This document shows, piece after piece, positions 1 to 64,000 of a DNA stretch of 64,000 nucleotides. A program made the translations under genes and the position numbers. Each line of letters starts with the position of its first letter. Position 1 is the first letter of the stretch. Under the pieces are notes generated by a model that saw nothing but the letters and a program-made list of their open reading frames with translations, did not search any database and was not told the origin of the DNA. The stretch spans positions 248,001 to 312,000 of the IMG/VR virus record IMGVR_UViG_3300047319_001872; one strand, given 5' to 3'.

Positions 1-885
1 GGCGCTGATTTCAAGCTCAAGCTGAGCGATCGTATTGGTCGAGGTGATCACCATGTTGGAGGCCGTGGCCACCGACGGGTTGCCCGACAGAATCGCCGAC
101 AGCTGGTTGCCACGCTGGCGCTTGATGATGCTCGCGTAGGTGCCGTCGTCGCTCATCAGGTGCTTCTTGTGCGCGTCGATCAGGTCCAGACACAGCAGGA
201 AATCGCGGAAGAATTCGATGCGACCGGCGCGCCACGCATGGTAGCGCTCTTTCATACTCGTCGACTGCTTGTTGCCAAGGCTAAGAATATGAACCAGGGC
301 TTCTGTGGGCGTATCGATTGCGATCAGTCGCAACGCCACCGGAATGATCCCCTTTTGACCGTTGTCGCTGATTTCCACCGACAGCATCTTGCCCACGGAG
401 AGGCTCGCGACTTCCTTGGCTTCCTTGATCGCGTCCTTACCGACGCCGACGCTGTCTTCCAGCGCGACTTGCTTGCCGAACGCGGGCAGCGCATCTTTGT
501 AGCTTTCTTGCGAGAGCATCGAGATGGCGCCCGCGGCGTTTCCAGCGAGGTTGCCCCACAGGTTACCTGCGGTGCCGCTCGTGATCGGGTCACGGCTGGG
601 GTTAAACTTGTCCAACGTAGCCATCACGTTGACATTGCCGATGTGGGCCGAGAGGGCGATCGCTTGCAGGTAGTAACCCGCAAACATCGACTGCAGGGCT
701 TGCATGGCATCGTACGTAGCGTCATGGTACAGCACATCGGCGTCGACCAAGCAAAGCGGTTCCACGCGGGCGGGTTTGCTGTATTCGACAAGCGAATCCG
801 CACGCATGGCAGCGACTGCGCCGATGGCGTCACGGATAGCGTTGATACCGATGCTTGCACCGGCGACTGCGGCGAGTCCGGTCAT
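1..885 (-). CDS. Virion head/inner-body protein, truncated at the window edge (positional equivalent of phiKZ gp89)
   Basis: Not in the ORF track because it runs off the edge. Manual translation from ATG 885 (RBS AAGGA) gives MTGLAAVAGASIGINAIRDAIG...EYSKPARVEPLCLVD...YLQAIAL, open to base 1. Contains S/A-x-E motifs (SQES, ALED) typical of phiKZ prohead-protease substrates. Confidence 0.7.
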   Translation of the reverse strand, partial: MTGLAAVAGASIGINAIRDAIGAVAAMRADSLVEYSKPARVEPLCLVDADVLYHDATYDAMQALQSMFAGYYLQAIALSAHIGNVNVMATLDKFNPSRDPITSGTAGNLWGNLAGNAAGAISMLSQESYKDALPAFGKQVALEDSVGVGKDAIKEAKEVASLSVGKMLSVEISDNGQKGIIPVALRLIAIDTPTEALVHILSLGNKQSTSMKERYHAWRAGRIEFFRDFLLCLDLIDAHKKHLMSDDGTYASIIKRQRGNQLSAILSGNPSVATASNMVITSTNTIAQLELEISA

Positions 886-916
886 GATTTTCCTTCTTTC
901 AGATTAAGGTTTTCAA

Positions 917-2053
917 ATGGCTGATCCATACAACATAACTGTAGACGACATCCTGACGGCGGCCTCAACTGGTCAATCCGTTTCCGATATGGTCGATCAA
1001 GTTTTCCAGCTTGGACCGGCAGGCTCGTTTGATACAGCCATTGGTAACACCGTGTTCGGGCTGAACCATCGGCAACAACCTCCGGCGATCCTCAGCAATC
1101 GTGACCATTACGGGTATACGTTCTTTACGCGTCCCCGCATGAACATGACTGATGAGAACCTTCGGACACAGCGTCGTTTTGGTCCGCTGCTCTCGCAGCA
1201 GGATTACAGCTGGCAACGCGCCGTGCGCTGCACGCTTGACCCCGAGCTCGCCTGGGCAGACACGCCCGTGACGTGTTCACTGGTGGACCGGCAACAAGCG
1301 TTCATACCAATTCTCTCGAACACCCTCCTGTCCATGTCAGGGTGGCCGGACCTGGAAGCCCAGACATTCACCGCGCATGAAGGCATATACAAGGAGTCCT
1401 TCAGCATCGTGGATAGCGTGGTCGACAGGTATGAGACATACGATATAACCGCCAATTTCCGGAACCTGCCGGGCGATCCTGTCACGTTGATGATGATGTC
1501 GTGGCTCTTTTACGAGTCCTACGTCTACCTCGGCGAGCTCGTGCCGTATCCGGACATGCTGATCAATAACGAGATCGATTATCAGACCCGGATTTACCGC
1601 CTGGTGATGGACCCGGATAAGCGGCGTGTGCAAGGCATTGCAGCGTGCGGTGCAGGCTTTCCGGTGACCTGTCCGATTGGGGCGAAGTTTAACTTCGAGT
1701 CGGATCAGCCGTTGAATAAGAACATGGATCAAATCAGCGTGACCTTCCGCTGTGCGGGTGCCATGTACAACGACGACATCCTGATTGATGAATTCAACCG
1801 GACGCAGGCGCTGCACAATAACAACATGCACCCGAGTAACTTCTCGGGCTTTGGACAGAATACGACCAATCCGAATTATCGGCTGCTTCAGCTTAACGAG
1901 GTGGAGCTCTTTAACCACACCGGTTATCCACGCATCGACCCGGTCACCTACGAGTTGCAATGGTGGGTCGATAAGACCACTTACGGGCGCATGCTGCCGA
2001 CACTGAATTACCAGCAGGGGTTGATTCAACGCCTCGCTTCCCCGACGAGCTAA
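917..2053 (+). CDS. Virion structural protein, tail-tube/baseplate-like (phiKZ gp88 equivalent)
   Basis: 378 aa. Motifs YTFFTRPRMN, ITANFRN, IDYQTRIYRL and QISVTFRC resemble chimallivirus tube-fold structural proteins. Lies next to the baseplate gene. Confidence 0.65.
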   Translation: MADPYNITVDDILTAASTGQSVSDMVDQVFQLGPAGSFDTAIGNTVFGLNHRQQPPAILSNRDHYGYTFFTRPRMNMTDENLRTQRRFGPLLSQQDYSWQRAVRCTLDPELAWADTPVTCSLVDRQQAFIPILSNTLLSMSGWPDLEAQTFTAHEGIYKESFSIVDSVVDRYETYDITANFRNLPGDPVTLMMMSWLFYESYVYLGELVPYPDMLINNEIDYQTRIYRLVMDPDKRRVQGIAACGAGFPVTCPIGAKFNFESDQPLNKNMDQISVTFRCAGAMYNDDILIDEFNRTQALHNNNMHPSNFSGFGQNTTNPNYRLLQLNEVELFNHTGYPRIDPVTYELQWWVDKTTYGRMLPTLNYQQGLIQRLASPTS

Positions 2054-2064
2054 AGGAATAGAAC

Positions 2065-4974
2065 ATGGCTGCAACCATCAGCGCATTGCTCTCGAACATG
2101 CAGAACTACCAGAATAACCCTGCGTTGATTCAGCAGGACATTCTGGACCACCTGGACATAGTCACCAGCGGTGAAGTCAATATCGTCGACCCGTCCAACC
2201 CCTTTGTGTTCGGACTGGAGTCAGCGACCGTGTGCACCGCGGGCATGATGAGCAAGAGCGATACCAATACGCGACGTCAGTATCCGCAGTTGGCACAAAC
2301 CCCGGAAGACCTGTATTACCACATGTCGGACTGGGACTACATCAACCGGTTTGCCGCCCCTTCGGTGGCGCTCTTTTCCTTCATCTTCGATAAGGATGAG
2401 TTGATCTCCAAGCTGGTGACTGACCCCGCGACCGGGGTGTCCCAGATCGTGATCCCACGCAACACCGTGGTGATGATTTCGGGCGTGCAGTTTAGTCTGC
2501 AGTACCCGATCGTGATTCGCCAGATGCAACACGGTGGTCTGAATGTGACGTATGACGGCAGCGAGCCGTCGCCGTTGCAGGAACTGACCTCCAATGTGAT
2601 CGACTGGGAAATCCGCACGGTCAATGGCACGAACTGGCTCTTCTTTGATGTGCCACTGTACCAGTTCAATATCCTGTCCACGCAGCAAGGGGTGGTGCTC
2701 GCTACCAAGTGGCAGACCACCATCAGCTTTAGCGACCAGTTCTACTATGCTCGCGTGTGGGCTGAAAACAGTGACGGCACCTGGACTGAACTGCTCACGA
2801 CGCATTCGATCGAAGTCTACGATCCGACCACGCCGACCGCAGTCCTGCAAGTGGTGAACCAGACGCTCACGGTCACGATTCCGCAGATCTATATCACTAG
2901 CGGGCAGGTGAAGACGTCGGTGCGGGTGGACCTGTATCAGACCAAGGGCGACATCAACATGGATCTGTCGTCGTATCCGCAGAGCGCCTATTCGGCGAAC
3001 TGGCTGGCGATCGATGCGAACGACAATCTGCCGACCAACTTCTCGGCACCGCTGAAGGGCTTTAACCAGCTGGCGATCTGGTCCAATGATCGGACCGTGG
3101 ATGGCAATAACGGGCTGACGTTCAGTCAGCTGCGTCAGCGCGTGATGACCAACTCGACCGGTGCGCAGAACCTGCCGATCACCAACGTGCAGGTGCAAGC
3201 GGCATTGCAGAACATCGGCTACGATGTGGTCGAGAATGTGGATAACATCACCAACCGGGTGTTCCTGGCCACACGTGCGATGCCGGACCCGACCAACCCG
3301 GCCTTGATTACGTCTGCGGCGGCTTCGATCGAGACACTCTCGACGACACTTACCGCGCTGACGACACTCGAGTCGGTGATCAATAACGGTAACTCACTCA
3401 CGATCACGCCGGACACCATCTACCAGAGCACCAGTGGTGTGGTGAGCGCGGTGCCCACCGCAGCTGTGAAAGCGTTGCTGGCTCTGCCACCGGATCAACG
3501 GGCACTGGCTGTCACCAAAGGGCAGTACTTCTACTCACCCTGGCATTACGTGCTGGATAACACGGGACCGGAGTTTGAAGTGCGCCCGTACTATTTGGAT
3601 GCGCCGCTCGCGGACACCACGTTCTTTGTCTCGGAGAATGATACGACGCTCTTGCAAGTGAGCACCAAGAGCTACCAGATCACCAAGAACGCTGACGGCT
3701 CAGGCTATACGCTCACGATCAGTACGTCGTCCAACGATGGCTGGAAAGCCCTGGCCGATGACAAGGTGTATGTGCAGCTCGCTTACATCCCGGAAGGCGA
3801 GAGCGGGTATGCTTACCTGATGGGCACGCTGGTCGGGACCAACACCAGCACCAACGAGCGGACCTTCTCGTTTGATCTGTCGTCGAACTTCAATGTCGAC
3901 TCCAACGACATGTTGCAGTTGAAGAAGTTCCTGATGTACACGACCGATCCGATGCTCACTGCCTGTAGTCTCACGCAAACGTTCGAGATTCTGTACGCCG
4001 CGGACGCTGTGATGGATACGCAGTGGAAGCCGGGTGAGATCGACGCGATGCTCGGCATGTTCCTCTTGCCTGCAACCGCGGTGGGTGTGACGCACGAGCA
4101 AATCCGCGTGAAGTTCGGCTCTTCGTTGACGACACTCTGGGCATCGACGCGTACGGTGAATGATGCGGTCACCTATCGGACTTGGCCGATGGACGTGCTC
4201 TCGTACTACACGAACGATGTGTATGGCGACCCGGCGGTGACGATTGTCAATGGTCAGCTGGTGCAAAACATCGTGCACCGTGCAGGCGACCCGGTGATTA
4301 ATCCGGCAACGGGCCAACAGGTCTTGCTGCATGCGACAGGCGATGTGATGAGGGACGTGGATGGCAAGCCGATTCCGATCGGCACGCAAGACACTCTGCG
4401 TCAGATTGACCTGATGTTGCTTGAAGGCGTGTACTGGTTCGCTACCGATGCGATTGCCACGGGCTACCGCACTGAGCTGGTGGATACGGTACTCGCCTGG
4501 TTGACGGAAGACCTGGTGAGCTTCCAGGCGAGGTTGCTGGAGCAGACCCGTATCTACTTCTATCCGAAGGCGACCACGGGGAACATCAACGTGATGATCA
4601 ACGGGGGCTTGAAAACCACCGTCGCAGCTGGTCAGTCGTTTAAGATCACGCTCTATGTTCCGGCTTCCGTCTACAGCAACAGCGATCTGCAGAATCAACT
4701 GGTCAAGACCACGATCAGCACGATCTCGACGCAGCTGGAGAATGCAACCGTCGCCGATTCGGCGCTGAAGGTAGCGCTGATGAAGATCTACGGCGAGGAT
4801 GTGATTGACTGTGAAGTCGCGGGTCTGGGTGGCTCGGGCTCGATCTCGGTGATGACGGTGATTGATGCATCGAACAAGCTCAGCATCCGTAAGCGTCTCT
4901 TTGCCCAGTCGGATAACAGTCTGATTGTTCAGGAAGACGTGAGCGTCAACTTCATCCAGCATCAGCTGAGCTAA
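2065..4974 (+). CDS. Large baseplate (wedge-like) protein (phiKZ gp87 equivalent)
   Basis: 969 aa, beta-rich. N-terminal DPSNPFVFGLES and YYHMSDWDY motifs recalled from jumbo-phage baseplate proteins. RBS AAGGA upstream. Confidence 0.7.
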   Translation: MAATISALLSNMQNYQNNPALIQQDILDHLDIVTSGEVNIVDPSNPFVFGLESATVCTAGMMSKSDTNTRRQYPQLAQTPEDLYYHMSDWDYINRFAAPSVALFSFIFDKDELISKLVTDPATGVSQIVIPRNTVVMISGVQFSLQYPIVIRQMQHGGLNVTYDGSEPSPLQELTSNVIDWEIRTVNGTNWLFFDVPLYQFNILSTQQGVVLATKWQTTISFSDQFYYARVWAENSDGTWTELLTTHSIEVYDPTTPTAVLQVVNQTLTVTIPQIYITSGQVKTSVRVDLYQTKGDINMDLSSYPQSAYSANWLAIDANDNLPTNFSAPLKGFNQLAIWSNDRTVDGNNGLTFSQLRQRVMTNSTGAQNLPITNVQVQAALQNIGYDVVENVDNITNRVFLATRAMPDPTNPALITSAAASIETLSTTLTALTTLESVINNGNSLTITPDTIYQSTSGVVSAVPTAAVKALLALPPDQRALAVTKGQYFYSPWHYVLDNTGPEFEVRPYYLDAPLADTTFFVSENDTTLLQVSTKSYQITKNADGSGYTLTISTSSNDGWKALADDKVYVQLAYIPEGESGYAYLMGTLVGTNTSTNERTFSFDLSSNFNVDSNDMLQLKKFLMYTTDPMLTACSLTQTFEILYAADAVMDTQWKPGEIDAMLGMFLLPATAVGVTHEQIRVKFGSSLTTLWASTRTVNDAVTYRTWPMDVLSYYTNDVYGDPAVTIVNGQLVQNIVHRAGDPVINPATGQQVLLHATGDVMRDVDGKPIPIGTQDTLRQIDLMLLEGVYWFATDAIATGYRTELVDTVLAWLTEDLVSFQARLLEQTRIYFYPKATTGNINVMINGGLKTTVAAGQSFKITLYVPASVYSNSDLQNQLVKTTISTISTQLENATVADSALKVALMKIYGEDVIDCEVAGLGGSGSISVMTVIDASNKLSIRKRLFAQSDNSLIVQEDVSVNFIQHQLS

Positions 4975-4976
4975 TC

Positions 4977-5261
4977 ATGGATACGGAACTCAAACCTGTG
5001 TTCGTGAAGACGATGCCACCGGAGTTGGAGCAGGGCGTGCTTTACGTGTCAGAGGAGTACGAGCTGGCGATCCATCTGTGTGCGTGCGGGTGGTGCAAAG
5101 AAAAGACCGTGACACCGTTCAAAGACTTCCCGAACGATCGCGGCTGGACCTACGCACGGGACGCAGAGGATCGCGTGACGTTGCATCCTTCCATCGGGAA
5201 TTTCCAGATGCCTTGCAAATCGCACTACTGGGTGCGGGAGAACAAGATCGTCTGGTGTTAA
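4977..5261 (+). CDS. DUF6527 family protein (Cys/His-rich, putative Ubl-processing peptidase)
   Basis: The 94-aa pattern P-x-x-L-E-x-G-V-L-Y-V-S...A-I-H-L-C-A-C-G...V-T-P...W...T-L-H-P-S-I-G-N...C-K-S-H-Y-W-V...I-V-W matches my recollection of the DUF6527 consensus along its whole length. Confidence 0.8.
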   Translation: MDTELKPVFVKTMPPELEQGVLYVSEEYELAIHLCACGWCKEKTVTPFKDFPNDRGWTYARDAEDRVTLHPSIGNFQMPCKSHYWVRENKIVWC

Positions 5262-5303
5262 CGGCATAAGGCCCAGGGGGAAACCCCTGGGCTCTATGAC
5301 GCG
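5261..5303. terminator. Hairpin between convergent genes
   Basis: GCCCAGGGG-GAAA-CCCCTGGGC, flanked by CATA...TATG. Confidence 0.7.
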
Positions 5304-5304
5304 T

Positions 5305-6822
5305 TTACGAGGCTTTGAAGAGGTTCTTCACCGCACTGGCAGCGTGGCGTTGCCGCATGCGCTCAGCCTGCTTAGCGAGCGCCTGGATGGCTTCTGGGGC
5401 CTTGCTGTCATGCGAGGACACTTCCAGGTCCCGATAGATCGCTACCGCAAGTCGATAAGCAAAACCGGTCACGCGGGCCGCCATGGTTTCCACGATGGAA
5501 CGGTACGCATTCATGCGGTTTGCAATCATCGACAGGTCGCGCACATCCTGACGCACCGAGTCCAGCGCTTCACGCATTTCCGAGGCCATCGAGTGCTCCG
5601 GCATGTCTTCGGCGCCATCGGTCAAGATATTGCCAATCCCGACTTCGAGCAGATCCAGCCACTTCTCGATGGTGAGCAAGCGAAAAGCGACATCCCGGCC
5701 GGTTTCGATCAGCTTCTTGGTCGGTCCCGTCGAAAGGGCTTGCGCCATCGAAGCGAACACCATCTCAAACGAAAGCGCCAGATGCGGCTCGCCTTCGCTG
5801 GCCTGCAGGTAGATGTGGTTGTAGTTCGACGCCACATCCTGCAGATTCATCTGACGACCCTGAAAGCTCACCTGCACGCGCTGGTTCAGCACATCCAACG
5901 TGCGGCCTGCGATGAGCTGATCGGCAAACGAGGTCGAGCCCTTATTGGCCAACACGCCCGAGAGCGCGGTAGCTTTCTGGTTCATCACCGAGAGCGCTTG
6001 CTCCATGGTGTCAACGAGGGCTTCGGTGGCTTGTGACCACGGACCGTTATCAACGATGTCGTGAAAGATCGGGTTACGACCTTCCATGAACTGACGCACT
6101 TCGTCACTGGCTTCGGTGTCGTACAGATAGTGCGCGACCAGCTTATCGAAGTCACTGACATGTTGGCTCTGGCCGTGCTGGTCTTTCAACTCGACGCCGC
6201 GTTTGATTTCCTTTACGGCGGCTGAGGCGAGGCTCTTGAGCTCCTCCAGATCCTTGACGATCTCGTCGGCGCGGTACTCCTGCTGCTTGGCGGACTGCGT
6301 GACTTCTGCCAGGATCTGCTCATTGGACTTGCTCATGAGCTTTTCGTTCGGGTCCCGCGAACCCACGAGCCAGAGCACGAAGCGCCGGATCATTTCGCGA
6401 ATGCGCCGAATGAGATCGGCGAAGGTGCTCTTCAGCTTATCCCACAGCGACTCCATCGCGGGCTTGTAGCGCGTGAGGGTGGGTGACTTGCTGTAGTAGT
6501 TCAGGTGCTTATTGCCGTCGAACTCGGGGTAAAGACGCTTGGCTTCCTGGGCGAAAGACTGGTTCATACCGCCGACCTTTTTCAGGTCGGCGAGTACGTA
6601 CTGGAGATCTTCCAGGCAGGCGGACTCCGCCGCGATGATCCTCAGGTCGTCTTTGAGCTCGGGCACTTCACCCGGCACGACTTCCTTAAAGATGTCATGC
6701 GCGGTGAGCTCATCCATGACGGCCACATCAGGCAAAGACTTCACCTCAACGATGTCATCGCCAAGCGTTGCTTCTTCGTCGAGTTCGACCCCGTGATTGA
6801 GGCCGAATTCCGACAGGTCCAT
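5305..6822 (-). CDS. Virion inner-head protein, probably proteolytically processed (phiKZ gp86 equivalent)
   Basis: Start reassigned to ATG 6822 (MDLSEFG..., TAATG overlap with the upstream stop). Acidic N-terminal propeptide with AAES and AMES motifs, helical body. Confidence 0.65.
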   Translation of the reverse strand: MDLSEFGLNHGVELDEEATLGDDIVEVKSLPDVAVMDELTAHDIFKEVVPGEVPELKDDLRIIAAESACLEDLQYVLADLKKVGGMNQSFAQEAKRLYPEFDGNKHLNYYSKSPTLTRYKPAMESLWDKLKSTFADLIRRIREMIRRFVLWLVGSRDPNEKLMSKSNEQILAEVTQSAKQQEYRADEIVKDLEELKSLASAAVKEIKRGVELKDQHGQSQHVSDFDKLVAHYLYDTEASDEVRQFMEGRNPIFHDIVDNGPWSQATEALVDTMEQALSVMNQKATALSGVLANKGSTSFADQLIAGRTLDVLNQRVQVSFQGRQMNLQDVASNYNHIYLQASEGEPHLALSFEMVFASMAQALSTGPTKKLIETGRDVAFRLLTIEKWLDLLEVGIGNILTDGAEDMPEHSMASEMREALDSVRQDVRDLSMIANRMNAYRSIVETMAARVTGFAYRLAVAIYRDLEVSSHDSKAPEAIQALAKQAERMRQRHAASAVKNLFKAS

Positions 6823-7277
6823 TACGCGTGCTCCGTCACCGAGATGATGGTCATCGCTTCGCGCACGAGATTGAAGATCTCGTCCTTGTGGTCGTTGACG
6901 AACTGGTGCATGTCGTCCGCAAGCCAGAGCGTAGCACCCGCCCAGCAATCGACGAAGCCGAGCTTGGCTTCCACGTTATACTGCAGGCCCGGATAAGCCG
7001 CCGAGTAACGCAGCAGCCAGAAAGCGCGCATGGCTTCACGGCAGTAGCGCGTGTCGAACACCACTTCTTCGTTGAAGTCCGCGATGTAGTTCGAGGCACC
7101 CAGTGCGACTTGGGTGAGGAAGTAGTTGCTCGGTTCGACTTCGAGCGCCAGCGACGGCAGGCCCAGCTTGTTGGCAATCGCGATACCGACGGCTGCGCCG
7201 ATAATCTTGCCGCGCTCGCTCGGGTCCTTGATATAGGTGTCGGCGTAGCGGGAGAAGCCCAGAAACTTGATGTCCAT
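6822..7277 (-). CDS. Conserved hypothetical protein in the head-protein block
   Basis: 151 aa, translationally coupled to the downstream gene, phage-like codon usage. Confidence 0.7.
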   Translation of the reverse strand: MDIKFLGFSRYADTYIKDPSERGKIIGAAVGIAIANKLGLPSLALEVEPSNYFLTQVALGASNYIADFNEEVVFDTRYCREAMRAFWLLRYSAAYPGLQYNVEAKLGFVDCWAGATLWLADDMHQFVNDHKDEIFNLVREAMTIISVTEHA

Positions 7278-7301
7278 GTTATTCAGTCCAGTGACAGAGG
7301 G

Positions 7302-8615
7302 TTAAAACAGTGTCTTGAGTTCCGCTGACTTGACAAACAAGTCATTGGCGGCGAGGGTTTCCAGTTCTTGCTGGAGCTTCTCTTGCTTCAGACGATTGCG
7401 CTTCTCGCCCGAGAGGAAGTTACCGAGGATGTCAAAGAGCTGGAAGCGATCCTTCACGGTGGCGAGCAGCTTGTCCACCGCGACGATGTCTTCCTTGATG
7501 CGTACGGCCAGTTCCTTGGCGAGATCGCGGTCTTTGAGTTGCTCGACCAGCTGATCGCGAATGCGCTTCAGACGCACACCCGGTCGATCGTAGATGGGGT
7601 CACCCGGACCATCGGCGCAGATCCAGGCCCACAGGAAGAAGACCGGCACCAGGATCGCCCCCACCAGCGGGGTGACTGCCATCCAGAGCGTACCCAACAG
7701 CATCAGCACCTTGATGGACTCCAGCATCACGTACATGCCGGTGGAGCGCACCGAAATGTCCCCCACCAAATGGTGGACCTTATCGAGCGAGGTGATCAGA
7801 TCACGCTGAGCGCCATGGCGCGCGGCAAACTGGTCAGCGAGTTGCTCCCAGTTATTGAAGTCGTACAGCTCCGAGCCGATTTCCGAGCGGGCGTTCTTGG
7901 TGATTTCCTGGATGATCACCACCGTGGCGGTTTTGCCGCCAGCGGTTTGGGCGAGTTCCTTCATGGTGGTCTCGTCCAGGTTCAGCGCCCGTGCTGCCGA
8001 GATGAGGACGAGTTCGCGATCACCCACGTCGGTACTTTCGTCCAGTCCCTTGGCCACCCCTGCCAGCACCTGATTGGTGGTGACCGAATGCCACAGGTAT
8101 TCGAAGCCCGTGAAGAGATGGCCGAGCTCATGCAGGGTAATCGCCGAGAGTTCAGCGGCAGTAAAACCACCACCGGCAAACTTGCCCGAGACCCACCAGT
8201 CCGACATGTTCACGAGACACTCCATCTCGCTGAATACGCCCGACACCGTGCTCTTGGCCAGATTCACCGAACCACGGATCGCGCCGCCCGCTTTCTCGAT
8301 CATCTTGAGCGAGGGGGCATTGGTGTACCATTCGCGATACACGTTGTGGATGAGCGGGTTGTTCTTGTCGACGGTGGGGGGCAGGCAGTAGGCGCCGCCG
8401 TCGTCCATCGTGAACTTGACCTTGATGCCGGTGCGCTTGAAGAGCAAGTCCTCGATGGCGATGGCTTCTTTCGAGGCAGCCATCGCCTTGGTGTCGAGCT
8501 TTTTCATCGCCTCGTAGAGGGCGGTGAGCTCTTTGTGCAGGCTGTCGTCCTGGAACTCGATCATCTCGAGTGCGGCCTGATTTTTGACCGTCAAAAGTTG
8601 AGATTGACTCTTCAT
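7302..8615 (-). CDS. Virion head protein with a zincin metallopeptidase motif (phiKZ gp84 equivalent)
   Basis: 437 aa with ITLHELGH (HExxH), a downstream EQLADQFA (ExxAD) motif and a hydrophobic segment. AALE cleavage-like motif near the N-terminus. Confidence 0.65.
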   Translation of the reverse strand: MKSQSQLLTVKNQAALEMIEFQDDSLHKELTALYEAMKKLDTKAMAASKEAIAIEDLLFKRTGIKVKFTMDDGGAYCLPPTVDKNNPLIHNVYREWYTNAPSLKMIEKAGGAIRGSVNLAKSTVSGVFSEMECLVNMSDWWVSGKFAGGGFTAAELSAITLHELGHLFTGFEYLWHSVTTNQVLAGVAKGLDESTDVGDRELVLISAARALNLDETTMKELAQTAGGKTATVVIIQEITKNARSEIGSELYDFNNWEQLADQFAARHGAQRDLITSLDKVHHLVGDISVRSTGMYVMLESIKVLMLLGTLWMAVTPLVGAILVPVFFLWAWICADGPGDPIYDRPGVRLKRIRDQLVEQLKDRDLAKELAVRIKEDIVAVDKLLATVKDRFQLFDILGNFLSGEKRNRLKQEKLQQELETLAANDLFVKSAELKTLF

Positions 8616-8710
8616 GATTTCCCTAGGGTGATTTCATCAATAATCAGAAAATACCGAAGGCGGCCATCTTCTGACGTGAATGTCATAGAAATGAAGCCGC
8701 CGGAGCGAAC

Positions 8711-9028
8711 ATGCTACAAATGTTGTTGGAATGGTTGCGTAGTCTGCCACTGGATCAGTGCAATGCCTGTCTGGAACTCGCGGGGGCGGGGCTTCGGATG
8801 CTGGACTGTTACCGGCTCTACCAAGCCAAACGATTCGTAGGAGGATCGATTTTTACGGCCCTGTTCTTTTTTGGCTGGGGCATGTTCAATGTGGTGTATT
8901 ATCCGTCGTTGCACCAGGTCTATAGCTTTGCGGCAGCCCTTGCGCTGACAGCTGTGAACGGCCTGTGGATTGTGATGGCGGTGTTTTATAATTGGCGTTA
9001 CAACAAACAACAGGGTCTATCAGCATGA
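8711..9028 (+). CDS. Small 3-TM membrane protein, PQ-loop/SemiSWEET-like
   Basis: 105 aa with three hydrophobic segments. The pattern LELAGA...RLYQAK...G.S...FFFGWG.FN..YYPSL.Q..SF resembles single-repeat PQ-loop proteins. ATGA overlap with the polymerase gene. Confidence 0.55.
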   Translation: MLQMLLEWLRSLPLDQCNACLELAGAGLRMLDCYRLYQAKRFVGGSIFTALFFFGWGMFNVVYYPSLHQVYSFAAALALTAVNGLWIVMAVFYNWRYNKQQGLSA

Positions 9029-10998
9029 GCGAAGCTACGAACCTTCAGGCAGCGGAAAAGCCGATCGGCTACGAATGCCGGTTCGCTGTGTATTGCCCGC
9101 CGCAAAATGGCAGTGAAGATGACTGGCATTTGGTAAAAGAAATCGCCCACTATGCCCCGAGCCCGGCGCATCCTGAAGGGCGTCGCGAACCGCGCACACG
9201 GCTCGTGAAGAATTACACGTATCCCTTCTACGTTACCAAGAAGGGCGGTCGTAACCACGAGCAGAAGAAAGAGTGGGAAGAGCTCACCATGCTCGATCGC
9301 TTTGAGTCCACCCGCAGTAAGCGCGATCGGGCAATTGCCAAAGCCCTCGGCATGGGTTGGTTCCAGGGTGACCCGCGTCAGTTAGCCCGCAGTCCTTACC
9401 TGTACGGCTCGGACATTCTGTCGACCGCGGTGCTCAAGAAGACGTATCAGCAGAAGTGGCCTAACCTGATGTCCGGGTATTCGGTGGCCTGCTTCGATAC
9501 GGAAAAGGATGTCGTCTACGGCACTGAAGAAATCAACATGGCGACGCTCTCCTTCGGCAAGAAGGTGTTCACCGCTGTGCAGAAGTCGTTCGTGGAAGGG
9601 CTCTCGAATGTACAAGAGCGCGCCCACGAGACCTTCAAGAAGTATCTGTCCGCGATTGACATGAAGGACAAGAAGGGTGAACCGATCACGGTAGACGTGA
9701 TTGAGAAGCGCGGGCTCGAGTGGGAACTCGTTATCGTGGATCGCGAGATCGACGTGATTGTCGAGTGCATGAAGAAAGCGCATGAGTGGAAGCCCGACTT
9801 CGTGGCGATCTGGAACATCGACTTCGACATGCAGATGATGGTCAAGGCGTGTGAGCGTGCCGGTTACGATCCCGCCCACATCTTCAGTGATCCGTCGGTG
9901 CCGCCTGCGTTTCGGCACTTTAAGTACAAGCAAGGTCAGAAGCAGAAGAAGACGGCTTCGGGCAAGCTCACGCCGATTAAACCGGCTGACCAGTGGCACA
10001 GTGTCTTTACCCCGTCGTCGTTTTACTTCATTGACGCGATGTGCGTGTACCGGAAGATCCGAATTGCCAAAGGGGAAGAACCGTCCTACGCCCTGGATGC
10101 GATTCTGGATAAGATCCTCGGGGCGCGCAAGCTCAAGTTCAAAGAAGCCGAGCAGTACACCAAGCTGGAATGGCACCAGTTCATGCAGCTGAACTTCAAG
10201 CTCGAGTATATCGTCTACAACGTGTTTGACTGCGTGTCGATGGAAATGCTCGATGAGACCACGCTCGACTTACAGGTGGCCTTGCCCGGTGGTTCAGGTT
10301 GTTCGGACTTCAGCAACTTTAAGAGCCAGCCGCGTCGTACGGTGGATGACTTGCATTACTTTGCGCTCGATTTGGGCTTAGTGATTGGGTCGACCTCCGA
10401 TGAGATGCAAGTCGATCTGGATAAGCTGACGCTCGGCCTGGAAAACTGGATCGTCACCTTGCCTGCGCATTTGGTGGCGGACAACGGACTCAAGCTGATC
10501 GAGGAGTATCCGGAACTGCGTACCAACATCCGCGTGCACGTGGCGGACTTGGACGTGTCGGCGTCGTACCCGAATGGCGAGGTGGTGTTTAACATTGGCA
10601 AGTGTACCACCAAGAAGGAACTGTGTCGGATCGAAGGAGTACCCGAACAGTTGCAACGTGCGCAGGGTATTAACTTGTCGGGCGGTCACACCAACGCGGT
10701 CGAGTTCTGTGTGGACTTGTATGGGTTGCCTCACATGGAACAGTGGCTTACCGCCTTCCGTCAAAGTCGTGGGATTCCAGTGGTGCGGGATGCCCTGGAG
10801 GATGCAGACCTCGCCAAGATCCAAGCCTGGATTGCACGTGGTGAAACGCTGAATCCGGTGGAACACCTGCCGAATCAGAAGCGTCTGGAAATGACCTTGC
10901 CGGGTGCACACCGTGAGCTGGATGCCGATGGCAACTGGATCGACCTGACAGGCGTTGACGGCGAAGAAGGCACGGCACTGCAACTCGAGCTGGCATAA
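9025..10998 (+). CDS. Split family-B DNA polymerase, exonuclease plus motif-A subunit (phiKZ gp82 equivalent)
   Basis: Exonuclease motifs FDTEKD, WNIDFD and YNVFDC. Pol-B motif A as DLDVSASYP. Start taken at ATG 9025. Confidence 0.85.
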   Translation: MSEATNLQAAEKPIGYECRFAVYCPPQNGSEDDWHLVKEIAHYAPSPAHPEGRREPRTRLVKNYTYPFYVTKKGGRNHEQKKEWEELTMLDRFESTRSKRDRAIAKALGMGWFQGDPRQLARSPYLYGSDILSTAVLKKTYQQKWPNLMSGYSVACFDTEKDVVYGTEEINMATLSFGKKVFTAVQKSFVEGLSNVQERAHETFKKYLSAIDMKDKKGEPITVDVIEKRGLEWELVIVDREIDVIVECMKKAHEWKPDFVAIWNIDFDMQMMVKACERAGYDPAHIFSDPSVPPAFRHFKYKQGQKQKKTASGKLTPIKPADQWHSVFTPSSFYFIDAMCVYRKIRIAKGEEPSYALDAILDKILGARKLKFKEAEQYTKLEWHQFMQLNFKLEYIVYNVFDCVSMEMLDETTLDLQVALPGGSGCSDFSNFKSQPRRTVDDLHYFALDLGLVIGSTSDEMQVDLDKLTLGLENWIVTLPAHLVADNGLKLIEEYPELRTNIRVHVADLDVSASYPNGEVVFNIGKCTTKKELCRIEGVPEQLQRAQGINLSGGHTNAVEFCVDLYGLPHMEQWLTAFRQSRGIPVVRDALEDADLAKIQAWIARGETLNPVEHLPNQKRLEMTLPGAHRELDADGNWIDLTGVDGEEGTALQLELA

Positions 10999-11016
10999 AG
11001 CCAAAAAAAAAGAGAT

Positions 11017-11056
11017 GACATACTGCCCTCCCCGTAACGGGGAGGGCTTATGCCGC
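11017..11056. terminator. Hairpin between convergent genes
   Basis: GCCCTCCCC-GTAAC-GGGGAGGGC, with an upstream A-tract and CATA...TATG flanks. Confidence 0.7.
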
Positions 11057-11058
11057 CG

Positions 11059-11292
11059 TTAGCCGACGACTGTCACCCAGCTTCTGCCTTCGCGGGTAAT
11101 AACGTGGTTGTTCACGTCCGTGTGGTCGAGGCTGCCATCGATGAGGCAGAGCACTTGGTCTCGTCCGAGGATGGTGATTTCACCCGCGTGACCGCTTTCC
11201 ATGCTTGTTCCTGCGATGATGATGCCGTGCTTCTTGCACACCTCAGCGATCTCGAGGATCGCTGTTTGAAGTTCTGCTTGGGTCTTTGCCAT
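11059..11292 (-). CDS. Hypothetical protein
   Basis: MAKTQAELQ... starting at ATG 11292 with RBS AAGGAG. Confidence 0.65.
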   Translation of the reverse strand: MAKTQAELQTAILEIAEVCKKHGIIIAGTSMESGHAGEITILGRDQVLCLIDGSLDHTDVNNHVITREGRSWVTVVG

Positions 11293-11293
11293 C

Positions 11294-11830
11294 TTACTTC
11301 TCCTTATCAATAAAGAAATACTGTTTCCATTTCTCTGCCTGGCTTTTAACTCTGTACTGAATCGTAGAAAGTGTAACGCCTAGTGCGCGAGCGAGCTCGT
11401 TCATGCTGCTATAGCGAACCCCGTTTGCGCATACTGCTTTTCTATTTGGGTTCGATAACATCATTTTTTCAAGATCCTCTTTGGAATGTTTCCTCCCTGA
11501 AGAACTCACCCGTAGCTTCTCTCGAGTCTGCTCACCCACAACACGATTTCGGCCTGCCAGGCCTATTTTCTTTTTGGTCCCCTCTGAGTGAGTATGACCT
11601 TTTTTGGCTTTCGAAATATTCTCCGAGTGCTTCTGAGTTCTAACTTTGTTCTTCAGCGCTTTGGAAATGCTTTGCTTGCTTTCCTCGGAGTGGGTGCGGC
11701 CGCGCTTGGTGAAGCCTCCTAGACTACCTCGAGTCTTGTCTAGGATTCTCTTATCGTCCGCAGGAGTCCAGTTCTCCACGAGATCAGCAAGAACCTCATT
11801 GATGTCAAGCTTCGGTTTACGTTTGGTCAT
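11294..11830 (-). CDS. NUMOD3-repeat DNA-binding protein (homing-endonuclease-derived, no nuclease domain)
   Basis: Repeated HSEESKQSIS, HSENISKAKKG, HSEGTKKKIG and HSKEDLEKM units. C-terminal NUMOD1/IENR1-like HTH (YSSMNELARALGV). Visibly more AT-rich than its neighbours. Confidence 0.75.
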   Translation of the reverse strand: MTKRKPKLDINEVLADLVENWTPADDKRILDKTRGSLGGFTKRGRTHSEESKQSISKALKNKVRTQKHSENISKAKKGHTHSEGTKKKIGLAGRNRVVGEQTREKLRVSSSGRKHSKEDLEKMMLSNPNRKAVCANGVRYSSMNELARALGVTLSTIQYRVKSQAEKWKQYFFIDKEK

Positions 11831-11899
11831 GATTTACTCGTAAAAGAAAAGCAATCTGATAAACCCCCTCTGCACCAAGGGGTTTATCAAACGCTCTAG

Positions 11900-12757
11900 T
11901 TAAGCTGCTTTCAGATGCGAGAGCCAGTGGTCAGGATAGTTCTCCGGATAGTTCACCATCTCGGCTGCCAGCTCCTTGATAGCTCGCATACTGGTGGACG
12001 GTAGATGGTCCCAGTGATTATCCAGGAACTCGACCAGCTCGCGCTTCTGGGTCTTGGTAAGCCCGAAGATGTTATTCTTCATGGTAACCGCCGCAGTCCA
12101 CCCCCAGCTCAGCTCTCGATCGAAGTTATACTCCGCATACGCCACGCGATCGCGAATCGCTGCCTCGTCGATCTGGCGAGCTTTCTTTGGAGCCGGGTTG
12201 GAGGGCGCCAGCGGGTGGTTGGACGTCACGATAAAACTGATGTTATCTGTCGGGATAGCAATGCCGACCCCGTCCTTGGTCTGGTAGTGACGCAGAGCAC
12301 GTGCGCGCAGCTGATCCATCTCGTTCTCACTATTTTCGTAGATCTGGATCTGCGCGGTCATGTTCTTGTTCCACGAGAACACGTTACGATCTTCGTCCAG
12401 CGCGCCCTTCATTACCGATAACGAAATGCGGTCCATGAAGACGGAATCGCAGTCGTCGATCCAGACAAAGATGTCCTTGTCCTTCGCGTCGTAGGCTGCC
12501 GTGGCGAGCTGGATCGCCATCGCGTTCATGGTAGCCACACCAATCACTTCAATCAGCTTGATGCGATGCTTCTTGGCGGTGTTACGCACCGTGACTGACT
12601 TACCGATCCCGGAGGGGCCGACGATGTAATGGTGGCGCTTGGCACGGAACTTCACATCCGTTTTCTTCAGTGCATCAGTGACCTTCAGCTCTAGCTGCTG
12701 AGTCATGATTTCACCGCGCTCCATGTTTTGGCGTTGTTTGGTCGTAAAGGGCTTCAT
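11900..12757 (-). CDS. P-loop (AAA-like) ATPase
   Basis: Walker A GPSGIGKS and Walker B VWIDDCD. Confidence 0.75.
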   Translation of the reverse strand: MKPFTTKQRQNMERGEIMTQQLELKVTDALKKTDVKFRAKRHHYIVGPSGIGKSVTVRNTAKKHRIKLIEVIGVATMNAMAIQLATAAYDAKDKDIFVWIDDCDSVFMDRISLSVMKGALDEDRNVFSWNKNMTAQIQIYENSENEMDQLRARALRHYQTKDGVGIAIPTDNISFIVTSNHPLAPSNPAPKKARQIDEAAIRDRVAYAEYNFDRELSWGWTAAVTMKNNIFGLTKTQKRELVEFLDNHWDHLPSTSMRAIKELAAEMVNYPENYPDHWLSHLKAA

Positions 12758-12797
12758 TGTAATTTCCTTTTCTATTCTAAGTTGATCAACTCATTCC

Positions 12798-12822
12798 GGA
12801 CATAAAGGAGGCCGAAGCCTCC
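12798..12822 (-). terminator. UUCG-loop hairpin (accessory array)
   Basis: GGAGGC-CGAA-GCCTCC on +, which is a cUUCGg loop on the minus strand. Lies just after the stop of 12840..13298. Confidence 0.65.
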
Positions 12823-12839
12823 GATTCCGTGTTACTTTC

Positions 12840-13298
12840 TTATTTCGTGAGGAAGAGCGGACCCTTCCAGTTCATATTGCCGACCGTCATCACGAGATCC
12901 TCGGCGGTCTTGAGCCTGACCTCGGTGAAGTCACCGTTGAGAAAGAAGGTGACGTCGACGTAGCCGATTCCGACCCCCTTTTCTTTCTCGCGCTCGTAAA
13001 TCGAGTAGAGATAGCGCAGGTCATCTTCGCCGTGGTCATGGAACGGGTAGGCGTTATCGACAAAGACTTCGAACAGTACGTCGAGATACTCAAAGGCGTC
13101 AGTCTTCACCATCAACGCCGTCGTGTCGAATTCACCGTCTTCAGACTTCGTAACGGTACGCATTTTAAAGCTGACTTCACTCTCGAAGCTTGCGCTGTGC
13201 TCCATGTGAATGCCCACGCACTTGGCAGCCCGAATGATGAAACCGTCTTCCGGCTTGATGATCTTGTCCAGCATTTGTGATACCGCTTGGTTACTCAT
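12840..13298 (-). CDS. Hypothetical protein
   Basis: 152 aa, RBS AGGAG. Confidence 0.7.
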   Translation of the reverse strand: MSNQAVSQMLDKIIKPEDGFIIRAAKCVGIHMEHSASFESEVSFKMRTVTKSEDGEFDTTALMVKTDAFEYLDVLFEVFVDNAYPFHDHGEDDLRYLYSIYEREKEKGVGIGYVDVTFFLNGDFTEVRLKTAEDLVMTVGNMNWKGPLFLTK

Positions 13299-13330
13299 GA
13301 TACTCTCCTGAATTATTGATCAACTCTAAA

Positions 13331-13362
13331 GGTCATAGGCGGGAAGCCGAAGCCTCCCGTTA
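13331..13362 (-). terminator. UUCG-loop hairpin (accessory array)
   Basis: CGGGAAGC-CGAA-GCCTCCCG, nearly identical to the hairpins at 12807 and 14414. Confidence 0.65.
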
Positions 13363-13367
13363 CGTCG

Positions 13368-14057
13368 TTACAGCCACGGCATCCTGGACGGGCTATCTGT
13401 ATCTTTACGCTCGGCTTCGAGACGAGCTGCCGCTGCGTACTGCCCCGCCAACACCCTGGTACGACCAGCGCTCAACCCAAGCGTGGCCGAGATTGTCAGG
13501 TACGTAAAACCGCGCGCGTGCAGATCGTGAATCACCTTGCTCAGCAGCATGGCCGCACAGTGAACCAAGTGATTAGCCCGTTCGACGTCGCGACTGAGAT
13601 AGATAGTGTTATCCGCCTCGGTTACCCAGTCCCATTGTCCGGGTGTCAGCACTTGATCGAGCTTGTGCAGCGAACGAATTCGATTCACGTGCTCTTTAAA
13701 ACGCTGGTGGTAAGTGCGCCGCGCTTTCTCGGTTTTGTCTTTCGCCATCCGGATACGAGCCTCTTCGACCAGTTCGTTGTACTTCTTCATGGCGAACTCA
13801 CCGATACTTTCTAAGTAATCGCGATTGGGATCATGCGGGCTGTGCTCCCAGTCTCGATCAAACTCTTCGGTCCAACTCACGACGAGATCGAACAGTCCCC
13901 GCGAACCGTCCAACAGCTCCATGATGCCGTCGCTCAGGTCCGCCTTCATCTCCGCACAGCGCACGCCGAGGAACATCGAGATGTCAAAGAGAATCTCTTG
14001 TCGGCGCTGATAATCGACAACCGTTTCTTCGGCCGCGCGTTCGTAACCTTTACTCAT
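13368..14057 (-). CDS. Hypothetical protein
   Basis: MSKGYERAAE... starting at ATG 14057 with RBS AAGGAG. Confidence 0.7.
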   Translation of the reverse strand: MSKGYERAAEETVVDYQRRQEILFDISMFLGVRCAEMKADLSDGIMELLDGSRGLFDLVVSWTEEFDRDWEHSPHDPNRDYLESIGEFAMKKYNELVEEARIRMAKDKTEKARRTYHQRFKEHVNRIRSLHKLDQVLTPGQWDWVTEADNTIYLSRDVERANHLVHCAAMLLSKVIHDLHARGFTYLTISATLGLSAGRTRVLAGQYAAAARLEAERKDTDSPSRMPWL

Positions 14058-14087
14058 GTGTTGCTCCTTGTTTCTAATCATTTCAAT

Positions 14088-14390
14088 TTAGTACAGATCG
14101 ATGACCAGCGGGGGATTTTTAATCTTTCCCAGCCAGGCGCGGGCTTTTTGCAGTGAACGTGGCACGAGCTTGGGCTTGAGTCCCATGCCCGGTTCCACCA
14201 GGATGAAATAATAGCCCTCCGGCGTCTTGTAGAGGGTCTGCTTGCCGCCCCAGCGGTTGCCGACAACCCACACCCTCAGAATTGGGTGAGCGGTCTGCAG
14301 GTCGTATGTCCTGCGTCGGTGCACGAGTCGTGCTTGCTCGTAGTCCCAAGGCAGGTCATGACCGTAATGATCGATTTCACTCCAATTCAT
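14088..14390 (-). CDS. Hypothetical protein
   Basis: MNWSEIDHYG... starting at ATG 14390 with RBS GAGGA. Confidence 0.65.
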   Translation of the reverse strand: MNWSEIDHYGHDLPWDYEQARLVHRRRTYDLQTAHPILRVWVVGNRWGGKQTLYKTPEGYYFILVEPGMGLKPKLVPRSLQKARAWLGKIKNPPLVIDLY

Positions 14391-14405
14391 TTCCTCTCTC
14401 CTGAG

Positions 14406-14440
14406 GGTCATAGCGGGAGGCCGAAGCCTCCCTTATGTCG
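14406..14440 (-). terminator. UUCG-loop hairpin (accessory array)
   Basis: GGGAGGC-CGAA-GCCTCCC with CATA...TATG flanks. Confidence 0.65.
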
Positions 14441-15457
14441 TTAGTCCCGGTATTCAATCCGGAACTTCGTGACGGGGTAGCTGCCATCCCCGCACAGATC
14501 TTCTTCGAGCTCCGACGAATCAAACACACCGGGATACGCTTCGTCGATCGCGTCACGCCGCACGCAGTCGCAGCTCGCGTTGTTCTCTTCCCAGTCGAAG
14601 ATGGCGTAGTGGCCTTCGTAGCCGTAGCCATAGTCCTTGGTGATCTCGTACTCCTTGCCCTTGTAAAGCAGGGAGAGCACCGCAACCGTGCGCTTACGCA
14701 CCAACGGACCTTCCGATTCAGTCCACTCGAGCGTGTTGTAGAACTTCGGCAACAGCTTGAGGAACTCGGTCACCTGGGCTTTGAACATCTCGCGGTCTTC
14801 TGCGCTGTCGAAGTACATCGCGCGCTGGTACATTTCGCCACCAGCACGCGGTACATCGGGCTTGCCGTAGCGCCCCACGAAAAGCGGATTGCCAAACGCC
14901 GCGCCGGTGAAGCTCAGCCGGTATTCCGTCTTACCGAACTTCGACGCTTGCTTGATAAACGCGGCATCTTCATCGCTCACTGCTTCGAAGAGTTCGCGCT
15001 CCGGGATGTACGGACCCGTGAAGGTCTTTTCGAGCACCCATTGCTTAAAGTCCTCAGGCGGCTCGACGTTATGCTCTTTGACGTAGTGCATGAGCCCTTC
15101 CGGCCAGCACCAGTCTTCGATGCGGAACTCTCTGTAGCCATTGCTCTCACCGCAGCACCGGCAGGTCGATGAACCCCGATAGTGCTCGATGAACTGGTAG
15201 ATGAACTGCCAGCGCGGCGTGAGCGAATTGTACTGCCAGAACGGGATCGAAGGCTTACCAGTGATCTGGCGTGCTTCAAAATCATCATTCCAGACCTTTG
15301 ATGCTTTCTGTACCTTGACTAGTTCATTCCAGTAGACCGCTTCGATCCACGCGAGGTTGAGCAGGAACTCATCTTGTCCTACCCACTTCTCTTTCTGCGG
15401 CAACGGCCACGGGAACGTGGGTTCTGCATCGCTATACCAAAATCCAACTTGTTTCAT
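14441..15457 (-). CDS. Hypothetical protein with two Cys-rich phage domains
   Basis: 338 aa. N-terminal YRGSSTCRCCG..NG...WPEGL.HYV..H and C-terminal WEE.NASCDC.R motifs. Confidence 0.75.
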   Translation of the reverse strand: MKQVGFWYSDAEPTFPWPLPQKEKWVGQDEFLLNLAWIEAVYWNELVKVQKASKVWNDDFEARQITGKPSIPFWQYNSLTPRWQFIYQFIEHYRGSSTCRCCGESNGYREFRIEDWCWPEGLMHYVKEHNVEPPEDFKQWVLEKTFTGPYIPERELFEAVSDEDAAFIKQASKFGKTEYRLSFTGAAFGNPLFVGRYGKPDVPRAGGEMYQRAMYFDSAEDREMFKAQVTEFLKLLPKFYNTLEWTESEGPLVRKRTVAVLSLLYKGKEYEITKDYGYGYEGHYAIFDWEENNASCDCVRRDAIDEAYPGVFDSSELEEDLCGDGSYPVTKFRIEYRD

Positions 15458-15496
15458 GTTCTTCTCCTTGTAATCAACTCATTCCGTACTACGTTT

Positions 15497-16132
15497 TTAA
15501 GCGGCGTACTTGCCGGGGTTGTTCGCCTTGTGACGGCGCACCAAGTGATCCCACGGACAGAAACGACCATCCTTAAACGCTTGGTTGTAACGCGTCTTGA
15601 AAGCCTCGATGAATTCGTCTCCGCCTGCGAGGGCTTCAGCGATCAAAAGGTCTTCATTGGCAGAGGAGGCGCGCCAGCCTGCGTTACTGTCGCTGTATTC
15701 GTAGGTCCAGTCGTGACGATCGAGCTTCTCCTTGAAGTGATCGATCGGCCGCATGAACTTCTCGCGCATCTCCGCAATGCGACGCTTATACATCTCGGCG
15801 GTGTTCTGTTGTGCCTGACGCACGGCGGCATGGACGATCCCCATGATCATGTCTTCGCGGGCCTGGTGAAACGCATCGACGCCGCGAGGACCTAACTGCA
15901 TGGCGCGCGCAAAGAGACGGTCTTCCTCTTTGAAACGCGTGCAGAAGTCGCAGTACGAGTTGCTGAAATTGGACCACTCGTGCTTTTCAAGCGTAGCCAT
16001 GAACTGCTCCAGGCTCTCACTGGGTCGACGTACGTCGCGCTTTGTAGCAGGACGCTCAGTGCGCAGCGTAGGTTCAGTACGCTCGGCGCGACGGGGGTCA
16101 CGTTGTTGCAGTAGTTGGGGTGCACGGATCAC
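15497..16132 (-). CDS. Hypothetical protein with a duplicated H[DE]W-motif domain
   Basis: GTG 16132 preceded by RBS AAGGA. Two copies of L-[ED]-x-H-[ED]-W (LEKHEWSNFSNS and LDRHDWTYEYSDS). Confidence 0.65.
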   Translation of the reverse strand: MIRAPQLLQQRDPRRAERTEPTLRTERPATKRDVRRPSESLEQFMATLEKHEWSNFSNSYCDFCTRFKEEDRLFARAMQLGPRGVDAFHQAREDMIMGIVHAAVRQAQQNTAEMYKRRIAEMREKFMRPIDHFKEKLDRHDWTYEYSDSNAGWRASSANEDLLIAEALAGGDEFIEAFKTRYNQAFKDGRFCPWDHLVRRHKANNPGKYAA

Positions 16133-16202
16133 GATGGTTTTCCTTCTGATCAACGATAATAAAACGGTTTGTATTAGTTGTACTACTCGATGTAGCTGAT
16201 CA

Positions 16203-16231
16203 GTAATATAGATCTATAATTGGTTTGAATC
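16203..16231 (-). promoter_or_regulatory. Early (virion RNAP) promoter, bipartite
   Basis: GATTCAAA-N12-CTATATTAC on the minus strand. TATATTAC is the reported phiKZ early-promoter core. Confidence 0.75.
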
Positions 16232-16232
16232 G

Positions 16233-16273
16233 ACGGCATAGAGGGAGGACCGTAGTCCTCCCAGGCTTTATGC
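16233..16273. terminator. Hairpin downstream of the endolysin gene
   Basis: GGCATA-GA-GGGAGGAC-CGTA-GTCCTCCC-AGGCTT-TATGCC. Confidence 0.65.
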
Positions 16274-17116
16274 CCCGTAGAGCTGAGTACATGCCCCGTA
16301 GTTGCTGGCCATCTTGGTGTCGTACTGGTTCGCCGCGTAGTTCGGACCGTTGTAGACCTTCGCAAAGAGGGCCCAGTTACGTGCCTTCAAGGCGGTCTGC
16401 AATTGACCACTTGCGTACTTCTGGCAAAACGAGACGAACGCCATCAGGTGGGTATCTTCAGACTTGCGCATCGCCGTCACAAAGGAGCCAACATCAGCAT
16501 AACCACAGAACGAGAAGTTCTCGCCCATGATCTGGAAAAGTCCCCAGGAAGCGGACATCATCGCACAGTCCTGGTCGATCGCAAATGCCCGGTTAAAGCG
16601 CGGGTACTCACCCGCCCCACCCGAGTAGCCACCCGACTGCGGATTGCAGATGTCGCTGTTGCCTGCTGCCATCAACTTATTGACCTGGGCCTGGCCGTAC
16701 TTCTTCACCAGATAGCCGTAGAACTTGTGGCGCTCAAAGAGGATGATACAGCGACCATCAGGCAAGAAGCCCGCACCACTGGTTTCGGTCATGCACACGG
16801 CGCGCACCGCAGACTGACCAATCCCGAGCAATTGCGCGGCATCTACATAGTCCGGCGTTTGCAGATACTTGCCCGTGATAAACGCATCCAGCAGATTCTG
16901 GGTTGAGGCGTCGTAAAGACCCGAGGCCGGAATGCCTTGCTTGGTCTGGTATTGGGTGAGCGCAGTAATCGAGAGCGGCCCAAAGTTACCGTCCGGTTTT
17001 AGCGGCGGCGTGATGCCCTGTTTTTCATTCAGTGCTTTCTGAATGCCCTTGGTGTAATCGATGTCAAACTGGTTCGGTACTGCAGCACCCAGCTTCACCG
17101 GTGTGATCAGCGTCAT
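16268..17116 (-). CDS. Modular endolysin: peptidoglycan-binding domain plus DUF3380-type N-acetylmuramidase
   Basis: N-terminal PDGNFGPLSITALTQYQ...GLYD (PG-binding). Catalytic domain with AVCMTETSG, ILFERHKFY, SASWGLFQIMGEN and FAKVYNGP. Start taken at ATG 17116. Confidence 0.9.
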   Translation of the reverse strand: MTLITPVKLGAAVPNQFDIDYTKGIQKALNEKQGITPPLKPDGNFGPLSITALTQYQTKQGIPASGLYDASTQNLLDAFITGKYLQTPDYVDAAQLLGIGQSAVRAVCMTETSGAGFLPDGRCIILFERHKFYGYLVKKYGQAQVNKLMAAGNSDICNPQSGGYSGGAGEYPRFNRAFAIDQDCAMMSASWGLFQIMGENFSFCGYADVGSFVTAMRKSEDTHLMAFVSFCQKYASGQLQTALKARNWALFAKVYNGPNYAANQYDTKMASNYGACTQLYGA

Positions 17117-17214
17117 CCCTACTCCCTTAACGTAATAGAACCCCCGAGGCATGGAACCCCGCTATAGGATTCCATGACCTCGAGGGCACTATGCCGCTAA
17201 AGCAGCCGTATTAC

Positions 17215-18762
17215 TTACTTGTCAAGCGACTGCAAGTGATCGATCACAGCGTGACGGTGTTTCGGCTCGAGCTTCTCGAGAAAGCCGATAACCGAGTGAA
17301 TCACGCGGTGTTCGAACTCTTCTGCTTCTTGGACGATCTTGTCGATCAGACCCAGACCGGCTTCCGTCACCTGATGTTCCGGTTCAGCCGGGGTTTCCGG
17401 CTCGGACGGCAGTTCGGGGGTCGGGTCGACCGGCACTTCCGGCGTGACCGGTTGGACCGGGTCCGTCGGTTGCGTCGGCTCAGCGGGTGTTTCACCAGCA
17501 GCCGGTTGCTCAGCGCCAGTAGCATCGCCACCAGTCGAAGCATCGGTTGCCGGAGCCGAAGGGTCCGTAGCGTCACCTGCCGCGGGATCAGTCGGTTCTT
17601 GTGCGGGGGTGTCACCACCTTCTGCCGGGGTATCGCTACCTGCGGCTTGGTCGTCTGCGGGCGCAGCCGGTTGTTCCGGGCTCACCGGTTCTGCGGCTTG
17701 ACCAGCGTCCGCTGCATCGCTGTCTCCAGCCGGAGCGCCAGTGTCGGCAGCCGGGGCTTCGGGAGCGGCAGGAACATCACCCGTAGCGACGTCTTGATCA
17801 GCAGCCGGAGCTGCCGGTTCGTCCGTCGTTGCTGCGGGTGCGTCGGCCGGAGCTTCAGCCGACGGATCTTGGACGACAGGTTCGACGCCTGCATTGGCTG
17901 CCGGATCGACTTCTTCCGCAGCAGGATCGACTTCATCGGTAGCAGGCGGAACTTCCGGCGACGGATCGACCACCGGGTCCGTCACAGCAGCTACATCGCT
18001 GGTGGGTTGATCCGCTGCAGGTGCTTCCGGCTGAGCTTCGGCCGGTTGGTCCACAGGTTGTTCTGCGGGCGTGTCCACAGCCGGGGCGACCGGGTCGGTC
18101 GACGACGGCTGGGTGTGCTCGATCACTTCTTCGTCCGAAGGCGAGGCGGGGACAGGTTGAACAGCAACCGGTTCATCCGATTCTGCCGGGGCTTGGGCCG
18201 GATCGACAGCTACGGGAGCTGCCGGATCTTGAGCCGCTGCATCGCCAGCGTCGGTTCCCGAAACGGGTTGCGTCTCTTGTCCAGCATCGACTGCCGGGGT
18301 ATCCGTCGCTGCAGATACGTCCGTGACGACCGGGTCTGCTCCAGCGGGCGCAACTTCAGGCGCCACGACCGGTTCGACCGTGCTGCTATCCACATCTGCA
18401 GAACCTGCTCCTGCGTCAGTGGCGGGTTGTTCTTGGGTTGCATTGGCTTGTGCATCGTCCGTTGCCGGAGCGACGTCCGTCGTGGCCGGGGTAGCAGCTG
18501 CGGTGGCTGCGGCGGCTTGCGCGACGTTGGCAGCAGCTTGCGCGACCGTAATCCCTGCCGGTTGGATCAGCCCGTGACTATCGAGCTCTTCCCCTTCTTG
18601 CAGCGAGTACTGTTGAGCTTGGCCGTTGCTGTCGAGGTACGTCACGACGATTTGGCTTGCGGACGAAACAGGCGCAGACTGGTCTTGATCTGCGGCTGGA
18701 ATGTTATTGGTTTGACCAGCTTCCGCTTGCTGGTCTTGCGTTTGCGCTTGCACGTCCGACAT
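17215..18762 (-). CDS. Very acidic Ala/Pro/Asp/Glu-rich low-complexity protein
   Basis: MSDVQAQTQ... starting at ATG 18762 (RBS AGGAG). About 400 aa of degenerate AP/EP/DP repeats with almost no K or R. Confidence 0.75.
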   Translation of the reverse strand: MSDVQAQTQDQQAEAGQTNNIPAADQDQSAPVSSASQIVVTYLDSNGQAQQYSLQEGEELDSHGLIQPAGITVAQAAANVAQAAAATAAATPATTDVAPATDDAQANATQEQPATDAGAGSADVDSSTVEPVVAPEVAPAGADPVVTDVSAATDTPAVDAGQETQPVSGTDAGDAAAQDPAAPVAVDPAQAPAESDEPVAVQPVPASPSDEEVIEHTQPSSTDPVAPAVDTPAEQPVDQPAEAQPEAPAADQPTSDVAAVTDPVVDPSPEVPPATDEVDPAAEEVDPAANAGVEPVVQDPSAEAPADAPAATTDEPAAPAADQDVATGDVPAAPEAPAADTGAPAGDSDAADAGQAAEPVSPEQPAAPADDQAAGSDTPAEGGDTPAQEPTDPAAGDATDPSAPATDASTGGDATGAEQPAAGETPAEPTQPTDPVQPVTPEVPVDPTPELPSEPETPAEPEHQVTEAGLGLIDKIVQEAEEFEHRVIHSVIGFLEKLEPKHRHAVIDHLQSLDK

Positions 18763-18858
18763 TACTACTCTCCTGGTTGGGTTATGGAGCATAAGCAGCG
18801 CTCCATAGAATTGGAGCGCTGGAAGTTTATTTTGCTTATGCTTACAACCCGTCTAGGA

Positions 18859-19953
18859 TCAGACGTTGTAGAAGTTAAAGAGCTTCTGCTTGCCTGCTTC
18901 GTTCACGCCGAATTCGAGCGTCTTCTTGAAGTCGACTTGGCGCGTCGCTGCTTGCCGACCTTGCGGGCTGGCGGTGAGTTTGACCAGGTTCAGCAACCGC
19001 TGGAACGCAGCCTGATCTTCCTTCGAGAGCGTCACATGCTCCATCGCACGGAACACGTACGACTCGTGGAACACGCCGTCCTTCTGGCTGTGGAACGCCT
19101 TGAGGATCGTGCCCCAGACGAGGAAGAAGTCGTCGTCCAGGCGGTTGACCGTGTTGCTCAGCACGCGATAGAGCTGCACTTGCCAGCGCACGGTGTCGGC
19201 GGTCGACAGGAGCTTCTTCGGCGCCATGCTGTCGATGTAGCCCTTCAGTTGCTCGAGCACCATTTTGCCGTAGGTGCTGGCTTCTGCTTGGGCCTTCTCG
19301 ATGAGCGCATCAATTTCAGCGAGCACCGGCGCAGCGGGCTTGACCGGCGTCGGCGTGACGACCGCGGCGGTAACAGGCGCTGCCGGAGCAACCGGGACCG
19401 CCGGGGCAATCGGAGTTGCACCCGTTTGCGACGGGCCGGTCTGGGTCACGGTGCCGGACACGCCGCTCGATTGGGGAGCTTCTTGCGGGGCAGGCGTGAT
19501 GGTTTCGATCTTGAGCACGCCGTTGGCGGCTTGCTCTTCGTTCGGTTGCTGCACTTCGTCCTGGGGTTGATTGTCTTGCGTGCTCACTTCTTCTCCTTCG
19601 GAGGGGTTGGTTGCTTGGATGGTGTCACTTTGACTGACACCGGAACTTTGCGGTTCACCACCGCTTGAAACGGACTCGGGTTCATCAGCACTCCCGTTAT
19701 CGGTACCAGCAGCATCCGAGGTCGTCGTGCCAGCGGCGACAGATGCACTTGCGTTTCCCGCCGGTTCAGCCGCATTGACCAAGCCGTTATTGGGCGTGAA
19801 GTCCAGGCGCTTCGCGGCGTCGAGTACGGATAGACCCGCGGGCTGAATCAAACCCGTCACTGGGTCATGCGATTCGCCCGGCTGCAAGATGTAGTACGCC
19901 TTCTTGCCGTCTTCCTGCTCATAGAGAACACGTGCTACAGGAATATTACCCAT
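18859..19953 (-). CDS. Conserved chimallivirus protein with a low-complexity linker
   Basis: MGNIPVARVLY... starting at ATG 19953 (RBS AAGGA). The N-terminal domain is shared with the 17215 gene, and the C-terminal domain is helical (YIDSMAPKK...QVQLYRVL). Confidence 0.7.
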   Translation of the reverse strand: MGNIPVARVLYEQEDGKKAYYILQPGESHDPVTGLIQPAGLSVLDAAKRLDFTPNNGLVNAAEPAGNASASVAAGTTTSDAAGTDNGSADEPESVSSGGEPQSSGVSQSDTIQATNPSEGEEVSTQDNQPQDEVQQPNEEQAANGVLKIETITPAPQEAPQSSGVSGTVTQTGPSQTGATPIAPAVPVAPAAPVTAAVVTPTPVKPAAPVLAEIDALIEKAQAEASTYGKMVLEQLKGYIDSMAPKKLLSTADTVRWQVQLYRVLSNTVNRLDDDFFLVWGTILKAFHSQKDGVFHESYVFRAMEHVTLSKEDQAAFQRLLNLVKLTASPQGRQAATRQVDFKKTLEFGVNEAGKQKLFNFYNV

Positions 19954-19964
19954 GATTATCTTCC

Positions 19965-21341
19965 TTACTGGATGGCTGTCTTGTAGTCCATGTGAGCGAG
20001 CGCGAGCTGCGTGCCGTGCATCTTCTTCATGAACAAGAGCATGAACTTCGAACCGTATTCCGAGACTGCTGAAGAGAGTGCGGTGGGATTCATCGACAGA
20101 CGCGGACCCACGCACACGGCGCAGTAGTCGGTCTTTTCGAGTCGACAGAACATCGGTGAGCGAATCATCACCTTCTTGCCGAGGTAGTTGCCAATGGATT
20201 CCTCGGTGAGCTTTTCGCTCCCGCCATCGGTCACTACACTAAAGCCCATGTACTTCTTCTTGTTCTCGTCCGAGAGCGCGACCGGATTACCCAGGGTCGA
20301 GTGACAGTCTTCTTGCGTGACCATCATGTTCGACGAAGCACGCAGCAGCCACTTCACGGCTTCACCGCCGAGCATGGTTTCAGCACCCCGGTTGTACGAA
20401 CCGGCCCGCAGCGAATCGTTCATGATCGGGAACTTGTTGATGTCCCAGCCTTCTGACAGCGAGTTCTGGATGAGGTCCACATCAATGCCATCGTCCAGAC
20501 CCGCTTCTGCACCCGTCATCAGGAAGAGCTTACGTCGCACCACCTTACGGGACTTGTTCTCGATCAAGAAGCCTTCAGCATCGTCGCCCTTCAGGTACTC
20601 AGAGTCGAACTTAATCAGCTCGGCGTCGATCTTCGCAATCACCGCCGGATCATGCAGCTTATCCTTGTACTGCTCAAGCAACTGCGCTTTAAGCTCCGCC
20701 AAGCCAGGGGGTGCGGTCATGGCTTTGCGGGTAGCGGCCGGGACCCACAGTTGCGTGAAGCCTGCCAGGTAGAAAGCGGCGTCCGCCATCACCAGGTACT
20801 CTTTCACGTAGATGGGTTGCTTGCGTGGATCACCCAGATCCAGCACGGGCGAACCCGTCTGATCCGCGACTGCCGCATTGGCGGCGAGCACCATCTGGGC
20901 ATTGGGGGTCGGATCATCCTGCAGGCGCGGTAGCACCATCTTCTCGATCGCCCCTGGGCTAATACGGCCCGAGAGGTAGGGGATCTTGTTGCCGAAGGGG
21001 TAGGCGACAATCACCCAGTTAAAGAAGTACTGGCCGTAACTGGTGGGGTGCGGGGTCGACTCCGTGTAGTTCGGAATCTGTCCGGCTTGCAGCAGGAACT
21101 GGTCCTTGCGATTAAACGGTGCGATCGTAGGATCACAGCCTTCCAGCGGCAGGAGTTCGTTCGTGTTCTCCGGATTGACAAAGAAGTACCCCGTGCGTGT
21201 TTGCACGATCCGATACGGGTACATGTCTTTCTGGTAGTCTTCCGGGCCCTCGTTGATGATGGAGAACGCGGAGATGACCCACGCACGGCGCCGGAATAAC
21301 CCTGCGTTCATCGCCGCGATAAAGTAGTCGTGTTTCTTCAT
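19965..21341 (-). CDS. Virion RNA polymerase beta'-like subunit (phiKZ gp80 equivalent)
   Basis: 458 aa. Beta' C-terminal Zn-site motifs QEDCHST, IRSPMFC and YCAVCVG, plus GAETMLGG. Confidence 0.8.
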   Translation of the reverse strand: MKKHDYFIAAMNAGLFRRRAWVISAFSIINEGPEDYQKDMYPYRIVQTRTGYFFVNPENTNELLPLEGCDPTIAPFNRKDQFLLQAGQIPNYTESTPHPTSYGQYFFNWVIVAYPFGNKIPYLSGRISPGAIEKMVLPRLQDDPTPNAQMVLAANAAVADQTGSPVLDLGDPRKQPIYVKEYLVMADAAFYLAGFTQLWVPAATRKAMTAPPGLAELKAQLLEQYKDKLHDPAVIAKIDAELIKFDSEYLKGDDAEGFLIENKSRKVVRRKLFLMTGAEAGLDDGIDVDLIQNSLSEGWDINKFPIMNDSLRAGSYNRGAETMLGGEAVKWLLRASSNMMVTQEDCHSTLGNPVALSDENKKKYMGFSVVTDGGSEKLTEESIGNYLGKKVMIRSPMFCRLEKTDYCAVCVGPRLSMNPTALSSAVSEYGSKFMLLFMKKMHGTQLALAHMDYKTAIQ

Positions 21342-21349
21342 GGTTCACC

Positions 21350-22216
21350 TCACGCCGTCGTGTCGAGCCGACTCTCGTACGCCTGGAAGCGCACCAGCAA
21401 GTCACTCACGGCGATGTCAATCTGCGTGATCTTGTTCACATCCGAGACCAGGTTATCCATCTCGGTCTTGATGACGCCTTGCGGATTGCCAAACCCGTCG
21501 CCCGAGTAGAAGGCCATGCCGAGCATGTTCTGCGCTGCGCTCTCGGCATCGAGCTCTTCGAACTCACGACCGATCATGTTGGCATAGACCACGTACGGGT
21601 AACCTGCGTCGATCCCCATGTGCGCAATCTTTGAGATCGCCAGCTCCGGGTCCGTGAGAAAGTGCATAAAGCGATTAAAGCGCGTGATGCGCGTTTCGCG
21701 GAATTCGCGCTCGCTATCTTCCTCATTGTGGGTCCCAAACTCTTGTGCGCGGGCGAGCTCTTCGATCCGGGTGATCAGTGCGTCCGAGACATAGACGAGG
21801 TCGACCAGATAGTGTTCAGCTTCTTGGCTGCCTACGAGCGCCACCAGTTCACTGAAGAGCTCCTCGGGGTCGTGCTTCTGGGCGCAGATCTTGAGGATCT
21901 CCGGGATGTGGTCCGAGGCCTGTTGCAGTTCCACCAACGCGTCGATGAATTCTGTCAGGATGCTTACCGTCGCCTCATCGCTCACGGTGATGCTGTGCTG
22001 CTTAAGAATCCCATTCGCGAGACTCTTGGTGAGGTCGATGATGCCGCCCAGCGTATCGCCCTGGTCGGCCTCATCATTGATCATTAACAACTGTTCGAAT
22101 CCGGGGTTGTAATCTTGCAACCCAATTCGGTCGAAGGCTTCATGAGCCTTCTCGATGGCGTCGACGTTCTCGGGGGACGTCGCTTCCACCAGATAGTCGC
22201 GAAGAATATCGAGCAT
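21350..22216 (-). CDS. Conserved chimallivirus hypothetical protein
   Basis: 288 aa, co-oriented with and directly upstream of the vRNAP subunit gene. Confidence 0.7.
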   Translation of the reverse strand: MLDILRDYLVEATSPENVDAIEKAHEAFDRIGLQDYNPGFEQLLMINDEADQGDTLGGIIDLTKSLANGILKQHSITVSDEATVSILTEFIDALVELQQASDHIPEILKICAQKHDPEELFSELVALVGSQEAEHYLVDLVYVSDALITRIEELARAQEFGTHNEEDSEREFRETRITRFNRFMHFLTDPELAISKIAHMGIDAGYPYVVYANMIGREFEELDAESAAQNMLGMAFYSGDGFGNPQGVIKTEMDNLVSDVNKITQIDIAVSDLLVRFQAYESRLDTTA

Positions 22217-22406
22217 GCGGTGCTCCAGAAACCCTGTAAGAAATTACTTGCGGTCGCCATGCTGTAGCTAACATGTTCGCAATCAGGCGATTACGTCATC
22301 GGAAGCTACAGTCCTCTGTGAAATCGAACCACACAACGGGGTCGTTCTTTTCGAGGATAGTCAGATGATTGAGCTATCCGATAGCACTTAACATTTAAAA
22401 CGGTAT

Positions 22407-22982
22407 TTGGGGTTTAGCATGACGAAGAAGAGTCAGGGTCGGTTGATGCGCGACGCGATCAAGAAGGACGCGAAGGAAGAGCTCAACCAGAATCGCAACT
22501 GGGACGAGCTGCACGAGCGCTATGCAGAATGCCGCAACCTACTGTTGATGCATCTGGCTGTCGGGGAAATCCTCCAGCGCCCGGACATCCAGGGGGAGAT
22601 CTACAAGCAAGAAGCCCAGACGGTGATCAGCAACATTCAGCTCCTCACCAAGGACCTGAACGAGCGCGCTCAAGAGCTCACGATGATCTACGGCACGCAC
22701 TCGGATAAGACCGGGGGCTGCGACGAGAACGACATCATGCTCTCGTTTGAGATCATGGAGAAGTACACCGCGTGGCTCTCGCTGATGCAAGCGAACGTGC
22801 AGCCGACGCTCGCGCACATCATGGAAATCACGAGCGAAGTCGAAAAGCGCCTCATCGCCAAAGCAGCCGTGCTCGATCCGAACGTCGTCACCGACGTGGA
22901 AGTGACCGAGTCGACCAAGCACAACGACACGCTCGCCGCCGGGATTGCGGCGGCGGACAAGACCAACCCGAAGGCGGAGTAA
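22407..22982 (+). CDS. Conserved chimallivirus hypothetical protein (helical)
   Basis: 191 aa. The likely start is ATG 22419. First gene of the + strand operon. Confidence 0.7.
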   Translation: MGFSMTKKSQGRLMRDAIKKDAKEELNQNRNWDELHERYAECRNLLLMHLAVGEILQRPDIQGEIYKQEAQTVISNIQLLTKDLNERAQELTMIYGTHSDKTGGCDENDIMLSFEIMEKYTAWLSLMQANVQPTLAHIMEITSEVEKRLIAKAAVLDPNVVTDVEVTESTKHNDTLAAGIAAADKTNPKAE

Positions 22983-22985
22983 ACG

Positions 22986-24614
22986 ATGGAAGGTCAAGAG
23001 AACAACAACATTCACACGCCGTCGGTGACCACCGCGGCTGACGTGCCGCCGGAGCTGCGTACACCGACGACGGCAGTCGAACCGGCCGTGATCCAGCCGC
23101 CCGCACCGGACGTCTCGGAAGGCGTGCACGAAGTGCTCGGGGGTTTGCCTGAAGATACGCTGAGTGATGCCGCGGCACCGGCGCAGGAAGACACCGAACT
23201 GAAGGTCGAAGAAACGCCCAAGCGTTTGCCGCAAGCCGATACGACCACCGTCAAGCAAGAACAGGCGGTGTTCATTCCGCTGGGTGTGGCGTTCGACGTG
23301 AACGGTATCACGCTGGCTGTACCGGGTGCGCGGGAAGACGAGCTGCAAGAAGCCCTTGCCAAGATGCCCAACACCGATCTGGGTGCAACGGCTGAAGGTC
23401 GCGAGTGGATTGCCGTGGCGCAGGCAGGCTATCGTAATGCCACGCCGCGTAAGATGCTCACCGACCTCGACGTGCGCGAAGGCTCGCTGTGGGAGCAAGC
23501 AGTCAAGTCCGAGCGCGGTGGCATTCAGGCCTCGCGTCCCAAGCAAGCCGATACCGCTGGTGTCAGTCTGCGTGGCGAAGCCGGGGTGCTGGCCGTGCGT
23601 CAGGAAGTGGGTCTGGGTGGCATCATCCGGATTCCGCTGTGGCACTCGGGCTTTCACATTACGCTCAAGACGCCGAGCGATGCAGCCATCCTGGAACTGG
23701 AACGCCGCATTACTGACGAGAAGGTGCTGCTCGGTCGCATGACCAACGGCATGCTCTTCTCCAACACGTCGGTGTTCATTGCCGAGTACCTGACCGAATT
23801 CGCCATTCGCCATCTGTACGACACGTCGCTGCGTAACAAGGAGAACATCTTCTCCAAGATCGTCTCGCACGACATCCAGCATCTGGCATGGGGACTGGCC
23901 ACGGCGATCTGGCCGACGGGCTTCCAGTACGTGCGGTCAGTGCTGGGCGAAACCGACGCGCAGAACAAGGTGGTGAAGGACAAGATCGCGGTCGGCAAGC
24001 TGCAGTTCACCGATACGTCGCAACTGTCGAAGTGGCAGATCAACCACATGACCTCGGTCACGACGGGCTCGATGACGGACGACTCGATCAAGAAGTACCG
24101 CGAGGAGTTCCTGAATCAGACGCCGCGTAAGGTGCAAGTCACCGACAAGGTCGCGATCACGCTGAAGGTCCCGACGCTCGCCGAGCATATCGCCTCGGGC
24201 CAGAAGTGGGTCAACGGAATCGTCGTGATGACGGACCAGGTCTTCGGCATGGAACAGGACGTCGATGAGCGTAACCGCTTTATCTACGAACAGGGCCAAG
24301 CCACCTACATGCGTCAATACGGGCACTGGATCGAATCGATCGAGCTCTCGAACGGCGCGATTGTGGAAGACCCGGAAACCATCGACCAGACGATCGACGC
24401 GCTCTCCGCGGATGACACGATTCGCAACAAGTTCGTGGACGCGGTGGTGAAGTACATCGAAGATACGACGGTCTCGATGATCGCCGTGCCGACGGTGGCG
24501 GCAAGCGAAGAACAGAAGTACCCGCGCTGGCCGCGGTTGCTGCCGATTGATGCGATGGCAACTTTTTTTACCCTACTCGACCAGAAGGTCTCGCAGATCC
24601 GGGCACGCAGCTAG
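22986..24614 (+). CDS. Conserved chimallivirus core protein (phiKZ gp77 equivalent)
   Basis: 542 aa. Acidic disordered N-terminus followed by RIPLWHSGFHITLKTPS and RLLPIDAMATFF motifs. Confidence 0.7.
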   Translation: MEGQENNNIHTPSVTTAADVPPELRTPTTAVEPAVIQPPAPDVSEGVHEVLGGLPEDTLSDAAAPAQEDTELKVEETPKRLPQADTTTVKQEQAVFIPLGVAFDVNGITLAVPGAREDELQEALAKMPNTDLGATAEGREWIAVAQAGYRNATPRKMLTDLDVREGSLWEQAVKSERGGIQASRPKQADTAGVSLRGEAGVLAVRQEVGLGGIIRIPLWHSGFHITLKTPSDAAILELERRITDEKVLLGRMTNGMLFSNTSVFIAEYLTEFAIRHLYDTSLRNKENIFSKIVSHDIQHLAWGLATAIWPTGFQYVRSVLGETDAQNKVVKDKIAVGKLQFTDTSQLSKWQINHMTSVTTGSMTDDSIKKYREEFLNQTPRKVQVTDKVAITLKVPTLAEHIASGQKWVNGIVVMTDQVFGMEQDVDERNRFIYEQGQATYMRQYGHWIESIELSNGAIVEDPETIDQTIDALSADDTIRNKFVDAVVKYIEDTTVSMIAVPTVAASEEQKYPRWPRLLPIDAMATFFTLLDQKVSQIRARS

Positions 24615-24658
24615 TTGCAAAACACGTCGGTCACCCATTCTTTGGAGAGCATGTCGAT

Positions 24659-25078
24659 GTGGTCGCGAAGCTCAGCGAACTCATTGCCAACGCCCCCAAG
24701 ATGTGCGTGACCGACACGCGACAGTTGTTGTTGCACCGCTACGAGACGGACTTTGGGATTTACAATCACGACATCTCTGATTTCGAGAAGAATCCCTTAG
24801 CCCTTATCCGGATGCATTCTCGTGAGGATTCATACACGGGTAGTCATCTGGCCGAGCGCATCAGGCAGTATCACGAACGGCAAGTGTGGGAAATCACCCA
24901 CGAACCGTTGAGCGCCTTTCTGAACTATCCGCGCCACATGGTGCTGGACATTTTGGAACTGGCCGACAAGGTGTTGCGGGATAAGACCGCAACGTTGGTG
25001 AAAGAAGGCAAGGTCCTGGAGGACCGTGTCGCCGCGCTGAAGGCCACGAACGGCGACATGACTCCACCACCGCACTAA
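24659..25078 (+). CDS. Conserved chimallivirus hypothetical protein (phiKZ gp76 equivalent)
   Basis: 139 aa with YETDFGIY...PLALIRMH motifs. Confidence 0.65.
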   Translation: MVAKLSELIANAPKMCVTDTRQLLLHRYETDFGIYNHDISDFEKNPLALIRMHSREDSYTGSHLAERIRQYHERQVWEITHEPLSAFLNYPRHMVLDILELADKVLRDKTATLVKEGKVLEDRVAALKATNGDMTPPPH

Positions 25079-25090
25079 CCGGGGCCGTCA

Positions 25091-25543
25091 ATGATCATTT
25101 ACGATGAACCGCGTAACATCTTTGAAGTAACGGAGCAAACGCTCGTTAATCCCGTGAACACGCAAGGTGTCATGGGTGCTGGCTTAGCGTTGGCTTTTCG
25201 CAGTACCTTTCCCGGTCTGTTTGAAGAGTATCGCGACGCTTGCCAGCAGGAGGTGTTTACGCGGCGAGGTTTCTTCGTGTACGACGTTGACGCTTCGCGC
25301 AAGGTGTTGTGTTTGCCCACTAAGCGAGAATGGCGCCATCCTTCGAGACTGGAATGGATCGAAGAAGGCCTTTGGTATTTGTCGAGAGAGTATGAGCACT
25401 ACGGGATTACCTCACTGGCGATTCCTGAGGTAGGCTGCGGGCGAGGTCAGTTAGGATGGGCAGATGTGCGCCCTCTGATCTATCAGTACCTGGACCCTAT
25501 CGCGTTACCAGTGGGGATTTGTTTAAGCCCCTTTGCAGTCTAA
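25091..25543 (+). CDS. Macrodomain protein (ADP-ribosylhydrolase, DarG/Appr-1-p family)
   Basis: LVNPVNTQGVMGAGLALAFR...PTKREWRHPSRLEWIEEGL...SLAIPEVGCGRGQLGW. Confidence 0.9.
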   Translation: MIIYDEPRNIFEVTEQTLVNPVNTQGVMGAGLALAFRSTFPGLFEEYRDACQQEVFTRRGFFVYDVDASRKVLCLPTKREWRHPSRLEWIEEGLWYLSREYEHYGITSLAIPEVGCGRGQLGWADVRPLIYQYLDPIALPVGICLSPFAV

Positions 25544-25559
25544 CTGACTGGGAACGACG

Positions 25560-26018
25560 ATGATCATCTACGAAACAGAGTGCGAACAGTTACGTGCAGA
25601 AGCGCAGACGCTTCTCACGCCCATCAACATCGATGCCGTGGGGGGCGGAGGTTTGCCTGCGGCGTTTCGGTATGGATTCCCCGGACTCTTTAAAGCCTAT
25701 TGCTGGGCCATGAAAAAGGGGATCTTCGAAAACGATAGCCTGTTTGTCTACGACGTGTCGCCCGAGCGGAAAATCGCCTGCATGCCGATGAAGCAGCACC
25801 AGCGGTACAGCACCGAAGAAAAGCTCGAGTACCTCGAAGAAAGTCTGATGGTAGTGGCCACCAGCTACCAGAAGTACGGTATCATCTCCATGGCACTCAA
25901 TGAAATCGGTTACGGTGACACTGCGCTACCATGGGAAAAGGTCAGGCCGGTCATCCAGCGTTGTTTTGGATCGATCGATCTGCCGGTGGGGATTTGTCGG
26001 GGAGTAGTACCTGTGTAA
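25560..26018 (+). CDS. Degenerate macrodomain paralog
   Basis: Colinear with the upstream gene (MIIY..., TLLTPINIDAVGGGGLPAAFR, SMALNEIGYG, IDLPVGIC), with altered catalytic-loop motifs. Confidence 0.8.
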   Translation: MIIYETECEQLRAEAQTLLTPINIDAVGGGGLPAAFRYGFPGLFKAYCWAMKKGIFENDSLFVYDVSPERKIACMPMKQHQRYSTEEKLEYLEESLMVVATSYQKYGIISMALNEIGYGDTALPWEKVRPVIQRCFGSIDLPVGICRGVVPV

Positions 26019-26040
26019 CTATCGCGCCGGAGACCAAACC

Positions 26041-26250
26041 ATGCGATGGCTGATCCAGCAATACCAAGACTGGCGGTTCGCTCGCTACGAGCGAGCTAAG
26101 CTGATCCGTGTCGAAGAAGAGTTGCGTATCCGACGTCAGTTGGACTACCTCGAACAATCCCGTAACGCAACTCGTCCGGGGAAGGTCCTTACGCTCACGG
26201 AAGCGGAGCTGATGGGCCAACAGATGACCGAGCTCAATCGGCGCTGCTAG
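26041..26250 (+). CDS. Small hypothetical protein
   Basis: 69 aa with a GGAG RBS. Confidence 0.6.
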   Translation: MRWLIQQYQDWRFARYERAKLIRVEEELRIRRQLDYLEQSRNATRPGKVLTLTEAELMGQQMTELNRRC

Positions 26251-26263
26251 AAGTACAAGAAGC

Positions 26264-26325
26264 AAAAAAAAAAGACGGGGTCATAGAGCCAGGAGCCCTT
26301 ACGGGTCTCCTGGCTCCTATGCCGT
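26264..26325. terminator. Long hairpin between convergent genes
   Basis: GAGCCAGGAGCCC-TTAC-GGGTCTCCTGGCTC with an A-tract and CATA...TATG flanks. Confidence 0.75.
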
Positions 26326-26331
26326 CAAGGC

Positions 26332-28170
26332 TTAGTCTGATACACCACGATAAAACAACTCGTGCAGACAACCATTGGTGACTTCAGTCCCCGGCTCGTA
26401 GTAATTGACCCCTTTCTCGATACAGTACTGCTTGTCTTCTGGAGCAGGATCAACCGTTACGCGGTAAGCTGGCATCGTCCCACTGCCGCCGTCGAGCATG
26501 ACCAAGATCGAAAACGCCACGCGATCGCAGCGTTCTTTCACCGTCCCGCCATTAGGCGTAGTCGCCCAGTAGTGCGCCTTATCCCGGAACGCTTGTAAGA
26601 ACTCGTCCCGGACTTCGTCTTCTGTCCGCGCCCTGGGTTCGGGCTTCCTCTCCGACATAGACGGGAGCGTATTCAGATACGCACTGGCTTTGGTTTCTAT
26701 TTCAGCTACAGGCTTCTCCCAGATCACAAACGGATCGCTTTCGTCGTCATTGTGGGTAGCATCCGCCGCGGCATTGATCACCGCGTACAGATCGGCGGAA
26801 AGCGCCAAACTGCTCGGACGCGAGTCGGCTACCAGCGGCGAGGTGAGCGCGTCCGCATACGAGGCGAAGTGGCGTTTACCCTGGTAGCTCGATCCGAACA
26901 GCAGGTTGTACTGGATCGACGTATTGCCGAACACTTCCACGTTAAAGAAGAGGCTGCCACCTTCCAAGCCCATGCGCCGCAGATCCGGGAAGATCTCGCG
27001 GTCCATAACACCTTGCACGTGCTTGATGCGCTCCGCCGTATCCATGGTCCCTGCAAAGCCACGGGTATTGAGGAACGTGAAGGCGGTCGGATCTTCTTGA
27101 TCGTGATACGGAATGTCGACCTGGAACTGCGCCGTGGTGAACCCCATCGAGTGGAACAGCGCCGGGATGGTCTGACCCAGATAGACGAGCGCTTGATTCG
27201 CGCGCTCGCTCACTGGGCTGTCTTCTTCGGGACCGGTGTATTCTTCGAAGGCCACGACACCCTTATCCACTACAGCAGGTAGCACCCGCTGCAGGTCTTC
27301 CATGGTGAAGCGACCCGCGAAAGGCCCGCCTTGCACCTGCGCGAGCGCGCGGAAGAACGAATTGAATGACAGCGCAGGCGGCTCCAGGTGAGTGCGCATC
27401 GTGTTGAAGACGAGATCGTTTTTCAACATCTCATCGGGCGCCACGTCCTCGCCCTGCTCCAGTACCTTGAAGTAACACTGCATCAATTCGGCCAGAAAGC
27501 GCGAAGGCAAGACGTGACGACGATGCACATAGCGCGGCAGGGTAGTAACCATCGTGCGTGTATCGACAACATCCTCCGACCCCGCAAAGTCGAAGGCGGA
27601 AAAGTGGGTGGCCACATCCGACGGGCTCACGCGTGTTTCGCGCTTCGTCAAGTCGCCCGAAGCAAGCACGGCGTCAAAGATCAGGTGCTCAGCCGCTTCC
27701 AGACGGCGATGAACGCGATCGCCGTCCACGGTCCTCGTGACCGACGCATGTTCCACCAGACACGAGTTCACGTAGAAGATCACGCCCGACCAATCGATCC
27801 GATCTGCGAGCTGCACCGGCATGCGATTGGTGTAACCGGCGATGTTGTAAATCGAGTTCACACCGATGGGCGAGACATGTTCCACGGCCAACACAAAGGA
27901 AAGCCGTTGTGCCTCCCAACCGCCATCGATGGGGCGCGCAGGCAACATCTTGCTGCCGTAGCTCAGCAGGCCATCCAGTTCACGGGCGACTGAGCGCGCG
28001 GTGATGCGCGTGCCATCGCGCTCGTCCATGAACTTTTTCACACGGGCGATGGATTCCGGCGTGGCTTCACAGACGAGCTGAGGGCGTTGTTGCGCCTTCA
28101 CGCCGTTGACAGTGCGCAGGACGAAGGCACGCAGTGCGTAGGTGCCATACTGCGATTCTTTACCAAACAT
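26332..28170 (-). CDS. PicA/Imp1 paralog with an additional C-terminal domain
   Basis: Start at ATG 28170 (RBS AGGAG). Colinear motif matches to 37092..38621 over about 480 aa, followed by a roughly 100-aa extension. Confidence 0.7.
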   Translation of the reverse strand: MFGKESQYGTYALRAFVLRTVNGVKAQQRPQLVCEATPESIARVKKFMDERDGTRITARSVARELDGLLSYGSKMLPARPIDGGWEAQRLSFVLAVEHVSPIGVNSIYNIAGYTNRMPVQLADRIDWSGVIFYVNSCLVEHASVTRTVDGDRVHRRLEAAEHLIFDAVLASGDLTKRETRVSPSDVATHFSAFDFAGSEDVVDTRTMVTTLPRYVHRRHVLPSRFLAELMQCYFKVLEQGEDVAPDEMLKNDLVFNTMRTHLEPPALSFNSFFRALAQVQGGPFAGRFTMEDLQRVLPAVVDKGVVAFEEYTGPEEDSPVSERANQALVYLGQTIPALFHSMGFTTAQFQVDIPYHDQEDPTAFTFLNTRGFAGTMDTAERIKHVQGVMDREIFPDLRRMGLEGGSLFFNVEVFGNTSIQYNLLFGSSYQGKRHFASYADALTSPLVADSRPSSLALSADLYAVINAAADATHNDDESDPFVIWEKPVAEIETKASAYLNTLPSMSERKPEPRARTEDEVRDEFLQAFRDKAHYWATTPNGGTVKERCDRVAFSILVMLDGGSGTMPAYRVTVDPAPEDKQYCIEKGVNYYEPGTEVTNGCLHELFYRGVSD

Positions 28171-28201
28171 TGTAATCTCCTGTTTTACTCTGGGGTGGGG
28201 G

Positions 28202-28732
28202 TTAGGATACAGCATTCAGAAGGCGCACCACTTCTTCGTAGATTTCGCGAAGCGTGCGGTATTCGTTGCCTTGCGTGAACTCCGAGACGTGATAGAACAC
28301 GCCGTCGTCGGCTTCCAGCTGCTGGGTGAGGATGCGCTCCATTTGGAAGATCCCGTTTTCCTGACCCAGTTCGTTGCACAGGTAGGCGAGCCAGACCAGA
28401 TCGCCCAAGGTGAACGCGTCCTTATTCCAGCGGCGCACGGTCGCCAGTTCGATTTGACGACCCGTCACCGTGCCCTTCCAGACACGGGTATTGGCCTCCA
28501 CGATGTCGATCGCCCGCTCAAACGGATTGAACGAACCACCCCGTTGCCGGAAATCCGACTCGACCACCATGCGGTAGAAGTCGTCGCACTCAAAGGCACT
28601 GTTGCTACGCACTCGTTCGATCTGATGGAGGATCTGGATCGGACCCTTGTGCTCGTTGTAGGTGTAGTCAAAGAAGCCATTGAGCAGCAGGCCGACGTTG
28701 TGGCCGATTTGGTCGAGGCGTTGCGGAATCAT
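28202..28732 (-). CDS. Hypothetical protein
   Basis: 176 aa, coupled to the upstream gene by an ATGA overlap. Confidence 0.7.
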   Translation of the reverse strand: MIPQRLDQIGHNVGLLLNGFFDYTYNEHKGPIQILHQIERVRSNSAFECDDFYRMVVESDFRQRGGSFNPFERAIDIVEANTRVWKGTVTGRQIELATVRRWNKDAFTLGDLVWLAYLCNELGQENGIFQMERILTQQLEADDGVFYHVSEFTQGNEYRTLREIYEEVVRLLNAVS

Positions 28733-29136
28733 TGTTTCTCCTTGGTTTCTTCTTCAAAGTCTTCGAAGCGCAGGCTCGCGGGCGCCTCCGGGTTATTGCC
28801 GTAGAGCATGTTGAACATGCCCCGCTCGTTGATCGTCAGAAAGCACACCGACGTCACCGGTTGTTCTTCGGTCTGCGGTTGAAACGCGACGCTCTCCCAC
28901 AGGTAACCGAACACCGGGGTGGAACTGCCTGCCACCTTGGCGTGACCCGGAATCAGCGTATTCGCCGAGCGCACGTCCTTGACCAGGTTATCGCCCCCCG
29001 CCATGATAACCACGGACTCGAGGAACATGCTCAGCTTCTTGCGCAGCGGATTGCTCGAGGCTTTGCGCTTGAGCAACTCGATGAAGATGTTCGGGTTCGC
29101 TTCCGCGATGCGTTTATGTTCCAGCAGATTCGCCAT
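28729..29136 (-). CDS. Hypothetical protein
   Basis: MANLLEHK... starting at ATG 29136 with RBS AAGGA. Confidence 0.65.
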   Translation of the reverse strand: MANLLEHKRIAEANPNIFIELLKRKASSNPLRKKLSMFLESVVIMAGGDNLVKDVRSANTLIPGHAKVAGSSTPVFGYLWESVAFQPQTEEQPVTSVCFLTINERGMFNMLYGNNPEAPASLRFEDFEEETKEKQ

Positions 29137-29211
29137 TTGCGTTCCTTGGTTTTTTAGGGGCATAGGGCCAGGAGTTTCCCCCTGGCCCCGTTCTTCCCTG
29201 ATTACCTGTAG

Positions 29212-30744
29212 TTATACCAGAATCCCGATGTTATCGCTGCGGTACGAGACGCACAGCGGCTCCATCAGGTTCTTCCGGTGATTGTGGTACTCGACGTGTT
29301 TCTCGATGTCCTGACAGTTCGTCGTGATGAACACAGGGGTACGCCCGTCCGGCAGCTTACGAAGCCGCCCTAGGCCCTGTACGTTCGACTGTGAGGACTT
29401 TACCGCGGTGGTGAGCAGCGTATGCGTCAGTCCTGGGATGTCCACCGCTGTACCCGCCGACATGAGCGTGGTGACCCGGATGTCCGGATTCATCAGCATC
29501 TCGTACGGGTCCTCTTCCACGTAGCGCCCCACTTCCAGTGTCGGGTATTCCCGCGCCAGCCATTTGGTGAACACCGTACACATGTTGATCGAGGCCATGA
29601 AGACGATGAGCTTGTCCCCCGGCTTACGATCCTTAATGTAGGTGGACCGAATGATGGTGTTGAGCAACTGGAAGTAGTTCGCGGTGGTCTGCTCGTTCTT
29701 CAGAATAAACTGCTCGAAGACGTTGTGCGAATAACGCTTACTGCCGTAGTCCGAACACCGAATCTTCTCCGGCTGCTTGAAACTAAAGAACACCGCCCGC
29801 CACGCGATGTACTTGTCGTACTCGGGTCCCTTATGGCGCTGATGACCCGGATAGGCAATCTCGTACATCTGGTTCTTGAAGTCGTCATCCGAAATCAAGG
29901 TCGCCGAGAGGGAGACGGAGTTCTCCACGTGGGTGTAGCAATCCATCTTGAAGTTGCGATGGAAGTCCTGGTGGACCTCATCGATAATCCGAGTCCCGAC
30001 CTTCAGGTGCTCGTAAAACTGATGCGGCAGACAGGCGTAACCAGTCTCCAGCACTTCAGCCGCGACTTCCTCATACAGCTTGAGCCAGTTGGCGAACGTG
30101 ACGTTACTCACGATGATCCAGTAGTAGCTCGGCGTGGTTTCCTGCGCGGCCAGTTCCAGCAACGCCATCAGTTCCGCTGAGCCTTGCGCGACAATCACGT
30201 CACTCACTTCCAGATCGAAGGTCTTGCGCAAGTCGATGAGCCACTTCTCAATGTACATCGGCTTGATCATCAGTAAGCCAATCCGGCGACGCTTGTACTG
30301 CGCGTACATCGCCGTGACGGACTTACCCTTACCCGTTTGAAACTCCACCAGCTTGTTCACGATGCCCGGTGTGTTGATATACTCGATCGCCTCTTCCTGG
30401 TAATCACGCGGGGTGATTCCCTCTTTGATCGGCATGTCGACTTCGGGCAACTGGATAAAGGGTGCGACCGTCCACTCTACCAACTCATTGCGAAGGTAGT
30501 GGAAGTCCAGATGCTCCCTGAACTGCTTCAACAAGTTAATGTGGAACCGGTACTCCTCGCGATCCTTGGTGGCTGCCGCGTAGACCCGGTCAGCGACCTT
30601 GTGCCAACGGTTGCTACGAGGGATCTTCTCCAGTTTGTATTCGACATACCTCCCGGCGAACTTGTTCAGCGCCTCTCGGGCGCGCGTGGTCATCCGCGTG
30701 CACGCGAAATGGTGCGAAAAGATTTCGACATGAAGATCAGCCAT
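29212..30744 (-). CDS. SF2 (UvsW-like) helicase (phiKZ gp75 equivalent)
   Basis: PRDYQ Q-motif, FQTGKGKS, IIDEVH, SLSAT and QGLGRLR motifs. Confidence 0.9.
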   Translation of the reverse strand: MADLHVEIFSHHFACTRMTTRAREALNKFAGRYVEYKLEKIPRSNRWHKVADRVYAAATKDREEYRFHINLLKQFREHLDFHYLRNELVEWTVAPFIQLPEVDMPIKEGITPRDYQEEAIEYINTPGIVNKLVEFQTGKGKSVTAMYAQYKRRRIGLLMIKPMYIEKWLIDLRKTFDLEVSDVIVAQGSAELMALLELAAQETTPSYYWIIVSNVTFANWLKLYEEVAAEVLETGYACLPHQFYEHLKVGTRIIDEVHQDFHRNFKMDCYTHVENSVSLSATLISDDDFKNQMYEIAYPGHQRHKGPEYDKYIAWRAVFFSFKQPEKIRCSDYGSKRYSHNVFEQFILKNEQTTANYFQLLNTIIRSTYIKDRKPGDKLIVFMASINMCTVFTKWLAREYPTLEVGRYVEEDPYEMLMNPDIRVTTLMSAGTAVDIPGLTHTLLTTAVKSSQSNVQGLGRLRKLPDGRTPVFITTNCQDIEKHVEYHNHRKNLMEPLCVSYRSDNIGILV

Positions 30745-30828
30745 GCTAAAGCCTATGGTTGGTTTTGAATCTCGAACACAGACTGCCGTACTGCTGCCCC
30801 ACCCACCGAAGTGAGCGGGGCGTCTGGC

Positions 30829-32859
30829 TTAACCCATCCCGAGTACTTCGACGGGGCAAATCAATGCGTCCATCGGGTGATCCGGGCGGTTCTTCTTCGT
30901 GTAGCTTTCCGGCGAGATGAACACGTCGTAGTGACCTTCGTACGCCATCGTTGCCGAGAGCGAGCGTCGATCCATGGTCATGTCCATCACACCCAAGCCG
31001 CGATCCGTCCACGGCTTCGGCAGGCGATAGTCATCTTCTTCTGCGCTGATGATCATCGCCCCGTACAGCACGACTTCCAGCACCGCCAGATTGACAGTGA
31101 GTTTGTCGTTCACGAGGTTGTACAACTCGACCAAGAACGCGTCGGGTGACACGTCCTTATCCCGCGCTTCCATCTGCTTCTTACTCGACTCCAGCATCGA
31201 GGCGATGTCTTTCGAGTGATCGCTCATGTTGAAGTGAATCAGCGGCAGCGTCATCACAGGCTCATTCCAGTCCCAACCCGTCATGTCAATGACGTAGTCG
31301 TTATTGGCATTGAAGTCCCAGCGCACCTTGCGGATATGGCGCAGCATCGGATAGGTGAGCGAGGCGAGGCGCCGATCCTTGGAGGTATTGACACGCTCCG
31401 GATCGAACTCCACATTGCCCTCTTTCACCTGCACCGCGATTTCCCGCATCTCCGACACCTGTCGGATGTTCAGGTCATCGATGCTGTGGTTAGCCAACAC
31501 GTCGGTAATGTTCGGGGCGAACATCGCCGGAATGATCAGCTTCACCGTCTTGCCCTTGAGTCGATCGGCAAGCAGATACGACATGCCATCGGCACTGATC
31601 TTGAAGAACTTCTTCTCATCAGGCGTCAGGCTTGCCGGTTCTACAGCGGCCGAACTATCCAAGTGCTTAACCGACAGCACGGACTGCGAGGACTTCTGCG
31701 TCATCGAGGTGCAACACATGTGACCCAAGTTGGTCCGATCGTCCAGTACGGACAGGCTGAGTTCACCGAAACAGGTGGCACACACCCCATACGGATCAGG
31801 ATGCGCGCAGTGAATCACCGAGCGCAGCCGAATACTCTTGCCGATCAGATTCTCTTGGTCGTACTTGTCGCCACGAATCACCCGCAACCCGCCGGTCTTC
31901 TCGTCGACATAGAACTTGCCGAGGAGCAGAGGCAGGTCACCACCGAAGACTTCATCGCCTTCCTCGTTCACTTCCTTACCCCGCACTTGCCAGCGCAGGG
32001 TTTCGGTCGTGCCACAGTCGCAATTCTGGTGCAAGTTGCGCACCGTCTGACACATCAGCTGCAAGCGGCGGGAGAAATACTCCGCTTCCTGCAACGGCGA
32101 CTTCGAGAACTGCAATGCCTTCGCTGCCGAGCGCGACTCAATCACCGAGTCGTACAGACTGCGAATCCCTTCGACGTAGCCAGGGATGATCGGATAGCGG
32201 AACTGGTCCGAGTCGATGTCGGTCAGATAACCGCGCGGCCCGATCGACTGCTGCACCTGGTTGGCATTCACGAGCTTGGAGCGCAGCGCCAGCGACACTG
32301 CGTTCAGCGGCAAGTCCTGGCCATTGCCGAGCACATCATCGATCACGCCATAGGCTTCCTTGATCATGCGACCGCCTTCGTCCGGGGTCTTGTTGACCGC
32401 GTCCTTGACCTTTTCCTTCATCGCGATGATCTTCGGATGATCGAGCACTTCCATCCAGTCCAAGATGTCCATCGAGCCCACATCGGCTTCGCACCGATAG
32501 CTCATCTCGTTGTAGATGATGTTGTTCAGCTGATAAATACGCTGCGCCAACACATCGCGCCCGACCGCATCGCCGTAGATCTCGTAGACCGACCACATGC
32601 AATTGCCCAACAGATCGAGTGGCGTACTCGCGCTGTACCGCTTCTTGCCCAACACGCCGTCGATATGGTGGTGTTTGAGCAGCGGGGTTTTGCCCCACTG
32701 CCGATGGAACTCCCACGCATACGACGAGATCACTGTCTTGCGCCAGTTGGTTTCCAACTCCTGGTTGTCGTCGAAGATCAGAATGAACCGCCCCGTGAGG
32801 GTGTCCCACAGGTCATCGGTGGTCATCGCGAGCAACTTCCTGGCCCGGATCTTAATCAT
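30829..32859 (-). CDS. Non-virion RNA polymerase beta'-like subunit (phiKZ gp74 equivalent)
   Basis: ESRSAAKAL, EYFSRRLQL, NCDCGT, RSVIHC and GVCATCFG beta' motifs. Confidence 0.85.
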   Translation of the reverse strand: MIKIRARKLLAMTTDDLWDTLTGRFILIFDDNQELETNWRKTVISSYAWEFHRQWGKTPLLKHHHIDGVLGKKRYSASTPLDLLGNCMWSVYEIYGDAVGRDVLAQRIYQLNNIIYNEMSYRCEADVGSMDILDWMEVLDHPKIIAMKEKVKDAVNKTPDEGGRMIKEAYGVIDDVLGNGQDLPLNAVSLALRSKLVNANQVQQSIGPRGYLTDIDSDQFRYPIIPGYVEGIRSLYDSVIESRSAAKALQFSKSPLQEAEYFSRRLQLMCQTVRNLHQNCDCGTTETLRWQVRGKEVNEEGDEVFGGDLPLLLGKFYVDEKTGGLRVIRGDKYDQENLIGKSIRLRSVIHCAHPDPYGVCATCFGELSLSVLDDRTNLGHMCCTSMTQKSSQSVLSVKHLDSSAAVEPASLTPDEKKFFKISADGMSYLLADRLKGKTVKLIIPAMFAPNITDVLANHSIDDLNIRQVSEMREIAVQVKEGNVEFDPERVNTSKDRRLASLTYPMLRHIRKVRWDFNANNDYVIDMTGWDWNEPVMTLPLIHFNMSDHSKDIASMLESSKKQMEARDKDVSPDAFLVELYNLVNDKLTVNLAVLEVVLYGAMIISAEEDDYRLPKPWTDRGLGVMDMTMDRRSLSATMAYEGHYDVFISPESYTKKNRPDHPMDALICPVEVLGMG

Positions 32860-32888
32860 TACATCCTCCTTGTTTCATGATCCGTTAA

Positions 32889-35114
32889 TTAAGCGGCCAG
32901 TTTCTGGCGCGGCGTGTAACCTTGTTCGGCCTGCTCGTACACGAACTTCCAGCCGCCGCATTGCGCGACGTGCCGTACGAGTTGGAGCGGCTTGGAACCG
33001 CCCAGTGGCACGATGCTACGATCGACCACCTTCTCGATCCCGGTAGGTTTGTCGGCCCGCAGGATTTGCTCGAGGATATGCTTGTGCGTGAACGGATTGT
33101 TGTTGCGATCCAGAATGTCGGCCGTAATGCGTGCGCCTGCATACGACACGGCAATCCGAACTTCCGCCTCACCCCAGGCCCGAATCGCCTGCGTACGCGT
33201 GGGCGCTGCGTACTTGTCGGCATTGGTAACCTGAGAAAGCACCCCAAAGTGCTGCAGCTTACCCGAGGACACCGCCGTCCAGTCATCAGCGATCTTTTCC
33301 AGGATGATGATGTAGACCGAAGCAATCCGCACTGGCTTCTTGGTCACCACCTTCTTGCCTGAGTTGCCGGTATATGCTACCGGACCATACACAGGCGGAT
33401 ACTGCTCCTGGATCGCCCGCACCATCGGGATATACGCCGGGTCGTTTTCCGGTGGCATGAAGAGCTGCAAGCCATCTGCATTCTCAATCGTGCCGTCGTG
33501 GTGCTTGATGATGTGGATCACACTGGCTAAGTGCTCGACGCGTGGGCGCGTATACGAGCCCGTCATGAACCAGCTATGTTGCAACGGGCTCACGATGGCA
33601 TAATAGCCCATCAAGTACTCCCAGACTTCGTCGATCAGCTGGGGCTGTTCGATTTCCATCTGTGCCAGCTTCTTCGTGAGCATGTACTCCGGGTCGGTGC
33701 GATCCACCCCGAGCTTTGCCACGATGCGCTTCATCACGTCACGCGAAGCCGCATTGATGTAGGGCTCGTACAGACGACCGTAATTCATGCGGTTCACGGT
33801 GGACTCACCCGAGACGATGATGTCCGCGCGATTGCCATGTTCGTCGATCGGCATTTCATGCGGTTCGCAGATCTTGCAGATCACACCCTTGCCGCCGAAG
33901 CAGTCCGTCAGCTTAAAGCCGATGGTCGGGGTGATTTCATACTCGATCACGAATTCCACCCGCCAATCATCGAGCGGGGCCTGACGATAGAGCTTCTTGA
34001 TGGATTCGCTCGGGCTGGCGCTGTTCTTGCCGACCACACTGAGGGCTTCCACCACCAACCGATGAAACTCCGGCGACAGCCGCGGCTTGCCATCGGCATA
34101 CTTCGACTTCTGGGAGTTATACAGCTGGATGATTTCCTGATAGAACTCGCGCCGAGCGCGGTCATACCGGGAAGGCTGCGTGTCCATGCCTTCGGGCACA
34201 TTGGTGTTCTGGTTATTCGCATCGTGATGCACGCGAATGTCCACCACCTTGCCGCCAGTCGGCACATAAGTCGCCTTGTCGAACGTGAAGTCCGGACGCC
34301 GCAACGCCGCTGCCGACTGTTCCACCACGGCCAGACTTTCGTCGTAGCTGCGCAGCATCATCAGCAACCCATCTTCACGCACCATTTCGCCGATGTCCGG
34401 AAACGACTTGTACTTCTTATAGTCGCCATACAGGTTCAGCGGAAAGCGCTTGCTGCCCCACTCGACCACGCGGGTTTCATACGTCTTGAAGCTGAAACGA
34501 TCCAGCACGTCGCGCGAGATCACGATGCCGTCCTCAGCCACGCCCGGAATCGACATGTAGGCCACGTTACACTGCACGCCGTACTTGTAGTCACCATCCG
34601 CAGTCACAGACGGGGAATCCAAGAACACCTCACCTTCTTGGATTTCCGCGCCTTGCACCAGCTTACCGCGCGCCGGGCGACTCACAAACGGAAAACCGAA
34701 ATACTGATGCTGTGAACAAAAGCGCGGCATGTTGATCATGCCGATTTCGCTGCCGCCTTCGGTGGTTTTGAAAATCACCACTTGTTGCGGATTTTGCCAC
34801 TGGTCCTGAATGATCGAATCCGCCCCGTAGCTGGTCCGATACCGGTCGATCACTTTCAACACCTGGCCCGTCTTGGGCATTTTCACGTTCCAGGTATACT
34901 TGCCAAACTCACGTTCCATGCCGGTCTGACAGTAACGTGGCGTCGCTCCTTTCACCACCAGCGTCTGACCGATGTGGCTGGAGAACATCTGCTCCCGCGA
35001 AGCAGAGTTGGCCCCCTTCCACGGATTCAACCCACACACACCCAACAGCTGCCGCAGAAGCTGATTAGGTTCCGGAAGCGGTTCATAGACCTTCCGTGCT
35101 GAATGAACGTTCAT
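32889..35114 (-). CDS. Non-virion RNA polymerase beta-like subunit (phiKZ gp71-73 equivalent), uninterrupted
   Basis: SREQMFSSH, EDGIVISR, GFKLTDCFGGKGVI, RMNYGRLYE and RAWGEAEVR motifs. Start taken at ATG 35114. Confidence 0.9.
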   Translation of the reverse strand: MNVHSARKVYEPLPEPNQLLRQLLGVCGLNPWKGANSASREQMFSSHIGQTLVVKGATPRYCQTGMEREFGKYTWNVKMPKTGQVLKVIDRYRTSYGADSIIQDQWQNPQQVVIFKTTEGGSEIGMINMPRFCSQHQYFGFPFVSRPARGKLVQGAEIQEGEVFLDSPSVTADGDYKYGVQCNVAYMSIPGVAEDGIVISRDVLDRFSFKTYETRVVEWGSKRFPLNLYGDYKKYKSFPDIGEMVREDGLLMMLRSYDESLAVVEQSAAALRRPDFTFDKATYVPTGGKVVDIRVHHDANNQNTNVPEGMDTQPSRYDRARREFYQEIIQLYNSQKSKYADGKPRLSPEFHRLVVEALSVVGKNSASPSESIKKLYRQAPLDDWRVEFVIEYEITPTIGFKLTDCFGGKGVICKICEPHEMPIDEHGNRADIIVSGESTVNRMNYGRLYEPYINAASRDVMKRIVAKLGVDRTDPEYMLTKKLAQMEIEQPQLIDEVWEYLMGYYAIVSPLQHSWFMTGSYTRPRVEHLASVIHIIKHHDGTIENADGLQLFMPPENDPAYIPMVRAIQEQYPPVYGPVAYTGNSGKKVVTKKPVRIASVYIIILEKIADDWTAVSSGKLQHFGVLSQVTNADKYAAPTRTQAIRAWGEAEVRIAVSYAGARITADILDRNNNPFTHKHILEQILRADKPTGIEKVVDRSIVPLGGSKPLQLVRHVAQCGGWKFVYEQAEQGYTPRQKLAA

Positions 35115-35220
35115 CTCGTACCTTTCCTTGTTGTAACGACCTACGCTATTACCCCGTCTGACTTCCACTAATGCACTCTTGCAATGCATTCGCAGAAATC
35201 ATTTGAGGCTCTTCGTATTA

Positions 35221-35229
35221 GTAATATAT
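35221..35229 (-). promoter_or_regulatory. Early-promoter core only (TATATTAC)
   Basis: ATATATTAC about 105 nt upstream of the nvRNAP beta gene. The upstream GATTCAAA box is absent. Confidence 0.5.
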
Positions 35230-35255
35230 GTTTGACTTTATTTAGGTGGAATACG

Positions 35256-35594
35256 ATGGATATTAACAAGTATTCGATTGGGCTGGATAACCTGGACTAC
35301 TACAATCCCGGTTTTCGACGGGTCTTAGAAGACCACTTCTCCCTGTTGAAAACACTCGCCTCAACCAAGGCGGTGCCAATTGATGGGTATCTCGCCGTGC
35401 GTTACGAGTATGACTTCTATGGCCTGATGCAGCAGCAAAATGTGCCTCATCAGCTCCATTGGTTGGTGATGCGTTTATCGGGCTATACCTCGCCGGATCA
35501 AATGACGCAGGATTTGCAGTCGTACTACCTGCCGGACCCGAACTACGTGGAGTCGTTGCGCTCGGTGTGGAATGCCAAATCAGGCGTAAAGTGA
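35256..35594 (+). CDS. Small conserved chimallivirus protein
   Basis: MDINKYSIG... starting at ATG 35256 (RBS AGGTGG). RYEYDFYGLM...LHWLVMRLSG motif. Confidence 0.7.
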   Translation: MDINKYSIGLDNLDYYNPGFRRVLEDHFSLLKTLASTKAVPIDGYLAVRYEYDFYGLMQQQNVPHQLHWLVMRLSGYTSPDQMTQDLQSYYLPDPNYVESLRSVWNAKSGVK

Positions 35595-35624
35595 GGCAGA
35601 GTCGCTATAGATGACTCCCTGGAA

Positions 35625-35680
35625 TAAAAAAAGAAGATCGGTAAGCAGCAGAGGGCCGAAGCCCTCTGCTGTTATGCCGT
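35625..35680. terminator. Hairpin between convergent genes
   Basis: CAGCAGAGGGC-CGAA-GCCCTCTGCTG with an upstream A-tract and a downstream TATGCCG. Confidence 0.75.
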
Positions 35681-35697
35681 TAAGGGCAACGCCCTAG

Positions 35698-37053
35698 TTA
35701 CAGACGCACTGCCGGTTGCTGATTCCAGCTTCCGCCGCCTTGGTTCCAGCTACCCGCTTGCTGACCCCACTGCTGCTGTTGCGGCTGCCCACCCCACTGA
35801 TTACCCCCACCCCAGCCGGGATTGCCCACCGGACCGACCGGATTGGAGAGCGAGGCGCGTTGCGGCGGCTGCGGTTGCCAGGCCTGACCCGGATTCCAGC
35901 CATGCGAGCTACCGTAACCCACCGCTTGTTGCAGTGCGGGCTTGGAGCGCACGAGCGCTTCGAAGTCCGTACCACCCGTCGCGGTGCGTACCGGCGCACT
36001 GCTGGAGGCCGGAACCGACGGTTGCGCAGCAGGCCAACCCGGTGTGGCGGGCGGAGGCGTAGCCGGGCGCTGCGCTGCCAGCGTAACGCCTGCTGCCCCC
36101 TGAGTCGAGGCACCGGCAGGCGCATTGAAAGCCGTCTGGGTCTGGGTGACCTGTTGTTGCTTCTCGGCTTCCGTCCCCGGTACCGTGCCTTCGTTACCCG
36201 CTTGCATCGGCGTGGAACGAATTTCCGGCAGCAGTTCGTCCAGATTTTCCAGCTGGTCGACCCAGTCCGCGTTCACCAGCAGATTCTCCGGCAAGATGCC
36301 TTCGAAGCGCGAGATCAGATCGTTCAGCGGTGCGGCAATGGCTTTCACCGTCAGCAACAACGCTTCGATGGACGGCGCAATCGTGCTGTTCGAGCCACGG
36401 TTGTACACCCCGGCGATGTCTTGCTCAGGCAGGATGTAGTCCAACAGACCGATCAGGGCTTCACGATCCTTCACGCGCAGCTTCACGCCGTGCAGCTCGT
36501 TTTCGCCCTTCTTCAGTTCGTTGTAGAACGGGAAGTGTGCCACACCCACGCGAGCGTAGCGTTTGTCGCCGACCGTGCCGCCCCGTTTGATGAAGATCGA
36601 CACGAACAGCTTCTGGTGCTGAGTCGCACTGAGGCTATCCATGATTTTCTTCAGCGCAGCGAGCGTCTTCTCGTCGGCGTTCTTCACCTTGGAGAGGAAT
36701 TCGCTTTGCTCGGGGCTGAGCTTGTGCTGCTCGGCCTGGCTGGTGCCCAGTTGCAGGAGCGTATGCACGATGGTGCCAAACACCACGTTCATGCGACCGT
36801 TGATCGCCATGCGAAAGCGCTCGAATACTTCCGATTCGCCGCGCATCACGTTTTCCTGCAACGGATGGAACAGCACCTTGGTGTCCGGGCTCGGATTAGC
36901 CTGGTGTTCGCGCGTGGGCAGAACCAGACGCTTACCCTTCATGGTGAGGGGCTTGCTATCCTTGCTCGTTTTGATCGAGACGCAACCGTCGGTGGTTACG
37001 GTCAACCCTGCCGCATCCAGCACGGCTTCGTAGAACTTCAACATTTTACTCAT
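35698..37053 (-). CDS. Conserved nucleus-block protein (phiKZ gp70 equivalent) with a Q/G/W/P-rich disordered tail
   Basis: 451 aa. KRLVLPT, FHPLQENVMRGESEV motifs. Lies between picA and the nvRNAP beta gene. Confidence 0.7.
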   Translation of the reverse strand: MSKMLKFYEAVLDAAGLTVTTDGCVSIKTSKDSKPLTMKGKRLVLPTREHQANPSPDTKVLFHPLQENVMRGESEVFERFRMAINGRMNVVFGTIVHTLLQLGTSQAEQHKLSPEQSEFLSKVKNADEKTLAALKKIMDSLSATQHQKLFVSIFIKRGGTVGDKRYARVGVAHFPFYNELKKGENELHGVKLRVKDREALIGLLDYILPEQDIAGVYNRGSNSTIAPSIEALLLTVKAIAAPLNDLISRFEGILPENLLVNADWVDQLENLDELLPEIRSTPMQAGNEGTVPGTEAEKQQQVTQTQTAFNAPAGASTQGAAGVTLAAQRPATPPPATPGWPAAQPSVPASSSAPVRTATGGTDFEALVRSKPALQQAVGYGSSHGWNPGQAWQPQPPQRASLSNPVGPVGNPGWGGGNQWGGQPQQQQWGQQAGSWNQGGGSWNQQPAVRL

Positions 37054-37091
37054 TCTTCTCTCCTACCCTAGTTACCTAGGGGGTTCCTTGT

Positions 37092-38621
37092 TTACAGTTG
37101 ACCGAATTGCACCCCGGACGTGCCGTGGTACGACGCACCCGGTGCGATGTCGTTGGAATTCAACACCGCATTAAAGAGGCTATTGAAGTCCGTCGCCAAA
37201 GCGAGCGCGCGCTGATCGTTGTTGGTCACGATCGGCACGAGCAGGGCATCACAGAAGCTCGGCAGCGCGAAGGTCTCGAAAGGTCCACCATTCATCGAGA
37301 TCTCCAGGATCGACTCACCCAGCAAATCGAGCTTCAGGTTGAACGCGTAATCCAGCGTGTTGCTGTACGACACATCGTTCAGCACTTCGTTGGCCACACG
37401 CCACTTGAACTTCTCGATAAACTGCGTCATGTCGATCGTGGTGCCTGCCATCGACGGGAAGTCGCGCATGCCGGAGATGACGATCTGCGGCTCACGGAAT
37501 TCATTGCGGTTCGTACAGTGCACGATGATGTTGGCGATCGCGGACTCGACCATGATAGCCGGGATCGAATGCGCGATGATCGTTGCCACCTGCGTGTACT
37601 GGTTCGAACCACCCCAACCCACTTCACTCGACGTGTTGTTGAAGAAGCCGCCGTGTTGTCCGCCCATCGGATTGATGGGGGACGCTTGCCCCTGATACGA
37701 GAGCAGTGCGATGTCGTCGTCCATCGCGTGCGGGTCCATACGCAGCAGATCGCTGATCGTGAAGGAGTTGCCGTTCTGGCTACCCCGGATCTTGTTGATC
37801 GCGTTCATGAACGGATCTTGCGCCACCGACTGCTCGACCGAATGGCCGCGCGCTTGCGAGAGAATCTGGTCGTGCGACTGACCAAATGCATCGAGCTTCA
37901 TCGCCGTCTGATAGTTTTCAAACAGCGCTGACGCGTAAGCCGTCGTATTGGCATTGCGCCGCCACGACTTTTGCGGCAGTCCCGTGACCAAGGTGCGCGT
38001 ATCGTTCATGTCCGCATTCGTCTCTTGGCCGAGATGGATACGTGTCATGGTCGAATACACATCCGCAGGGCGCATGCGGAATTCCTTGTTCGGCTGATGC
38101 ACGTTCTCCCAGGCATTGTCGACGATCACGTGCGCCGCATCAGCGACGTTGTAATAGTCGCGATTGCCGATCGCGGTGCGGGCCGTGACCCGACGCAGCG
38201 CCATGGTGGAATTCACGTAGAAGAACATGTGCGGGTCGATATTACCCTGCAAGGTCGGATCGAAAAACTCCGAGTAGCCGGTGATGACCTGCGTGATTTC
38301 GACGCCTGCCGGTCCGATGTGGTCCAGCAGCATCATGAAGCGCAGGCGCCGCTCCTGCCAACCGTGCGGAATCACCACTTCTTTTTCGTACGCGGCCGAG
38401 GGCAAGATGAACTGATTTGCCACCCCTGCCAACGATGCCGGAGTAGCCGGTTGCTTCGGGTCCAGCCGGTCCGCCACCAGCTGTTCCACGTTCGGCGTCA
38501 CGACCGTTTCGTACGGTCGACGGTACTGTTGGCCATGACCGCTGGTCTCGACCATGACAAGCTGACGCACGCGAAACTTGTCACCCATCCCGTTACCTAC
38601 GAAGTTGTTCAGCATGTTCAA
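37092..38621 (-). CDS. picA: Phage-nucleus protein import factor PicA (Imp1, phiKZ gp69 equivalent)
   Basis: 509 aa directly downstream of the gp68-like nvRNAP subunit, the syntenic position of picA. QYRRPYET, GWQERRLRFMM and FYVNS motifs. Confidence 0.75.
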   Translation of the reverse strand: MNMLNNFVGNGMGDKFRVRQLVMVETSGHGQQYRRPYETVVTPNVEQLVADRLDPKQPATPASLAGVANQFILPSAAYEKEVVIPHGWQERRLRFMMLLDHIGPAGVEITQVITGYSEFFDPTLQGNIDPHMFFYVNSTMALRRVTARTAIGNRDYYNVADAAHVIVDNAWENVHQPNKEFRMRPADVYSTMTRIHLGQETNADMNDTRTLVTGLPQKSWRRNANTTAYASALFENYQTAMKLDAFGQSHDQILSQARGHSVEQSVAQDPFMNAINKIRGSQNGNSFTISDLLRMDPHAMDDDIALLSYQGQASPINPMGGQHGGFFNNTSSEVGWGGSNQYTQVATIIAHSIPAIMVESAIANIIVHCTNRNEFREPQIVISGMRDFPSMAGTTIDMTQFIEKFKWRVANEVLNDVSYSNTLDYAFNLKLDLLGESILEISMNGGPFETFALPSFCDALLVPIVTNNDQRALALATDFNSLFNAVLNSNDIAPGASYHGTSGVQFGQL

Positions 38622-40186
38622 ACGCTCCTGTTTGCTTGGTTCATTGCGATTTCGATCGACAGTTTTGCCATTTTGATTTTTATATCGTAAGGCACCGCGT
38701 ACCGCCGATCATTGGTGTTTTGGACGACCTTCGCGAGCCATCCCGCGGGCACCGTTAAGCGCCACTCATGTTCGCGAAGTTGCTTGGTCACGTGGTCGAT
38801 GCCCAGTACCGCGACATTCTTTTCCTTTTGTGACTTCTGCTTGCCGGACTGCCGTCGTGCGTGCGGATAGAGCTTATTGAGCTCTTCCACCATGTTCGCC
38901 GGAATCCGGGCTTGGGGGATCACACCGGTCAGCTGCAATTCCTGTGCGTTCGACTGGGCCACTGCTGTCATCAACCCAGCCAGCTCGAAGTGTCCCCGTT
39001 GCCAGAGTACTGCCTGCGCTACTCCCATAGCCTCCAGCACGGATTTCTTCGAGAGATACGGAAAAGCACGGGGACTCACGGCGTCTTCCAGCGTCCACTG
39101 GATCAGCGCCAACTGCGGGTCCCAGATGTGTTCGTTGGTCAGTTGTTTGACCGCATCCAACGATTCCAACAAAATCCCGAGGTTCTCCTTAAGCTCCGGG
39201 CACACACGCAACGCCAGTTTGGTGGTGTCGCTGATGTAGTGCTCGACGATCGCGATGTCGCCTGCGGGAATTTCCTGCTTGACCTTGTAGCCTTCCAACT
39301 TCGAGAGATTGTTTTCGCTATCCCCCGACTGGCTTTCCGGAATCTTCGGCTTGACCATCCCCATGAAACTGTGGTCATGGCCCTTGACCTTTTGGCCCAC
39401 GTAGCGGTAGATAAACGCCACCAGGTTAAAGTCCGGGTCCGTCCCGCTGATGTCGCCAATCGTCAGACGACGAATCACCACCAGCGCCAGCACCCAGGTG
39501 GAAAAGTCTTCCGTGGAAATCCCGTCGAGAATCGCCGAATCGAATTCCTTCGTTTGCGGCAAGCTCAATTCCACGTACTTCTGCAAACGCTCCATCGGCG
39601 GGCACTGACCTTCAGCGAGGATGTACGACTGCGAGAGCAACTGGAACGCCTTGTACTCCTTCCAGTTGGTCCCGTGTTCCTTCTCGGTGCGAAACACATA
39701 CTCGCCCCACACCAACAGCATCGGCCGCAGTACGACGCTCAATACCACGAGCTGTTTATAGTCTTCGCGCAGATAGGTACGATCTCGCGTACCGATGGCG
39801 CTGTGACTGTCGCCGTATTCCTCATTGAGGTTGTGCGGCATGGCAATGTCGCTGTGGAAATCAATCCACGAGCGAACATCGTCGAGCTTGTGCAGTGCGC
39901 ACAACTCTGCGATCTGGGGCAAGAGCGCACGGGCCAGATCCTCGGTTTCCCAGATCTCGTCGAAGGTGATGTGAATGCGCTTGTACACCTCGAAGATCTT
40001 ATCCTGGGCTTCCGCTGGCTGCTTCTCCCAGAACCCATTGATCTGGTGGAAGATGTCCACATCAGGCTTGATCGACGCCTTATCAATCAGCTTGATATTC
40101 CACTTCAGTTCCTGATCACGGTGACGTAGGAGCGCAACCGTCTGGTCTCCCAGATGGCCTTCCCGTTCGGTGACTACACGCATCAT
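38618..40186 (-). CDS. Non-virion RNAP fifth subunit (phiKZ gp68 equivalent)
   Basis: Start at ATG 40186 (RBS AGGAG), about 520 aa. TYLREDY..L..LS..LRPM..VWGEY motif. Synteny chmC-gp68-picA. Confidence 0.75.
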   Translation of the reverse strand: MMRVVTEREGHLGDQTVALLRHRDQELKWNIKLIDKASIKPDVDIFHQINGFWEKQPAEAQDKIFEVYKRIHITFDEIWETEDLARALLPQIAELCALHKLDDVRSWIDFHSDIAMPHNLNEEYGDSHSAIGTRDRTYLREDYKQLVVLSVVLRPMLLVWGEYVFRTEKEHGTNWKEYKAFQLLSQSYILAEGQCPPMERLQKYVELSLPQTKEFDSAILDGISTEDFSTWVLALVVIRRLTIGDISGTDPDFNLVAFIYRYVGQKVKGHDHSFMGMVKPKIPESQSGDSENNLSKLEGYKVKQEIPAGDIAIVEHYISDTTKLALRVCPELKENLGILLESLDAVKQLTNEHIWDPQLALIQWTLEDAVSPRAFPYLSKKSVLEAMGVAQAVLWQRGHFELAGLMTAVAQSNAQELQLTGVIPQARIPANMVEELNKLYPHARRQSGKQKSQKEKNVAVLGIDHVTKQLREHEWRLTVPAGWLAKVVQNTNDRRYAVPYDIKIKMAKLSIEIAMNQANRSV

Positions 40187-40238
40187 TTTCTCCTGCGTAA
40201 TAAACGTTGTAACGACTCTTTGGATACTGCTCAGTGTA

Positions 40239-40267
40239 GTAATATAGGTTTTCAACGAGTTTGAATC
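40239..40267 (-). promoter_or_regulatory. Early promoter, bipartite
   Basis: GATTCAAA-N12-CTATATTAC on the minus strand. Confidence 0.75.
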
Positions 40268-40322
40268 CTCGAGGGATTCTCGGGTATTCTGTCGTTTTAG
40301 GAAAAGGCTGGATCACCCCCAT

Positions 40323-40352
40323 CAGACCACGCCTACCCAAGCGTGGTCTGAG
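40323..40352. terminator. Hairpin after chmC
   Basis: TCAGACCACGC-N8-GCGTGGTCTGA. Confidence 0.55.
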
Positions 40353-40388
40353 GGAGTGTATCCATTAAGCTATGCTACTGCCTGGCGC

Positions 40389-41156
40389 TTAGAAGGGCAG
40401 GTCGTCCCCGGCGCCATCGCTGCCACCAGCGAAGCCCGAATCGTTACCGCCGCCACCGCCACCGCCGCGGTTATATCCGCCGCCACCGCCTTGACCGCCA
40501 CCGCGGTTGTAACCACCACCGCCGCCACCGCCACGATTGAAGCCACCGCCACCCTGACCGCCTTCCTTCGGAATCGGTTCTTCCCAGTGCGAGACTTGCA
40601 TGTGCGCGAGCATCTCGGTGAGAATGTTCCAGTACGCTTCAGCGGCGACCTTCGACGCTTCGGCCGCCGAGTAGTACTCGCCCGTGCCGTGCTTGAGCAA
40701 ATGGAAGTCCGAAAGCTGGAAGTTGAACTTGATGCGCGGCCGATCCTTGGCCATCACACCCATCCACAACACGCCTTCCTTGTCCTTGCCGACGAACAGT
40801 TCGGACTGCACCACCGGCTTTTCGCTGCGCTTGCCGCCGGGGAAGATGAAGTTCTTGTTCTCGATCGAGTTCTTGAACTCGTCCTTGCCGCCCGTGCCGG
40901 GAATGAAGTCGATCGCTTGACGCAGCAGGTTCAGGAAGCCGTAGAATGCGGGCGTGTCCATGTTCGCGCTGATCTTGCCGTAGTTCGTATCGCGGTCGCT
41001 GTCCACGTTCGTGTAAACGGTGATACGCGGGTTGTTCGCGAAAAGCCCCCACTGGAGCGACGCGAATTTGCCTTCCTGGTTCTTCGCCGACATCTGCAGC
41101 TTCTTGTTGTCGAGCGGAGTCTTCTTGCGCGGTGCTGCTTTGAAATCGCCTGCCAT
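40389..41156 (-). CDS. chmC: Nucleus-associated RNA-binding protein ChmC
   Basis: 255 aa: folded N-terminal domain plus an RGG/Gly-rich tail. Immediately upstream of the gp68-like gene, the syntenic position of chmC. Confidence 0.7.
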   Translation of the reverse strand: MAGDFKAAPRKKTPLDNKKLQMSAKNQEGKFASLQWGLFANNPRITVYTNVDSDRDTNYGKISANMDTPAFYGFLNLLRQAIDFIPGTGGKDEFKNSIENKNFIFPGGKRSEKPVVQSELFVGKDKEGVLWMGVMAKDRPRIKFNFQLSDFHLLKHGTGEYYSAAEASKVAAEAYWNILTEMLAHMQVSHWEEPIPKEGGQGGGGFNRGGGGGGGYNRGGGQGGGGGYNRGGGGGGGNDSGFAGGSDGAGDDLPF

Positions 41157-41211
41157 GATGCGTTTTCCTATTGGTTTTATGGTACTCAGACCATAGGTCG
41201 GGTGAATAAAT

Positions 41212-42066
41212 TTACACTAGGATTTCCAGGAGCAGCTTGCGCGTCTCCAAATCCTCCAACTGACCGATGTTCTGGCGGATCTTCTCATCCGTCGTCACTG
41301 CCGACCAGTTGTATTTCGTTGCCAGCTCGATCACCTGTCGCCGGATGCGAATCGGCATCTGGAAAAAGGTGCGCGAATCCCCAAAGACCTGGATGAAATC
41401 TTCCCGAAACGGGATCATCGAGAGTTCACGACCGTTCTGATACTTGGTGTACCATTGCGCTCGCTTCTTGACGTTGCCCGTGTTGGACTCCAGGAGGTCT
41501 AACGAGGAAAAGGCTTTCCACGACAACAGATCGTACGCAAAGTGCGTAAAGATCAGCGTCTTGGCTTGCTGCTGCGGGAAGAGTTTGAGCTTGAACACCC
41601 GAATATCTTCACCGCCTTGTTGCTCCAGGGACTTTAAAAGCAGCTCGAGCGTCTGGTTTTTGATTTCCATATACTCTTGCTGCTTATCCGTGTTAGCTCC
41701 GCGTAGTTTGGCATGCGGATACTTCTCCTTCATGCCCGCGTAGTTGCTCACGTAAAACACGACCTTGCAATGATTGTGCGTAAACTCCTGCACGATCCGC
41801 TTGATCTGATCCATCTCATCACGAATGCCTTCGTCCAGTTGACGCGGCACGACCCCGCCTTGCACCTCCTTCGGTAAGGCACCCATGAAGTTGCGAAACA
41901 GTGTTCGCAGGTTAATCCACAGCTCGCCGTAATCCAACAGCGGGGCTTTCTTGACCTTTGGGTCATGATCCGGGTGCACACCACATGCGCCCTCCAGCGC
42001 AAGCGACGTCGCAACCGAAAGAGGATATTGACCGACTTCCCGTTCTGCAATCGCTTGCTCAAACAT
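41212..42066 (-). CDS. Conserved chimallivirus protein
   Basis: 284 aa with REVGQYPLSVATSLALE, WINLRTLFRN and LDLLESNTG motifs. Confidence 0.7.
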   Translation of the reverse strand: MFEQAIAEREVGQYPLSVATSLALEGACGVHPDHDPKVKKAPLLDYGELWINLRTLFRNFMGALPKEVQGGVVPRQLDEGIRDEMDQIKRIVQEFTHNHCKVVFYVSNYAGMKEKYPHAKLRGANTDKQQEYMEIKNQTLELLLKSLEQQGGEDIRVFKLKLFPQQQAKTLIFTHFAYDLLSWKAFSSLDLLESNTGNVKKRAQWYTKYQNGRELSMIPFREDFIQVFGDSRTFFQMPIRIRRQVIELATKYNWSAVTTDEKIRQNIGQLEDLETRKLLLEILV

Positions 42067-42084
42067 GACACATTCTCCTTGTTT

Positions 42085-43212
42085 TTACAGTACTTCGGGC
42101 ATGATTGCTTGAGCCATCGCCAGTACATCGGAGGTGGCACCCGCGTTAATCAGGCGGTCCGTGAGTAACGACGTCACGTTGTCCTTGGTGATCGTAATCG
42201 GGACATACGTAATCTCATCATCCAAAGCCGCTTCCGCAGTTTCCACTTCCCCATCATCTACAGGCTGTTTGTCCCAGGTAAACCACGGCCACTTGCGAAT
42301 CAGTGCATCCATGCTCGAGAAGATGGGATTATCCCACGAGCCTCGAACCCGCACGAATGACTCTTCCGGCAAGCCCTCTACTTGCTTGGCGATTTCCGCC
42401 AGCGTATCTTCCAGCGTCATCGCCTCGCACTTTACCGTCACGAAGCGCATCGCGTCGACATTCTCCACAAACACCACATCGTGGTCCTCGCCGCGCCGAT
42501 AGGCACGCACGTGTCCCTTCGGACCCTCTTCGCCATGCGTGAGGCGATCAAAGGAGCCTTGCGCGATAATGCGTTCATAGCGCGAGTGGATGTGCACGTG
42601 ACCGATAAAGATCAGATGCTTGACGATCTTCAAGTACTCTTCGCTCGAGTGCTTCTGAGCTTTCACGATCGGGGGGAGTTGATACTCGAACTGACCGTGC
42701 ATGAAGGCGTAATCGACTTGGGTGAGCCCTTTGGCTCGTAACAGGTCATGAACTTGGCTAAGGGTGGTTTCGGTGGAATTGGTCCACTCATCGGGTACGA
42801 AGAGCAACCACTGATCGTGGCGCTCTTCGTACTCGATGGATAGACTTCTCACGTATTTGAGATCGGCGCCAATGCCTGTTACTTCGTTCAGTGACTCGAA
42901 AATGCGTGACTGTTTCCAGTCATGGCTCGGTGTGCCCTCTAGGACGTACATGCGAATACCGTGCTTCTTGCACAGTCGCAGCATATACGCCACCCACACC
43001 TTGATTTCGGTCACTTCATCATCGGGAAGTTCGAGCAACGTATCAAACACGTCGCCAGCCAACACGATGATGTCCAGCTCGGCGGTCTCGGCGTTATCCG
43101 GAAAAGCAGTGCGGAGGTTCTTAATGATACGCTCCGCGGGATTTCGCGCGTGACCAAGGTGAATATCGCTTACCACTGCGATCTTCAGGTTAGAGGGGTT
43201 CCCATTCATCAT
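42085..43212 (-). CDS. sbcD: SbcD/Mre11-like metallophosphoesterase nuclease
   Basis: SDIHLG, LAGDVFD, GTPSHD, HGQF and GHVH motifs. Confidence 0.85.
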   Translation of the reverse strand: MMNGNPSNLKIAVVSDIHLGHARNPAERIIKNLRTAFPDNAETAELDIIVLAGDVFDTLLELPDDEVTEIKVWVAYMLRLCKKHGIRMYVLEGTPSHDWKQSRIFESLNEVTGIGADLKYVRSLSIEYEERHDQWLLFVPDEWTNSTETTLSQVHDLLRAKGLTQVDYAFMHGQFEYQLPPIVKAQKHSSEEYLKIVKHLIFIGHVHIHSRYERIIAQGSFDRLTHGEEGPKGHVRAYRRGEDHDVVFVENVDAMRFVTVKCEAMTLEDTLAEIAKQVEGLPEESFVRVRGSWDNPIFSSMDALIRKWPWFTWDKQPVDDGEVETAEAALDDEITYVPITITKDNVTSLLTDRLINAGATSDVLAMAQAIMPEVL

Positions 43213-43852
43213 TTTGCGTCGTCGGTTGGTCGGCGGAATTGCTCACACTATCTTTCTGTGCGGTAACTTCTTCCGTCTCCAACACACCCGGCAAACCATA
43301 ACGCTTAAAGATCGCATCCCAGCGTTCGAGATTGGTTCTAACCGAGGGCGGTAAATCCGCCATGAAGAGCGCGCGTTGCTTCAGGTGGGCGCTCAGATAA
43401 TTGCGACCATCCTGCGGGGAGACCCGTGAACGCAGCTCGGCGTTACGGATGATATTCAGGATGTTGCCACCGGGCATGCGCGTGCGGTCTTTACCCTGGA
43501 TCGCTTTGATACCGCTGCGATCAAACAAAGGCGGCACCGAAAAGAGCACTTCGCCCTTGGCGTTAATGATGTCGACCTCGCGGTATTCGTTACCCGCGTA
43601 GTTCGCCCACATGTCCAGATTTACTTGCGGGTAGAACTCATTTTGGCCTTTATGGAAGACAGCCAGCCAGAGACCGACGAAAATGCGCTCCGGCATGCGT
43701 GCACGAGTTGCAGTTTCTTGTTCATCCAGCGATTGACGAATGGCATTGATTTCCTCCGTTGAGCGACCAGTACCCGTCATGTCGATGTTACGCGTCATCC
43801 ACTCCAGACGACGTTTGGCAGGGTTCTGATCGGGTTGCGTGGGTTGGGTCAT
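43190..43852 (-). CDS. Conserved chimallivirus hypothetical protein
   Basis: 220 aa with ERIFVG.WL..F and EVLFSVPPL motifs. Confidence 0.7.
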   Translation of the reverse strand: MTQPTQPDQNPAKRRLEWMTRNIDMTGTGRSTEEINAIRQSLDEQETATRARMPERIFVGLWLAVFHKGQNEFYPQVNLDMWANYAGNEYREVDIINAKGEVLFSVPPLFDRSGIKAIQGKDRTRMPGGNILNIIRNAELRSRVSPQDGRNYLSAHLKQRALFMADLPPSVRTNLERWDAIFKRYGLPGVLETEEVTAQKDSVSNSADQPTTQNDEWEPL

Positions 43853-44289
43853 GATGGGATGCCTCCTGAGTCAGTGGGTAGCACACCATAATTGATCAAA
43901 CCCATGACGCGTTTAAAGCTCGAGTCGTTCACCTGCACGAGCGAACCCAGCGAGTACTCCTGACCGTTATCGCGAATGGTCGCCTGCACCGTCAAGGTGA
44001 TGGCATTCGTCGGATTCACGCTCGGGTCATTATTGGCGTTGACTTCGACGACGGTCGCATCGAAGTAACCGGCGAAATACGGCTCCAGTATCTGGCGCAG
44101 TTGCAAGCACAGCTGGGGAATGTTGTTACCATACTGCTGAAGGATATTCTGCAAGTTGGCAACATGACCTGGATAGAGATACGTCTGAATCTTGTCAGAT
44201 TCGAAAAAGTGCGACAACATCAGGTCGACCTTCTCGGGCACGGACTTGACCCAGCCCTTCATGCTAATACTCGGAACGGCAGCACCCAT
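43849..44289 (-). CDS. Conserved chimallivirus hypothetical protein
   Basis: 146 aa with PSISMKGWV...KVDLMLSHFF motifs. ATGA overlap with the next gene. Confidence 0.7.
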   Translation of the reverse strand: MGAAVPSISMKGWVKSVPEKVDLMLSHFFESDKIQTYLYPGHVANLQNILQQYGNNIPQLCLQLRQILEPYFAGYFDATVVEVNANNDPSVNPTNAITLTVQATIRDNGQEYSLGSLVQVNDSSFKRVMGLINYGVLPTDSGGIPS

Positions 44290-44400
44290 GGCAGATTCTG
44301 AAAGTTGGTAATGGACATAGAATCCACCCGCTGAAAGAAAAAAAGAGCCTGAGGGATAAAAACCCCCTCGACCACCGTCAGGCAGTCGAGAGGAAAAGCA

Positions 44401-45039
44401 CTACAGCTTGCTGGCGTACGGCGATGTCGGATCTTCCCCGCCATCTGCGATCAAAGCGTTCATGGCATCCCAGCACTTGAAAATATCGTGCTGTTCGAGC
44501 AGATGCAAGTAACGATCGCCTTCGACCGGTTCGTCGAAGAAGAATTCCACATGGAAGCCCCCCTCTTCGTGACCGTCCTTATCTTTTACCACAGGCGTCT
44601 GGACGAAGCCATGCGCGGCCATCTGGTAATCATAGTGCTGCCATCCGATCTTGCCCGGATGCATGTCCACGTAGGTTTCCGAATAGCCGTCAATCCGTTG
44701 GTCGTTATACATCTCCCGCACGACCGGATTAGCCACCAAGAAACGCTGCATCGAAAGCGGTGCCTGCTGAAAGGCACCCATCTCCCAGATGCTACGAATC
44801 TCGTCGCGCTGCCACATGTGAGACACCATGCGCACGGCGGCCTTTGCACGTCGGAAGGCTTCGCTATTGCCAAAGCGCTCCCACGCACTGCGGGCCGTCT
44901 CCATGAAACCCTGACCAAACCCCGCCATCGAGCTCGACATGTTGTCGAACTGATTTTGCAGATAGCTCATGGTTCCCGGATGGGGCTCATGATAAATCAC
45001 AGCGTCAAAGACGTCTGCACCTCCTGTAATTACTCGCAC
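44401..45039 (-). CDS. Conserved chimallivirus protein (phiKZ gp59-like position)
   Basis: 212 aa with MQRFLVANP...RIDGYSETY...DPTS motifs. RBS GAGG. Confidence 0.7.
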   Translation of the reverse strand: MRVITGGADVFDAVIYHEPHPGTMSYLQNQFDNMSSSMAGFGQGFMETARSAWERFGNSEAFRRAKAAVRMVSHMWQRDEIRSIWEMGAFQQAPLSMQRFLVANPVVREMYNDQRIDGYSETYVDMHPGKIGWQHYDYQMAAHGFVQTPVVKDKDGHEEGGFHVEFFFDEPVEGDRYLHLLEQHDIFKCWDAMNALIADGGEDPTSPYASKL

Positions 45040-45052
45040 GATGTCCTCCTCG

Positions 45053-46522
45053 TTAAGCGGCTTCAGCCAACAACATCATCTTGTTCCACTTGGCTTGATC
45101 CACCGATTCGTCCGTGTCATGCAAGAAGTTCGCCGTGGTGGCAATCACCGGTTTAGGTTGCGCGAGGTTACTCGACACCTTCTTCGGCTGGTCGAGACCA
45201 AACGTGCTCTTATGCGGCGCCAGGGCCCGCAGTTCTTCGGTCGTGTAGTTATCCAGACACGGCGTGAAGTTCAGCTGGTCACCATCGAAGTCCGCGTTCA
45301 AGCCCTTCACGTCCAGAATACTGATCGAGACGGTCGGGATCTCCACCACAGACTTCACTTGCGTCACATACACGAGCTGCGCCGAGCCGCGTTCCAACGA
45401 GGGGTTACGCTGCATGATACACGGAATGCCTTTGTACGGACATTCTGCGATCAGCTCCTGGAACAACTGATCCAGGTCCTCGTTGTAAATCGACGCGTGC
45501 TTGTTCAGGAACGCGATTCCTTCGTTCGGTGTGTAACCACGCCGTATCAGCTTATTCATCAAGTGGATACGGAACACCGACAGACCGATCCCCCACGGAA
45601 TGTGGATTTCCTCGTAATCGTGCGCATCCGTCAACGACGAGATCACGGCACGGAACGAGAAGTGGGAACGAGAGCCGAACACGTGCTTACGGAAAATCCC
45701 CTGCTTCTTGGCGAGCGTGGTCTTATACAGACCCTCGTAAAACTCCGCCAATTGCGAGATCGTCTTCACGGTCCGATTCTCTTTCACACGCACGGTGTGA
45801 GAGGTCAGGGAGGAATCGATGCCTGCCATCATGCGAATCGCATCCACCGCACCGGTGATGATGGGGTCCACATAGGTGCCGACGTTGCTCTCCTCGATCA
45901 CGAGAAGCGCCCGGTTCGGCAAGGGCAGGTGATCGCTAAACACGCAGTCCCGTTGATTGCGTATCGCCGTCATGAGCTCCAGATGCTCCTCACTCTTGCG
46001 ATACTCCTTGAGATCCATGAGCAACGCCATGATCTCGTCGAACTTGTTCACGAAGTTGTTCAACCCGCGCGGGCAGTTCAACTCCTCCAGCCGATACACG
46101 ACCTGGGGCTTACGCACCGGCGGCGCGTAGTTCGTGTCACAAATCCAGCGAATGATCTCATAACCACTGCGGGTGAATCGCTTCTTCAACATCATCCACA
46201 CGATCGGGTTGATCAGGCCATCGACGCCTTTCGGCCTTCTGATCCACACGATCGGTTCGAGGTCACGCTCCACATGCGAGCGGACTTCTGTGCCGCAGGA
46301 GCCACATACCACACCGACGTTGTAGCCACCAACGATCTCCCCACATTCGCACGACGGCAGATTGCTCAGCAAATCGCCCGAATAGGTGGTATAGATCAGT
46401 CGGTTAAACTCTTGCCGATCCTTCTCCGATGATTCCGCAATCTCGTTGATGATCTTCGGCTCGCGCGTCGAGTGCTGGTAAAACAGCTCGTTGAAATTGA
46501 TCAAACTGAGTCTTACGCCCAC
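45053..46522 (-). CDS. Non-virion RNAP beta' catalytic subunit (phiKZ gp55-56 equivalent), uninterrupted
   Basis: N-terminal Zn ribbon (CECG...CGSC), QRNPSLERG and the catalytic NADFDGD motif. Confidence 0.95.
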   Translation of the reverse strand: MGVRLSLINFNELFYQHSTREPKIINEIAESSEKDRQEFNRLIYTTYSGDLLSNLPSCECGEIVGGYNVGVVCGSCGTEVRSHVERDLEPIVWIRRPKGVDGLINPIVWMMLKKRFTRSGYEIIRWICDTNYAPPVRKPQVVYRLEELNCPRGLNNFVNKFDEIMALLMDLKEYRKSEEHLELMTAIRNQRDCVFSDHLPLPNRALLVIEESNVGTYVDPIITGAVDAIRMMAGIDSSLTSHTVRVKENRTVKTISQLAEFYEGLYKTTLAKKQGIFRKHVFGSRSHFSFRAVISSLTDAHDYEEIHIPWGIGLSVFRIHLMNKLIRRGYTPNEGIAFLNKHASIYNEDLDQLFQELIAECPYKGIPCIMQRNPSLERGSAQLVYVTQVKSVVEIPTVSISILDVKGLNADFDGDQLNFTPCLDNYTTEELRALAPHKSTFGLDQPKKVSSNLAQPKPVIATTANFLHDTDESVDQAKWNKMMLLAEAA

Positions 46523-46602
46523 TCGTTTCTCCTTGTTTCCTGTTTACTCGGGTACGGAATACCACTAGCTAGATGATACTCCAATAGATACCTCACCCCT
46601 GT

Positions 46603-46639
46603 AAAAAGAAAAAAAAGAGGGACCCGAAGGCCCCTCTTT
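46603..46639 (-). terminator. Intrinsic terminator of chmA
   Basis: AGAGGGACC-CGAA-GGCCCCTCT (a UUCG loop on minus), followed by a long U-tract on the minus strand. Confidence 0.8.
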
Positions 46640-46687
46640 CGACCGCTTGCGCGGAAATGACTACTGCCGCGCTACGTATTCAGCTGC

Positions 46688-48598
46688 TTACCAGCGCGAG
46701 CTGAAGCCCGTGCGACCCCAGCCAGCGCCTTGGTTCGACTGACCGCCGAAGCCTGCCGCGAACAGACCGGTTGCACCCGGAGCCATGAGCAGGCCGTTGG
46801 CGAACTGCGCCGTTGCACGCTCTTGACCCGCGACGTCGCCGAACGGGTATTGTGCACGCAGGACGAGACCCGCATCCACGCAGCCCTTGGCCAGCGCTTC
46901 CATGAACGCACCGTCCAGCGTTGCACGACGTGCGAAACCCGTGAAGGTTGCGTCGCCGACCAGACCCTGGATGATGTTCTTGCGACGCGCGAGACGCTGC
47001 GCGGGCGAGATTTGCAGATTGACAAACGTGTCGCTCCAGTCCTTGATGACCGTCGGGTCCTTCTCGCCGATCAGGTTCGCTACCGCGAGGTAGTCGATGT
47101 CGCGGATGTCGCGCTTGCGACCTTGCTGGTCGACGTACCAACCCAGGTGAATGCGGTTGTTGTTGTCGAACGCAACGCGGCCCGTGCCGTTCGTGTAGTG
47201 CTTCAGGAAGTTGCCGTTCGTCAGCGTCTGCGCTGCTTCGATGATGAACTCGTTGGCCTTCTGGCTGCCTTCAGCAGCAGCCGCGAACACCGAGTTCGAC
47301 CAGGTCGACGGACCGCATTCCGGCACGTCGATCGAGAGCAGCAGGCCCGGACGCACGAAAGCTTGCAGCAGCTTGTGCAGCGTGCCTTGTGCCGTGAACG
47401 CGTCCGACTTCGTGTCGATGCGCGCGCCGATACCGTTCGCGTTGCCTTCCGGGTTCGCTTCGATACCGATTGCACCGATGTCGTGCATGTCGATGCCTTG
47501 CGCGTAAGGACGCGGTGCGAAACCACGTGCCCAGGCGTTGCCGTCACGCAGCGTGAGTGCCTGAACCAGCGCGAACAGCTGAGCCGGAACGGTCATCAGC
47601 TCGAGCGTTTCCAGGTGCGTCATCACGAAGTGCGTGATGTACAGCGGGTTGAACTGCTGTTGCTGCGACTGACCCCACTGCGCGTACGGGTTCGCGGTCG
47701 GTGCGACCGGGTCCCACACGAGGTCGAGGAAGCCGCCGACTTGCGAGACCTTCGTCGCGCGTGCGTCTGCATTGGCGCCCTGGCCGGTCGTGATTGCCGT
47801 GGCGATCAGGTCGATCATCACGTCGGTGCGGATCGGCTCGCCGACCGGGTCAACCAGCTGGTCGTGGTTGAACGCGACGCGTGCGGTCAGGTTCGAGTCA
47901 CGTGCTGCGCCTGCGAGGTTCAGGTCGCGGAAGTCCGGACGCATGCGGTTCAGTTCGTGGTTCGCTGCAAACAGTGCGTTCGCGGCGAGCTGGTACACGA
48001 GCTGTTCGTCTGCGACGTCGAACGAACGCGGCACGACTTCGGCTTCAGCGTCGATCAGACGCGCGCCGTTGAACGTACGGGCCACGGCATCGGCCACGAC
48101 TTCGCGGAACTTGTCGTCCCACACGTCGCCGTCGACACGCTGGATTTCGACGTTCTGACCGTTGATCTGGTCGTACTTCGGCGGGAACGGTTCGCCCGAG
48201 CCTGCGAGGATCAGCGTGTGGTACGCGACGCCCAGGTCCAGGTCGTTCTTGTCGAACAGGGCCACGATGAGCGCCGAGCGCGCGATCGCCGGGTTGTTGT
48301 TCATGTCGAGCGGGAGCAGCTTGATCTCGAAAGCCGGGTTCGCCGACTTGTACGTTTCGATCAGGGCCTTCTCGAGCTTGACGAGCACTTCAGCAGCCGG
48401 GTTGCGGCCCATCGGTGCGTTGCCCAGGCGGCCGAGCGAGCGGAAGCTGAAGCCCGCCGGTGCGGATTGTTGTTGCTGGTTCATGGTGCCTCGCGGTTGA
48501 GAGTTCTGGTTATCCTTGGCACGGGTGAAACCCGCTGCCATTTGCGTTTCCGCCGGAGCTGCTGCTTGGCCTTCTTGGCCCGGTTGTTCGATTGCCAT
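46688..48598 (-). CDS. chmA: Chimallin, major phage nuclear shell protein
   Basis: 636 aa with a disordered N-terminus, FSF...motif, very strong codon bias and its own early promoter and terminator. Lies upstream of the nvRNAP beta' gene as in phiKZ (gp54). Confidence 0.9.
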   Translation of the reverse strand: MAIEQPGQEGQAAAPAETQMAAGFTRAKDNQNSQPRGTMNQQQQSAPAGFSFRSLGRLGNAPMGRNPAAEVLVKLEKALIETYKSANPAFEIKLLPLDMNNNPAIARSALIVALFDKNDLDLGVAYHTLILAGSGEPFPPKYDQINGQNVEIQRVDGDVWDDKFREVVADAVARTFNGARLIDAEAEVVPRSFDVADEQLVYQLAANALFAANHELNRMRPDFRDLNLAGAARDSNLTARVAFNHDQLVDPVGEPIRTDVMIDLIATAITTGQGANADARATKVSQVGGFLDLVWDPVAPTANPYAQWGQSQQQQFNPLYITHFVMTHLETLELMTVPAQLFALVQALTLRDGNAWARGFAPRPYAQGIDMHDIGAIGIEANPEGNANGIGARIDTKSDAFTAQGTLHKLLQAFVRPGLLLSIDVPECGPSTWSNSVFAAAAEGSQKANEFIIEAAQTLTNGNFLKHYTNGTGRVAFDNNNRIHLGWYVDQQGRKRDIRDIDYLAVANLIGEKDPTVIKDWSDTFVNLQISPAQRLARRKNIIQGLVGDATFTGFARRATLDGAFMEALAKGCVDAGLVLRAQYPFGDVAGQERATAQFANGLLMAPGATGLFAAGFGGQSNQGAGWGRTGFSSRW

Positions 48599-48682
48599 AG
48601 TGCTATTCCTTGTTTCAGAATTATCGTTTAATACACTCGAGTGTGTACTAGGGGAAAGCGATTTCCATTCCAGTACAAGTTA

Positions 48683-48711
48683 GTAATATGTCATTGACTT
48701 TTCTTTGAATC
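48683..48711 (-). promoter_or_regulatory. Early promoter of chmA, bipartite
   Basis: GATTCAAA-N12-ACATATTAC on the minus strand. Confidence 0.7.
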
Positions 48712-48718
48712 ACGCATA

Positions 48719-49336
48719 TCACTCACTTGTATAGAATCCCGTCCACTGCTTGTGGCTGGGACGTTTACCACTCAAGACTTTGGCCAGATTAGCCTGGTCG
48801 AGATTGTGTTGCTTGCAAAACTCTACTACATTTTTACCACGGTGAACCGTACCATCAGGTGCTCTTAGGACGAATTCCTTTGCAAGCTTGTCAGCCTGCG
48901 CGGCGCGACCTTGATCGTTTTCCTTCGTACGACCCGTCTTCTTCTGAGCCATCTTCCGGACACGCTCAGAGGTCTCTTTTGTTTGACCAATCATTGCGGC
49001 ATGGTGTCGATCCAGCGTGCCGTTCTGAATGGCCTCAAAATGATTCTCTCTGGCAGTAATAAAACGACAGTTACCCGTCGTGTAATTCCCTGCATCGCCG
49101 TGGCGAGACAAATGAAACTGCTCAGCACTACGACCAATCTGATCGGGTTTCGTTAATCCAGCTTGGTTAGCCAGATTGAGATACTCCCTGAAACTCAGAT
49201 CGCGTCCAATTCCGCGCTGTTGAGCACTCTGGCGTTGAATCGCGTACTTCTGATACCAGGCTTGCGAATCTGCCTGATCAAACCCCGTTTCAGAACAGAT
49301 TTTAATTTGCTCTTCTACACGCATCTTAAACTCCAA
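48719..49336 (-). mobile_element. Free-standing HNH-type homing endonuclease gene
   Basis: RG..DLSFREY...IG...FHLSRHGDAGNYTTGNCRFIT.REN (His-Me finger), a NUMOD3-like segment and a C-terminal FCKQHNL HTH. AT-rich. The start may be ATG 49324. Confidence 0.75.
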
Positions 49337-49495
49337 CTTGTTACTGTCTAAGAGGGTGATATATTGCCGAGTTTTATTAGAGCAACATCAAACCTCGCTC
49401 ATAGGGGGGTCCCCTAGCCAGTGGGTAAGACTGGCTAGGAGTAAAGACAGCGGTTTAGACTGTCTCTATACCATAGGCATTATCGCAGTAAGAAT

Positions 49496-50131
49496 TTACT
49501 TCGCCAATTCTGCCTGGCGACGCTGCTTGCGTGGCATCGCTTTGTGTTGCTGGAGCTTCTGGGCAGCGAGCTCTGCGTCCGTGTACTGGACGTTGGTGGT
49601 GACCCCGATGTAGGGACGCTTCAGTGCCACCTTAACTTCGCCGTCGTCTTGACGGTACACCGCGATATTGCCGGTCATGATGCCGTGGTACCACTGGCCG
49701 TCGAAGAGTGCCGCGATTTCCGGTTGATGATCGAACTCGGCCTTCTCGTGACAGATGAGCAAGTACTTGACCAAGCCCCATTCACAGGTGCGTGCGCTCG
49801 CCGGTTGCGGACGGTGGGCCATGAACTGCCAGAAGTGCTGCTGCTTCAGGTAGTTCATGTAGGCTTCTTGCTGCTGAGCCATCTCGAGCGACTTGGCTTG
49901 CTCTTCCGGGGTTTGTTCCGGATTGGCTGCCAGGCCTTCCAGCGTGATCTGTTCCAGTTCATCGGCGTTCATCACGTCGTCGAGCACCGGCACGCTTTTG
50001 CGCGGTTCGGCTTCGGCTTGTTCCTGCATGGCTTGTTCGACCATGAGACCCTCTTGGATCTCTGCCAGTCGTGCAGCATCTTCTTCCGAGACGGGCAGCA
50101 CAGCCTCGCTCTCTACCTTAACATCCATCAT
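49496..50131 (-). CDS. Hypothetical protein (acidic N-terminus, basic C-terminus)
   Basis: TGATG coupling to the upstream stop codon. Confidence 0.7.
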   Translation of the reverse strand: MMDVKVESEAVLPVSEEDAARLAEIQEGLMVEQAMQEQAEAEPRKSVPVLDDVMNADELEQITLEGLAANPEQTPEEQAKSLEMAQQQEAYMNYLKQQHFWQFMAHRPQPASARTCEWGLVKYLLICHEKAEFDHQPEIAALFDGQWYHGIMTGNIAVYRQDDGEVKVALKRPYIGVTTNVQYTDAELAAQKLQQHKAMPRKQRRQAELAK

Positions 50132-50907
50132 CAGTTCCACCGATCGCGTTTTCTGTTCTTGGGCAAGGCGGGCCGCCGGGAGCTTTTCCCAGGGTTATTC
50201 ACCTCGAATGCGGGCATAGCGTGTACAACTTCTGCCAAGCCCAATGGCTCGACGTCACTTCTCATGGGATGCACCATCCCAGTAAGTTTTTCCAGGATGT
50301 TGCGCTCACTCATCCCGCGACCGCGCAGTTCTGACTTCAGTTCATCCTGGGTCGCGACCACGATAATGGGTAGATCTGATTGCCTAAGCAGATGCGTGAC
50401 GTGATTCCGAATCAGCATGTGCTCGTCAATATAGAGGATGGGGAGATCCTTTCGATCCAGGCGCCGCAGCATTCCATCTCCATCTGCTTCCACCACGGCC
50501 TTGAGAATATCCTTGACAATCTTCTCATCCGCGGGATCAAGCGCATGCAAGGGGGTGTCGAGTGCGACCTGGAGATCGGAGACGTCCAGACCCGACCGGT
50601 ACTCTACCTTAGTCTCAACTAGGAGCAGGTGCTTTTCCATCCCCTGAACAGGCCGTACACTGTAAGCTTCGATCACAAAAGGCGTCTTGCCTGGCGATTG
50701 CATTATGAACGGATCACGCCATGCACCCTTCTCGTGAGAACTCAGTCGCATTACAACTTGACCGCCCAGCTCAATGTCGACGTGACTGACAGATTGATCG
50801 ATCGGCGCACGGAGTTGTTGCTGGACATGATCAACGATCGCCACAATCCCATCGCCGTATTCCTGTACGATTGAGCGATAGAAGCCAGACTGTTCCGAAT
50901 CGGTCAT
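50131..50907 (-). CDS. Hypothetical protein
   Basis: MTDSEQ... starting at ATG 50907 with RBS GGAGG. Confidence 0.7.
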   Translation of the reverse strand: [258 protein letters not shown]

Positions 50908-51212
50908 TCCCACCACCTCCCTTTCTTATAGCGTGAGCCGGACTTCGGTCCATTCCGGCGCTTCTTCTTGCCCCGACGTTCATCGCGCGTCCGATAGTCC
51001 TGCATCGGGCCTTGGTTCATGTTGGTGTACGTTTTGGGTTCCGCAGGAGCGTTCCCATACAGCGACATCGAACTGGTATCTTGCGCAGCAACCGCAGCAT
51101 TCAGCGCCGCCAGTTGCATCAGCATGCGAGCCCGGCTGCGAGTACTGCCTGGACTATAGTGAGCGATCGTGCCCACGTTGATGTGGGGCTTGGTGCGTTC
51201 GAACTTAGCCAT
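50904..51212 (-). CDS. Small basic protein with an EF-Tu-like N-terminus
   Basis: Begins [18 protein letters not shown]. RBS-like GAGGGG upstream. Tightly coupled to the genes on both sides. Confidence 0.75.
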   Translation of the reverse strand: [102 protein letters not shown]

Positions 51213-51482
51213 CTACAACCCCTCGAACCAGGAGACGACCATCGGGATCGCCAACACAAAGAAGAGTGCGACCGCACCGCGCTCGCGCCAATACCACTTG
51301 TCGTCTGGATACTGATAGACAGTGCGCTTCAGCACGTACTCATCGACACCGTGCGTGACGATGCTTTTCGTGGTGACGGGCACTTGCTGGCCCTGGAAGT
51401 AAGCCCGCGTACCCCAGGCGCTGACGATCCACAACAACGAGTAGACGACGCGAAACACCGACCACCAGTTGATGTTATTCAC
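51213..51482 (-). CDS. Small 2-TM membrane protein
   Basis: GTG 51482 with RBS GAGGAG. Two hydrophobic segments. Confidence 0.65.
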   Translation of the reverse strand: MNNINWWSVFRVVYSLLWIVSAWGTRAYFQGQQVPVTTKSIVTHGVDEYVLKRTVYQYPDDKWYWRERGAVALFFVLAIPMVVSWFEGL

Positions 51483-51759
51483 TTTTCGTCTCCTCAGGCG
51501 CCGTCGCACAGACCTTACAACACAACCGGCGCTTGTAGCCCAAGAAGTGATGACGGCAATGCAGGCAAATACATTCGTACATGCCGTTTTCATGCGCGAA
51601 GTCTTCCGGCCAGTGACGCTCCGTGCTTTGCGGATGCTTACGATTGAATCCGGCGATAATGGCGGCGTCCAGTTTATCGCGCTGGGCTTCCAGGCGCTGC
51701 ACGATCGCTGCCCTGGCGATCTCGGCAGGTGTGGGGTGGGGCTGGGTCTCGTTGGTCAT
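51475..51759 (-). CDS. Small Zn-finger protein
   Basis: WPEDFAHENGMYECICLHC...KRRLCCKVC, a motif recurring in phage proteins. Confidence 0.7.
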   Translation of the reverse strand: MTNETQPHPTPAEIARAAIVQRLEAQRDKLDAAIIAGFNRKHPQSTERHWPEDFAHENGMYECICLHCRHHFLGYKRRLCCKVCATAPEETKSE

Positions 51760-51980
51760 GCTGCTTCTCGTTCTTGGTATCGTGCTAATGTGGCTTCGGC
51801 TTCTTCGAGTGCAGCGCGCACTTCTGCTAGGCGATTCGCTGCTTCCTCGACAGTCCAGGCTTCACCACCCCGTTGGGCGCTATGCACGATCCGCCCAAAC
51901 TGATGCTGGATCGCGCGAGCGCCGCGCTCTTGTTCCTGTCGCCATGACGGCGCCCATGATTTGTTCTGACGCTTGGCCAT
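51756..51980 (-). CDS. Small hypothetical protein
   Basis: 74 aa, ATGA-coupled. Confidence 0.6.
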   Translation of the reverse strand: MAKRQNKSWAPSWRQEQERGARAIQHQFGRIVHSAQRGGEAWTVEEAANRLAEVRAALEEAEATLARYQEREAA

Positions 51981-51986
51981 GCTCGT

Positions 51987-52166
51987 TCACCGATGATTCC
52001 ACCACTGACGACTACGTTGGTTCTTCATGCGCTTAGCCTGTCGCTCTCGGTCTTCTTGACGTTGTTCTGCGGCGGACAATGGCGCTGCCATAAACTCCAG
52101 CTCTTCTTCCGTGGGTGAATTCGGATCTGGCGGAAAGAGTTGGTTGAGAATGCGCTTGACGCTCAT
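51987..52166 (-). CDS. Small hypothetical protein with a basic tail
   Basis: [10 protein letters not shown]... with RBS GGAGG. Confidence 0.6.
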   Translation of the reverse strand: [59 protein letters not shown]

Positions 52167-52174
52167 CACGCCTC

Positions 52175-52354
52175 CTAGAACAAATACCACATCAACCAGG
52201 CTGCCCCGGAGAGCAGAATGCCGATCACCAGAAAAGCCGCGGCGGCGATGCTTTGAAACGGCACCCGCTCAGGGGTGGCGAGGCCCAGTGCGGGCAGACC
52301 CACGCAAAGGACCGTCACCCAGATCGGCAACCAGTAAGAGTGAAAGGAGATCAT
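52175..52354 (-). CDS. Small 2-TM membrane protein
   Basis: MISFHSYWLP..., ATGA-coupled and hydrophobic. Confidence 0.55.
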   Translation of the reverse strand: MISFHSYWLPIWVTVLCVGLPALGLATPERVPFQSIAAAAFLVIGILLSGAAWLMWYLF

Positions 52355-52707
52355 GTCGTGGTAAGGATGCTGGGGAGCTTCAAGATGATGTTCTCGAGTG
52401 CCGTGGGGACACCGCGATCGCGCGCCGAGCCGCGCGACATGGCAAACGAGAAATAGGTACGGATCTTCGCGACCAGTTCCGTATCGGCAACATCGCACGT
52501 GTAGATGCTGGTGTTCGCATTCGGCGTGCCTTGAAACGAATCGATCAGCAGCGCGCAGGCGCGCGACATGTAGGGTTCGGCACTGATGTCTTTCTCATCG
52601 AAGACCTCCGGGTGCTGACGAATGAAACTGGTCCAGCCACGGATAATCCCAACACTGGCGATGAGGTTATCCGGCTCCACGGTTTCCCGTGTTTGATCGA
52701 AATTCAT
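52351..52707 (-). CDS. Hypothetical protein
   Basis: MNFDQTRE... starting at ATG 52707. Confidence 0.6.
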   Translation of the reverse strand: MNFDQTRETVEPDNLIASVGIIRGWTSFIRQHPEVFDEKDISAEPYMSRACALLIDSFQGTPNANTSIYTCDVADTELVAKIRTYFSFAMSRGSARDRGVPTALENIILKLPSILTTT

Positions 52708-52955
52708 TTGCGTTTTCTCCGGCGTTCTTTCTTGGGGGTATTCCACCACTCGCGCTGACGACTATACTGGGTGTCAAAGATGTTGCTCTTCGGCACCGGT
52801 TCGGTCTCAGCGCAGACGTAGCTGCTATTGGCCAACACTTCGATAATGGCTTTCGTGACGGTGGCGCTGGTACCATGCGAGACCATCAGAATCCGCTGCT
52901 GGCTTGTCGCCGCATGAATCGCCCGCAAGTCATCATCGTCGACAATGGCGGTCAT
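52704..52955 (-). CDS. Small hypothetical protein with a basic tail
   Basis: 83 aa with RBS AAGGA. Confidence 0.6.
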   Translation of the reverse strand: [83 protein letters not shown]

Positions 52956-53174
52956 GAAACTATTCCTTCAAAGACCCAGCGGCGCAAAGCCACTTGGGCA
53001 GCAATCTGGCGATCCAGTGCGCCGCGCCGATACCCGCTCATCGTCTGCGAATTGCCACTGGCGTTGGTATTACGAATCCTGACACGATTCTTTATCGTCG
53101 TGCGTTTGACTACATTCACCCCGAACATCTGCTGGCCTCATCGTATGCTTATCTGACTAATATAGGACGTTTCT

Positions 53175-54311
53175 ATGCACGGCCTTTTTAATTTGTTGCC
53201 TGGTGTCAATCTGCCCACCATGTATGCAGCAAATTGGCATTACGCCAAAGAGGGACTCAAACACAACCTCAAAAAGGTCGTGGAGTTCTATCACTCGCAT
53301 TCCATGGCAGTCGAATCGGAGCACTTCCTGATTCGTTTGCTGCAATCCATCAGCACACCTAAAGCCCTGAGCCTCGATCGTTACTACGCAATCGTGGACG
53401 CACTGTCATTGAATCTTGGCATGGCGTTAAAAATGACTTCGTCGATTTCCAAGGGTCACGTGTTTTCCGGGGTGTTCTATGGGCCAGGTTGCACCGAAGT
53501 CTTGATTGCAGAAAATGCTGAGTTCGATCCCGTCGACGCCACCCGTAACTGGGAGCACGTACAGGCTATCCGGGTGTTGCGGCATCCGCGCAGTGATTTG
53601 ATGCTCAATCTCCCCGATGGTAAGAAGACCGGTTCGGAAGAAGGCATCGCTGTGATCGCGATCAATATCCCGATGCTGGCGGTTCAATACCGGGCGTTTC
53701 GCCTACAGGAAGATGCCTATACGGTGCGCACTGGAGAGCCCGGTCGCACTATCCAGCAGTTTGTCCACATGCACGTGTTGCCCAATATGCTCTACACGCA
53801 TCTGGACTATGTGATCCTGAACCGGATCTGGAATCTGCTGCATGGTGCCCCGATGGGCGAAGGTAAACCCCATTCCTTCTACATCACGGACTTTAGCCAG
53901 AAGCTCAATGCCGTGCACACCACCATCCTCACGAATCTGCAAGCAGTGGGCCAGGACTTTACGGGGGTGCTGCGCAGTATTCCGTGCGTGAGCAAAGACA
54001 ATCTGGATGAGGCCCTGGCGATTCCGGAGATGGCCCCCACCCGGCAAGTGGAATGGGCCTTGGCTTTGTCGCGCTTCCCGGCGCTGGATGTGATGGTGGA
54101 TCTCACCGAAGGCGGTAACCAGGGCGGTGCCAATATCCGCAACCAGCAACAGTTAAACATCCTGATGCAGGCCGTGCGTCAGTATCGCTCAGGCGCTTAC
54201 TTCTCAAGTGTACTGACGGGCGATGTGTTGTACGACGTCAATACGGAAATCGATGAGCTGGTCGAGAAGATTCGCCAACGCAGCGGTACCGTACAAGCTA
54301 CGCCGACTTAA
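53175..54311 (+). CDS. Conserved chimallivirus protein (phiKZ gp52 position)
   Basis: 378 aa with HFLIRLLQSI, VLRHPRSDL and INIPMLAVQYR motifs. Confidence 0.7.
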   Translation: MHGLFNLLPGVNLPTMYAANWHYAKEGLKHNLKKVVEFYHSHSMAVESEHFLIRLLQSISTPKALSLDRYYAIVDALSLNLGMALKMTSSISKGHVFSGVFYGPGCTEVLIAENAEFDPVDATRNWEHVQAIRVLRHPRSDLMLNLPDGKKTGSEEGIAVIAINIPMLAVQYRAFRLQEDAYTVRTGEPGRTIQQFVHMHVLPNMLYTHLDYVILNRIWNLLHGAPMGEGKPHSFYITDFSQKLNAVHTTILTNLQAVGQDFTGVLRSIPCVSKDNLDEALAIPEMAPTRQVEWALALSRFPALDVMVDLTEGGNQGGANIRNQQQLNILMQAVRQYRSGAYFSSVLTGDVLYDVNTEIDELVEKIRQRSGTVQATPT

Positions 54312-54360
54312 GGGCATAAAAGCCACAGGAGCCAGGGGTACCCCTGGCTCCTATGACGTC
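54312..54360. terminator. Hairpin between convergent genes
   Basis: GGAGCCAGGG-GTAC-CCCTGGCTCC with GGCATA...TATGAC flanks. Confidence 0.7.
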
Positions 54361-54367
54361 GCTGCCG

Positions 54368-54649
54368 TTACTTGGTACAACGAGTAATGACCCCGCGCTT
54401 CTTGCGCTCTTGAACTGCCAAACGCAAGATGTCCACGCCCACAATCTTCTTGCAATACAGCTGCTGTCCCGAGTAAGTGGCAGCGATAAAACCATCATCG
54501 CCTGCGTAAACGATTTTTGATAGATACCCGTCGCGTACCAGGGTGTTCACGGCGAGTTTGTCCTCGACATCGTCTTTATGCAAAGGACCTTCCTCGACCA
54601 TTTTCACCATGATCGCGATGTGACTGGTCTCCAACTGTGTTGCGGACAT
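54368..54649 (-). CDS. Small hypothetical protein (possibly winged-helix)
   Basis: MSATQLETSH... starting at ATG 54649. Confidence 0.6.
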   Translation of the reverse strand: MSATQLETSHIAIMVKMVEEGPLHKDDVEDKLAVNTLVRDGYLSKIVYAGDDGFIAATYSGQQLYCKKIVGVDILRLAVQERKKRGVITRCTK

Positions 54650-54907
54650 TATAACCCCAAAAGTAGCGTATTGTTTCCTTTTCTCGAGTGGCCCGAAACC
54701 CCACTCATAACGATGCACTATTTAACGGCATATGGGGTCGATCACCCACCTCGCCCGGTACAGGACGCGGTCGGTGATCTTTTGCACCCCTCTCCAATTA
54801 ACAGTGAGAGAGGTGCTCGCCCAGACAGCTAGATAGGGTAAGGGTGCACCAAGTGAATCAGGTAAGCCGACGTGAATGTCCTGCTTTCTGCTTACCTGGG
54901 TCGAGTC

Positions 54908-57037
54908 TTAGTGCGAGTCTGACACGAGGCGTGTCAATTTGTCGTTCGAGAGATAAATCCCGAGCGTTTCGAGGATAATGTAAAATACGCGCGTAGCATC
55001 CGCGACGATCTTACGCACCCCAGCCACCTGGAGGATTTCAGTCGGAATCCCTTTAGTCTGGAGATTCTGTTCCGGCAATTGCACCGAGCCCACATAGCGC
55101 TTACCCATTCGCTTCATGTACGCTTCCATGCGACCTGCCAGTTCCCGATCCTCGAGCGACTCTAACCACTCACGGGTCTTAGTCGGTGTGTCCAGCTCAG
55201 TGGCAATCTTGACACAGGTGTACGGTACAGGGGGGGCGATACCGTACTTGGGACCAAACACCTCATTCCACATCACGTACTGCTGATACGGCGATTCATC
55301 CGCCGACTTCGCATACGAATCGGGCGTTTTAATCTGACCCATCCGGAAAAACTGATAGCCGCCTTCGCCGATCGCCGTAAAGATCTGGCGCTCGATGTCA
55401 GCAATCGTCTTCAGGATGTCGTGGATCTTGATCTTCTCACCCTTCAGGACCGAGTTCATGATAAAGAGCATCATCTTCTCGGCTTCCTTAATTACGAAGC
55501 GCGGGGCGTTCGACGCCTTCAAGTGCACACCCTTGATTTCCTTCTTGTACTCCTTGAAGAGGTTGCCTTCCTGGCAGCCAATCAAGGCGAAGTAGTGCTT
55601 GGCCACTTGGGTCGCGACAAACACATCGAACTTGAATTCGTTCTTCATGGCGACTTTGTGGATGTACTTCTCCACAATGCCAAAGTTCGCACTCATGCGC
55701 GCCAAGACGTGAATGATGGTCTGCGCAGCGAGGTACACCATCGACGCTGCCACCGCATTACACTTCTCGTCAAAACCGAGCCAGCCCTGATGCCAGAGCA
55801 CCCAATCTTGCACGGTAAAGATGGTCGAGTCCGTATCCGACGTAATCGCCGAACGACGAATCGAGTCGGGGAAGAACGCGAGCGAGGCCGGTACATTGGT
55901 CGTCACCCAGAAGGCCGCGATCAGGTCCCGATATTCTTCACCCACATCGCCGATGTTCTTGGCCGTCGAGGCCAGGATACCGCGCGCTTCGCCGACGATT
56001 TCATGCATCTGCAAGCCCTTGGTGTAGCGCTCACAGATTTGGGCTGCCAGGTGCACGTGTTCTTCTTGCACCGTCTTCAAGATGCTGTCCGGCTCCGGAT
56101 GCGGCACTTCCACCAGCATCGACAGCTTGCTGATGAACTTACGCACCACCTCGTCATTAAAACGCATCAGGTGGTACAAGTCACCCGTGTAGACAAAGGC
56201 GGAACGCTGCTCGGGCGAGAGCGTCTTCACCAGGTCATACACCTTTTTCATCTTGAACTTGTCGCGCACATAGAAGTTCGTCGAGTACATGATGCATTCC
56301 ATCGTCTCATCGACCGACGGATGACGAATGCCAAACTTCTGCATCGCCGCAGCTTGCGCTGCATAGTCCGTGTGGTTGATAATCGAGATGATATTCTGCA
56401 TGCAGATCTCGATCGACCAGTAATGGCGATTGCCCGAGAGGAACTTCTCGTTATTCGCATTACCAAAGCCCGAGGTCGAGCGACAGTTCGAGGTGAGCGT
56501 CGAGTGAGCGGTCTTATTGTACAGCGGGGTCGAAGGACTGACGTGCGCACCCGAGATCGAGTTATTCGCCAGCTTCTTATTGGTCTGCTCATTGTCCTTG
56601 ATCTGCATCAGGACGATGTCGCCTTCCATTTCCGCCTTGAACTTTGCCTTCTTTGCCACCCCCCGTGCTTTCACGTTGCCCTCGATGTAGTCGACGAGCG
56701 GTGACTGCTTCTGGTCCGGATGCAAATACGTGGTGAGCGTCGGCGCAATCAGTTCTTTGTTACGGATCGAATCATTCAGGTAGGCCTGCAGCGTGCCTTC
56801 CATCTGGACCCGGTCACCGTTGTCCTGACGCTCGAGGTAGACGATCTTCGGGTCCTTGAATTCAAACTGTCCGCCGGGACGCATCTCCGTTTTCACAAAG
56901 GTCGTGCAGTCCTCGATCGGTGCCCCCGTCATTTGATGCAAATAGGTCGCGCAGTCCTGGACATAATAGCCGAGGACGTTTAGATCGCGCTTGTACTGGG
57001 AAGGCGCCAGTACAAATGGGTTGTTCGCTTCTGACAC
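54908..57037 (-). CDS. Split family-B DNA polymerase, polymerase subunit (phiKZ gp50 equivalent)
   Basis: Motif B KKLANNSISG and motif C SDTDSTIF, plus EIKGVHLK. GTG start with RBS AGGAG. Confidence 0.9.
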   Translation of the reverse strand: MSEANNPFVLAPSQYKRDLNVLGYYVQDCATYLHQMTGAPIEDCTTFVKTEMRPGGQFEFKDPKIVYLERQDNGDRVQMEGTLQAYLNDSIRNKELIAPTLTTYLHPDQKQSPLVDYIEGNVKARGVAKKAKFKAEMEGDIVLMQIKDNEQTNKKLANNSISGAHVSPSTPLYNKTAHSTLTSNCRSTSGFGNANNEKFLSGNRHYWSIEICMQNIISIINHTDYAAQAAAMQKFGIRHPSVDETMECIMYSTNFYVRDKFKMKKVYDLVKTLSPEQRSAFVYTGDLYHLMRFNDEVVRKFISKLSMLVEVPHPEPDSILKTVQEEHVHLAAQICERYTKGLQMHEIVGEARGILASTAKNIGDVGEEYRDLIAAFWVTTNVPASLAFFPDSIRRSAITSDTDSTIFTVQDWVLWHQGWLGFDEKCNAVAASMVYLAAQTIIHVLARMSANFGIVEKYIHKVAMKNEFKFDVFVATQVAKHYFALIGCQEGNLFKEYKKEIKGVHLKASNAPRFVIKEAEKMMLFIMNSVLKGEKIKIHDILKTIADIERQIFTAIGEGGYQFFRMGQIKTPDSYAKSADESPYQQYVMWNEVFGPKYGIAPPVPYTCVKIATELDTPTKTREWLESLEDRELAGRMEAYMKRMGKRYVGSVQLPEQNLQTKGIPTEILQVAGVRKIVADATRVFYIILETLGIYLSNDKLTRLVSDSH

Positions 57038-57092
57038 TTTGTTTTACTCCTTGTCGACCTACATGATCAAGGAGCCCAATAAAAACGAATCA

Positions 57093-57145
57093 GCGGCATA
57101 AAAAGGAAAAAAGGGCGAGGAGCGGTTTCGGGCCGCCACCTCGCC
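57093..57145 (-). terminator. Intrinsic terminator
   Basis: GGCGAGG...GCGGT-TTCG-GGCCGC...CCTCGCC with a U-tract on the minus strand. Confidence 0.65.
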
Positions 57146-57604
57146 TAAATACAGGTCGTTACAAGTACCGAAAAGGAAAACCAGTCACTGAACATGCCCG
57201 ATCAATTCGGAGCCACAGAGACTCTACTACCACTACCACTTCAACCAAAATCGAGATAGACAGGGGCCAGCTTACTCTTAATCCACGCGATCGACCAACT
57301 TCCACAGGAGACTCCTATATTCGCCAAAGAGCGCTTGCGGAGGCGCAGAGCAGCGATAGGAGTAGGATCGATGTACGAGGAAACGCTGGTGCCAGGGGAA
57401 ACAAGGAGGAAACCCCAGCAGCGTGAATAAGCCAGCCCCGCGTCTAGGCATACGGCGCGGTAGCCCGCGGGAGGGCTCGCGCGAGAGTCCTTATCGGCAC
57501 CAGTCAGGAGGAGGTCTGCTGTCGATGAGGGTACAGGCTTGCCGGGCCTTTCTCTTCAGAACATTACGGATGGGCGATATAAATTAACTAGGGTAAACCC
57601 ACGT

Positions 57605-58006
57605 TTACTTGATCGCTACCGTAACGAAGTTGTAACCGTTGGCGGCCAAAATAGCCTGAACCTTCGGAATGTCCTGCGGGGTCACCTGGGCGATGGTCGC
57701 CGTGATGGTCTGCGCTGTGACGAGCGTCACGGACGAGTCGTCAATCCATGCCACACCCAGAATTTGGGTGTTGCCGTTTTGCGTCTTGACCTTGATGTAC
57801 AGGTACGCGGCCGGATCGTTCGGCGTGTGGGTCTGCGGACCGAAGAACGGATAGAACTGCACGTGCAAGGACGTCATGTCTTCGTCCTTCATCGCGTCTT
57901 CGTACGACATCACCGAGGTGACCTTGACGTTCTGCCAGTCGCTGCCCAGCAGAGGCGGATAGACGTTAAACGAGTACGTCTGCCCGATAGCAAAATTGTA
58001 AGCCAT
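57605..58006 (-). CDS. Conserved chimallivirus protein (small beta-barrel-like)
   Basis: MAYNFAIGQTYSFNVYP... starting at ATG 58006. Confidence 0.7.
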   Translation of the reverse strand: MAYNFAIGQTYSFNVYPPLLGSDWQNVKVTSVMSYEDAMKDEDMTSLHVQFYPFFGPQTHTPNDPAAYLYIKVKTQNGNTQILGVAWIDDSSVTLVTAQTITATIAQVTPQDIPKVQAILAANGYNFVTVAIK

Positions 58007-58040
58007 GGTTTCCCGTGCCCAAATGAACAAAAAAAAAAGA

Positions 58041-58442
58041 TCAGAAGGGCAGGTGATCCAAAATCACGTCGTCACCGAGAAACTGGTGGACGTAGTACGG
58101 GAAGCCGTAGCCGCTACCGGCCGCTCCTGTACGTAGTCCACGCAATCCCTCGAGACGCGCGTACACACTCTGTGCCAGATTTTGAACCGCTGCCCGCAAT
58201 CGCTGATACTCGCTAGACGCCGTGTTTTCATAAACCGGGTCTACTATACGATTGGTAATGGGCAGCGCCTCGAGTCGGGCAGGACCGTTTGCTGAATAGT
58301 CCAAAAACACTTCGAAGATCTGCGTGATGATTTCGCGCTTATCGTTGAAGTGAATAGGCAAACCTTGCACTTCAAACAGAAACTGCGCCCAGAGATCCGC
58401 CGTCTCAACGATCATGAGTCTGCTGTAATGCTCGTTTGCCAT
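58041..58442 (-). CDS. Paralog-array protein
   Basis: MANEHYSRLMIVE... starting at ATG 58442. C-terminal FPYYVHQFLGDDVIL. Confidence 0.65.
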   Translation of the reverse strand: MANEHYSRLMIVETADLWAQFLFEVQGLPIHFNDKREIITQIFEVFLDYSANGPARLEALPITNRIVDPVYENTASSEYQRLRAAVQNLAQSVYARLEGLRGLRTGAAGSGYGFPYYVHQFLGDDVILDHLPF

Positions 58443-58449
58443 AGTCAAT

Positions 58450-58893
58450 TCACAGGTTAGGGATGTGCTCAGCATGCAGGTGTCGCAGCACCATGTCACG
58501 ACCGAGCCAGTCGTGGAACTGATAATACAGGTAACCGTTCTGGTAGGCCCGCATCATGCGCAGCTTCTCGAGCACCTCTTCGCCAAAGCGATTCAAGAGC
58601 CCGGCAAAACGCCGATACGAGTCCTCGCACGAGGAACCCAATTCATTCAGGAACATCTCGGCACAGGCGAAGTTCAACTCATCACGGGCTGTGCGCTCGT
58701 AGTGGATCGACTCCATCACGATCTGGGCGACCATGTCCATCACCGTGTGGGGAAACTTATCCACCAGCATGACGGGCGTATCCGGAATCAATGACTCCAG
58801 ATCTCGAGCTTTCCACAGCAGCGTGGCCAACTCAGAGTCGGTATCCAGAACCAAAAAGGTCGAAGGAGGCTGGCGGTTGACCGAACTCCTCAA
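58450..58893 (-). CDS. Paralog-array protein (start uncertain)
   Basis: C-terminal YLYYQFHDWLGRDMVL. TTG 58893 is the nearest plausible start and overlaps the upstream gene. Confidence 0.55.
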   Translation of the reverse strand: MRSSVNRQPPSTFLVLDTDSELATLLWKARDLESLIPDTPVMLVDKFPHTVMDMVAQIVMESIHYERTARDELNFACAEMFLNELGSSCEDSYRRFAGLLNRFGEEVLEKLRMMRAYQNGYLYYQFHDWLGRDMVLRHLHAEHIPNL

Positions 58894-59287
58894 AATCGGC
58901 CTTGGCAAACCGGACAAGATGGTCACTGTGGACCTCCGCAAAAAGATAGGGAAAATAGCCGTCAGGCGGCAGATAAGCGTTGTACTCAAAGCGCAACCGA
59001 TCTCGCATGGCGAGTCCCATCTTCATCACGGCTTCAAACATATCGCGATGAGGACCACGGGGAATATCGGCTTCCTCGATGCGGAACTCCTGGTAGCCGC
59101 AGTCGTATGCCAGTACGATCGCCACTTCCGTGAGCTCAGACTCTGCACAATCATACACGCTAATTGCGCCAAACACGCTCGCCAGCACTTCGCTCAAATC
59201 AAAGGGCGGACGAAAAGGCTGGGTCGCCACGCGCAGAAACCCATGGATCTCTTGCGTGAAGTCGATCAATAGGTTTTCAGTATACAC
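58832..59287 (-). CDS. Paralog-array protein
   Basis: GTG 59287 (VYTENLLIDFTQEIHGFL). C-terminal GYFPYLFAEVHSDHLV. Confidence 0.6.
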   Translation of the reverse strand: MYTENLLIDFTQEIHGFLRVATQPFRPPFDLSEVLASVFGAISVYDCAESELTEVAIVLAYDCGYQEFRIEEADIPRGPHRDMFEAVMKMGLAMRDRLRFEYNAYLPPDGYFPYLFAEVHSDHLVRFAKADFEEFGQPPASFDLFGSGYRL

Positions 59288-59762
59288 GGCGTTTTCCCCA
59301 ATTGTTGGTGAGGACCTCGATACCCACCACCAGATCTCGACCGATCCAGCGCGGACTTTGGTCATCGATCTGGTAAGGTCGAGTGCTAAAGAGATCTTGC
59401 ATGATGAGCAATACTTGCTCTTCAATGGATTGCGTGATCATCTCCAGCTCACCCACCCGGCTCATGTATTCGCTTAAGTCCACGGACGTATGTTTGATAC
59501 GGCCCGTACGCTCATCGAACTGTTCATGACGCCGGTTAACGTAACTGTCAAACTTCTTCAACACGAAATCCACCAACTCACTGTGGTGATGCTGCAGCGA
59601 GCGCTGGTACTCAGTGTACGGCGAGGTTTCCTGAAACGACGTACCCAAGACTGCATTCTTCACGACGGAATGCACACCGCCCTTCAGAAAGAGCTTGAAC
59701 AACTCATCGTACACCATGGATTCCGTGATCAGATCACACGTCGGCAATATGAAAACGGACAT
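59277..59762 (-). CDS. Paralog-array protein
   Basis: 161 aa with RBS AAGGA. C-terminal RWIGRDLVV. Confidence 0.65.
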   Translation of the reverse strand: MSVFILPTCDLITESMVYDELFKLFLKGGVHSVVKNAVLGTSFQETSPYTEYQRSLQHHHSELVDFVLKKFDSYVNRRHEQFDERTGRIKHTSVDLSEYMSRVGELEMITQSIEEQVLLIMQDLFSTRPYQIDDQSPRWIGRDLVVGIEVLTNNWGKRRVY

Positions 59763-59800
59763 GGTTGCTATTCCTTGTTTCGATTGTAATGACCTGTTAC

Positions 59801-60268
59801 TTATAGTCGTACGGGCGCGTTGATGAGATCTTCCATCGGGAGGCGTTCAATCGTGTCCATGTAGTTCGGGAATTCCGTCACCACCACATCCCACGAGCCC
59901 GTAAGATCAGCGTACGCCTGGGTCGACGTATCGTTTATTTTCAGGTGCGGCAACACCGCGCCGATGTAATCGACGATCATGTCAAACGCACGGTTGCATA
60001 ACTGGTGCGCGGCATTATGATTCATGCCCGAATTCTGCAACAGGGCTTTGGCCGCGACCAGGTATTCGGAAGGATGCGCCTCACACGTGTTGTCAAACAC
60101 GTCCTTGAGCAAGGCTTCCAGGAGCGGGCCACTGTCGTAGCTTCTCCAGTTCGGATCAAGTGCGGCTTCCGGATTGCGTGGGTTACGCTTGCGTGCTTGA
60201 TACAGAGCCAGCTCGCGTTGCACGAACATGCCCACATCCAGCAGCGAAATCACCGTACTGCTTTTCAT
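59801..60268 (-). CDS. Conserved hypothetical protein (paralog array)
   Basis: 155 aa. Confidence 0.65.
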   Translation of the reverse strand: MKSSTVISLLDVGMFVQRELALYQARKRNPRNPEAALDPNWRSYDSGPLLEALLKDVFDNTCEAHPSEYLVAAKALLQNSGMNHNAAHQLCNRAFDMIVDYIGAVLPHLKINDTSTQAYADLTGSWDVVVTEFPNYMDTIERLPMEDLINAPVRL

Positions 60269-60295
60269 CTCTACTCATCCCCGCCACGCGCTCTG

Positions 60296-61105
60296 TTAAT
60301 CTTCAAAATCGCGGCCGTGCTCCATCATCCACGAATAGATCCGATAGTCGATGGTCTTTTCCACCCGCACCACCGTGTTATCCACTTTCATGAAGTGCAT
60401 GATCCAGCGATCTTGTCCCAAGAAGTCTGTCAACTGATGTAGCATGTCGCTCAATTGCAGCGTGATGCTCTCACAGATCTCCTGCGACGCGTAAAAAAGT
60501 TGCTTGTCCTGTTCCGAGATGCGCGCGCGGCCCAGGTCATCCGTGGGTTCATGCTCCACGGCGACGATGTTGCCGGTTTCCCCCCAGCTAAAATTGGCGT
60601 CATTCGGATCTTTCGGATACTGGAACACCGAATCGACCGTGATGCCCGAGCGCTGGAACTGCTCGAAAAGAAACGGACGGATCACCGCGTCGAAATTCAG
60701 CTTCTTGTGGCCGCGACGAATCCGGCCTTGGCTGGACCACTTCGCATGGTTGATCACCATGTGGTCAATCAGCTCGATGAGCAAATTGCGTGCGCGCAGT
60801 GAAAAGCGTGACTGCGGCTTCAGATACGGCAGATGCACCTTGGGTACGACCAGATCGGCTTTCGCATCGTAGACTTCGTCGCGCAACGGCAACTCGAAAG
60901 ACGTAATCGGGATCGGTGTGGCGACATTGTTGACCGCTTCACCTGCGTAGAAATACGGCTGTCCCGCGACCATCACCGGCTCACACTGAGTCGGCAGGTA
61001 CAAGCCTTCCGGATTGGGCAACATGTAGGGACCTGCGGCAGCTTCCACCGCGTCGACCCAGTCTCCCAGATCCAGCACCAGCGTTCCAGTGATTTTCAGT
61101 TCCAT
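60296..61105 (-). CDS. Conserved chimallivirus protein
   Basis: MELKITGTLVLD... starting at ATG 61105. LYLPTQCEPVM and IDYRIYSW motifs. Confidence 0.7.
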   Translation of the reverse strand: MELKITGTLVLDLGDWVDAVEAAAGPYMLPNPEGLYLPTQCEPVMVAGQPYFYAGEAVNNVATPIPITSFELPLRDEVYDAKADLVVPKVHLPYLKPQSRFSLRARNLLIELIDHMVINHAKWSSQGRIRRGHKKLNFDAVIRPFLFEQFQRSGITVDSVFQYPKDPNDANFSWGETGNIVAVEHEPTDDLGRARISEQDKQLFYASQEICESITLQLSDMLHQLTDFLGQDRWIMHFMKVDNTVVRVEKTIDYRIYSWMMEHGRDFED

Positions 61106-61503
61106 TTTCTTTGGTAGTCGTAGTTCGTATTGGCAGGGCGATTGTGCACGTAGTACCACATGTACAAGTCAATCCCGCGGATTTCTAAGTCGATGAAGCA
61201 GTTGTCGCCGTACAGCTGCGGCACCTTGATGTATTGGCCGGTGTAGTAATCCAGGTCCAACTCGGAGCGGATCTGGGCATGCAGTCGGGCAAAGCGCCAG
61301 TCCTGCGGGTCGTGGTTCACCGAGAACAAATGATACACCTGCTCAATCTGTTCTTTGACGATCCATTCGATTAAGCGCTCTTCAGTCAACCCGGAGAAGA
61401 TCAGTTGACTCGCAACTGCCCTCGTAGCGCCCTTTAAGACGCTCAGGAAGTCATGGATCTCCTGGATCAATAGCGCCCTAGGTTCGACGGTTAAGAGGTT
61501 CAT
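61096..61503 (-). CDS. Paralog-array protein
   Basis: 135 aa with RBS AAGGAG. LLIQEIHDFL motif. Confidence 0.7.
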   Translation of the reverse strand: MNLLTVEPRALLIQEIHDFLSVLKGATRAVASQLIFSGLTEERLIEWIVKEQIEQVYHLFSVNHDPQDWRFARLHAQIRSELDLDYYTGQYIKVPQLYGDNCFIDLEIRGIDLYMWYYVHNRPANTNYDYQRKWN

Positions 61504-61560
61504 GGCGGCTCCTTATACACAGTATCCAGCGGCTACGTTTGTTTTGACTATTTGTGTAAC

Positions 61561-61622
61561 TGCGGCATAAAAAAATAATCAGTCCCTTTTGCACCCTCCC
61601 GTAGGAAGGCATAAAAGGGACT
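61561..61622 (-). terminator. Hairpin plus U-tract
   Basis: AGTCCCTTTT...AAAAGGGACT stem, followed on the minus strand by TTTTTTATGCCGC. Confidence 0.65.
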
Positions 61623-62243
61623 CGCCTCGTCCGATGCTCACCCAAACAGCTACCCGTAAAACGGACTGTGGTATTGTTGCGGTCGGAACTGAGGCGGTCT
61701 GGACATCTCAAGCTGCGAGCCAAGTGTTAGGCCCTAGTGCTAATTTTTAGACAGTCCATGGACCTCTAAACAATTGCTTCGGGTACTCCCTTGAAAACTG
61801 TCGCACTTATTGCCTCCTGCGCACCAGTAGGCGGCAGGCCATTACTCACGGAATGTAAAAGACCCTAGCCCCCGATGCACCCCCTGCGCCTGATGCGCGG
61901 TTCGGCTGGAATGGGACTAAAGTCTGCGCATGGCCAAATCATCGGTCCGAGTCAACGGGCCAAGCGCATCGCCTCAATGGCTGAAGGTACTACGAGCACC
62001 CTTAGCTCGCGTTGCCTTCCCCAGCTGGGGACGTCGCGCATGATGTCTATTCACCCTCGCATGCGCCTGCAAGGGTGAGGACCGATGAACTTTACGAGTG
62101 GCGGCGGCCTGAATGGACGGGAACCACGAAAAATCGTGATAGATAAACCGTCCAAAGTCAGACCACCACCACCGGGCCAGAGAGCTGATCTGGCTAAACA
62201 TCGGTTCTTATTGCTTTCCTTATCGTGTCGTCCAGCGTTGTTG

Positions 62244-63248
62244 TTAGAGGATCAGCCCCGTTTCATCCGCACGGTCGCCTGCGCCCAGAATGGACTTGTG
62301 CGCGACGCGCGACTGCTGTTCCTCGCTCAGGTGCGAGAGCACCTTTTGCACGTTGGCCACGGCTTCGTGGATCACCCGGTCGCCCGTGATGTAATGCACC
62401 GGCGATTCCTTGGCGATGTTCTCGGGCATGTCGGCCGGGAACAGTCCGAGAAAGCGCACTTCGGGCATGAACGGTAGCGTCGCATCAGCGCCCGCTTTCG
62501 CCAGCGTCGCAACGCTGATGACATTGCCCACGTGAGCGTGCGATTCGCCGTTCTTGACGATGTGCAGGCCTGCGAGCATCGGCTGCTTGAAGGTGGTGAC
62601 CTTGTCGAAGCGCAACCAGTTGTAGAGGTCACGTGTATCGAGCTCGGTGTTCTCGCGGCTAAAGAGCGCAGCGAGGCCGACCACGACGGTTTCGATTTCA
62701 GCGTCCACCGCAGCGCGCGGGGTGTCTTGCGTGTTCTGCAGATAGGCGATGACGATCGGGGCGCCCGCGGCCTTGGCGATGGCTTCGTAGGACTTGATCG
62801 TGTTGAGCGTGTTCTCCGCGTACAGCCGGGTCGAGGCATCGCCCACCATGACCACCACCACCGGCACGTCACGTGCGAGCAGCTCTTGCGTAAGAATCGG
62901 GCCGATCACCGAACCCGAACCACCCGACGCCGAATGCAACACCAGTGCCAGGTTACCCGGCTTGTGCGCGTGCAGGATTTCCTTGACGCGTTCCTTCACG
63001 ACAGCGGCATGTTCGCGGCGCACTTGTCCAGAACCGTCGAGGCCCTGGAAGTGGTAGATCGCGTTCGCATCGATGTTCGCGTTGAGCATGTTCGACTTGC
63101 TGGTGTCGATATACGTCGGCTCGACGACAGCCATGCCAGCTTGTGCTTTACCGCGGTACTTCTCGAAGCGCGTCGCAATGTTCGTGCCAGCTCCGCCCGC
63201 TGCGTAGATGCTGATACGACCTTTGACTTTCTCGATGATTTCGGACAT
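62244..63248 (-). CDS. phuZ: Phage tubulin PhuZ
   Basis: GGAGTNIA and the tubulin signature SASGGSGS, GLDGSG, and a C-terminal ...ETGLIL tail. Confidence 0.95.
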   Translation of the reverse strand: MSEIIEKVKGRISIYAAGGAGTNIATRFEKYRGKAQAGMAVVEPTYIDTSKSNMLNANIDANAIYHFQGLDGSGQVRREHAAVVKERVKEILHAHKPGNLALVLHSASGGSGSVIGPILTQELLARDVPVVVVMVGDASTRLYAENTLNTIKSYEAIAKAAGAPIVIAYLQNTQDTPRAAVDAEIETVVVGLAALFSRENTELDTRDLYNWLRFDKVTTFKQPMLAGLHIVKNGESHAHVGNVISVATLAKAGADATLPFMPEVRFLGLFPADMPENIAKESPVHYITGDRVIHEAVANVQKVLSHLSEEQQSRVAHKSILGAGDRADETGLIL

Positions 63249-63334
63249 GTTTCTTTCCTAGTTTTTTCAAATTGAAGCACTCCTACATAGTAGGGGATGT
63301 GCTCGTAAAAAATGCCCGTGGTGAAACGGGCACC

Positions 63335-63745
63335 TTAGACTGCAACCGCTTCCGAGCTCAGGACGTCAGCCGTGATGATGAGGGTCGACATCGGCTTGTG
63401 TTCAGCGATGAAGAACTCTTCAAACTTCGATTCATGGAAGTGCATTTCGAGCGGGGTGAGTTCCGTCGATTGGCGATCCTTCGCGTTCAGGTAGTCAAAC
63501 ACCTTGCGCTTGGAACCGGCCCACAGCACGCCAGCTTCGAGTTCGCCCTTGAAAGTCTTGTTTGCGCCATCAGCCATCGATGCGCGAAATCCTTCAATCA
63601 CGAAGTCACCGTTGGCGTTTTGCGACACACGGTACAGGATAGTAGCGCCATCGGTGGACACTTCGTCCACCACATAGTGCTTGTTCATGTACACGAGAGC
63701 GGAGAGGTTAGCTGCGTAAGCCTTGATGTTAGCAACGTTGTTCAT
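63335..63745 (-). CDS. Hypothetical early protein
   Basis: 136 aa with RBS AGGAG, downstream of a bipartite early promoter. Confidence 0.7.
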   Translation of the reverse strand: MNNVANIKAYAANLSALVYMNKHYVVDEVSTDGATILYRVSQNANGDFVIEGFRASMADGANKTFKGELEAGVLWAGSKRKVFDYLNAKDRQSTELTPLEMHFHESKFEEFFIAEHKPMSTLIITADVLSSEAVAV

Positions 63746-63801
63746 GGTAATGCTCCTGATAGGTTAGATAATCTTAGAAGCTTCTGCTTCTGTCTACGTG
63801 C

Positions 63802-63830
63802 GTAATATAGGTCTGAAATTGTTTTCAATC
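63802..63830 (-). promoter_or_regulatory. Early promoter, bipartite
   Basis: GATTGAAA-N12-CTATATTAC on the minus strand. Confidence 0.75.
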
Positions 63831-63882
63831 GACTTTTAACACGCGATCCTATGTAGATTCTTTTTTTGAGCGGAGGCCTAGA

Positions 63883-64000
63883 GTGAATCCTATCACCCGA
63901 GCTGTGGATGATCTGAAGTTCCGGATTCCACGGCGTGTATTGGAAGAGGTGTTTGTCGAGCGCACGGCCCGTTGGCGCACAGCCCCGCGTTCGATCGACG
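63883..64000 (+). CDS. Conserved chimallivirus protein, 5' fragment
   Basis: GTG 63883 with RBS GGAGG gives MNPITRAVDDLKFRIPRRVLEEVF..., running off the edge. TATG (late-promoter-like) at 63850. Confidence 0.65.
   Translation, partial: MNPITRAVDDLKFRIPRRVLEEVFVERTARWRTAPRSID

What the first reader, a model, noticed from the sequence alone, without database searches (positions are those of the whole stretch)
4977..5261. Stand-alone DUF6527 gene coupled to the baseplate gene: candidate anti-defence deconjugase
Seen: a 94-aa gene starts 2 nt after the baseplate stop (TAAtcATG), shares the downstream hairpin, and interrupts an otherwise structural block. It keeps H33, C35, C37, C40, S72 (HPSIG), C80 and H83 (CKSHY). 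Known, from recall: DUF6527 genes normally occur in bacterial operons with ThiF/E1, E2 and multi-ubiquitin genes (Bub-type pathways, whose peptidase uses a Ser-His dyad). The related Bil system blocks phages by conjugating a Ubl onto tail proteins. No E1, E2 or Ubl gene is visible in this window. Inference: the phage captured only the eraser and expresses it late with the baseplate, to strip or pre-empt Ubl marks on virion proteins.
Basis: partly seen in the sequence, partly recalled or inferred. Interest (0 to 1): 0.85.

Follow-up and report, generated by a model that had tools for sequence, protein, structure and literature searches.

The report
Stand-alone BubE peptidase gene in phage
A nucleus-forming jumbo phage carries, right behind its baseplate wedge gene, a small intact copy of the peptidase that bacteria use to remove ubiquitin-like tags in their 'Bub' pathway. 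It has no tag or tagging enzymes of its own. Dozens of other phages carry the same trimmed-down gene, which makes it a plausible but untested counter-defence.

Summary
ORF 4977-5261 (+) encodes a 94-aa protein that matches Pfam PF20137 (DUF6527, now named BubE) at E=1.9e-19. It keeps the zinc cysteines and the invariant Ser72/His83. It starts 2 nt after the stop of a phiKZ gp87-type baseplate wedge gene and is followed by a strong hairpin.

The window is a chimallin/PhuZ jumbo phage related to Burkholderia phage FLC9, which has the same gene at 71% aa identity. No E1, E2 or Ubl was found in the window or in three complete phage genomes that carry the gene.

In 61 of 63 viral loci the gene stands alone and ends about 10 residues after the domain. 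In 75 of 80 bacterial or archaeal loci it follows an E2-E1 gene and has a 30-80-aa tail. On a tree the stand-alone forms cluster, and a single clade is not rejected. dN/dS is about 0.05-0.07, and the AF2 model has pLDDT 96.

The gene's neighbours differ between phage lineages, so the baseplate link is specific to this clade. No evidence ties the gene to Bil.

The anti-defence reading is the best available but remains inferred. Bub itself has not been shown to block phages. I rate this a new variant of a known kind, of moderate to high interest.

The parts
4977..5261 (+). Stand-alone BubE (DUF6527/PF20137) gene, 94 aa. Zn site C35/C37/C40/C80; putative catalytic dyad S72/H83; no hydrophobic extension.
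   Evidence: invariant H33 C35 C37 G38 S72 H83 Y84 across 140 homologs; dN/dS 0.05-0.07; AF2 pLDDT 96, eight beta strands.
4972..4979 (+). Stop/start junction TAAtcATG between the wedge gene and the BubE gene. A weak GAG lies 7-9 nt upstream of the ATG. The arrangement suggests translational coupling.
   Evidence: read directly from the sequence. Coupling itself is inferred.
2065..4974 (+). Baseplate wedge protein gene (phiKZ gp87 homolog), 969 aa.
   Evidence: 9xqs_A E=3e-182; 11lx and 36za chains named 'Baseplate wedge protein'; phrog_3248.
917..2053 (+). Tail-tube initiator-like gene (phiKZ gp88 homolog; Pfam Phage_TTP_15). It is the first gene of the + strand unit.
   Evidence: E=6.9e-113; 9xqs_I E=7e-58; 'Tail Tube Initiator Protein'.
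5270..5293 (.). GC-rich hairpin with a 10-bp stem and GAAA loop, between the BubE stop and the stop of the convergent gene. It is a candidate bidirectional transcript end.
   Evidence: dG -32.5 kcal/mol, z -6.85. Not flagged by the T-run terminator scan.
5305..6948 (-). Convergent gene, 547 aa, function unknown. It bounds the unit.
   Evidence: phrog_32764/29544, unknown function; no meaningful PDB relative.

Best explanation
The gene encodes a functional, minimal BubE-family Ser-His peptidase stabilised by a zinc site. It is an accessory gene of a nucleus-forming jumbo phage. It is probably co-transcribed, and perhaps translationally coupled, with the late baseplate genes. Its most likely job is to remove or pre-empt ubiquitin-like tags that host Bub-type E1/E2 pathways attach to proteins during infection, which would make it a phage deconjugase acting as counter-defence.

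Shown: family membership, intact catalytic and zinc residues, the predicted fold, purifying selection, absence of E1/E2/Ubl, loss of the hydrophobic extension, and wide distribution in phages as a separate group.

Inferred: peptidase activity of this protein, its Ubl substrate, late expression, and any effect on defence.
For: - Family and residues: Pfam PF20137 at E=1.9e-19. S72 and H83 are invariant across 140 homologs, with H33, C35, C37, G38 and Y84.
- Published biochemistry: BubE cleaves a BubA-GFP fusion and erases BubA conjugates in cells, and this depends on the Ser-His pair.
- Fold: the AF2 model has pLDDT 96 and eight strands, as in the published fold scheme.
- Selection: dN/dS is 0.05-0.07 in unsaturated pairs.
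- Context: 61 of 63 viral loci have no E1, E2 or Ubl within 6 kb, against 75 of 80 cellular loci with an E2-E1 gene directly upstream.
- Tails: about 10 aa after the domain in phage forms against 30-80 aa in operonic forms.
- Whole genomes: no Bub E2-E1 or BubA match in FLC9, pEa_SNUABM_29 or Dulem virus 40.
- Phylogeny: the stand-alone label changes 4 times on the tree against 49 in shuffles. A single stand-alone clade is not rejected (p-AU 0.71) and its constrained tree scores higher.
- Substrate class: column conservation in stand-alone and operonic sets correlates (Spearman 0.81), with the same 17 columns at >=90% in both. This suggests the same kind of substrate.
- Host family: Burkholderiaceae carry complete Bub operons, for example on the Ralstonia megaplasmid.
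- Regulation: Bub operons are controlled by DNA-damage or phage-responsive regulators.
Against: - Bub operons have not been shown to protect against phage.
- BubE activity in vitro is extremely weak, and its cognate Ubl families are very diverse. A single phage enzyme may not recognise host Ubls.
- No assay exists for any phage BubE.
- The host of this phage and its Bub status are unknown.
- Only 3 of 50,697 GenBank phage records carry the gene, so it is not a common need.
- I found no co-location with known anti-defence genes.
Confidence: 0.5

Rival explanations
1. It is a phage-intrinsic processing protease. The BubE fold would be used to trim a phage protein, such as a baseplate or tail component, or a host protein unrelated to Ubl conjugation.
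For: The 2-nt junction with the wedge gene in the window clade. In 39 of 51 non-redundant stand-alone loci the gene lies within 30 nt of a same-strand upstream gene. Catalytic residues are conserved.
Against: phiKZ and most relatives with the same gp87/gp88 baseplate genes lack it; only 3 GenBank phages carry it. Neighbours are unrelated across lineages and no partner family is conserved. FLC9 has another gene between wedge and BubE. The conservation profile is almost the same as in Ubl-specific operonic BubE.
Confidence: 0.2
2. It is a counter-measure against a different conjugation defence, such as Bil or CBASS Cap2-type conjugation, rather than Bub.
For: Bil tags a phage tail protein. [quoted passage not shown] Here the gene sits behind baseplate genes.
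Against: All known partners of the family are Bub Ubls. The Bil and CBASS erasers are JAB peptidases. Baseplate adjacency is clade-specific. No data point to Bil.
Confidence: 0.1
3. It is a non-catalytic binder or decoy. The small zinc protein would sequester a host Ubl or E1/E2 without cleaving anything.
For: Operonic BubE is a very poor enzyme in vitro and is predicted to bind the Ubl C-terminal domain. One viral pair (L036/L037) appears to lack the His.
Against: S72 and H83 are invariant or nearly so across phage forms, including the subclade that changed a zinc ligand.
Confidence: 0.08
4. It is a remnant of a phage-borne Bub operon, once used against competing phages, that has lost its E1, E2 and Ubl genes.
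For: Two viral contigs (L046, L047) carry complete operons. A degraded operon exists on a Paraburkholderia plasmid.
Against: Those two group with the cellular clade and keep long tails. The stand-alone forms are a separate, diverse, strongly constrained group. That pattern does not fit decaying remnants.
Confidence: 0.03

Closest known systems
BubE (DUF6527/PF20137) of Type I/II bacterial Bub operons (Ye et al., bioRxiv 10.1101/2024.11.21.623953; NSMB 2026)
   Same: Same Pfam family. Same C-x-C-x(1-2)-C...C zinc cysteines and the same invariant Ser and His. Same predicted eight-strand beta fold with no PDB relative. About 45-55% identity to operonic proteins.
   Different: No adjacent E1, E2 or Ubl. 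No hydrophobic N- or C-terminal extension: 94 aa against roughly 120-190 aa. One extra residue (W39) in the Cys cluster. Encoded by a virus. Groups with other phage forms apart from operonic ones.
JAB/MPN 'DUB' domains in siphophage tail-assembly proteins, speculated to be anti-Bil (Hor et al., bioRxiv 10.1101/2023.09.04.556158)
   Same: A phage-encoded Ubl-peptidase-type domain placed among tail or baseplate genes, with counter-defence proposed and untested.
   Different: Unrelated fold and chemistry (metalloprotease against a Ser-His dyad). A domain of a structural protein rather than a free 94-aa protein.
Negative-regulator peptidases of bacterial conjugation defences (BilC, CBASS Cap3)
   Same: Erasers of Ubl-like conjugates.
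   Different: JAB family, encoded in host operons, and acting as self-regulators rather than viral antagonists.
Deubiquitinases and deISGylases of eukaryotic viruses (my own knowledge, e.g. coronavirus PLpro, nairovirus OTU)
   Same: The concept: a virus carries only the eraser of a host tag-based antiviral pathway.
   Different: No homology, and function is demonstrated there but not here.

Membership tests
BubE / DUF6527 protein family (PF20137) | Profile match above Pfam's gathering score over the whole domain | tested here: met
   69.7 bits against 23.6, E=1.9e-19, profile positions 2-63 of 63. A local HMM built from operonic and phage members gives E=2.8e-40.
BubE / DUF6527 protein family (PF20137) | Four-cysteine zinc site (C57/C59/C61/C99 in Citrobacter BubE) | tested here: met
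   C35, C37, C40 and C80 align with the family cysteines, with one inserted residue (W39). Metal binding itself was not tested.
BubE / DUF6527 protein family (PF20137) | Invariant Ser-His catalytic dyad (S92/H102 in Citrobacter BubE) | tested here: met
   S72 and H83 are invariant in 140 homologs. Equivalence to S92/H102 rests on motif and spacing relative to the Cys residues, because I did not have the Citrobacter sequence.
BubE / DUF6527 protein family (PF20137) | Compact eight-strand beta-sandwich with no close structural homolog | tested here: met
   AF2 model with pLDDT 96, pTM 0.86 and eight strands. Foldseek against PDB gave a best E of 0.8. The one strong BFVD match is an 89-aa viral protein, 49% identical, TM 0.89.
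BubE / DUF6527 protein family (PF20137) | Flexible hydrophobic N- or C-terminal extension | tested here: not met
   The protein ends 11 residues after H83. Viral forms have tails of about 10 aa against 30-80 aa in operonic forms.
BubE / DUF6527 protein family (PF20137) | Peptidase or isopeptidase activity on the cognate Ubl | not testable with these tools
   Needs biochemistry. Only Citrobacter BubE has been assayed.
Bub operon (Type I/II bacterial ubiquitination-like pathway) | Co-encoded Ubl (BubA) and E1/E2 (BubBD or BubAB+BubCD) | tested here: not met
   No hits in the window at E<=10. None within 6 kb in 61 of 63 viral loci. No tblastn match to E2-E1 or BubA in FLC9 or the two other complete phage genomes.
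Phage anti-defence protein | Encoded by a phage as an accessory gene, not a core gene | tested here: met
   The window carries chimallin, PhuZ and phage RNAP genes. The gene is absent from most relatives and its neighbourhoods vary.
Phage anti-defence protein | Neutralises a defined host defence | not testable with these tools
   No assay is available. The presumed target pathway is itself not proven to be antiviral.

The most novel reading that the evidence does not exclude
Tail-less stand-alone BubE proteins would be a widespread family of phage 'deubiquitinase-like' counter-defence enzymes, enriched in jumbo phages, that strip Bub Ubl conjugates. Their existence would be the first evidence, from the virus side, that Bub pathways are antiviral. 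It would also be a prokaryotic parallel to the DUBs and deISGylases of eukaryotic viruses.
Probability: 0.4. Interest if true: 0.85.

Novelty: new variant of a known kind. Interest (0 to 1): 0.62.

Why it matters
The biological role of Bub pathways is open. Their discoverers state that protection against phage has not been demonstrated. A large, conserved group of phage genes encoding only the pathway's eraser is the kind of signature that has exposed other defence and counter-defence pairs. It supplies a direct test: does phage BubE erase BubA conjugates, and does it change plating on Bub-carrying cells?

There is also a practical point. Operonic BubE resisted structure determination, and truncating its extension gave insoluble protein. 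The natural 90-aa phage forms may be the tractable version of this new protease fold.

In the searchable literature only two works mention DUF6527 (four held copies), and neither I read in full mentions phage copies.

Tried and rejected
- Conserved partner gene: I clustered all neighbours of 72 stand-alone loci. Only lineage-specific synteny appeared.
- Upstream neighbours: Pfam on ten -1 neighbours gave unrelated families or nothing.
- FLC9 gp340: I tested whether this Cys/His-rich gene is a divergent BubE paralog. hhalign probability was 3%, so I rejected that.
- Hidden E1/E2/Ubl: searched with unfiltered HMMs in the window and the FLC9 region, and by tblastn of a Burkholderiales E2-E1 and a Ralstonia BubA against 50,697 phage genomes. 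These gave only two weak ThiF hits in an Acinetobacter phage and nothing, respectively.
- Structural relatives: PDB sequence search with the protein gave nothing meaningful, and Foldseek against PDB also found nothing.
- Terminator: the consensus scan did not flag the hairpin.
- RNA genes: no tRNA or Rfam match anywhere in the window.
- Published paper: the NSMB version of Ye et al. is not held, so I cannot exclude that it mentions phage homologs.

Full report
**The observation**

The ORF at 4977-5261 on the + strand is the first-ATG ORF in its frame and encodes 94 residues. The upstream gene ends with TAA at 4972-4974, then 'tc', then the ATG.

Pfam-A gives one hit, PF20137 DUF6527. It scores 69.7 bits against a cut-off of 23.6, E=1.9e-19, and covers the whole 63-position profile. 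Newer Pfam tables name this family BubE.

A 10-bp GC-rich hairpin with a GAAA loop lies at 5270-5293, between this gene and a convergent gene ending at 5305. The fold energy for 5255-5310 is -32.5 kcal/mol, z=-6.85. It has no T-run, so the consensus terminator scan did not list it.

**The surroundings**

The 969-aa gene upstream is a homolog of phiKZ gp87 (PDB 9xqs_A, E=3e-182) and of chains deposited as 'Baseplate wedge protein'. The 378-aa gene before it is the phiKZ gp88 / 'tail tube initiator' type.

The window also encodes the following genes:
- a nuclear-shell (chimallin) protein at 46688-48598 (-)
- a PhuZ-type tubulin at 62244-63248 (-)
- several phage multisubunit RNA polymerase pieces
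- a divergent family-B DNA polymerase at 54908-57037 (-)
- a second DNA polymerase at 8992-10998 (+)

It is a nucleus-forming jumbo phage. Its first 12 kb are about 75% identical in DNA to Burkholderia glumae phage FLC9, a 321-kb genome. The BubE protein is 100% identical to those encoded on two IMG/VR contigs of 172 and 313 kb.

The BubE gene does not interrupt a structural block. It ends the two-gene baseplate unit. The following convergent genes have no recognisable structural identity.

**It is a real gene under constraint**

FLC9 gp341 is 71% identical in protein and also matches PF20137. In pairs where synonymous sites are not saturated, dN/dS is low:
- window against L009: 0.054 (dS 0.47)
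- L009 against L010: 0.048
- the two Paraburkholderia copies: 0.074

An AlphaFold2 model built on a 140-sequence alignment has mean pLDDT 96 and pTM 0.86. It shows eight beta strands, which matches the published description of the DUF6527 fold as a compact beta-sandwich with strands 1-8. Foldseek found no PDB relative, best E 0.8. This agrees with the authors' report that no structural homolog exists. In the viral library the one strong match is an 89-aa viral protein, 49% identical with TM 0.89.

**What the family is known to do**

Ye et al. (bioRxiv 10.1101/2024.11.21.623953) renamed the '6E/DUF6527' operons Bub. These encode a Ubl (BubA), E1 and E2 activities that work through oxyester intermediates, and BubE, the DUF6527 protein.

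For Citrobacter BubE they reported a C4 zinc site (C57/C59/C61/C99) and an invariant Ser92-His102 pair. The protein slowly cleaved a BubA-GFP fusion, and cleavage depended on both residues. It also erased BubA conjugates in cells. They describe a hydrophobic N- or C-terminal extension, and removing it made the protein insoluble.

In my 140-sequence alignment the invariant columns are H33, C35, C37, G38, S72, H83 and Y84. C40, C80 and S82 are near-invariant. The phage protein therefore keeps the whole catalytic and metal-binding set. I equate S72/H83 with S92/H102 by invariance and spacing, not by direct alignment to the Citrobacter sequence, which I did not have.

**Stand-alone forms against operonic forms**

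I collected 63 loci from viral contigs and 80 from bacterial and archaeal genomes. I built local HMMs for BubA, the E2-E1 fusion and BubE by iterating from a canonical Type II operon (L006).

| Set | Loci | E2-E1 gene present | C-terminal tail after the domain |
|---|---|---|---|
| Viral contigs | 63 | 2 (61 have no E1, E2 or Ubl within 6 kb) | about 10 aa |
| Cellular genomes | 80 | 75, directly upstream of BubE | 30-80 aa |

The five cellular exceptions include a prophage-like region of Paraburkholderia with lysozyme, head-decoration, HNH, esterase and ligase genes. They also include a 245-kb 'MAG' contig that carries phage tubulin and a phage polymerase.

Other contexts confirm the picture:
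- an FLC9-like 326-kb contig with phiKZ inner-body genes
- a jumbo contig with polB, PhoH and ClpP genes
- a block of small genes in the 73-kb Dulem virus 40
- Erwinia jumbo phage pEa_SNUABM_29

Fourteen of the 63 viral loci lie on contigs of 200 kb or more.

An exhaustive phmmer search found 1,065 family representatives at E<=1e-3. Of the 148 newly returned representatives among the best 150, 51 are tail-less and 91 have tails longer than 25 aa.

**No hidden pathway in the phage**

HMM searches without filters at E<=10 found nothing for E1/E2 or Ubl in the window or the FLC9 region. A tblastn search with a Burkholderiales E2-E1 against all 50,697 phage records gave only two weak ThiF hits, both in an Acinetobacter phage. 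It gave none in the three complete genomes that carry BubE. A Ralstonia BubA gave no hit at all. I could not read the rest of the 313-kb source contig, so for this exact phage the check covers only 64 kb.

**Evolution**

On a maximum-likelihood tree of 148 domain sequences, the 'no E1' label needs only 4 changes, against a mean of 49 in shuffles. Fifty-two stand-alone rows lie on one side of a branch.

Constraining all 70 stand-alone rows to one clade gave a tree with higher likelihood than the free quick search (by 31.7 log units). The AU test does not reject it (p=0.71).

The alignment is short (87 columns) and the tree is unrooted. I therefore claim only that the phage forms are an old, diversified group distinct from operonic BubE. 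I make no claim about which way the gene moved. 'Captured' is thus not established.

Column conservation is highly correlated between the two groups (Spearman 0.81). The same 17 columns are at least 90% conserved in both. This argues that the active site and probably the substrate class are unchanged.

**Neighbourhoods**

Clustering all neighbours of the stand-alone genes showed no partner family shared across lineages. The wedge-BubE arrangement is confined to the FLC9-like clade, seven loci in all. In FLC9 and one metagenomic relative, a 213-aa Cys/His-rich gene sits between wedge and BubE. That gene is not BubE-like.

Elsewhere the upstream gene is DUF7484, a DNA methylase, a radical-SAM protein, an esterase/lipase or an unknown. 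In 39 of 51 non-redundant loci, a same-strand gene ends within 30 nt upstream. The gene therefore usually rides at the end of someone else's operon, which is typical of an accessory gene.

Late expression with the baseplate genes is a fair inference for this phage. It comes from the 2-nt junction and the single downstream hairpin, and it is not a general property of the family.

**Mechanism**

The best-supported reading is a minimal, soluble BubE that acts on host Bub-type Ubl conjugates or precursors. The only activity known for the family is Ubl-specific. The phages lack any Ubl of their own. The catalytic set is under strong constraint. The regulatory or membrane-associating extension is gone.

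The host family also carries complete Bub operons. The Ralstonia solanacearum megaplasmid has Ubl, E2-E1 and BubE genes, confirmed with my HMMs. For a nucleus-forming phage, whose DNA is shielded, a defence that tags cytoplasmic proteins would be one of the remaining threats. That last point is my inference.

Several facts weigh against this reading:
- BubE is a very slow enzyme in vitro, and BubA proteins are highly diverse.
- Only three GenBank phages carry the gene.

I put this reading at about 0.5. The rivals are a phage-intrinsic processing protease (0.2), a counter-measure to another conjugation system such as Bil (0.1), a non-catalytic binder (0.08) and a decayed phage-borne operon (0.03). 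The Bil idea has a published parallel only for JAB domains in siphophage tail-assembly proteins, and that too is speculation.

**Comparison and novelty**

By sequence, residues and predicted fold this is a member of the BubE family. It fails two features of operonic BubE: the hydrophobic extension and the operon partners. It is not part of a Bub system.

In the searchable library only two works mention DUF6527 or PF20137 (four held copies), and both come from the laboratory that described the family. The one I read in full does not mention viral copies. I could not read the journal version.

I therefore file it as a new variant of a known kind: a virus-borne, tail-less, stand-alone BubE group.

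**Verdict**

Interest is 0.62. The anti-defence function is plausible and readily testable, but nothing computed here demonstrates it.

Noticed in passing
L030, L031, L035-L038, L043, L045, L051-L053, L055, L057, L058, L061, L062, L064, L066-L068, L145 (BubE genes near position 6000 of each locus): A viral BubE subclade reads P-Y-H-A-H-Y where the family has P-C-K-S-H-Y. The fourth zinc cysteine is replaced by Tyr and a His appears one position later, which may make a C3H site. The Ser72 and His83 equivalents are kept. L036/L037 read PYHAYY and may lack the catalytic His.
   Followed up: partly
L030:3538-3825 and 6001-6273 (same in L031, L057): Some viral contigs carry two BubE genes about 2.2 kb apart.
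   Followed up: no
L001:8035-8676 (FLC9 gp340); L003:9360-10001; L029:10902-11306 (-): A 213-aa Cys/His-rich gene lies between the wedge gene and BubE in FLC9 and one relative. It is absent from the window. A homolog lies 4.6 kb from BubE in an unrelated 56-kb viral contig. It has no Pfam hit and is not BubE-like. Whether the recurrence means a functional link is unknown.
   Followed up: partly
L004:9201-10004; L013:4832-5632; also L011, L012, L071: In another jumbo-phage clade a DUF7484 gene (E=1e-86) overlaps the BubE start by 4 nt.
   Followed up: partly
L071 (JARLJL010000015.1, 245 kb, 'Sulfuriferula MAG') and L004: A contig binned as a bacterial MAG carries phage tubulin, a divergent phage DNA polymerase and stand-alone BubE. 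It looks like a jumbo phage genome.
   Followed up: partly
L152 (Paraburkholderia graminis plasmid pPHS1_P), around 4772-5375: A BubE gene with a long tail sits next to only a short remnant of the E1 gene, beside HigB, ImmA/IrrE and AbiE genes. This looks like a decaying Bub operon in a defence island.
   Followed up: partly
window 46688-48598 (-), 62244-63248 (-), 19965-21341 (-), 30829-35189 (-), 54908-57037 (-), 8992-10998 (+): The window carries the hallmarks of a nucleus-forming jumbo phage: chimallin, PhuZ tubulin, split multisubunit RNA polymerase genes and two different DNA polymerase genes.
   Followed up: yes
window 40356-42140: The longest ORFs here have atypical codon-position GC (GC3 about 0.5, or GC1 about 0.3 with GC2 0.5-0.6). 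Neighbouring genes have GC3 above 0.7. These ORFs may be miscalled, or the region may be non-coding. No tRNA or Rfam family was found anywhere in the window.
   Followed up: no
window 16268-17152 (-): A muramidase with a peptidoglycan-binding domain, likely the endolysin or a virion lysozyme. It is syntenic with the FLC9-like contig L003.
   Followed up: no

What the first reader, a model, noticed from the sequence alone, without database searches (positions are those of the whole stretch)
26332..28170. Second, full-length PicA (nuclear import factor) paralog with a fused C-terminal domain
Seen, as colinear matches to 37092..38621 (paralog / PicA): GGWEAQRLSFVLAVEHVSPIGV / HGWQERRLRFMMLLDHIGPAGV; IFYVNS / FFYVNS; VSPSDV / MRPADV; VVDTRTMVTTLPRYVHRR / MNDTRTLVTGLPQKSWRR; RFTMEDLQR / SFTISDLLR; GQTIPALF / AHSIPAIM; FASYADALTSPLV / LPSFCDALLVPIV; LSADLYAVINAA / LATDFNSLFNAV. 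An extra ~100-aa domain follows (DEFLQAFRDKAHYW...AFSILVMLDGGSG...PEDK...LHELFY). Known: PicA/Imp1 is an essential selectivity gate for protein import through the chimallin shell. Inference: an alternative import adaptor with different cargo specificity, a gate modulator, or a decoy. It could alter which host defence nucleases or rival-phage proteins enter the nucleus.
Basis: partly seen in the sequence, partly recalled or inferred. Interest (0 to 1): 0.8.

Follow-up and report, generated by a model that had tools for sequence, protein, structure and literature searches.

The report
Second PicA-like gene, recently fused
A jumbo phage that builds a protein "nucleus" carries its normal import gatekeeper PicA plus a second, fast-evolving copy, which in this strain a one-base insertion has joined to a small neighbouring gene of unknown function; no such second copy turned up in the papers searched, and its role is still inference.

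Summary
Window 26332..28170 (-) encodes a 612-aa protein. Residues 1-480 are a full-length homologue of the phage's own PicA/Imp1 (37092..38621), with BLASTP E 1e-25. Both hit phrog_3141, and the AlphaFold model matches PicA orthologue models (TM 0.86).

The neighbour really is PicA. It hits phiKZ gp69 and PhiPA3 gp63 and lies in the conserved ChmA-Imp3-Imp6-gp68-PicA-gp70 order.

The second copy is not a recent duplicate. It belongs to a deep, separate branch of the family and has lost residues that are invariant in canonical PicA. It sits in a variable islet next to two AdfM-like macrodomain genes. Its dN is about 10 times that of PicA, yet it is under purifying selection (dN/dS 0.19). It is present in several uncultivated FLC9-like phages and absent from FLC9 and every isolated phage searched.

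The "fused domain" is a separate, overlapping 125-aa gene in the sister strain. A 1-nt insertion at 26710 fused it here. The fused allele is identical in several independent assemblies, so it is real. The domain belongs to a large family of ~100-aa stand-alone phage proteins with no known fold or function.

The parts
26332..28170 (-). Fused ORF, 612 aa plus stop (TAA 26332-26334): PicA-like domain, linker and small-protein domain
28177..28180 (-). GGAG ribosome-binding site 6 nt upstream of the ATG at 28170 (the conserved start; the upstream ATG at 28215 overlaps the end of the preceding gene and is absent from all homologues)
26731..28170 (-). PicA/Imp1-like domain (aa 1-480); AlphaFold pLDDT mostly above 90
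   Evidence: BLASTP E 1e-25 to the resident PicA; phrog_3141 E 8e-23; model; Foldseek top 15 hits are all PicA orthologues, best TM 0.86
26644..26730 (-). Low-confidence linker (aa 481-509) made of the old C-terminal tail of the paralogue plus the old N-terminus of the small gene
   Evidence: pLDDT below 50; alignments
26710..26710 (-). Single inserted base (T on the coding strand) relative to the sister strain. It puts the 125-aa gene in frame. The next codon, GTA (26707-26709), replaces the sister strain's GTG start codon
   Evidence: no indel in independent contigs
26335..26709 (-). Former stand-alone 125-aa gene (aa 488-612; folded helical core about aa 510-608, 26347-26643). Member of a large family of ~100-aa phage proteins of unknown function
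26264..26326 (-). Strong hairpin (-37 kcal/mol, z -5.8) followed by U10: an intrinsic terminator just after the stop, between convergent genes
   Evidence: sequence
37092..38621 (-). Resident canonical PicA/Imp1 orthologue (reference for the paralogy; 72% identical to FLC9 gp373)
25091..26018 (+). Two tandem macrodomain genes (150 and 152 aa) convergent with the paralogue. The first is an AdfM homologue (PhiPA3 gp108, E 2e-16). AdfM is a known PicA-dependent nuclear cargo in phiKZ. Context only, no link shown
   Evidence: PMC13309987

Best explanation
Shown: the gene encodes an accessory, diverged member of the PicA/Imp1 family in an uncultivated FLC9-like nucleus-forming jumbo phage. That phage also has the canonical PicA, ChmA, Imp3 and Imp6. 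In this strain a 1-nt insertion has fused the gene in frame to the small gene that follows it in the sister strain. Inferred: the PicA-like domain keeps the PicA fold and so probably still docks at the import site of the chimallin shell. It has lost several residues that are invariant in canonical PicA, and its surface evolves quickly. It therefore most likely acts as an auxiliary or modulating import factor with its own cargo or partner specificity, not as a redundant PicA. This would suit an arms-race gene that tunes what enters the nucleus. Under this reading the fusion tethers a small accessory phage protein of unknown activity to it through a flexible linker. The fusion is recent and may be neutral.
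For: Family membership and fold. Nucleus and import machinery in the same window. Gene maintained by selection: dN/dS 0.19 against L002 with dS like its neighbours. At least 12 divergent cluster representatives form one clade (99% support); the six whose contigs were read, and the closer relatives, sit in the same slot of 310-327 kb relatives that also carry canonical PicA. Changed function: dN is 10 times that of PicA (0.074 against 0.007). Canonical invariants are replaced: R35 to P, R184 to S, S219 to V, N371 to I; W336 is lost; P454 is A in all 12. Accessory status: absent from FLC9 and L009 and from all INPHARED phages. Published work shows PicA recognises cargo through several surface interfaces that co-evolve with cargo, and that extra cargo-specific factors exist (Imp2, 4, 5, 7). 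Fusion real. Linker disordered, both domains confidently folded.
Against: There is no localisation, interaction or expression data, and the phage is uncultivated. Loss of residues invariant in every canonical PicA could mean it no longer binds the shell, Imp6 or Imp3. C-terminal tagging of phiKZ Imp1 gave an inactive protein, so a 125-aa C-terminal addition might impair rather than extend the function. The fused allele shows no sequence diversity, so selection for the fused state cannot be assessed. The small domain has no recognisable fold or function, and here it carries Ala at a position that is His in at least 90% of the family.
Confidence: 0.45

Rival explanations
1. Decoy or competition factor. 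The PicA-like protein binds cargo or shell components non-productively. It would block entry of host defence proteins that mimic cargo, or sabotage or exclude a co-infecting rival chimallivirus, rather than import anything itself.
For: Patchy distribution, a variable islet and fast protein evolution are typical of conflict genes. Residues invariant in canonical PicA are lost while the fold is kept. The copy clusters away from the resident PicA, together with PicA-like proteins of other jumbo-phage lineages, which is compatible with capture from another phage. Import is species-specific between related phages (PMC11087766).
Against: Nothing shows binding of foreign cargo or of the shell. dN/dS 0.19 shows mainly purifying selection, and no positive selection was demonstrated. 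Co-infection biology of these phages is unknown.
Confidence: 0.2
2. The paralogue has a role unrelated to protein import (for example another shell-associated or structural job). The fusion to the small gene is an incidental, neutral or mildly harmful frameshift in one successful strain.
For: The biochemical activity of the PicA fold is unknown and has no solved relatives. Canonical invariants are lost. The fusion is found only in one near-clonal allele. The sister strain keeps two genes, and most clade members have no small gene at all.
Against: Homology covers the whole PicA length and most family-conserved positions are kept (39 of 68). The only function known for this family is import.
Confidence: 0.2
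3. The second copy is a decaying duplicate (a pseudogene in the making).
For: It is dispensable in FLC9 and L009, and its protein divergence is higher than that of core genes.
Against: The ORF is intact in every relative. dN/dS is 0.19. The gene has persisted across lineages whose helicase-like neighbour is only 63% identical. It has a strong RBS and a terminator, and the fold is predicted with high confidence.
Confidence: 0.05
4. The fusion is a sequencing or assembly artefact.
For: It rests on a single base.
Against: The site is not a homopolymer. Contigs from three runs (depths 49, 18 and 4.5) span it with no mismatch or gap. Two JGI assemblies from other samples give the identical 612-aa ORF, and the split form is equally reproducible in four other contigs. 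The former GTG start is also changed to GTA.
Confidence: 0.02

Closest known systems
PicA / Imp1 (phiKZ gp69, PhiPA3 gp63; here 37092..38621)
   Same: Homologous over the full length (E 1e-25 to the resident copy). Same predicted fold (TM up to 0.86 to orthologue models). Encoded by a phage with ChmA, Imp3 and Imp6. 39 of 68 family-conserved positions are kept.
   Different: Not in the gp68-PicA-gp70 synteny. It sits 9 kb away in a variable islet. It is accessory (absent from FLC9 and all isolated phages searched). It evolves about 10 times faster at the protein level. It lacks canonical invariants (R35, R184, S219, N371, W336, P454). It lies on a separate deep branch, and an AU test rejects grouping with the resident PicA. 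In this strain it carries an extra C-terminal domain.
Split allele in the sister strain (L002: 489-aa paralogue plus overlapping 125-aa gene)
   Same: Same slot and same two coding units. 86% and 74% identity. The flanking core genes are 97-100% identical.
   Different: Two genes with a stop (TAG) and an overlapping GTG start. The window has one extra base and GTA, giving a single 612-aa protein. The small-gene part has dS 1.7 against 0.15-0.3 in the slow-evolving neighbours, so the two strains carry different, recombined alleles of it.
Family of ~100-aa stand-alone phage proteins (phrog_29367; e.g. Acinetobacter phage AB1 gp38, Klebsiella phage VLCpiP4b P4b_00043)
   Same: The C-terminal 125 aa match at 43-47% identity. 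Family invariants E32, W48, D73, G74 and H116 are kept. Same predicted five-helix structure.
   Different: Elsewhere it is a free small protein, often in arrays of small genes and in phages without a nucleus. Here it is tethered to a PicA-like protein. The near-invariant His89 is Ala here and in L002.
Cargo-specific import co-factors of phiKZ (Imp2, Imp4, Imp5, Imp7)
   Same: They set a precedent that lineage-restricted accessory proteins tune which cargo PicA/Imp1 imports. That is the role proposed here.
   Different: No sequence relationship was tested or claimed. Those factors are not PicA homologues.

Membership tests
PicA/Imp1 protein family (homology, phrog_3141) | Significant full-length sequence similarity to family members or the family profile | tested here: met
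   BLASTP E 1e-25 to the resident PicA. phrog_3141 E 7.7e-23 covering profile positions 6-494 of 510. A profile of the paralogue clade retrieves 906 family representatives.
PicA/Imp1 protein family (homology, phrog_3141) | Same three-dimensional fold as PicA orthologues | tested here: met
   AlphaFold model with pLDDT above 90 over aa 10-480. The top 15 Foldseek BFVD hits are all PicA orthologues, E 1e-31 to 6e-20, TM by target 0.69-0.86. Both sides are predictions.
PicA/Imp1 protein family (homology, phrog_3141) | Encoded by a phage that also encodes chimallin (ChmA) | tested here: met
   ChmA homologue at 46736-48271, plus Imp3, Imp6, gp68 and gp70.
Canonical PicA orthologue (core import factor) | Conserved position between the gp68-like and gp70-like genes | tested here: not met
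   The paralogue lies between a 176-aa gene and a convergent 69-aa gene, 9 kb from that cluster. 37092..38621 occupies the canonical position.
Canonical PicA orthologue (core import factor) | Residues invariant across canonical PicA (R35, G115, N137, G152, R184, P185, D187, D207, S219, N371, D458 in the resident PicA's numbering) | tested here: not met
   7 of 11 are kept. R35 to P, R184 to S, S219 to V and N371 to I in the window protein. R35 is lost in all 12 clade members.
Canonical PicA orthologue (core import factor) | Groups with the resident or lineage PicA in a family tree; single-copy core gene present in all relatives | tested here: not met
   Separate branch (SH-aLRT 98-99). The AU test rejects one clade with FLC9-like PicA, p 4.6e-5. 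Absent from FLC9 and L009.
Canonical PicA orthologue (core import factor) | Forms puncta on the nuclear shell, binds Imp6, needed for cargo import, essential | not testable with these tools
   These are experimental properties reported for phiKZ, PhiPA3 and Goslar.
Small stand-alone phage protein family (phrog_29367-like) | Sequence similarity over the ~100-aa core, with the family's invariant residues | tested here: met
   phrog_29367 E 6e-8. tblastn 43-47% identity, E 1e-16. A family profile finds 810 clusters. E32, W48, D73, G74 and H116 are kept, while the near-invariant H89 is Ala.
Small stand-alone phage protein family (phrog_29367-like) | Known fold or biochemical function | tested here: inconclusive
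   Confident model (pLDDT 90), but no Pfam hit, no PDB match (VIA best Z 5.4, within noise), and only uncharacterised AFDB and Atlas clusters.

The most novel reading that the evidence does not exclude
PicA-like paralogues form a previously unrecognised second branch of the phage-nucleus import family. Under this reading they are interchangeable, fast-evolving 'specificity modules' in conflict islets, next to AdfM-like anti-defence cargo genes. They would open a second, separately tuned import route, or close the gate to mimics and rival phages. In this strain the module would have captured a small effector by gene fusion and so placed it at the import site of the shell.
Probability: 0.15. Interest if true: 0.8.

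Novelty: new variant of a known kind. Interest (0 to 1): 0.55.

Why it matters
PicA/Imp1 is described as a single-copy, essential core gene that decides which proteins enter the phage nucleus. How it gains and changes specificity is an open question. A naturally occurring second, diverged copy keeps the fold, drops otherwise invariant residues and varies strongly between close relatives. It therefore acts as a natural experiment: comparing the two copies could separate the parts of PicA needed for docking and translocation from those that read cargo. The fused and split alleles in sister strains offer a ready-made pair for testing whether tethering a small protein to the import machinery matters. 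If the copy controls entry of anti-defence cargo or excludes competitors, it would add a new layer to phage-host and phage-phage conflict. The limit is that all carriers are uncultivated soil and rhizosphere phages, so tests need heterologous systems or a cultivable relative such as FLC9 on Burkholderia glumae.

Tried and rejected
1. Assembly artefact for the fusion: rejected.

2. The slot-mate gene in FLC9 (gp365, 208 aa) as a remnant of the paralogue or of the small domain: no similarity.

3. The upstream 144-aa gene and FLC9 gp367 as relatives of the C-terminal domain: only 15-19% identity in a forced alignment, so not related.

4. Recent duplication of the resident PicA: rejected by tree and AU test. 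Caveats: the group was defined after seeing a first tree, and the branches are long.

5. Known fold or function for PicA or for the small domain: no Pfam hit, no PDB sequence hit, no Foldseek PDB hit. VIA-align best Z values of 6.1 and 5.4 are within noise. A weak EndoU_bacteria Pfam hit (E 0.15) for the L002 small protein is below threshold and was ignored.

6. Mapping phiKZ import-mutant positions onto the paralogue: the positions are variable in all groups and uninformative.

7. Strict co-occurrence of the paralogue with the macrodomain pair: rejected. FLC9 and L009-type contigs keep the pair without the paralogue.

8. Testing whether the related PicA-like genes of other jumbo contigs (P0022, P0048, P0052) coexist with a canonical PicA: not achieved.

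Full report
THE GENE AND THE PARALOGY

The window has an ORF at 26332..28215 on the minus strand. All homologues start at its 16th codon. That ATG (28170) has a GGAG six bases upstream.

BLASTP against the product of 37092..38621 gives E 1e-25, with 23% identity over 423 colinear residues. Both proteins match PHROG 3141 along almost the whole profile. Neither has a Pfam hit. The listed motif matches are therefore part of a genuine, end-to-end homology.

THE NEIGHBOUR IS PICA AND THE PHAGE IS A CHIMALLIVIRUS

tblastn of 37092..38621 finds one place in each of 149 jumbo phages, including PHIKZ069 (5e-30) and PhiPA3 063. PMC11087766 names these proteins PicA, and the Kokontis preprint calls the same protein Imp1.

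phiKZ proteins map colinearly on the window's minus strand:
- DNA polymerase: 54917-57022
- ChmA: 46736-48271
- gp55: 45281-46522
- Imp3/gp59: 44404-45021
- Imp6/gp67: 40581-41093
- gp68: 38636-40123
- PicA: 37161-38591
- gp70: 36286-36951
- gp71: 33891-35048

The closest isolated phage is Burkholderia phage FLC9 (PicA 72% identical). The window's genome matches a 313-kb IMG/VR contig from rhizosphere metagenomes.

STRUCTURE

An AlphaFold2 model of the 612-aa protein, built from a 90-row alignment, has mean pLDDT 87.9.
- Residues 10-480 are mostly above 90.
- Residues 481-509 are below 50 and form a linker.
- Residues 510-608 form a separate helical domain.

The 15 best Foldseek matches in BFVD are all PicA orthologues. 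E values run from 1e-31 to 6e-20, and TM by target reaches 0.86 for RSF1.

No solved structure resembles the PicA fold. This agrees with the published statement that searches with Imp1 found nothing of known function.

DISTRIBUTION AND SYNTENY

A word-index search of 5.8 billion proteins finds only four close homologues, 86, 68, 62 and 44% identical. All are 477-489 aa and all lack the C-terminal part.

A profile search of 1.84 billion representatives finds 906 family members. In trees, the window protein and 11 further representatives form one clade with 99% support.

Every member whose contig I could read sits in the same slot. The slot comes after a helicase-like 510-aa gene and two or three small genes, and before a convergent ~69-aa gene and two macrodomain genes. 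The contigs include 310-327 kb contigs that also carry canonical PicA about 10 kb upstream.

FLC9 has an unrelated 208-aa gene in that slot and no second PicA-like gene anywhere. L009-type contigs also lack it. No record in the 50,697-phage collection shows two matching places. I found no mention of a PicA/Imp1 paralogue in the papers searched.

ORIGIN

In an IQ-TREE mixture-model tree the paralogue clade joins two other clades of PicA-like proteins on one side of a well-supported branch (98%). All canonical PicAs (phiKZ, PhiPA3, RSF1, SURPRISE13, FLC9 and the window's own) lie on the other side.

Forcing the paralogue clade together with the FLC9-like PicAs costs 76 log-likelihood units, with AU p 4.6e-5. 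Two caveats apply: the group was named after seeing a tree, and the branches are long.

So the copy is not a recent in-lineage duplicate. It is either an old duplicate or was acquired from another lineage.

The two allied clades (P0022, P0048, P0052) lie in a DHFR-BubE small-gene region of other 285-327 kb jumbo contigs, not between gp68- and gp70-like genes. They keep the canonical hallmark residues. Whether those genomes also hold a canonical PicA could not be tested.

MODE OF EVOLUTION

Against the sister strain L002, core genes including PicA are 97-100% identical, with dN/dS of 0.00-0.05.

| Gene | Identity to L002 | dN | dS | dN/dS |
|---|---|---|---|---|
| Paralogue | 86.4% | 0.074 | 0.38 | 0.19 |
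| PicA | 98.6% | 0.007 | 0.17 | 0.04 |

The paralogue's dS is like that of its neighbours. The gene is therefore under purifying selection but changes about ten times faster than PicA at the protein level. Several neighbours do the same (the 176-aa gene, the 69-aa gene, the second macrodomain gene and the 139-aa gene), so this is a variable islet.

At greater distance the contrast grows. In L010 the helicase-like neighbour is 63% identical, but the slot's PicA-like protein is only 26% identical.

Of 68 positions conserved in at least 70% of canonical PicAs, the window paralogue keeps 39. Of the 11 invariant ones it keeps 7 and replaces R35, R184, S219 and N371. R35 is lost in all 12 clade members. 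W336 is lost, and P454 is Ala throughout the clade.

Residues that never vary among canonical PicAs of very different phages are more likely to serve shared partners or mechanism than lineage-specific cargo (inference). Their loss therefore argues for a changed job, not a redundant one.

THE "FUSED DOMAIN"

In L002 and three other contigs, the paralogue ends after 489 aa. A 125-aa gene starts with GTG 13 nt before that stop, in another frame. Its product is 74% identical to the window's residues 488-612.

The DNA alignment shows one extra base in the window (T at 26710 on the coding strand), and GTA where L002 has the GTG start. L010 has the small gene as a separate, non-overlapping ORF. Six other relatives have no small gene after the paralogue. 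L009 has a copy elsewhere in the islet.

The fusion is genuine:
- Contigs of three runs (depth 49, 18 and 4.5) cross the site without mismatch or gap.
- Two JGI assemblies from other samples encode the identical 612-aa protein.

One run also holds a short contig in which the small-gene region is replaced by 181 other bases. That indicates a co-occurring strain without the small gene.

The small-gene part has dS 1.7 against L002. It is 83-87% identical to the copies in L010 and L009, whose core genes are far more distant. So this module is exchanged by recombination.

WHAT THE SMALL DOMAIN IS

It belongs to a large family: 810 clusters at E up to 1e-3, nearly all ~100-aa free-standing proteins with no Pfam domain. 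Members occur in Schitoviridae and other phages not identified as nucleus-forming, in arrays of small unannotated genes. Distant members occur in other jumbo phages.

The model is confident (pLDDT 90.4, five helices), but it matches nothing of known function.

The family has invariant E32, W48, D73, G74 and H116, and near-invariant H89 and D92. That pattern suggests a binding or catalytic site (inference). The window and L002 alleles have Ala at position 89.

MECHANISM

Published work shows the following:
- PicA/Imp1 sits in puncta on the chimallin shell.
- It reads folded cargo through several distinct surfaces that co-evolve with the cargo.
- It binds Imp6 and depends on Imp3.
- Lineage-restricted helpers (Imp2, Imp4, Imp5, Imp7) assist it.

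Given a conserved fold, selective maintenance, loss of canonical invariants, rapid change and patchy presence in a conflict-type islet, the best-supported reading is an auxiliary or modulating import factor with its own specificity (confidence about 0.45).

The rivals are a decoy or competition factor (0.2) and a non-import role with an incidental fusion (0.2). Decay (0.05) and artefact (0.02) are disfavoured.

The adjacent tandem macrodomain genes deserve attention. The first is an AdfM homologue, and AdfM is a PicA-dependent nuclear anti-DarT factor. But the macrodomain pair also exists without the paralogue, so no dependency is shown.

The fusion would tether the small protein to wherever the PicA-like domain goes. 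C-terminally tagged phiKZ Imp1 was inactive, so the fusion could also be a tolerated impairment.

VERDICT

This is a new variant of a known kind: an undescribed, diverged PicA-like paralogue lineage, with a strain-specific gene fusion. Interest is moderate to high for phage-nucleus biology, limited by the lack of any functional data and by the uncultivated hosts.

Noticed in passing
window 33891-57022 (-): The whole phiKZ-type nucleus, import and nvRNAP block is present and colinear: DNA polymerase, ChmA, gp55, Imp3, Imp6, gp68, PicA, gp70, gp71. The gp68-like ORF (38618..40255) overlaps the PicA ORF by 4 nt.
   Followed up: partly
window 25091-25543 and 25560-26018 (+): Tandem macrodomain genes. 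The first is an AdfM (anti-DarT) homologue and is 98.7% identical to the L002 copy. The second is diverged and evolves fast (86% identical, dN/dS 0.14). FLC9 also has two copies.
   Followed up: partly
window 24659-29163: A variable islet. Against the sister strain L002, the 176-aa gene (28202..28732), the 69-aa gene (26041..26250) and the 139-aa gene (24659..25078) are only 81-87% identical, while flanking core genes are 97-100% identical. None has a known function.
   Followed up: partly
window 26264 (intergenic T/A run): One run's contig (X1, depth 49) has one base fewer in the T10 run of the terminator between the convergent genes. This is homopolymer length variation or an assembly difference, and it lies outside any ORF.
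   Followed up: no
run X5, contig joining window 26334 to 26900: A 277-nt contig replaces the 565-nt small-gene region with 181 other bases. A strain lacking the 125-aa module seems to co-occur with the fused strain in the same sample.
   Followed up: no
L025 7704-9107, L026 10001-11467, L027 10001-11413: Other jumbo-phage contigs (up to 327 kb) carry PicA-like genes in a DHFR-BubE region of small genes, not between gp68- and gp70-like genes. They group with the window's paralogue clade in the tree but keep the canonical hallmark residues. Whether they are second copies or relocated canonical PicAs is unknown.
   Followed up: partly
L021 16382-17125: A GIY-YIG (homing-endonuclease type) gene is inserted in a relative between genes that are adjacent in the other FLC9-like contigs.
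   Followed up: no
BFVD entry A0A1L7N194 (Ralstonia phage RP12): A PicA orthologue is named 'Major capsid protein' in the UniProt-derived description. This is probably a misannotation.
   Followed up: no
model residues 322-424 of the paralogue (window about 26899-27207): The weak VIA-align matches of one PicA subdomain are to the EsaD-EsaG complex entry 8guo and to BH3703 (Z 6.1 and 5.0). Both are below the tool's stated noise level, so this is only a lead.
   Followed up: no
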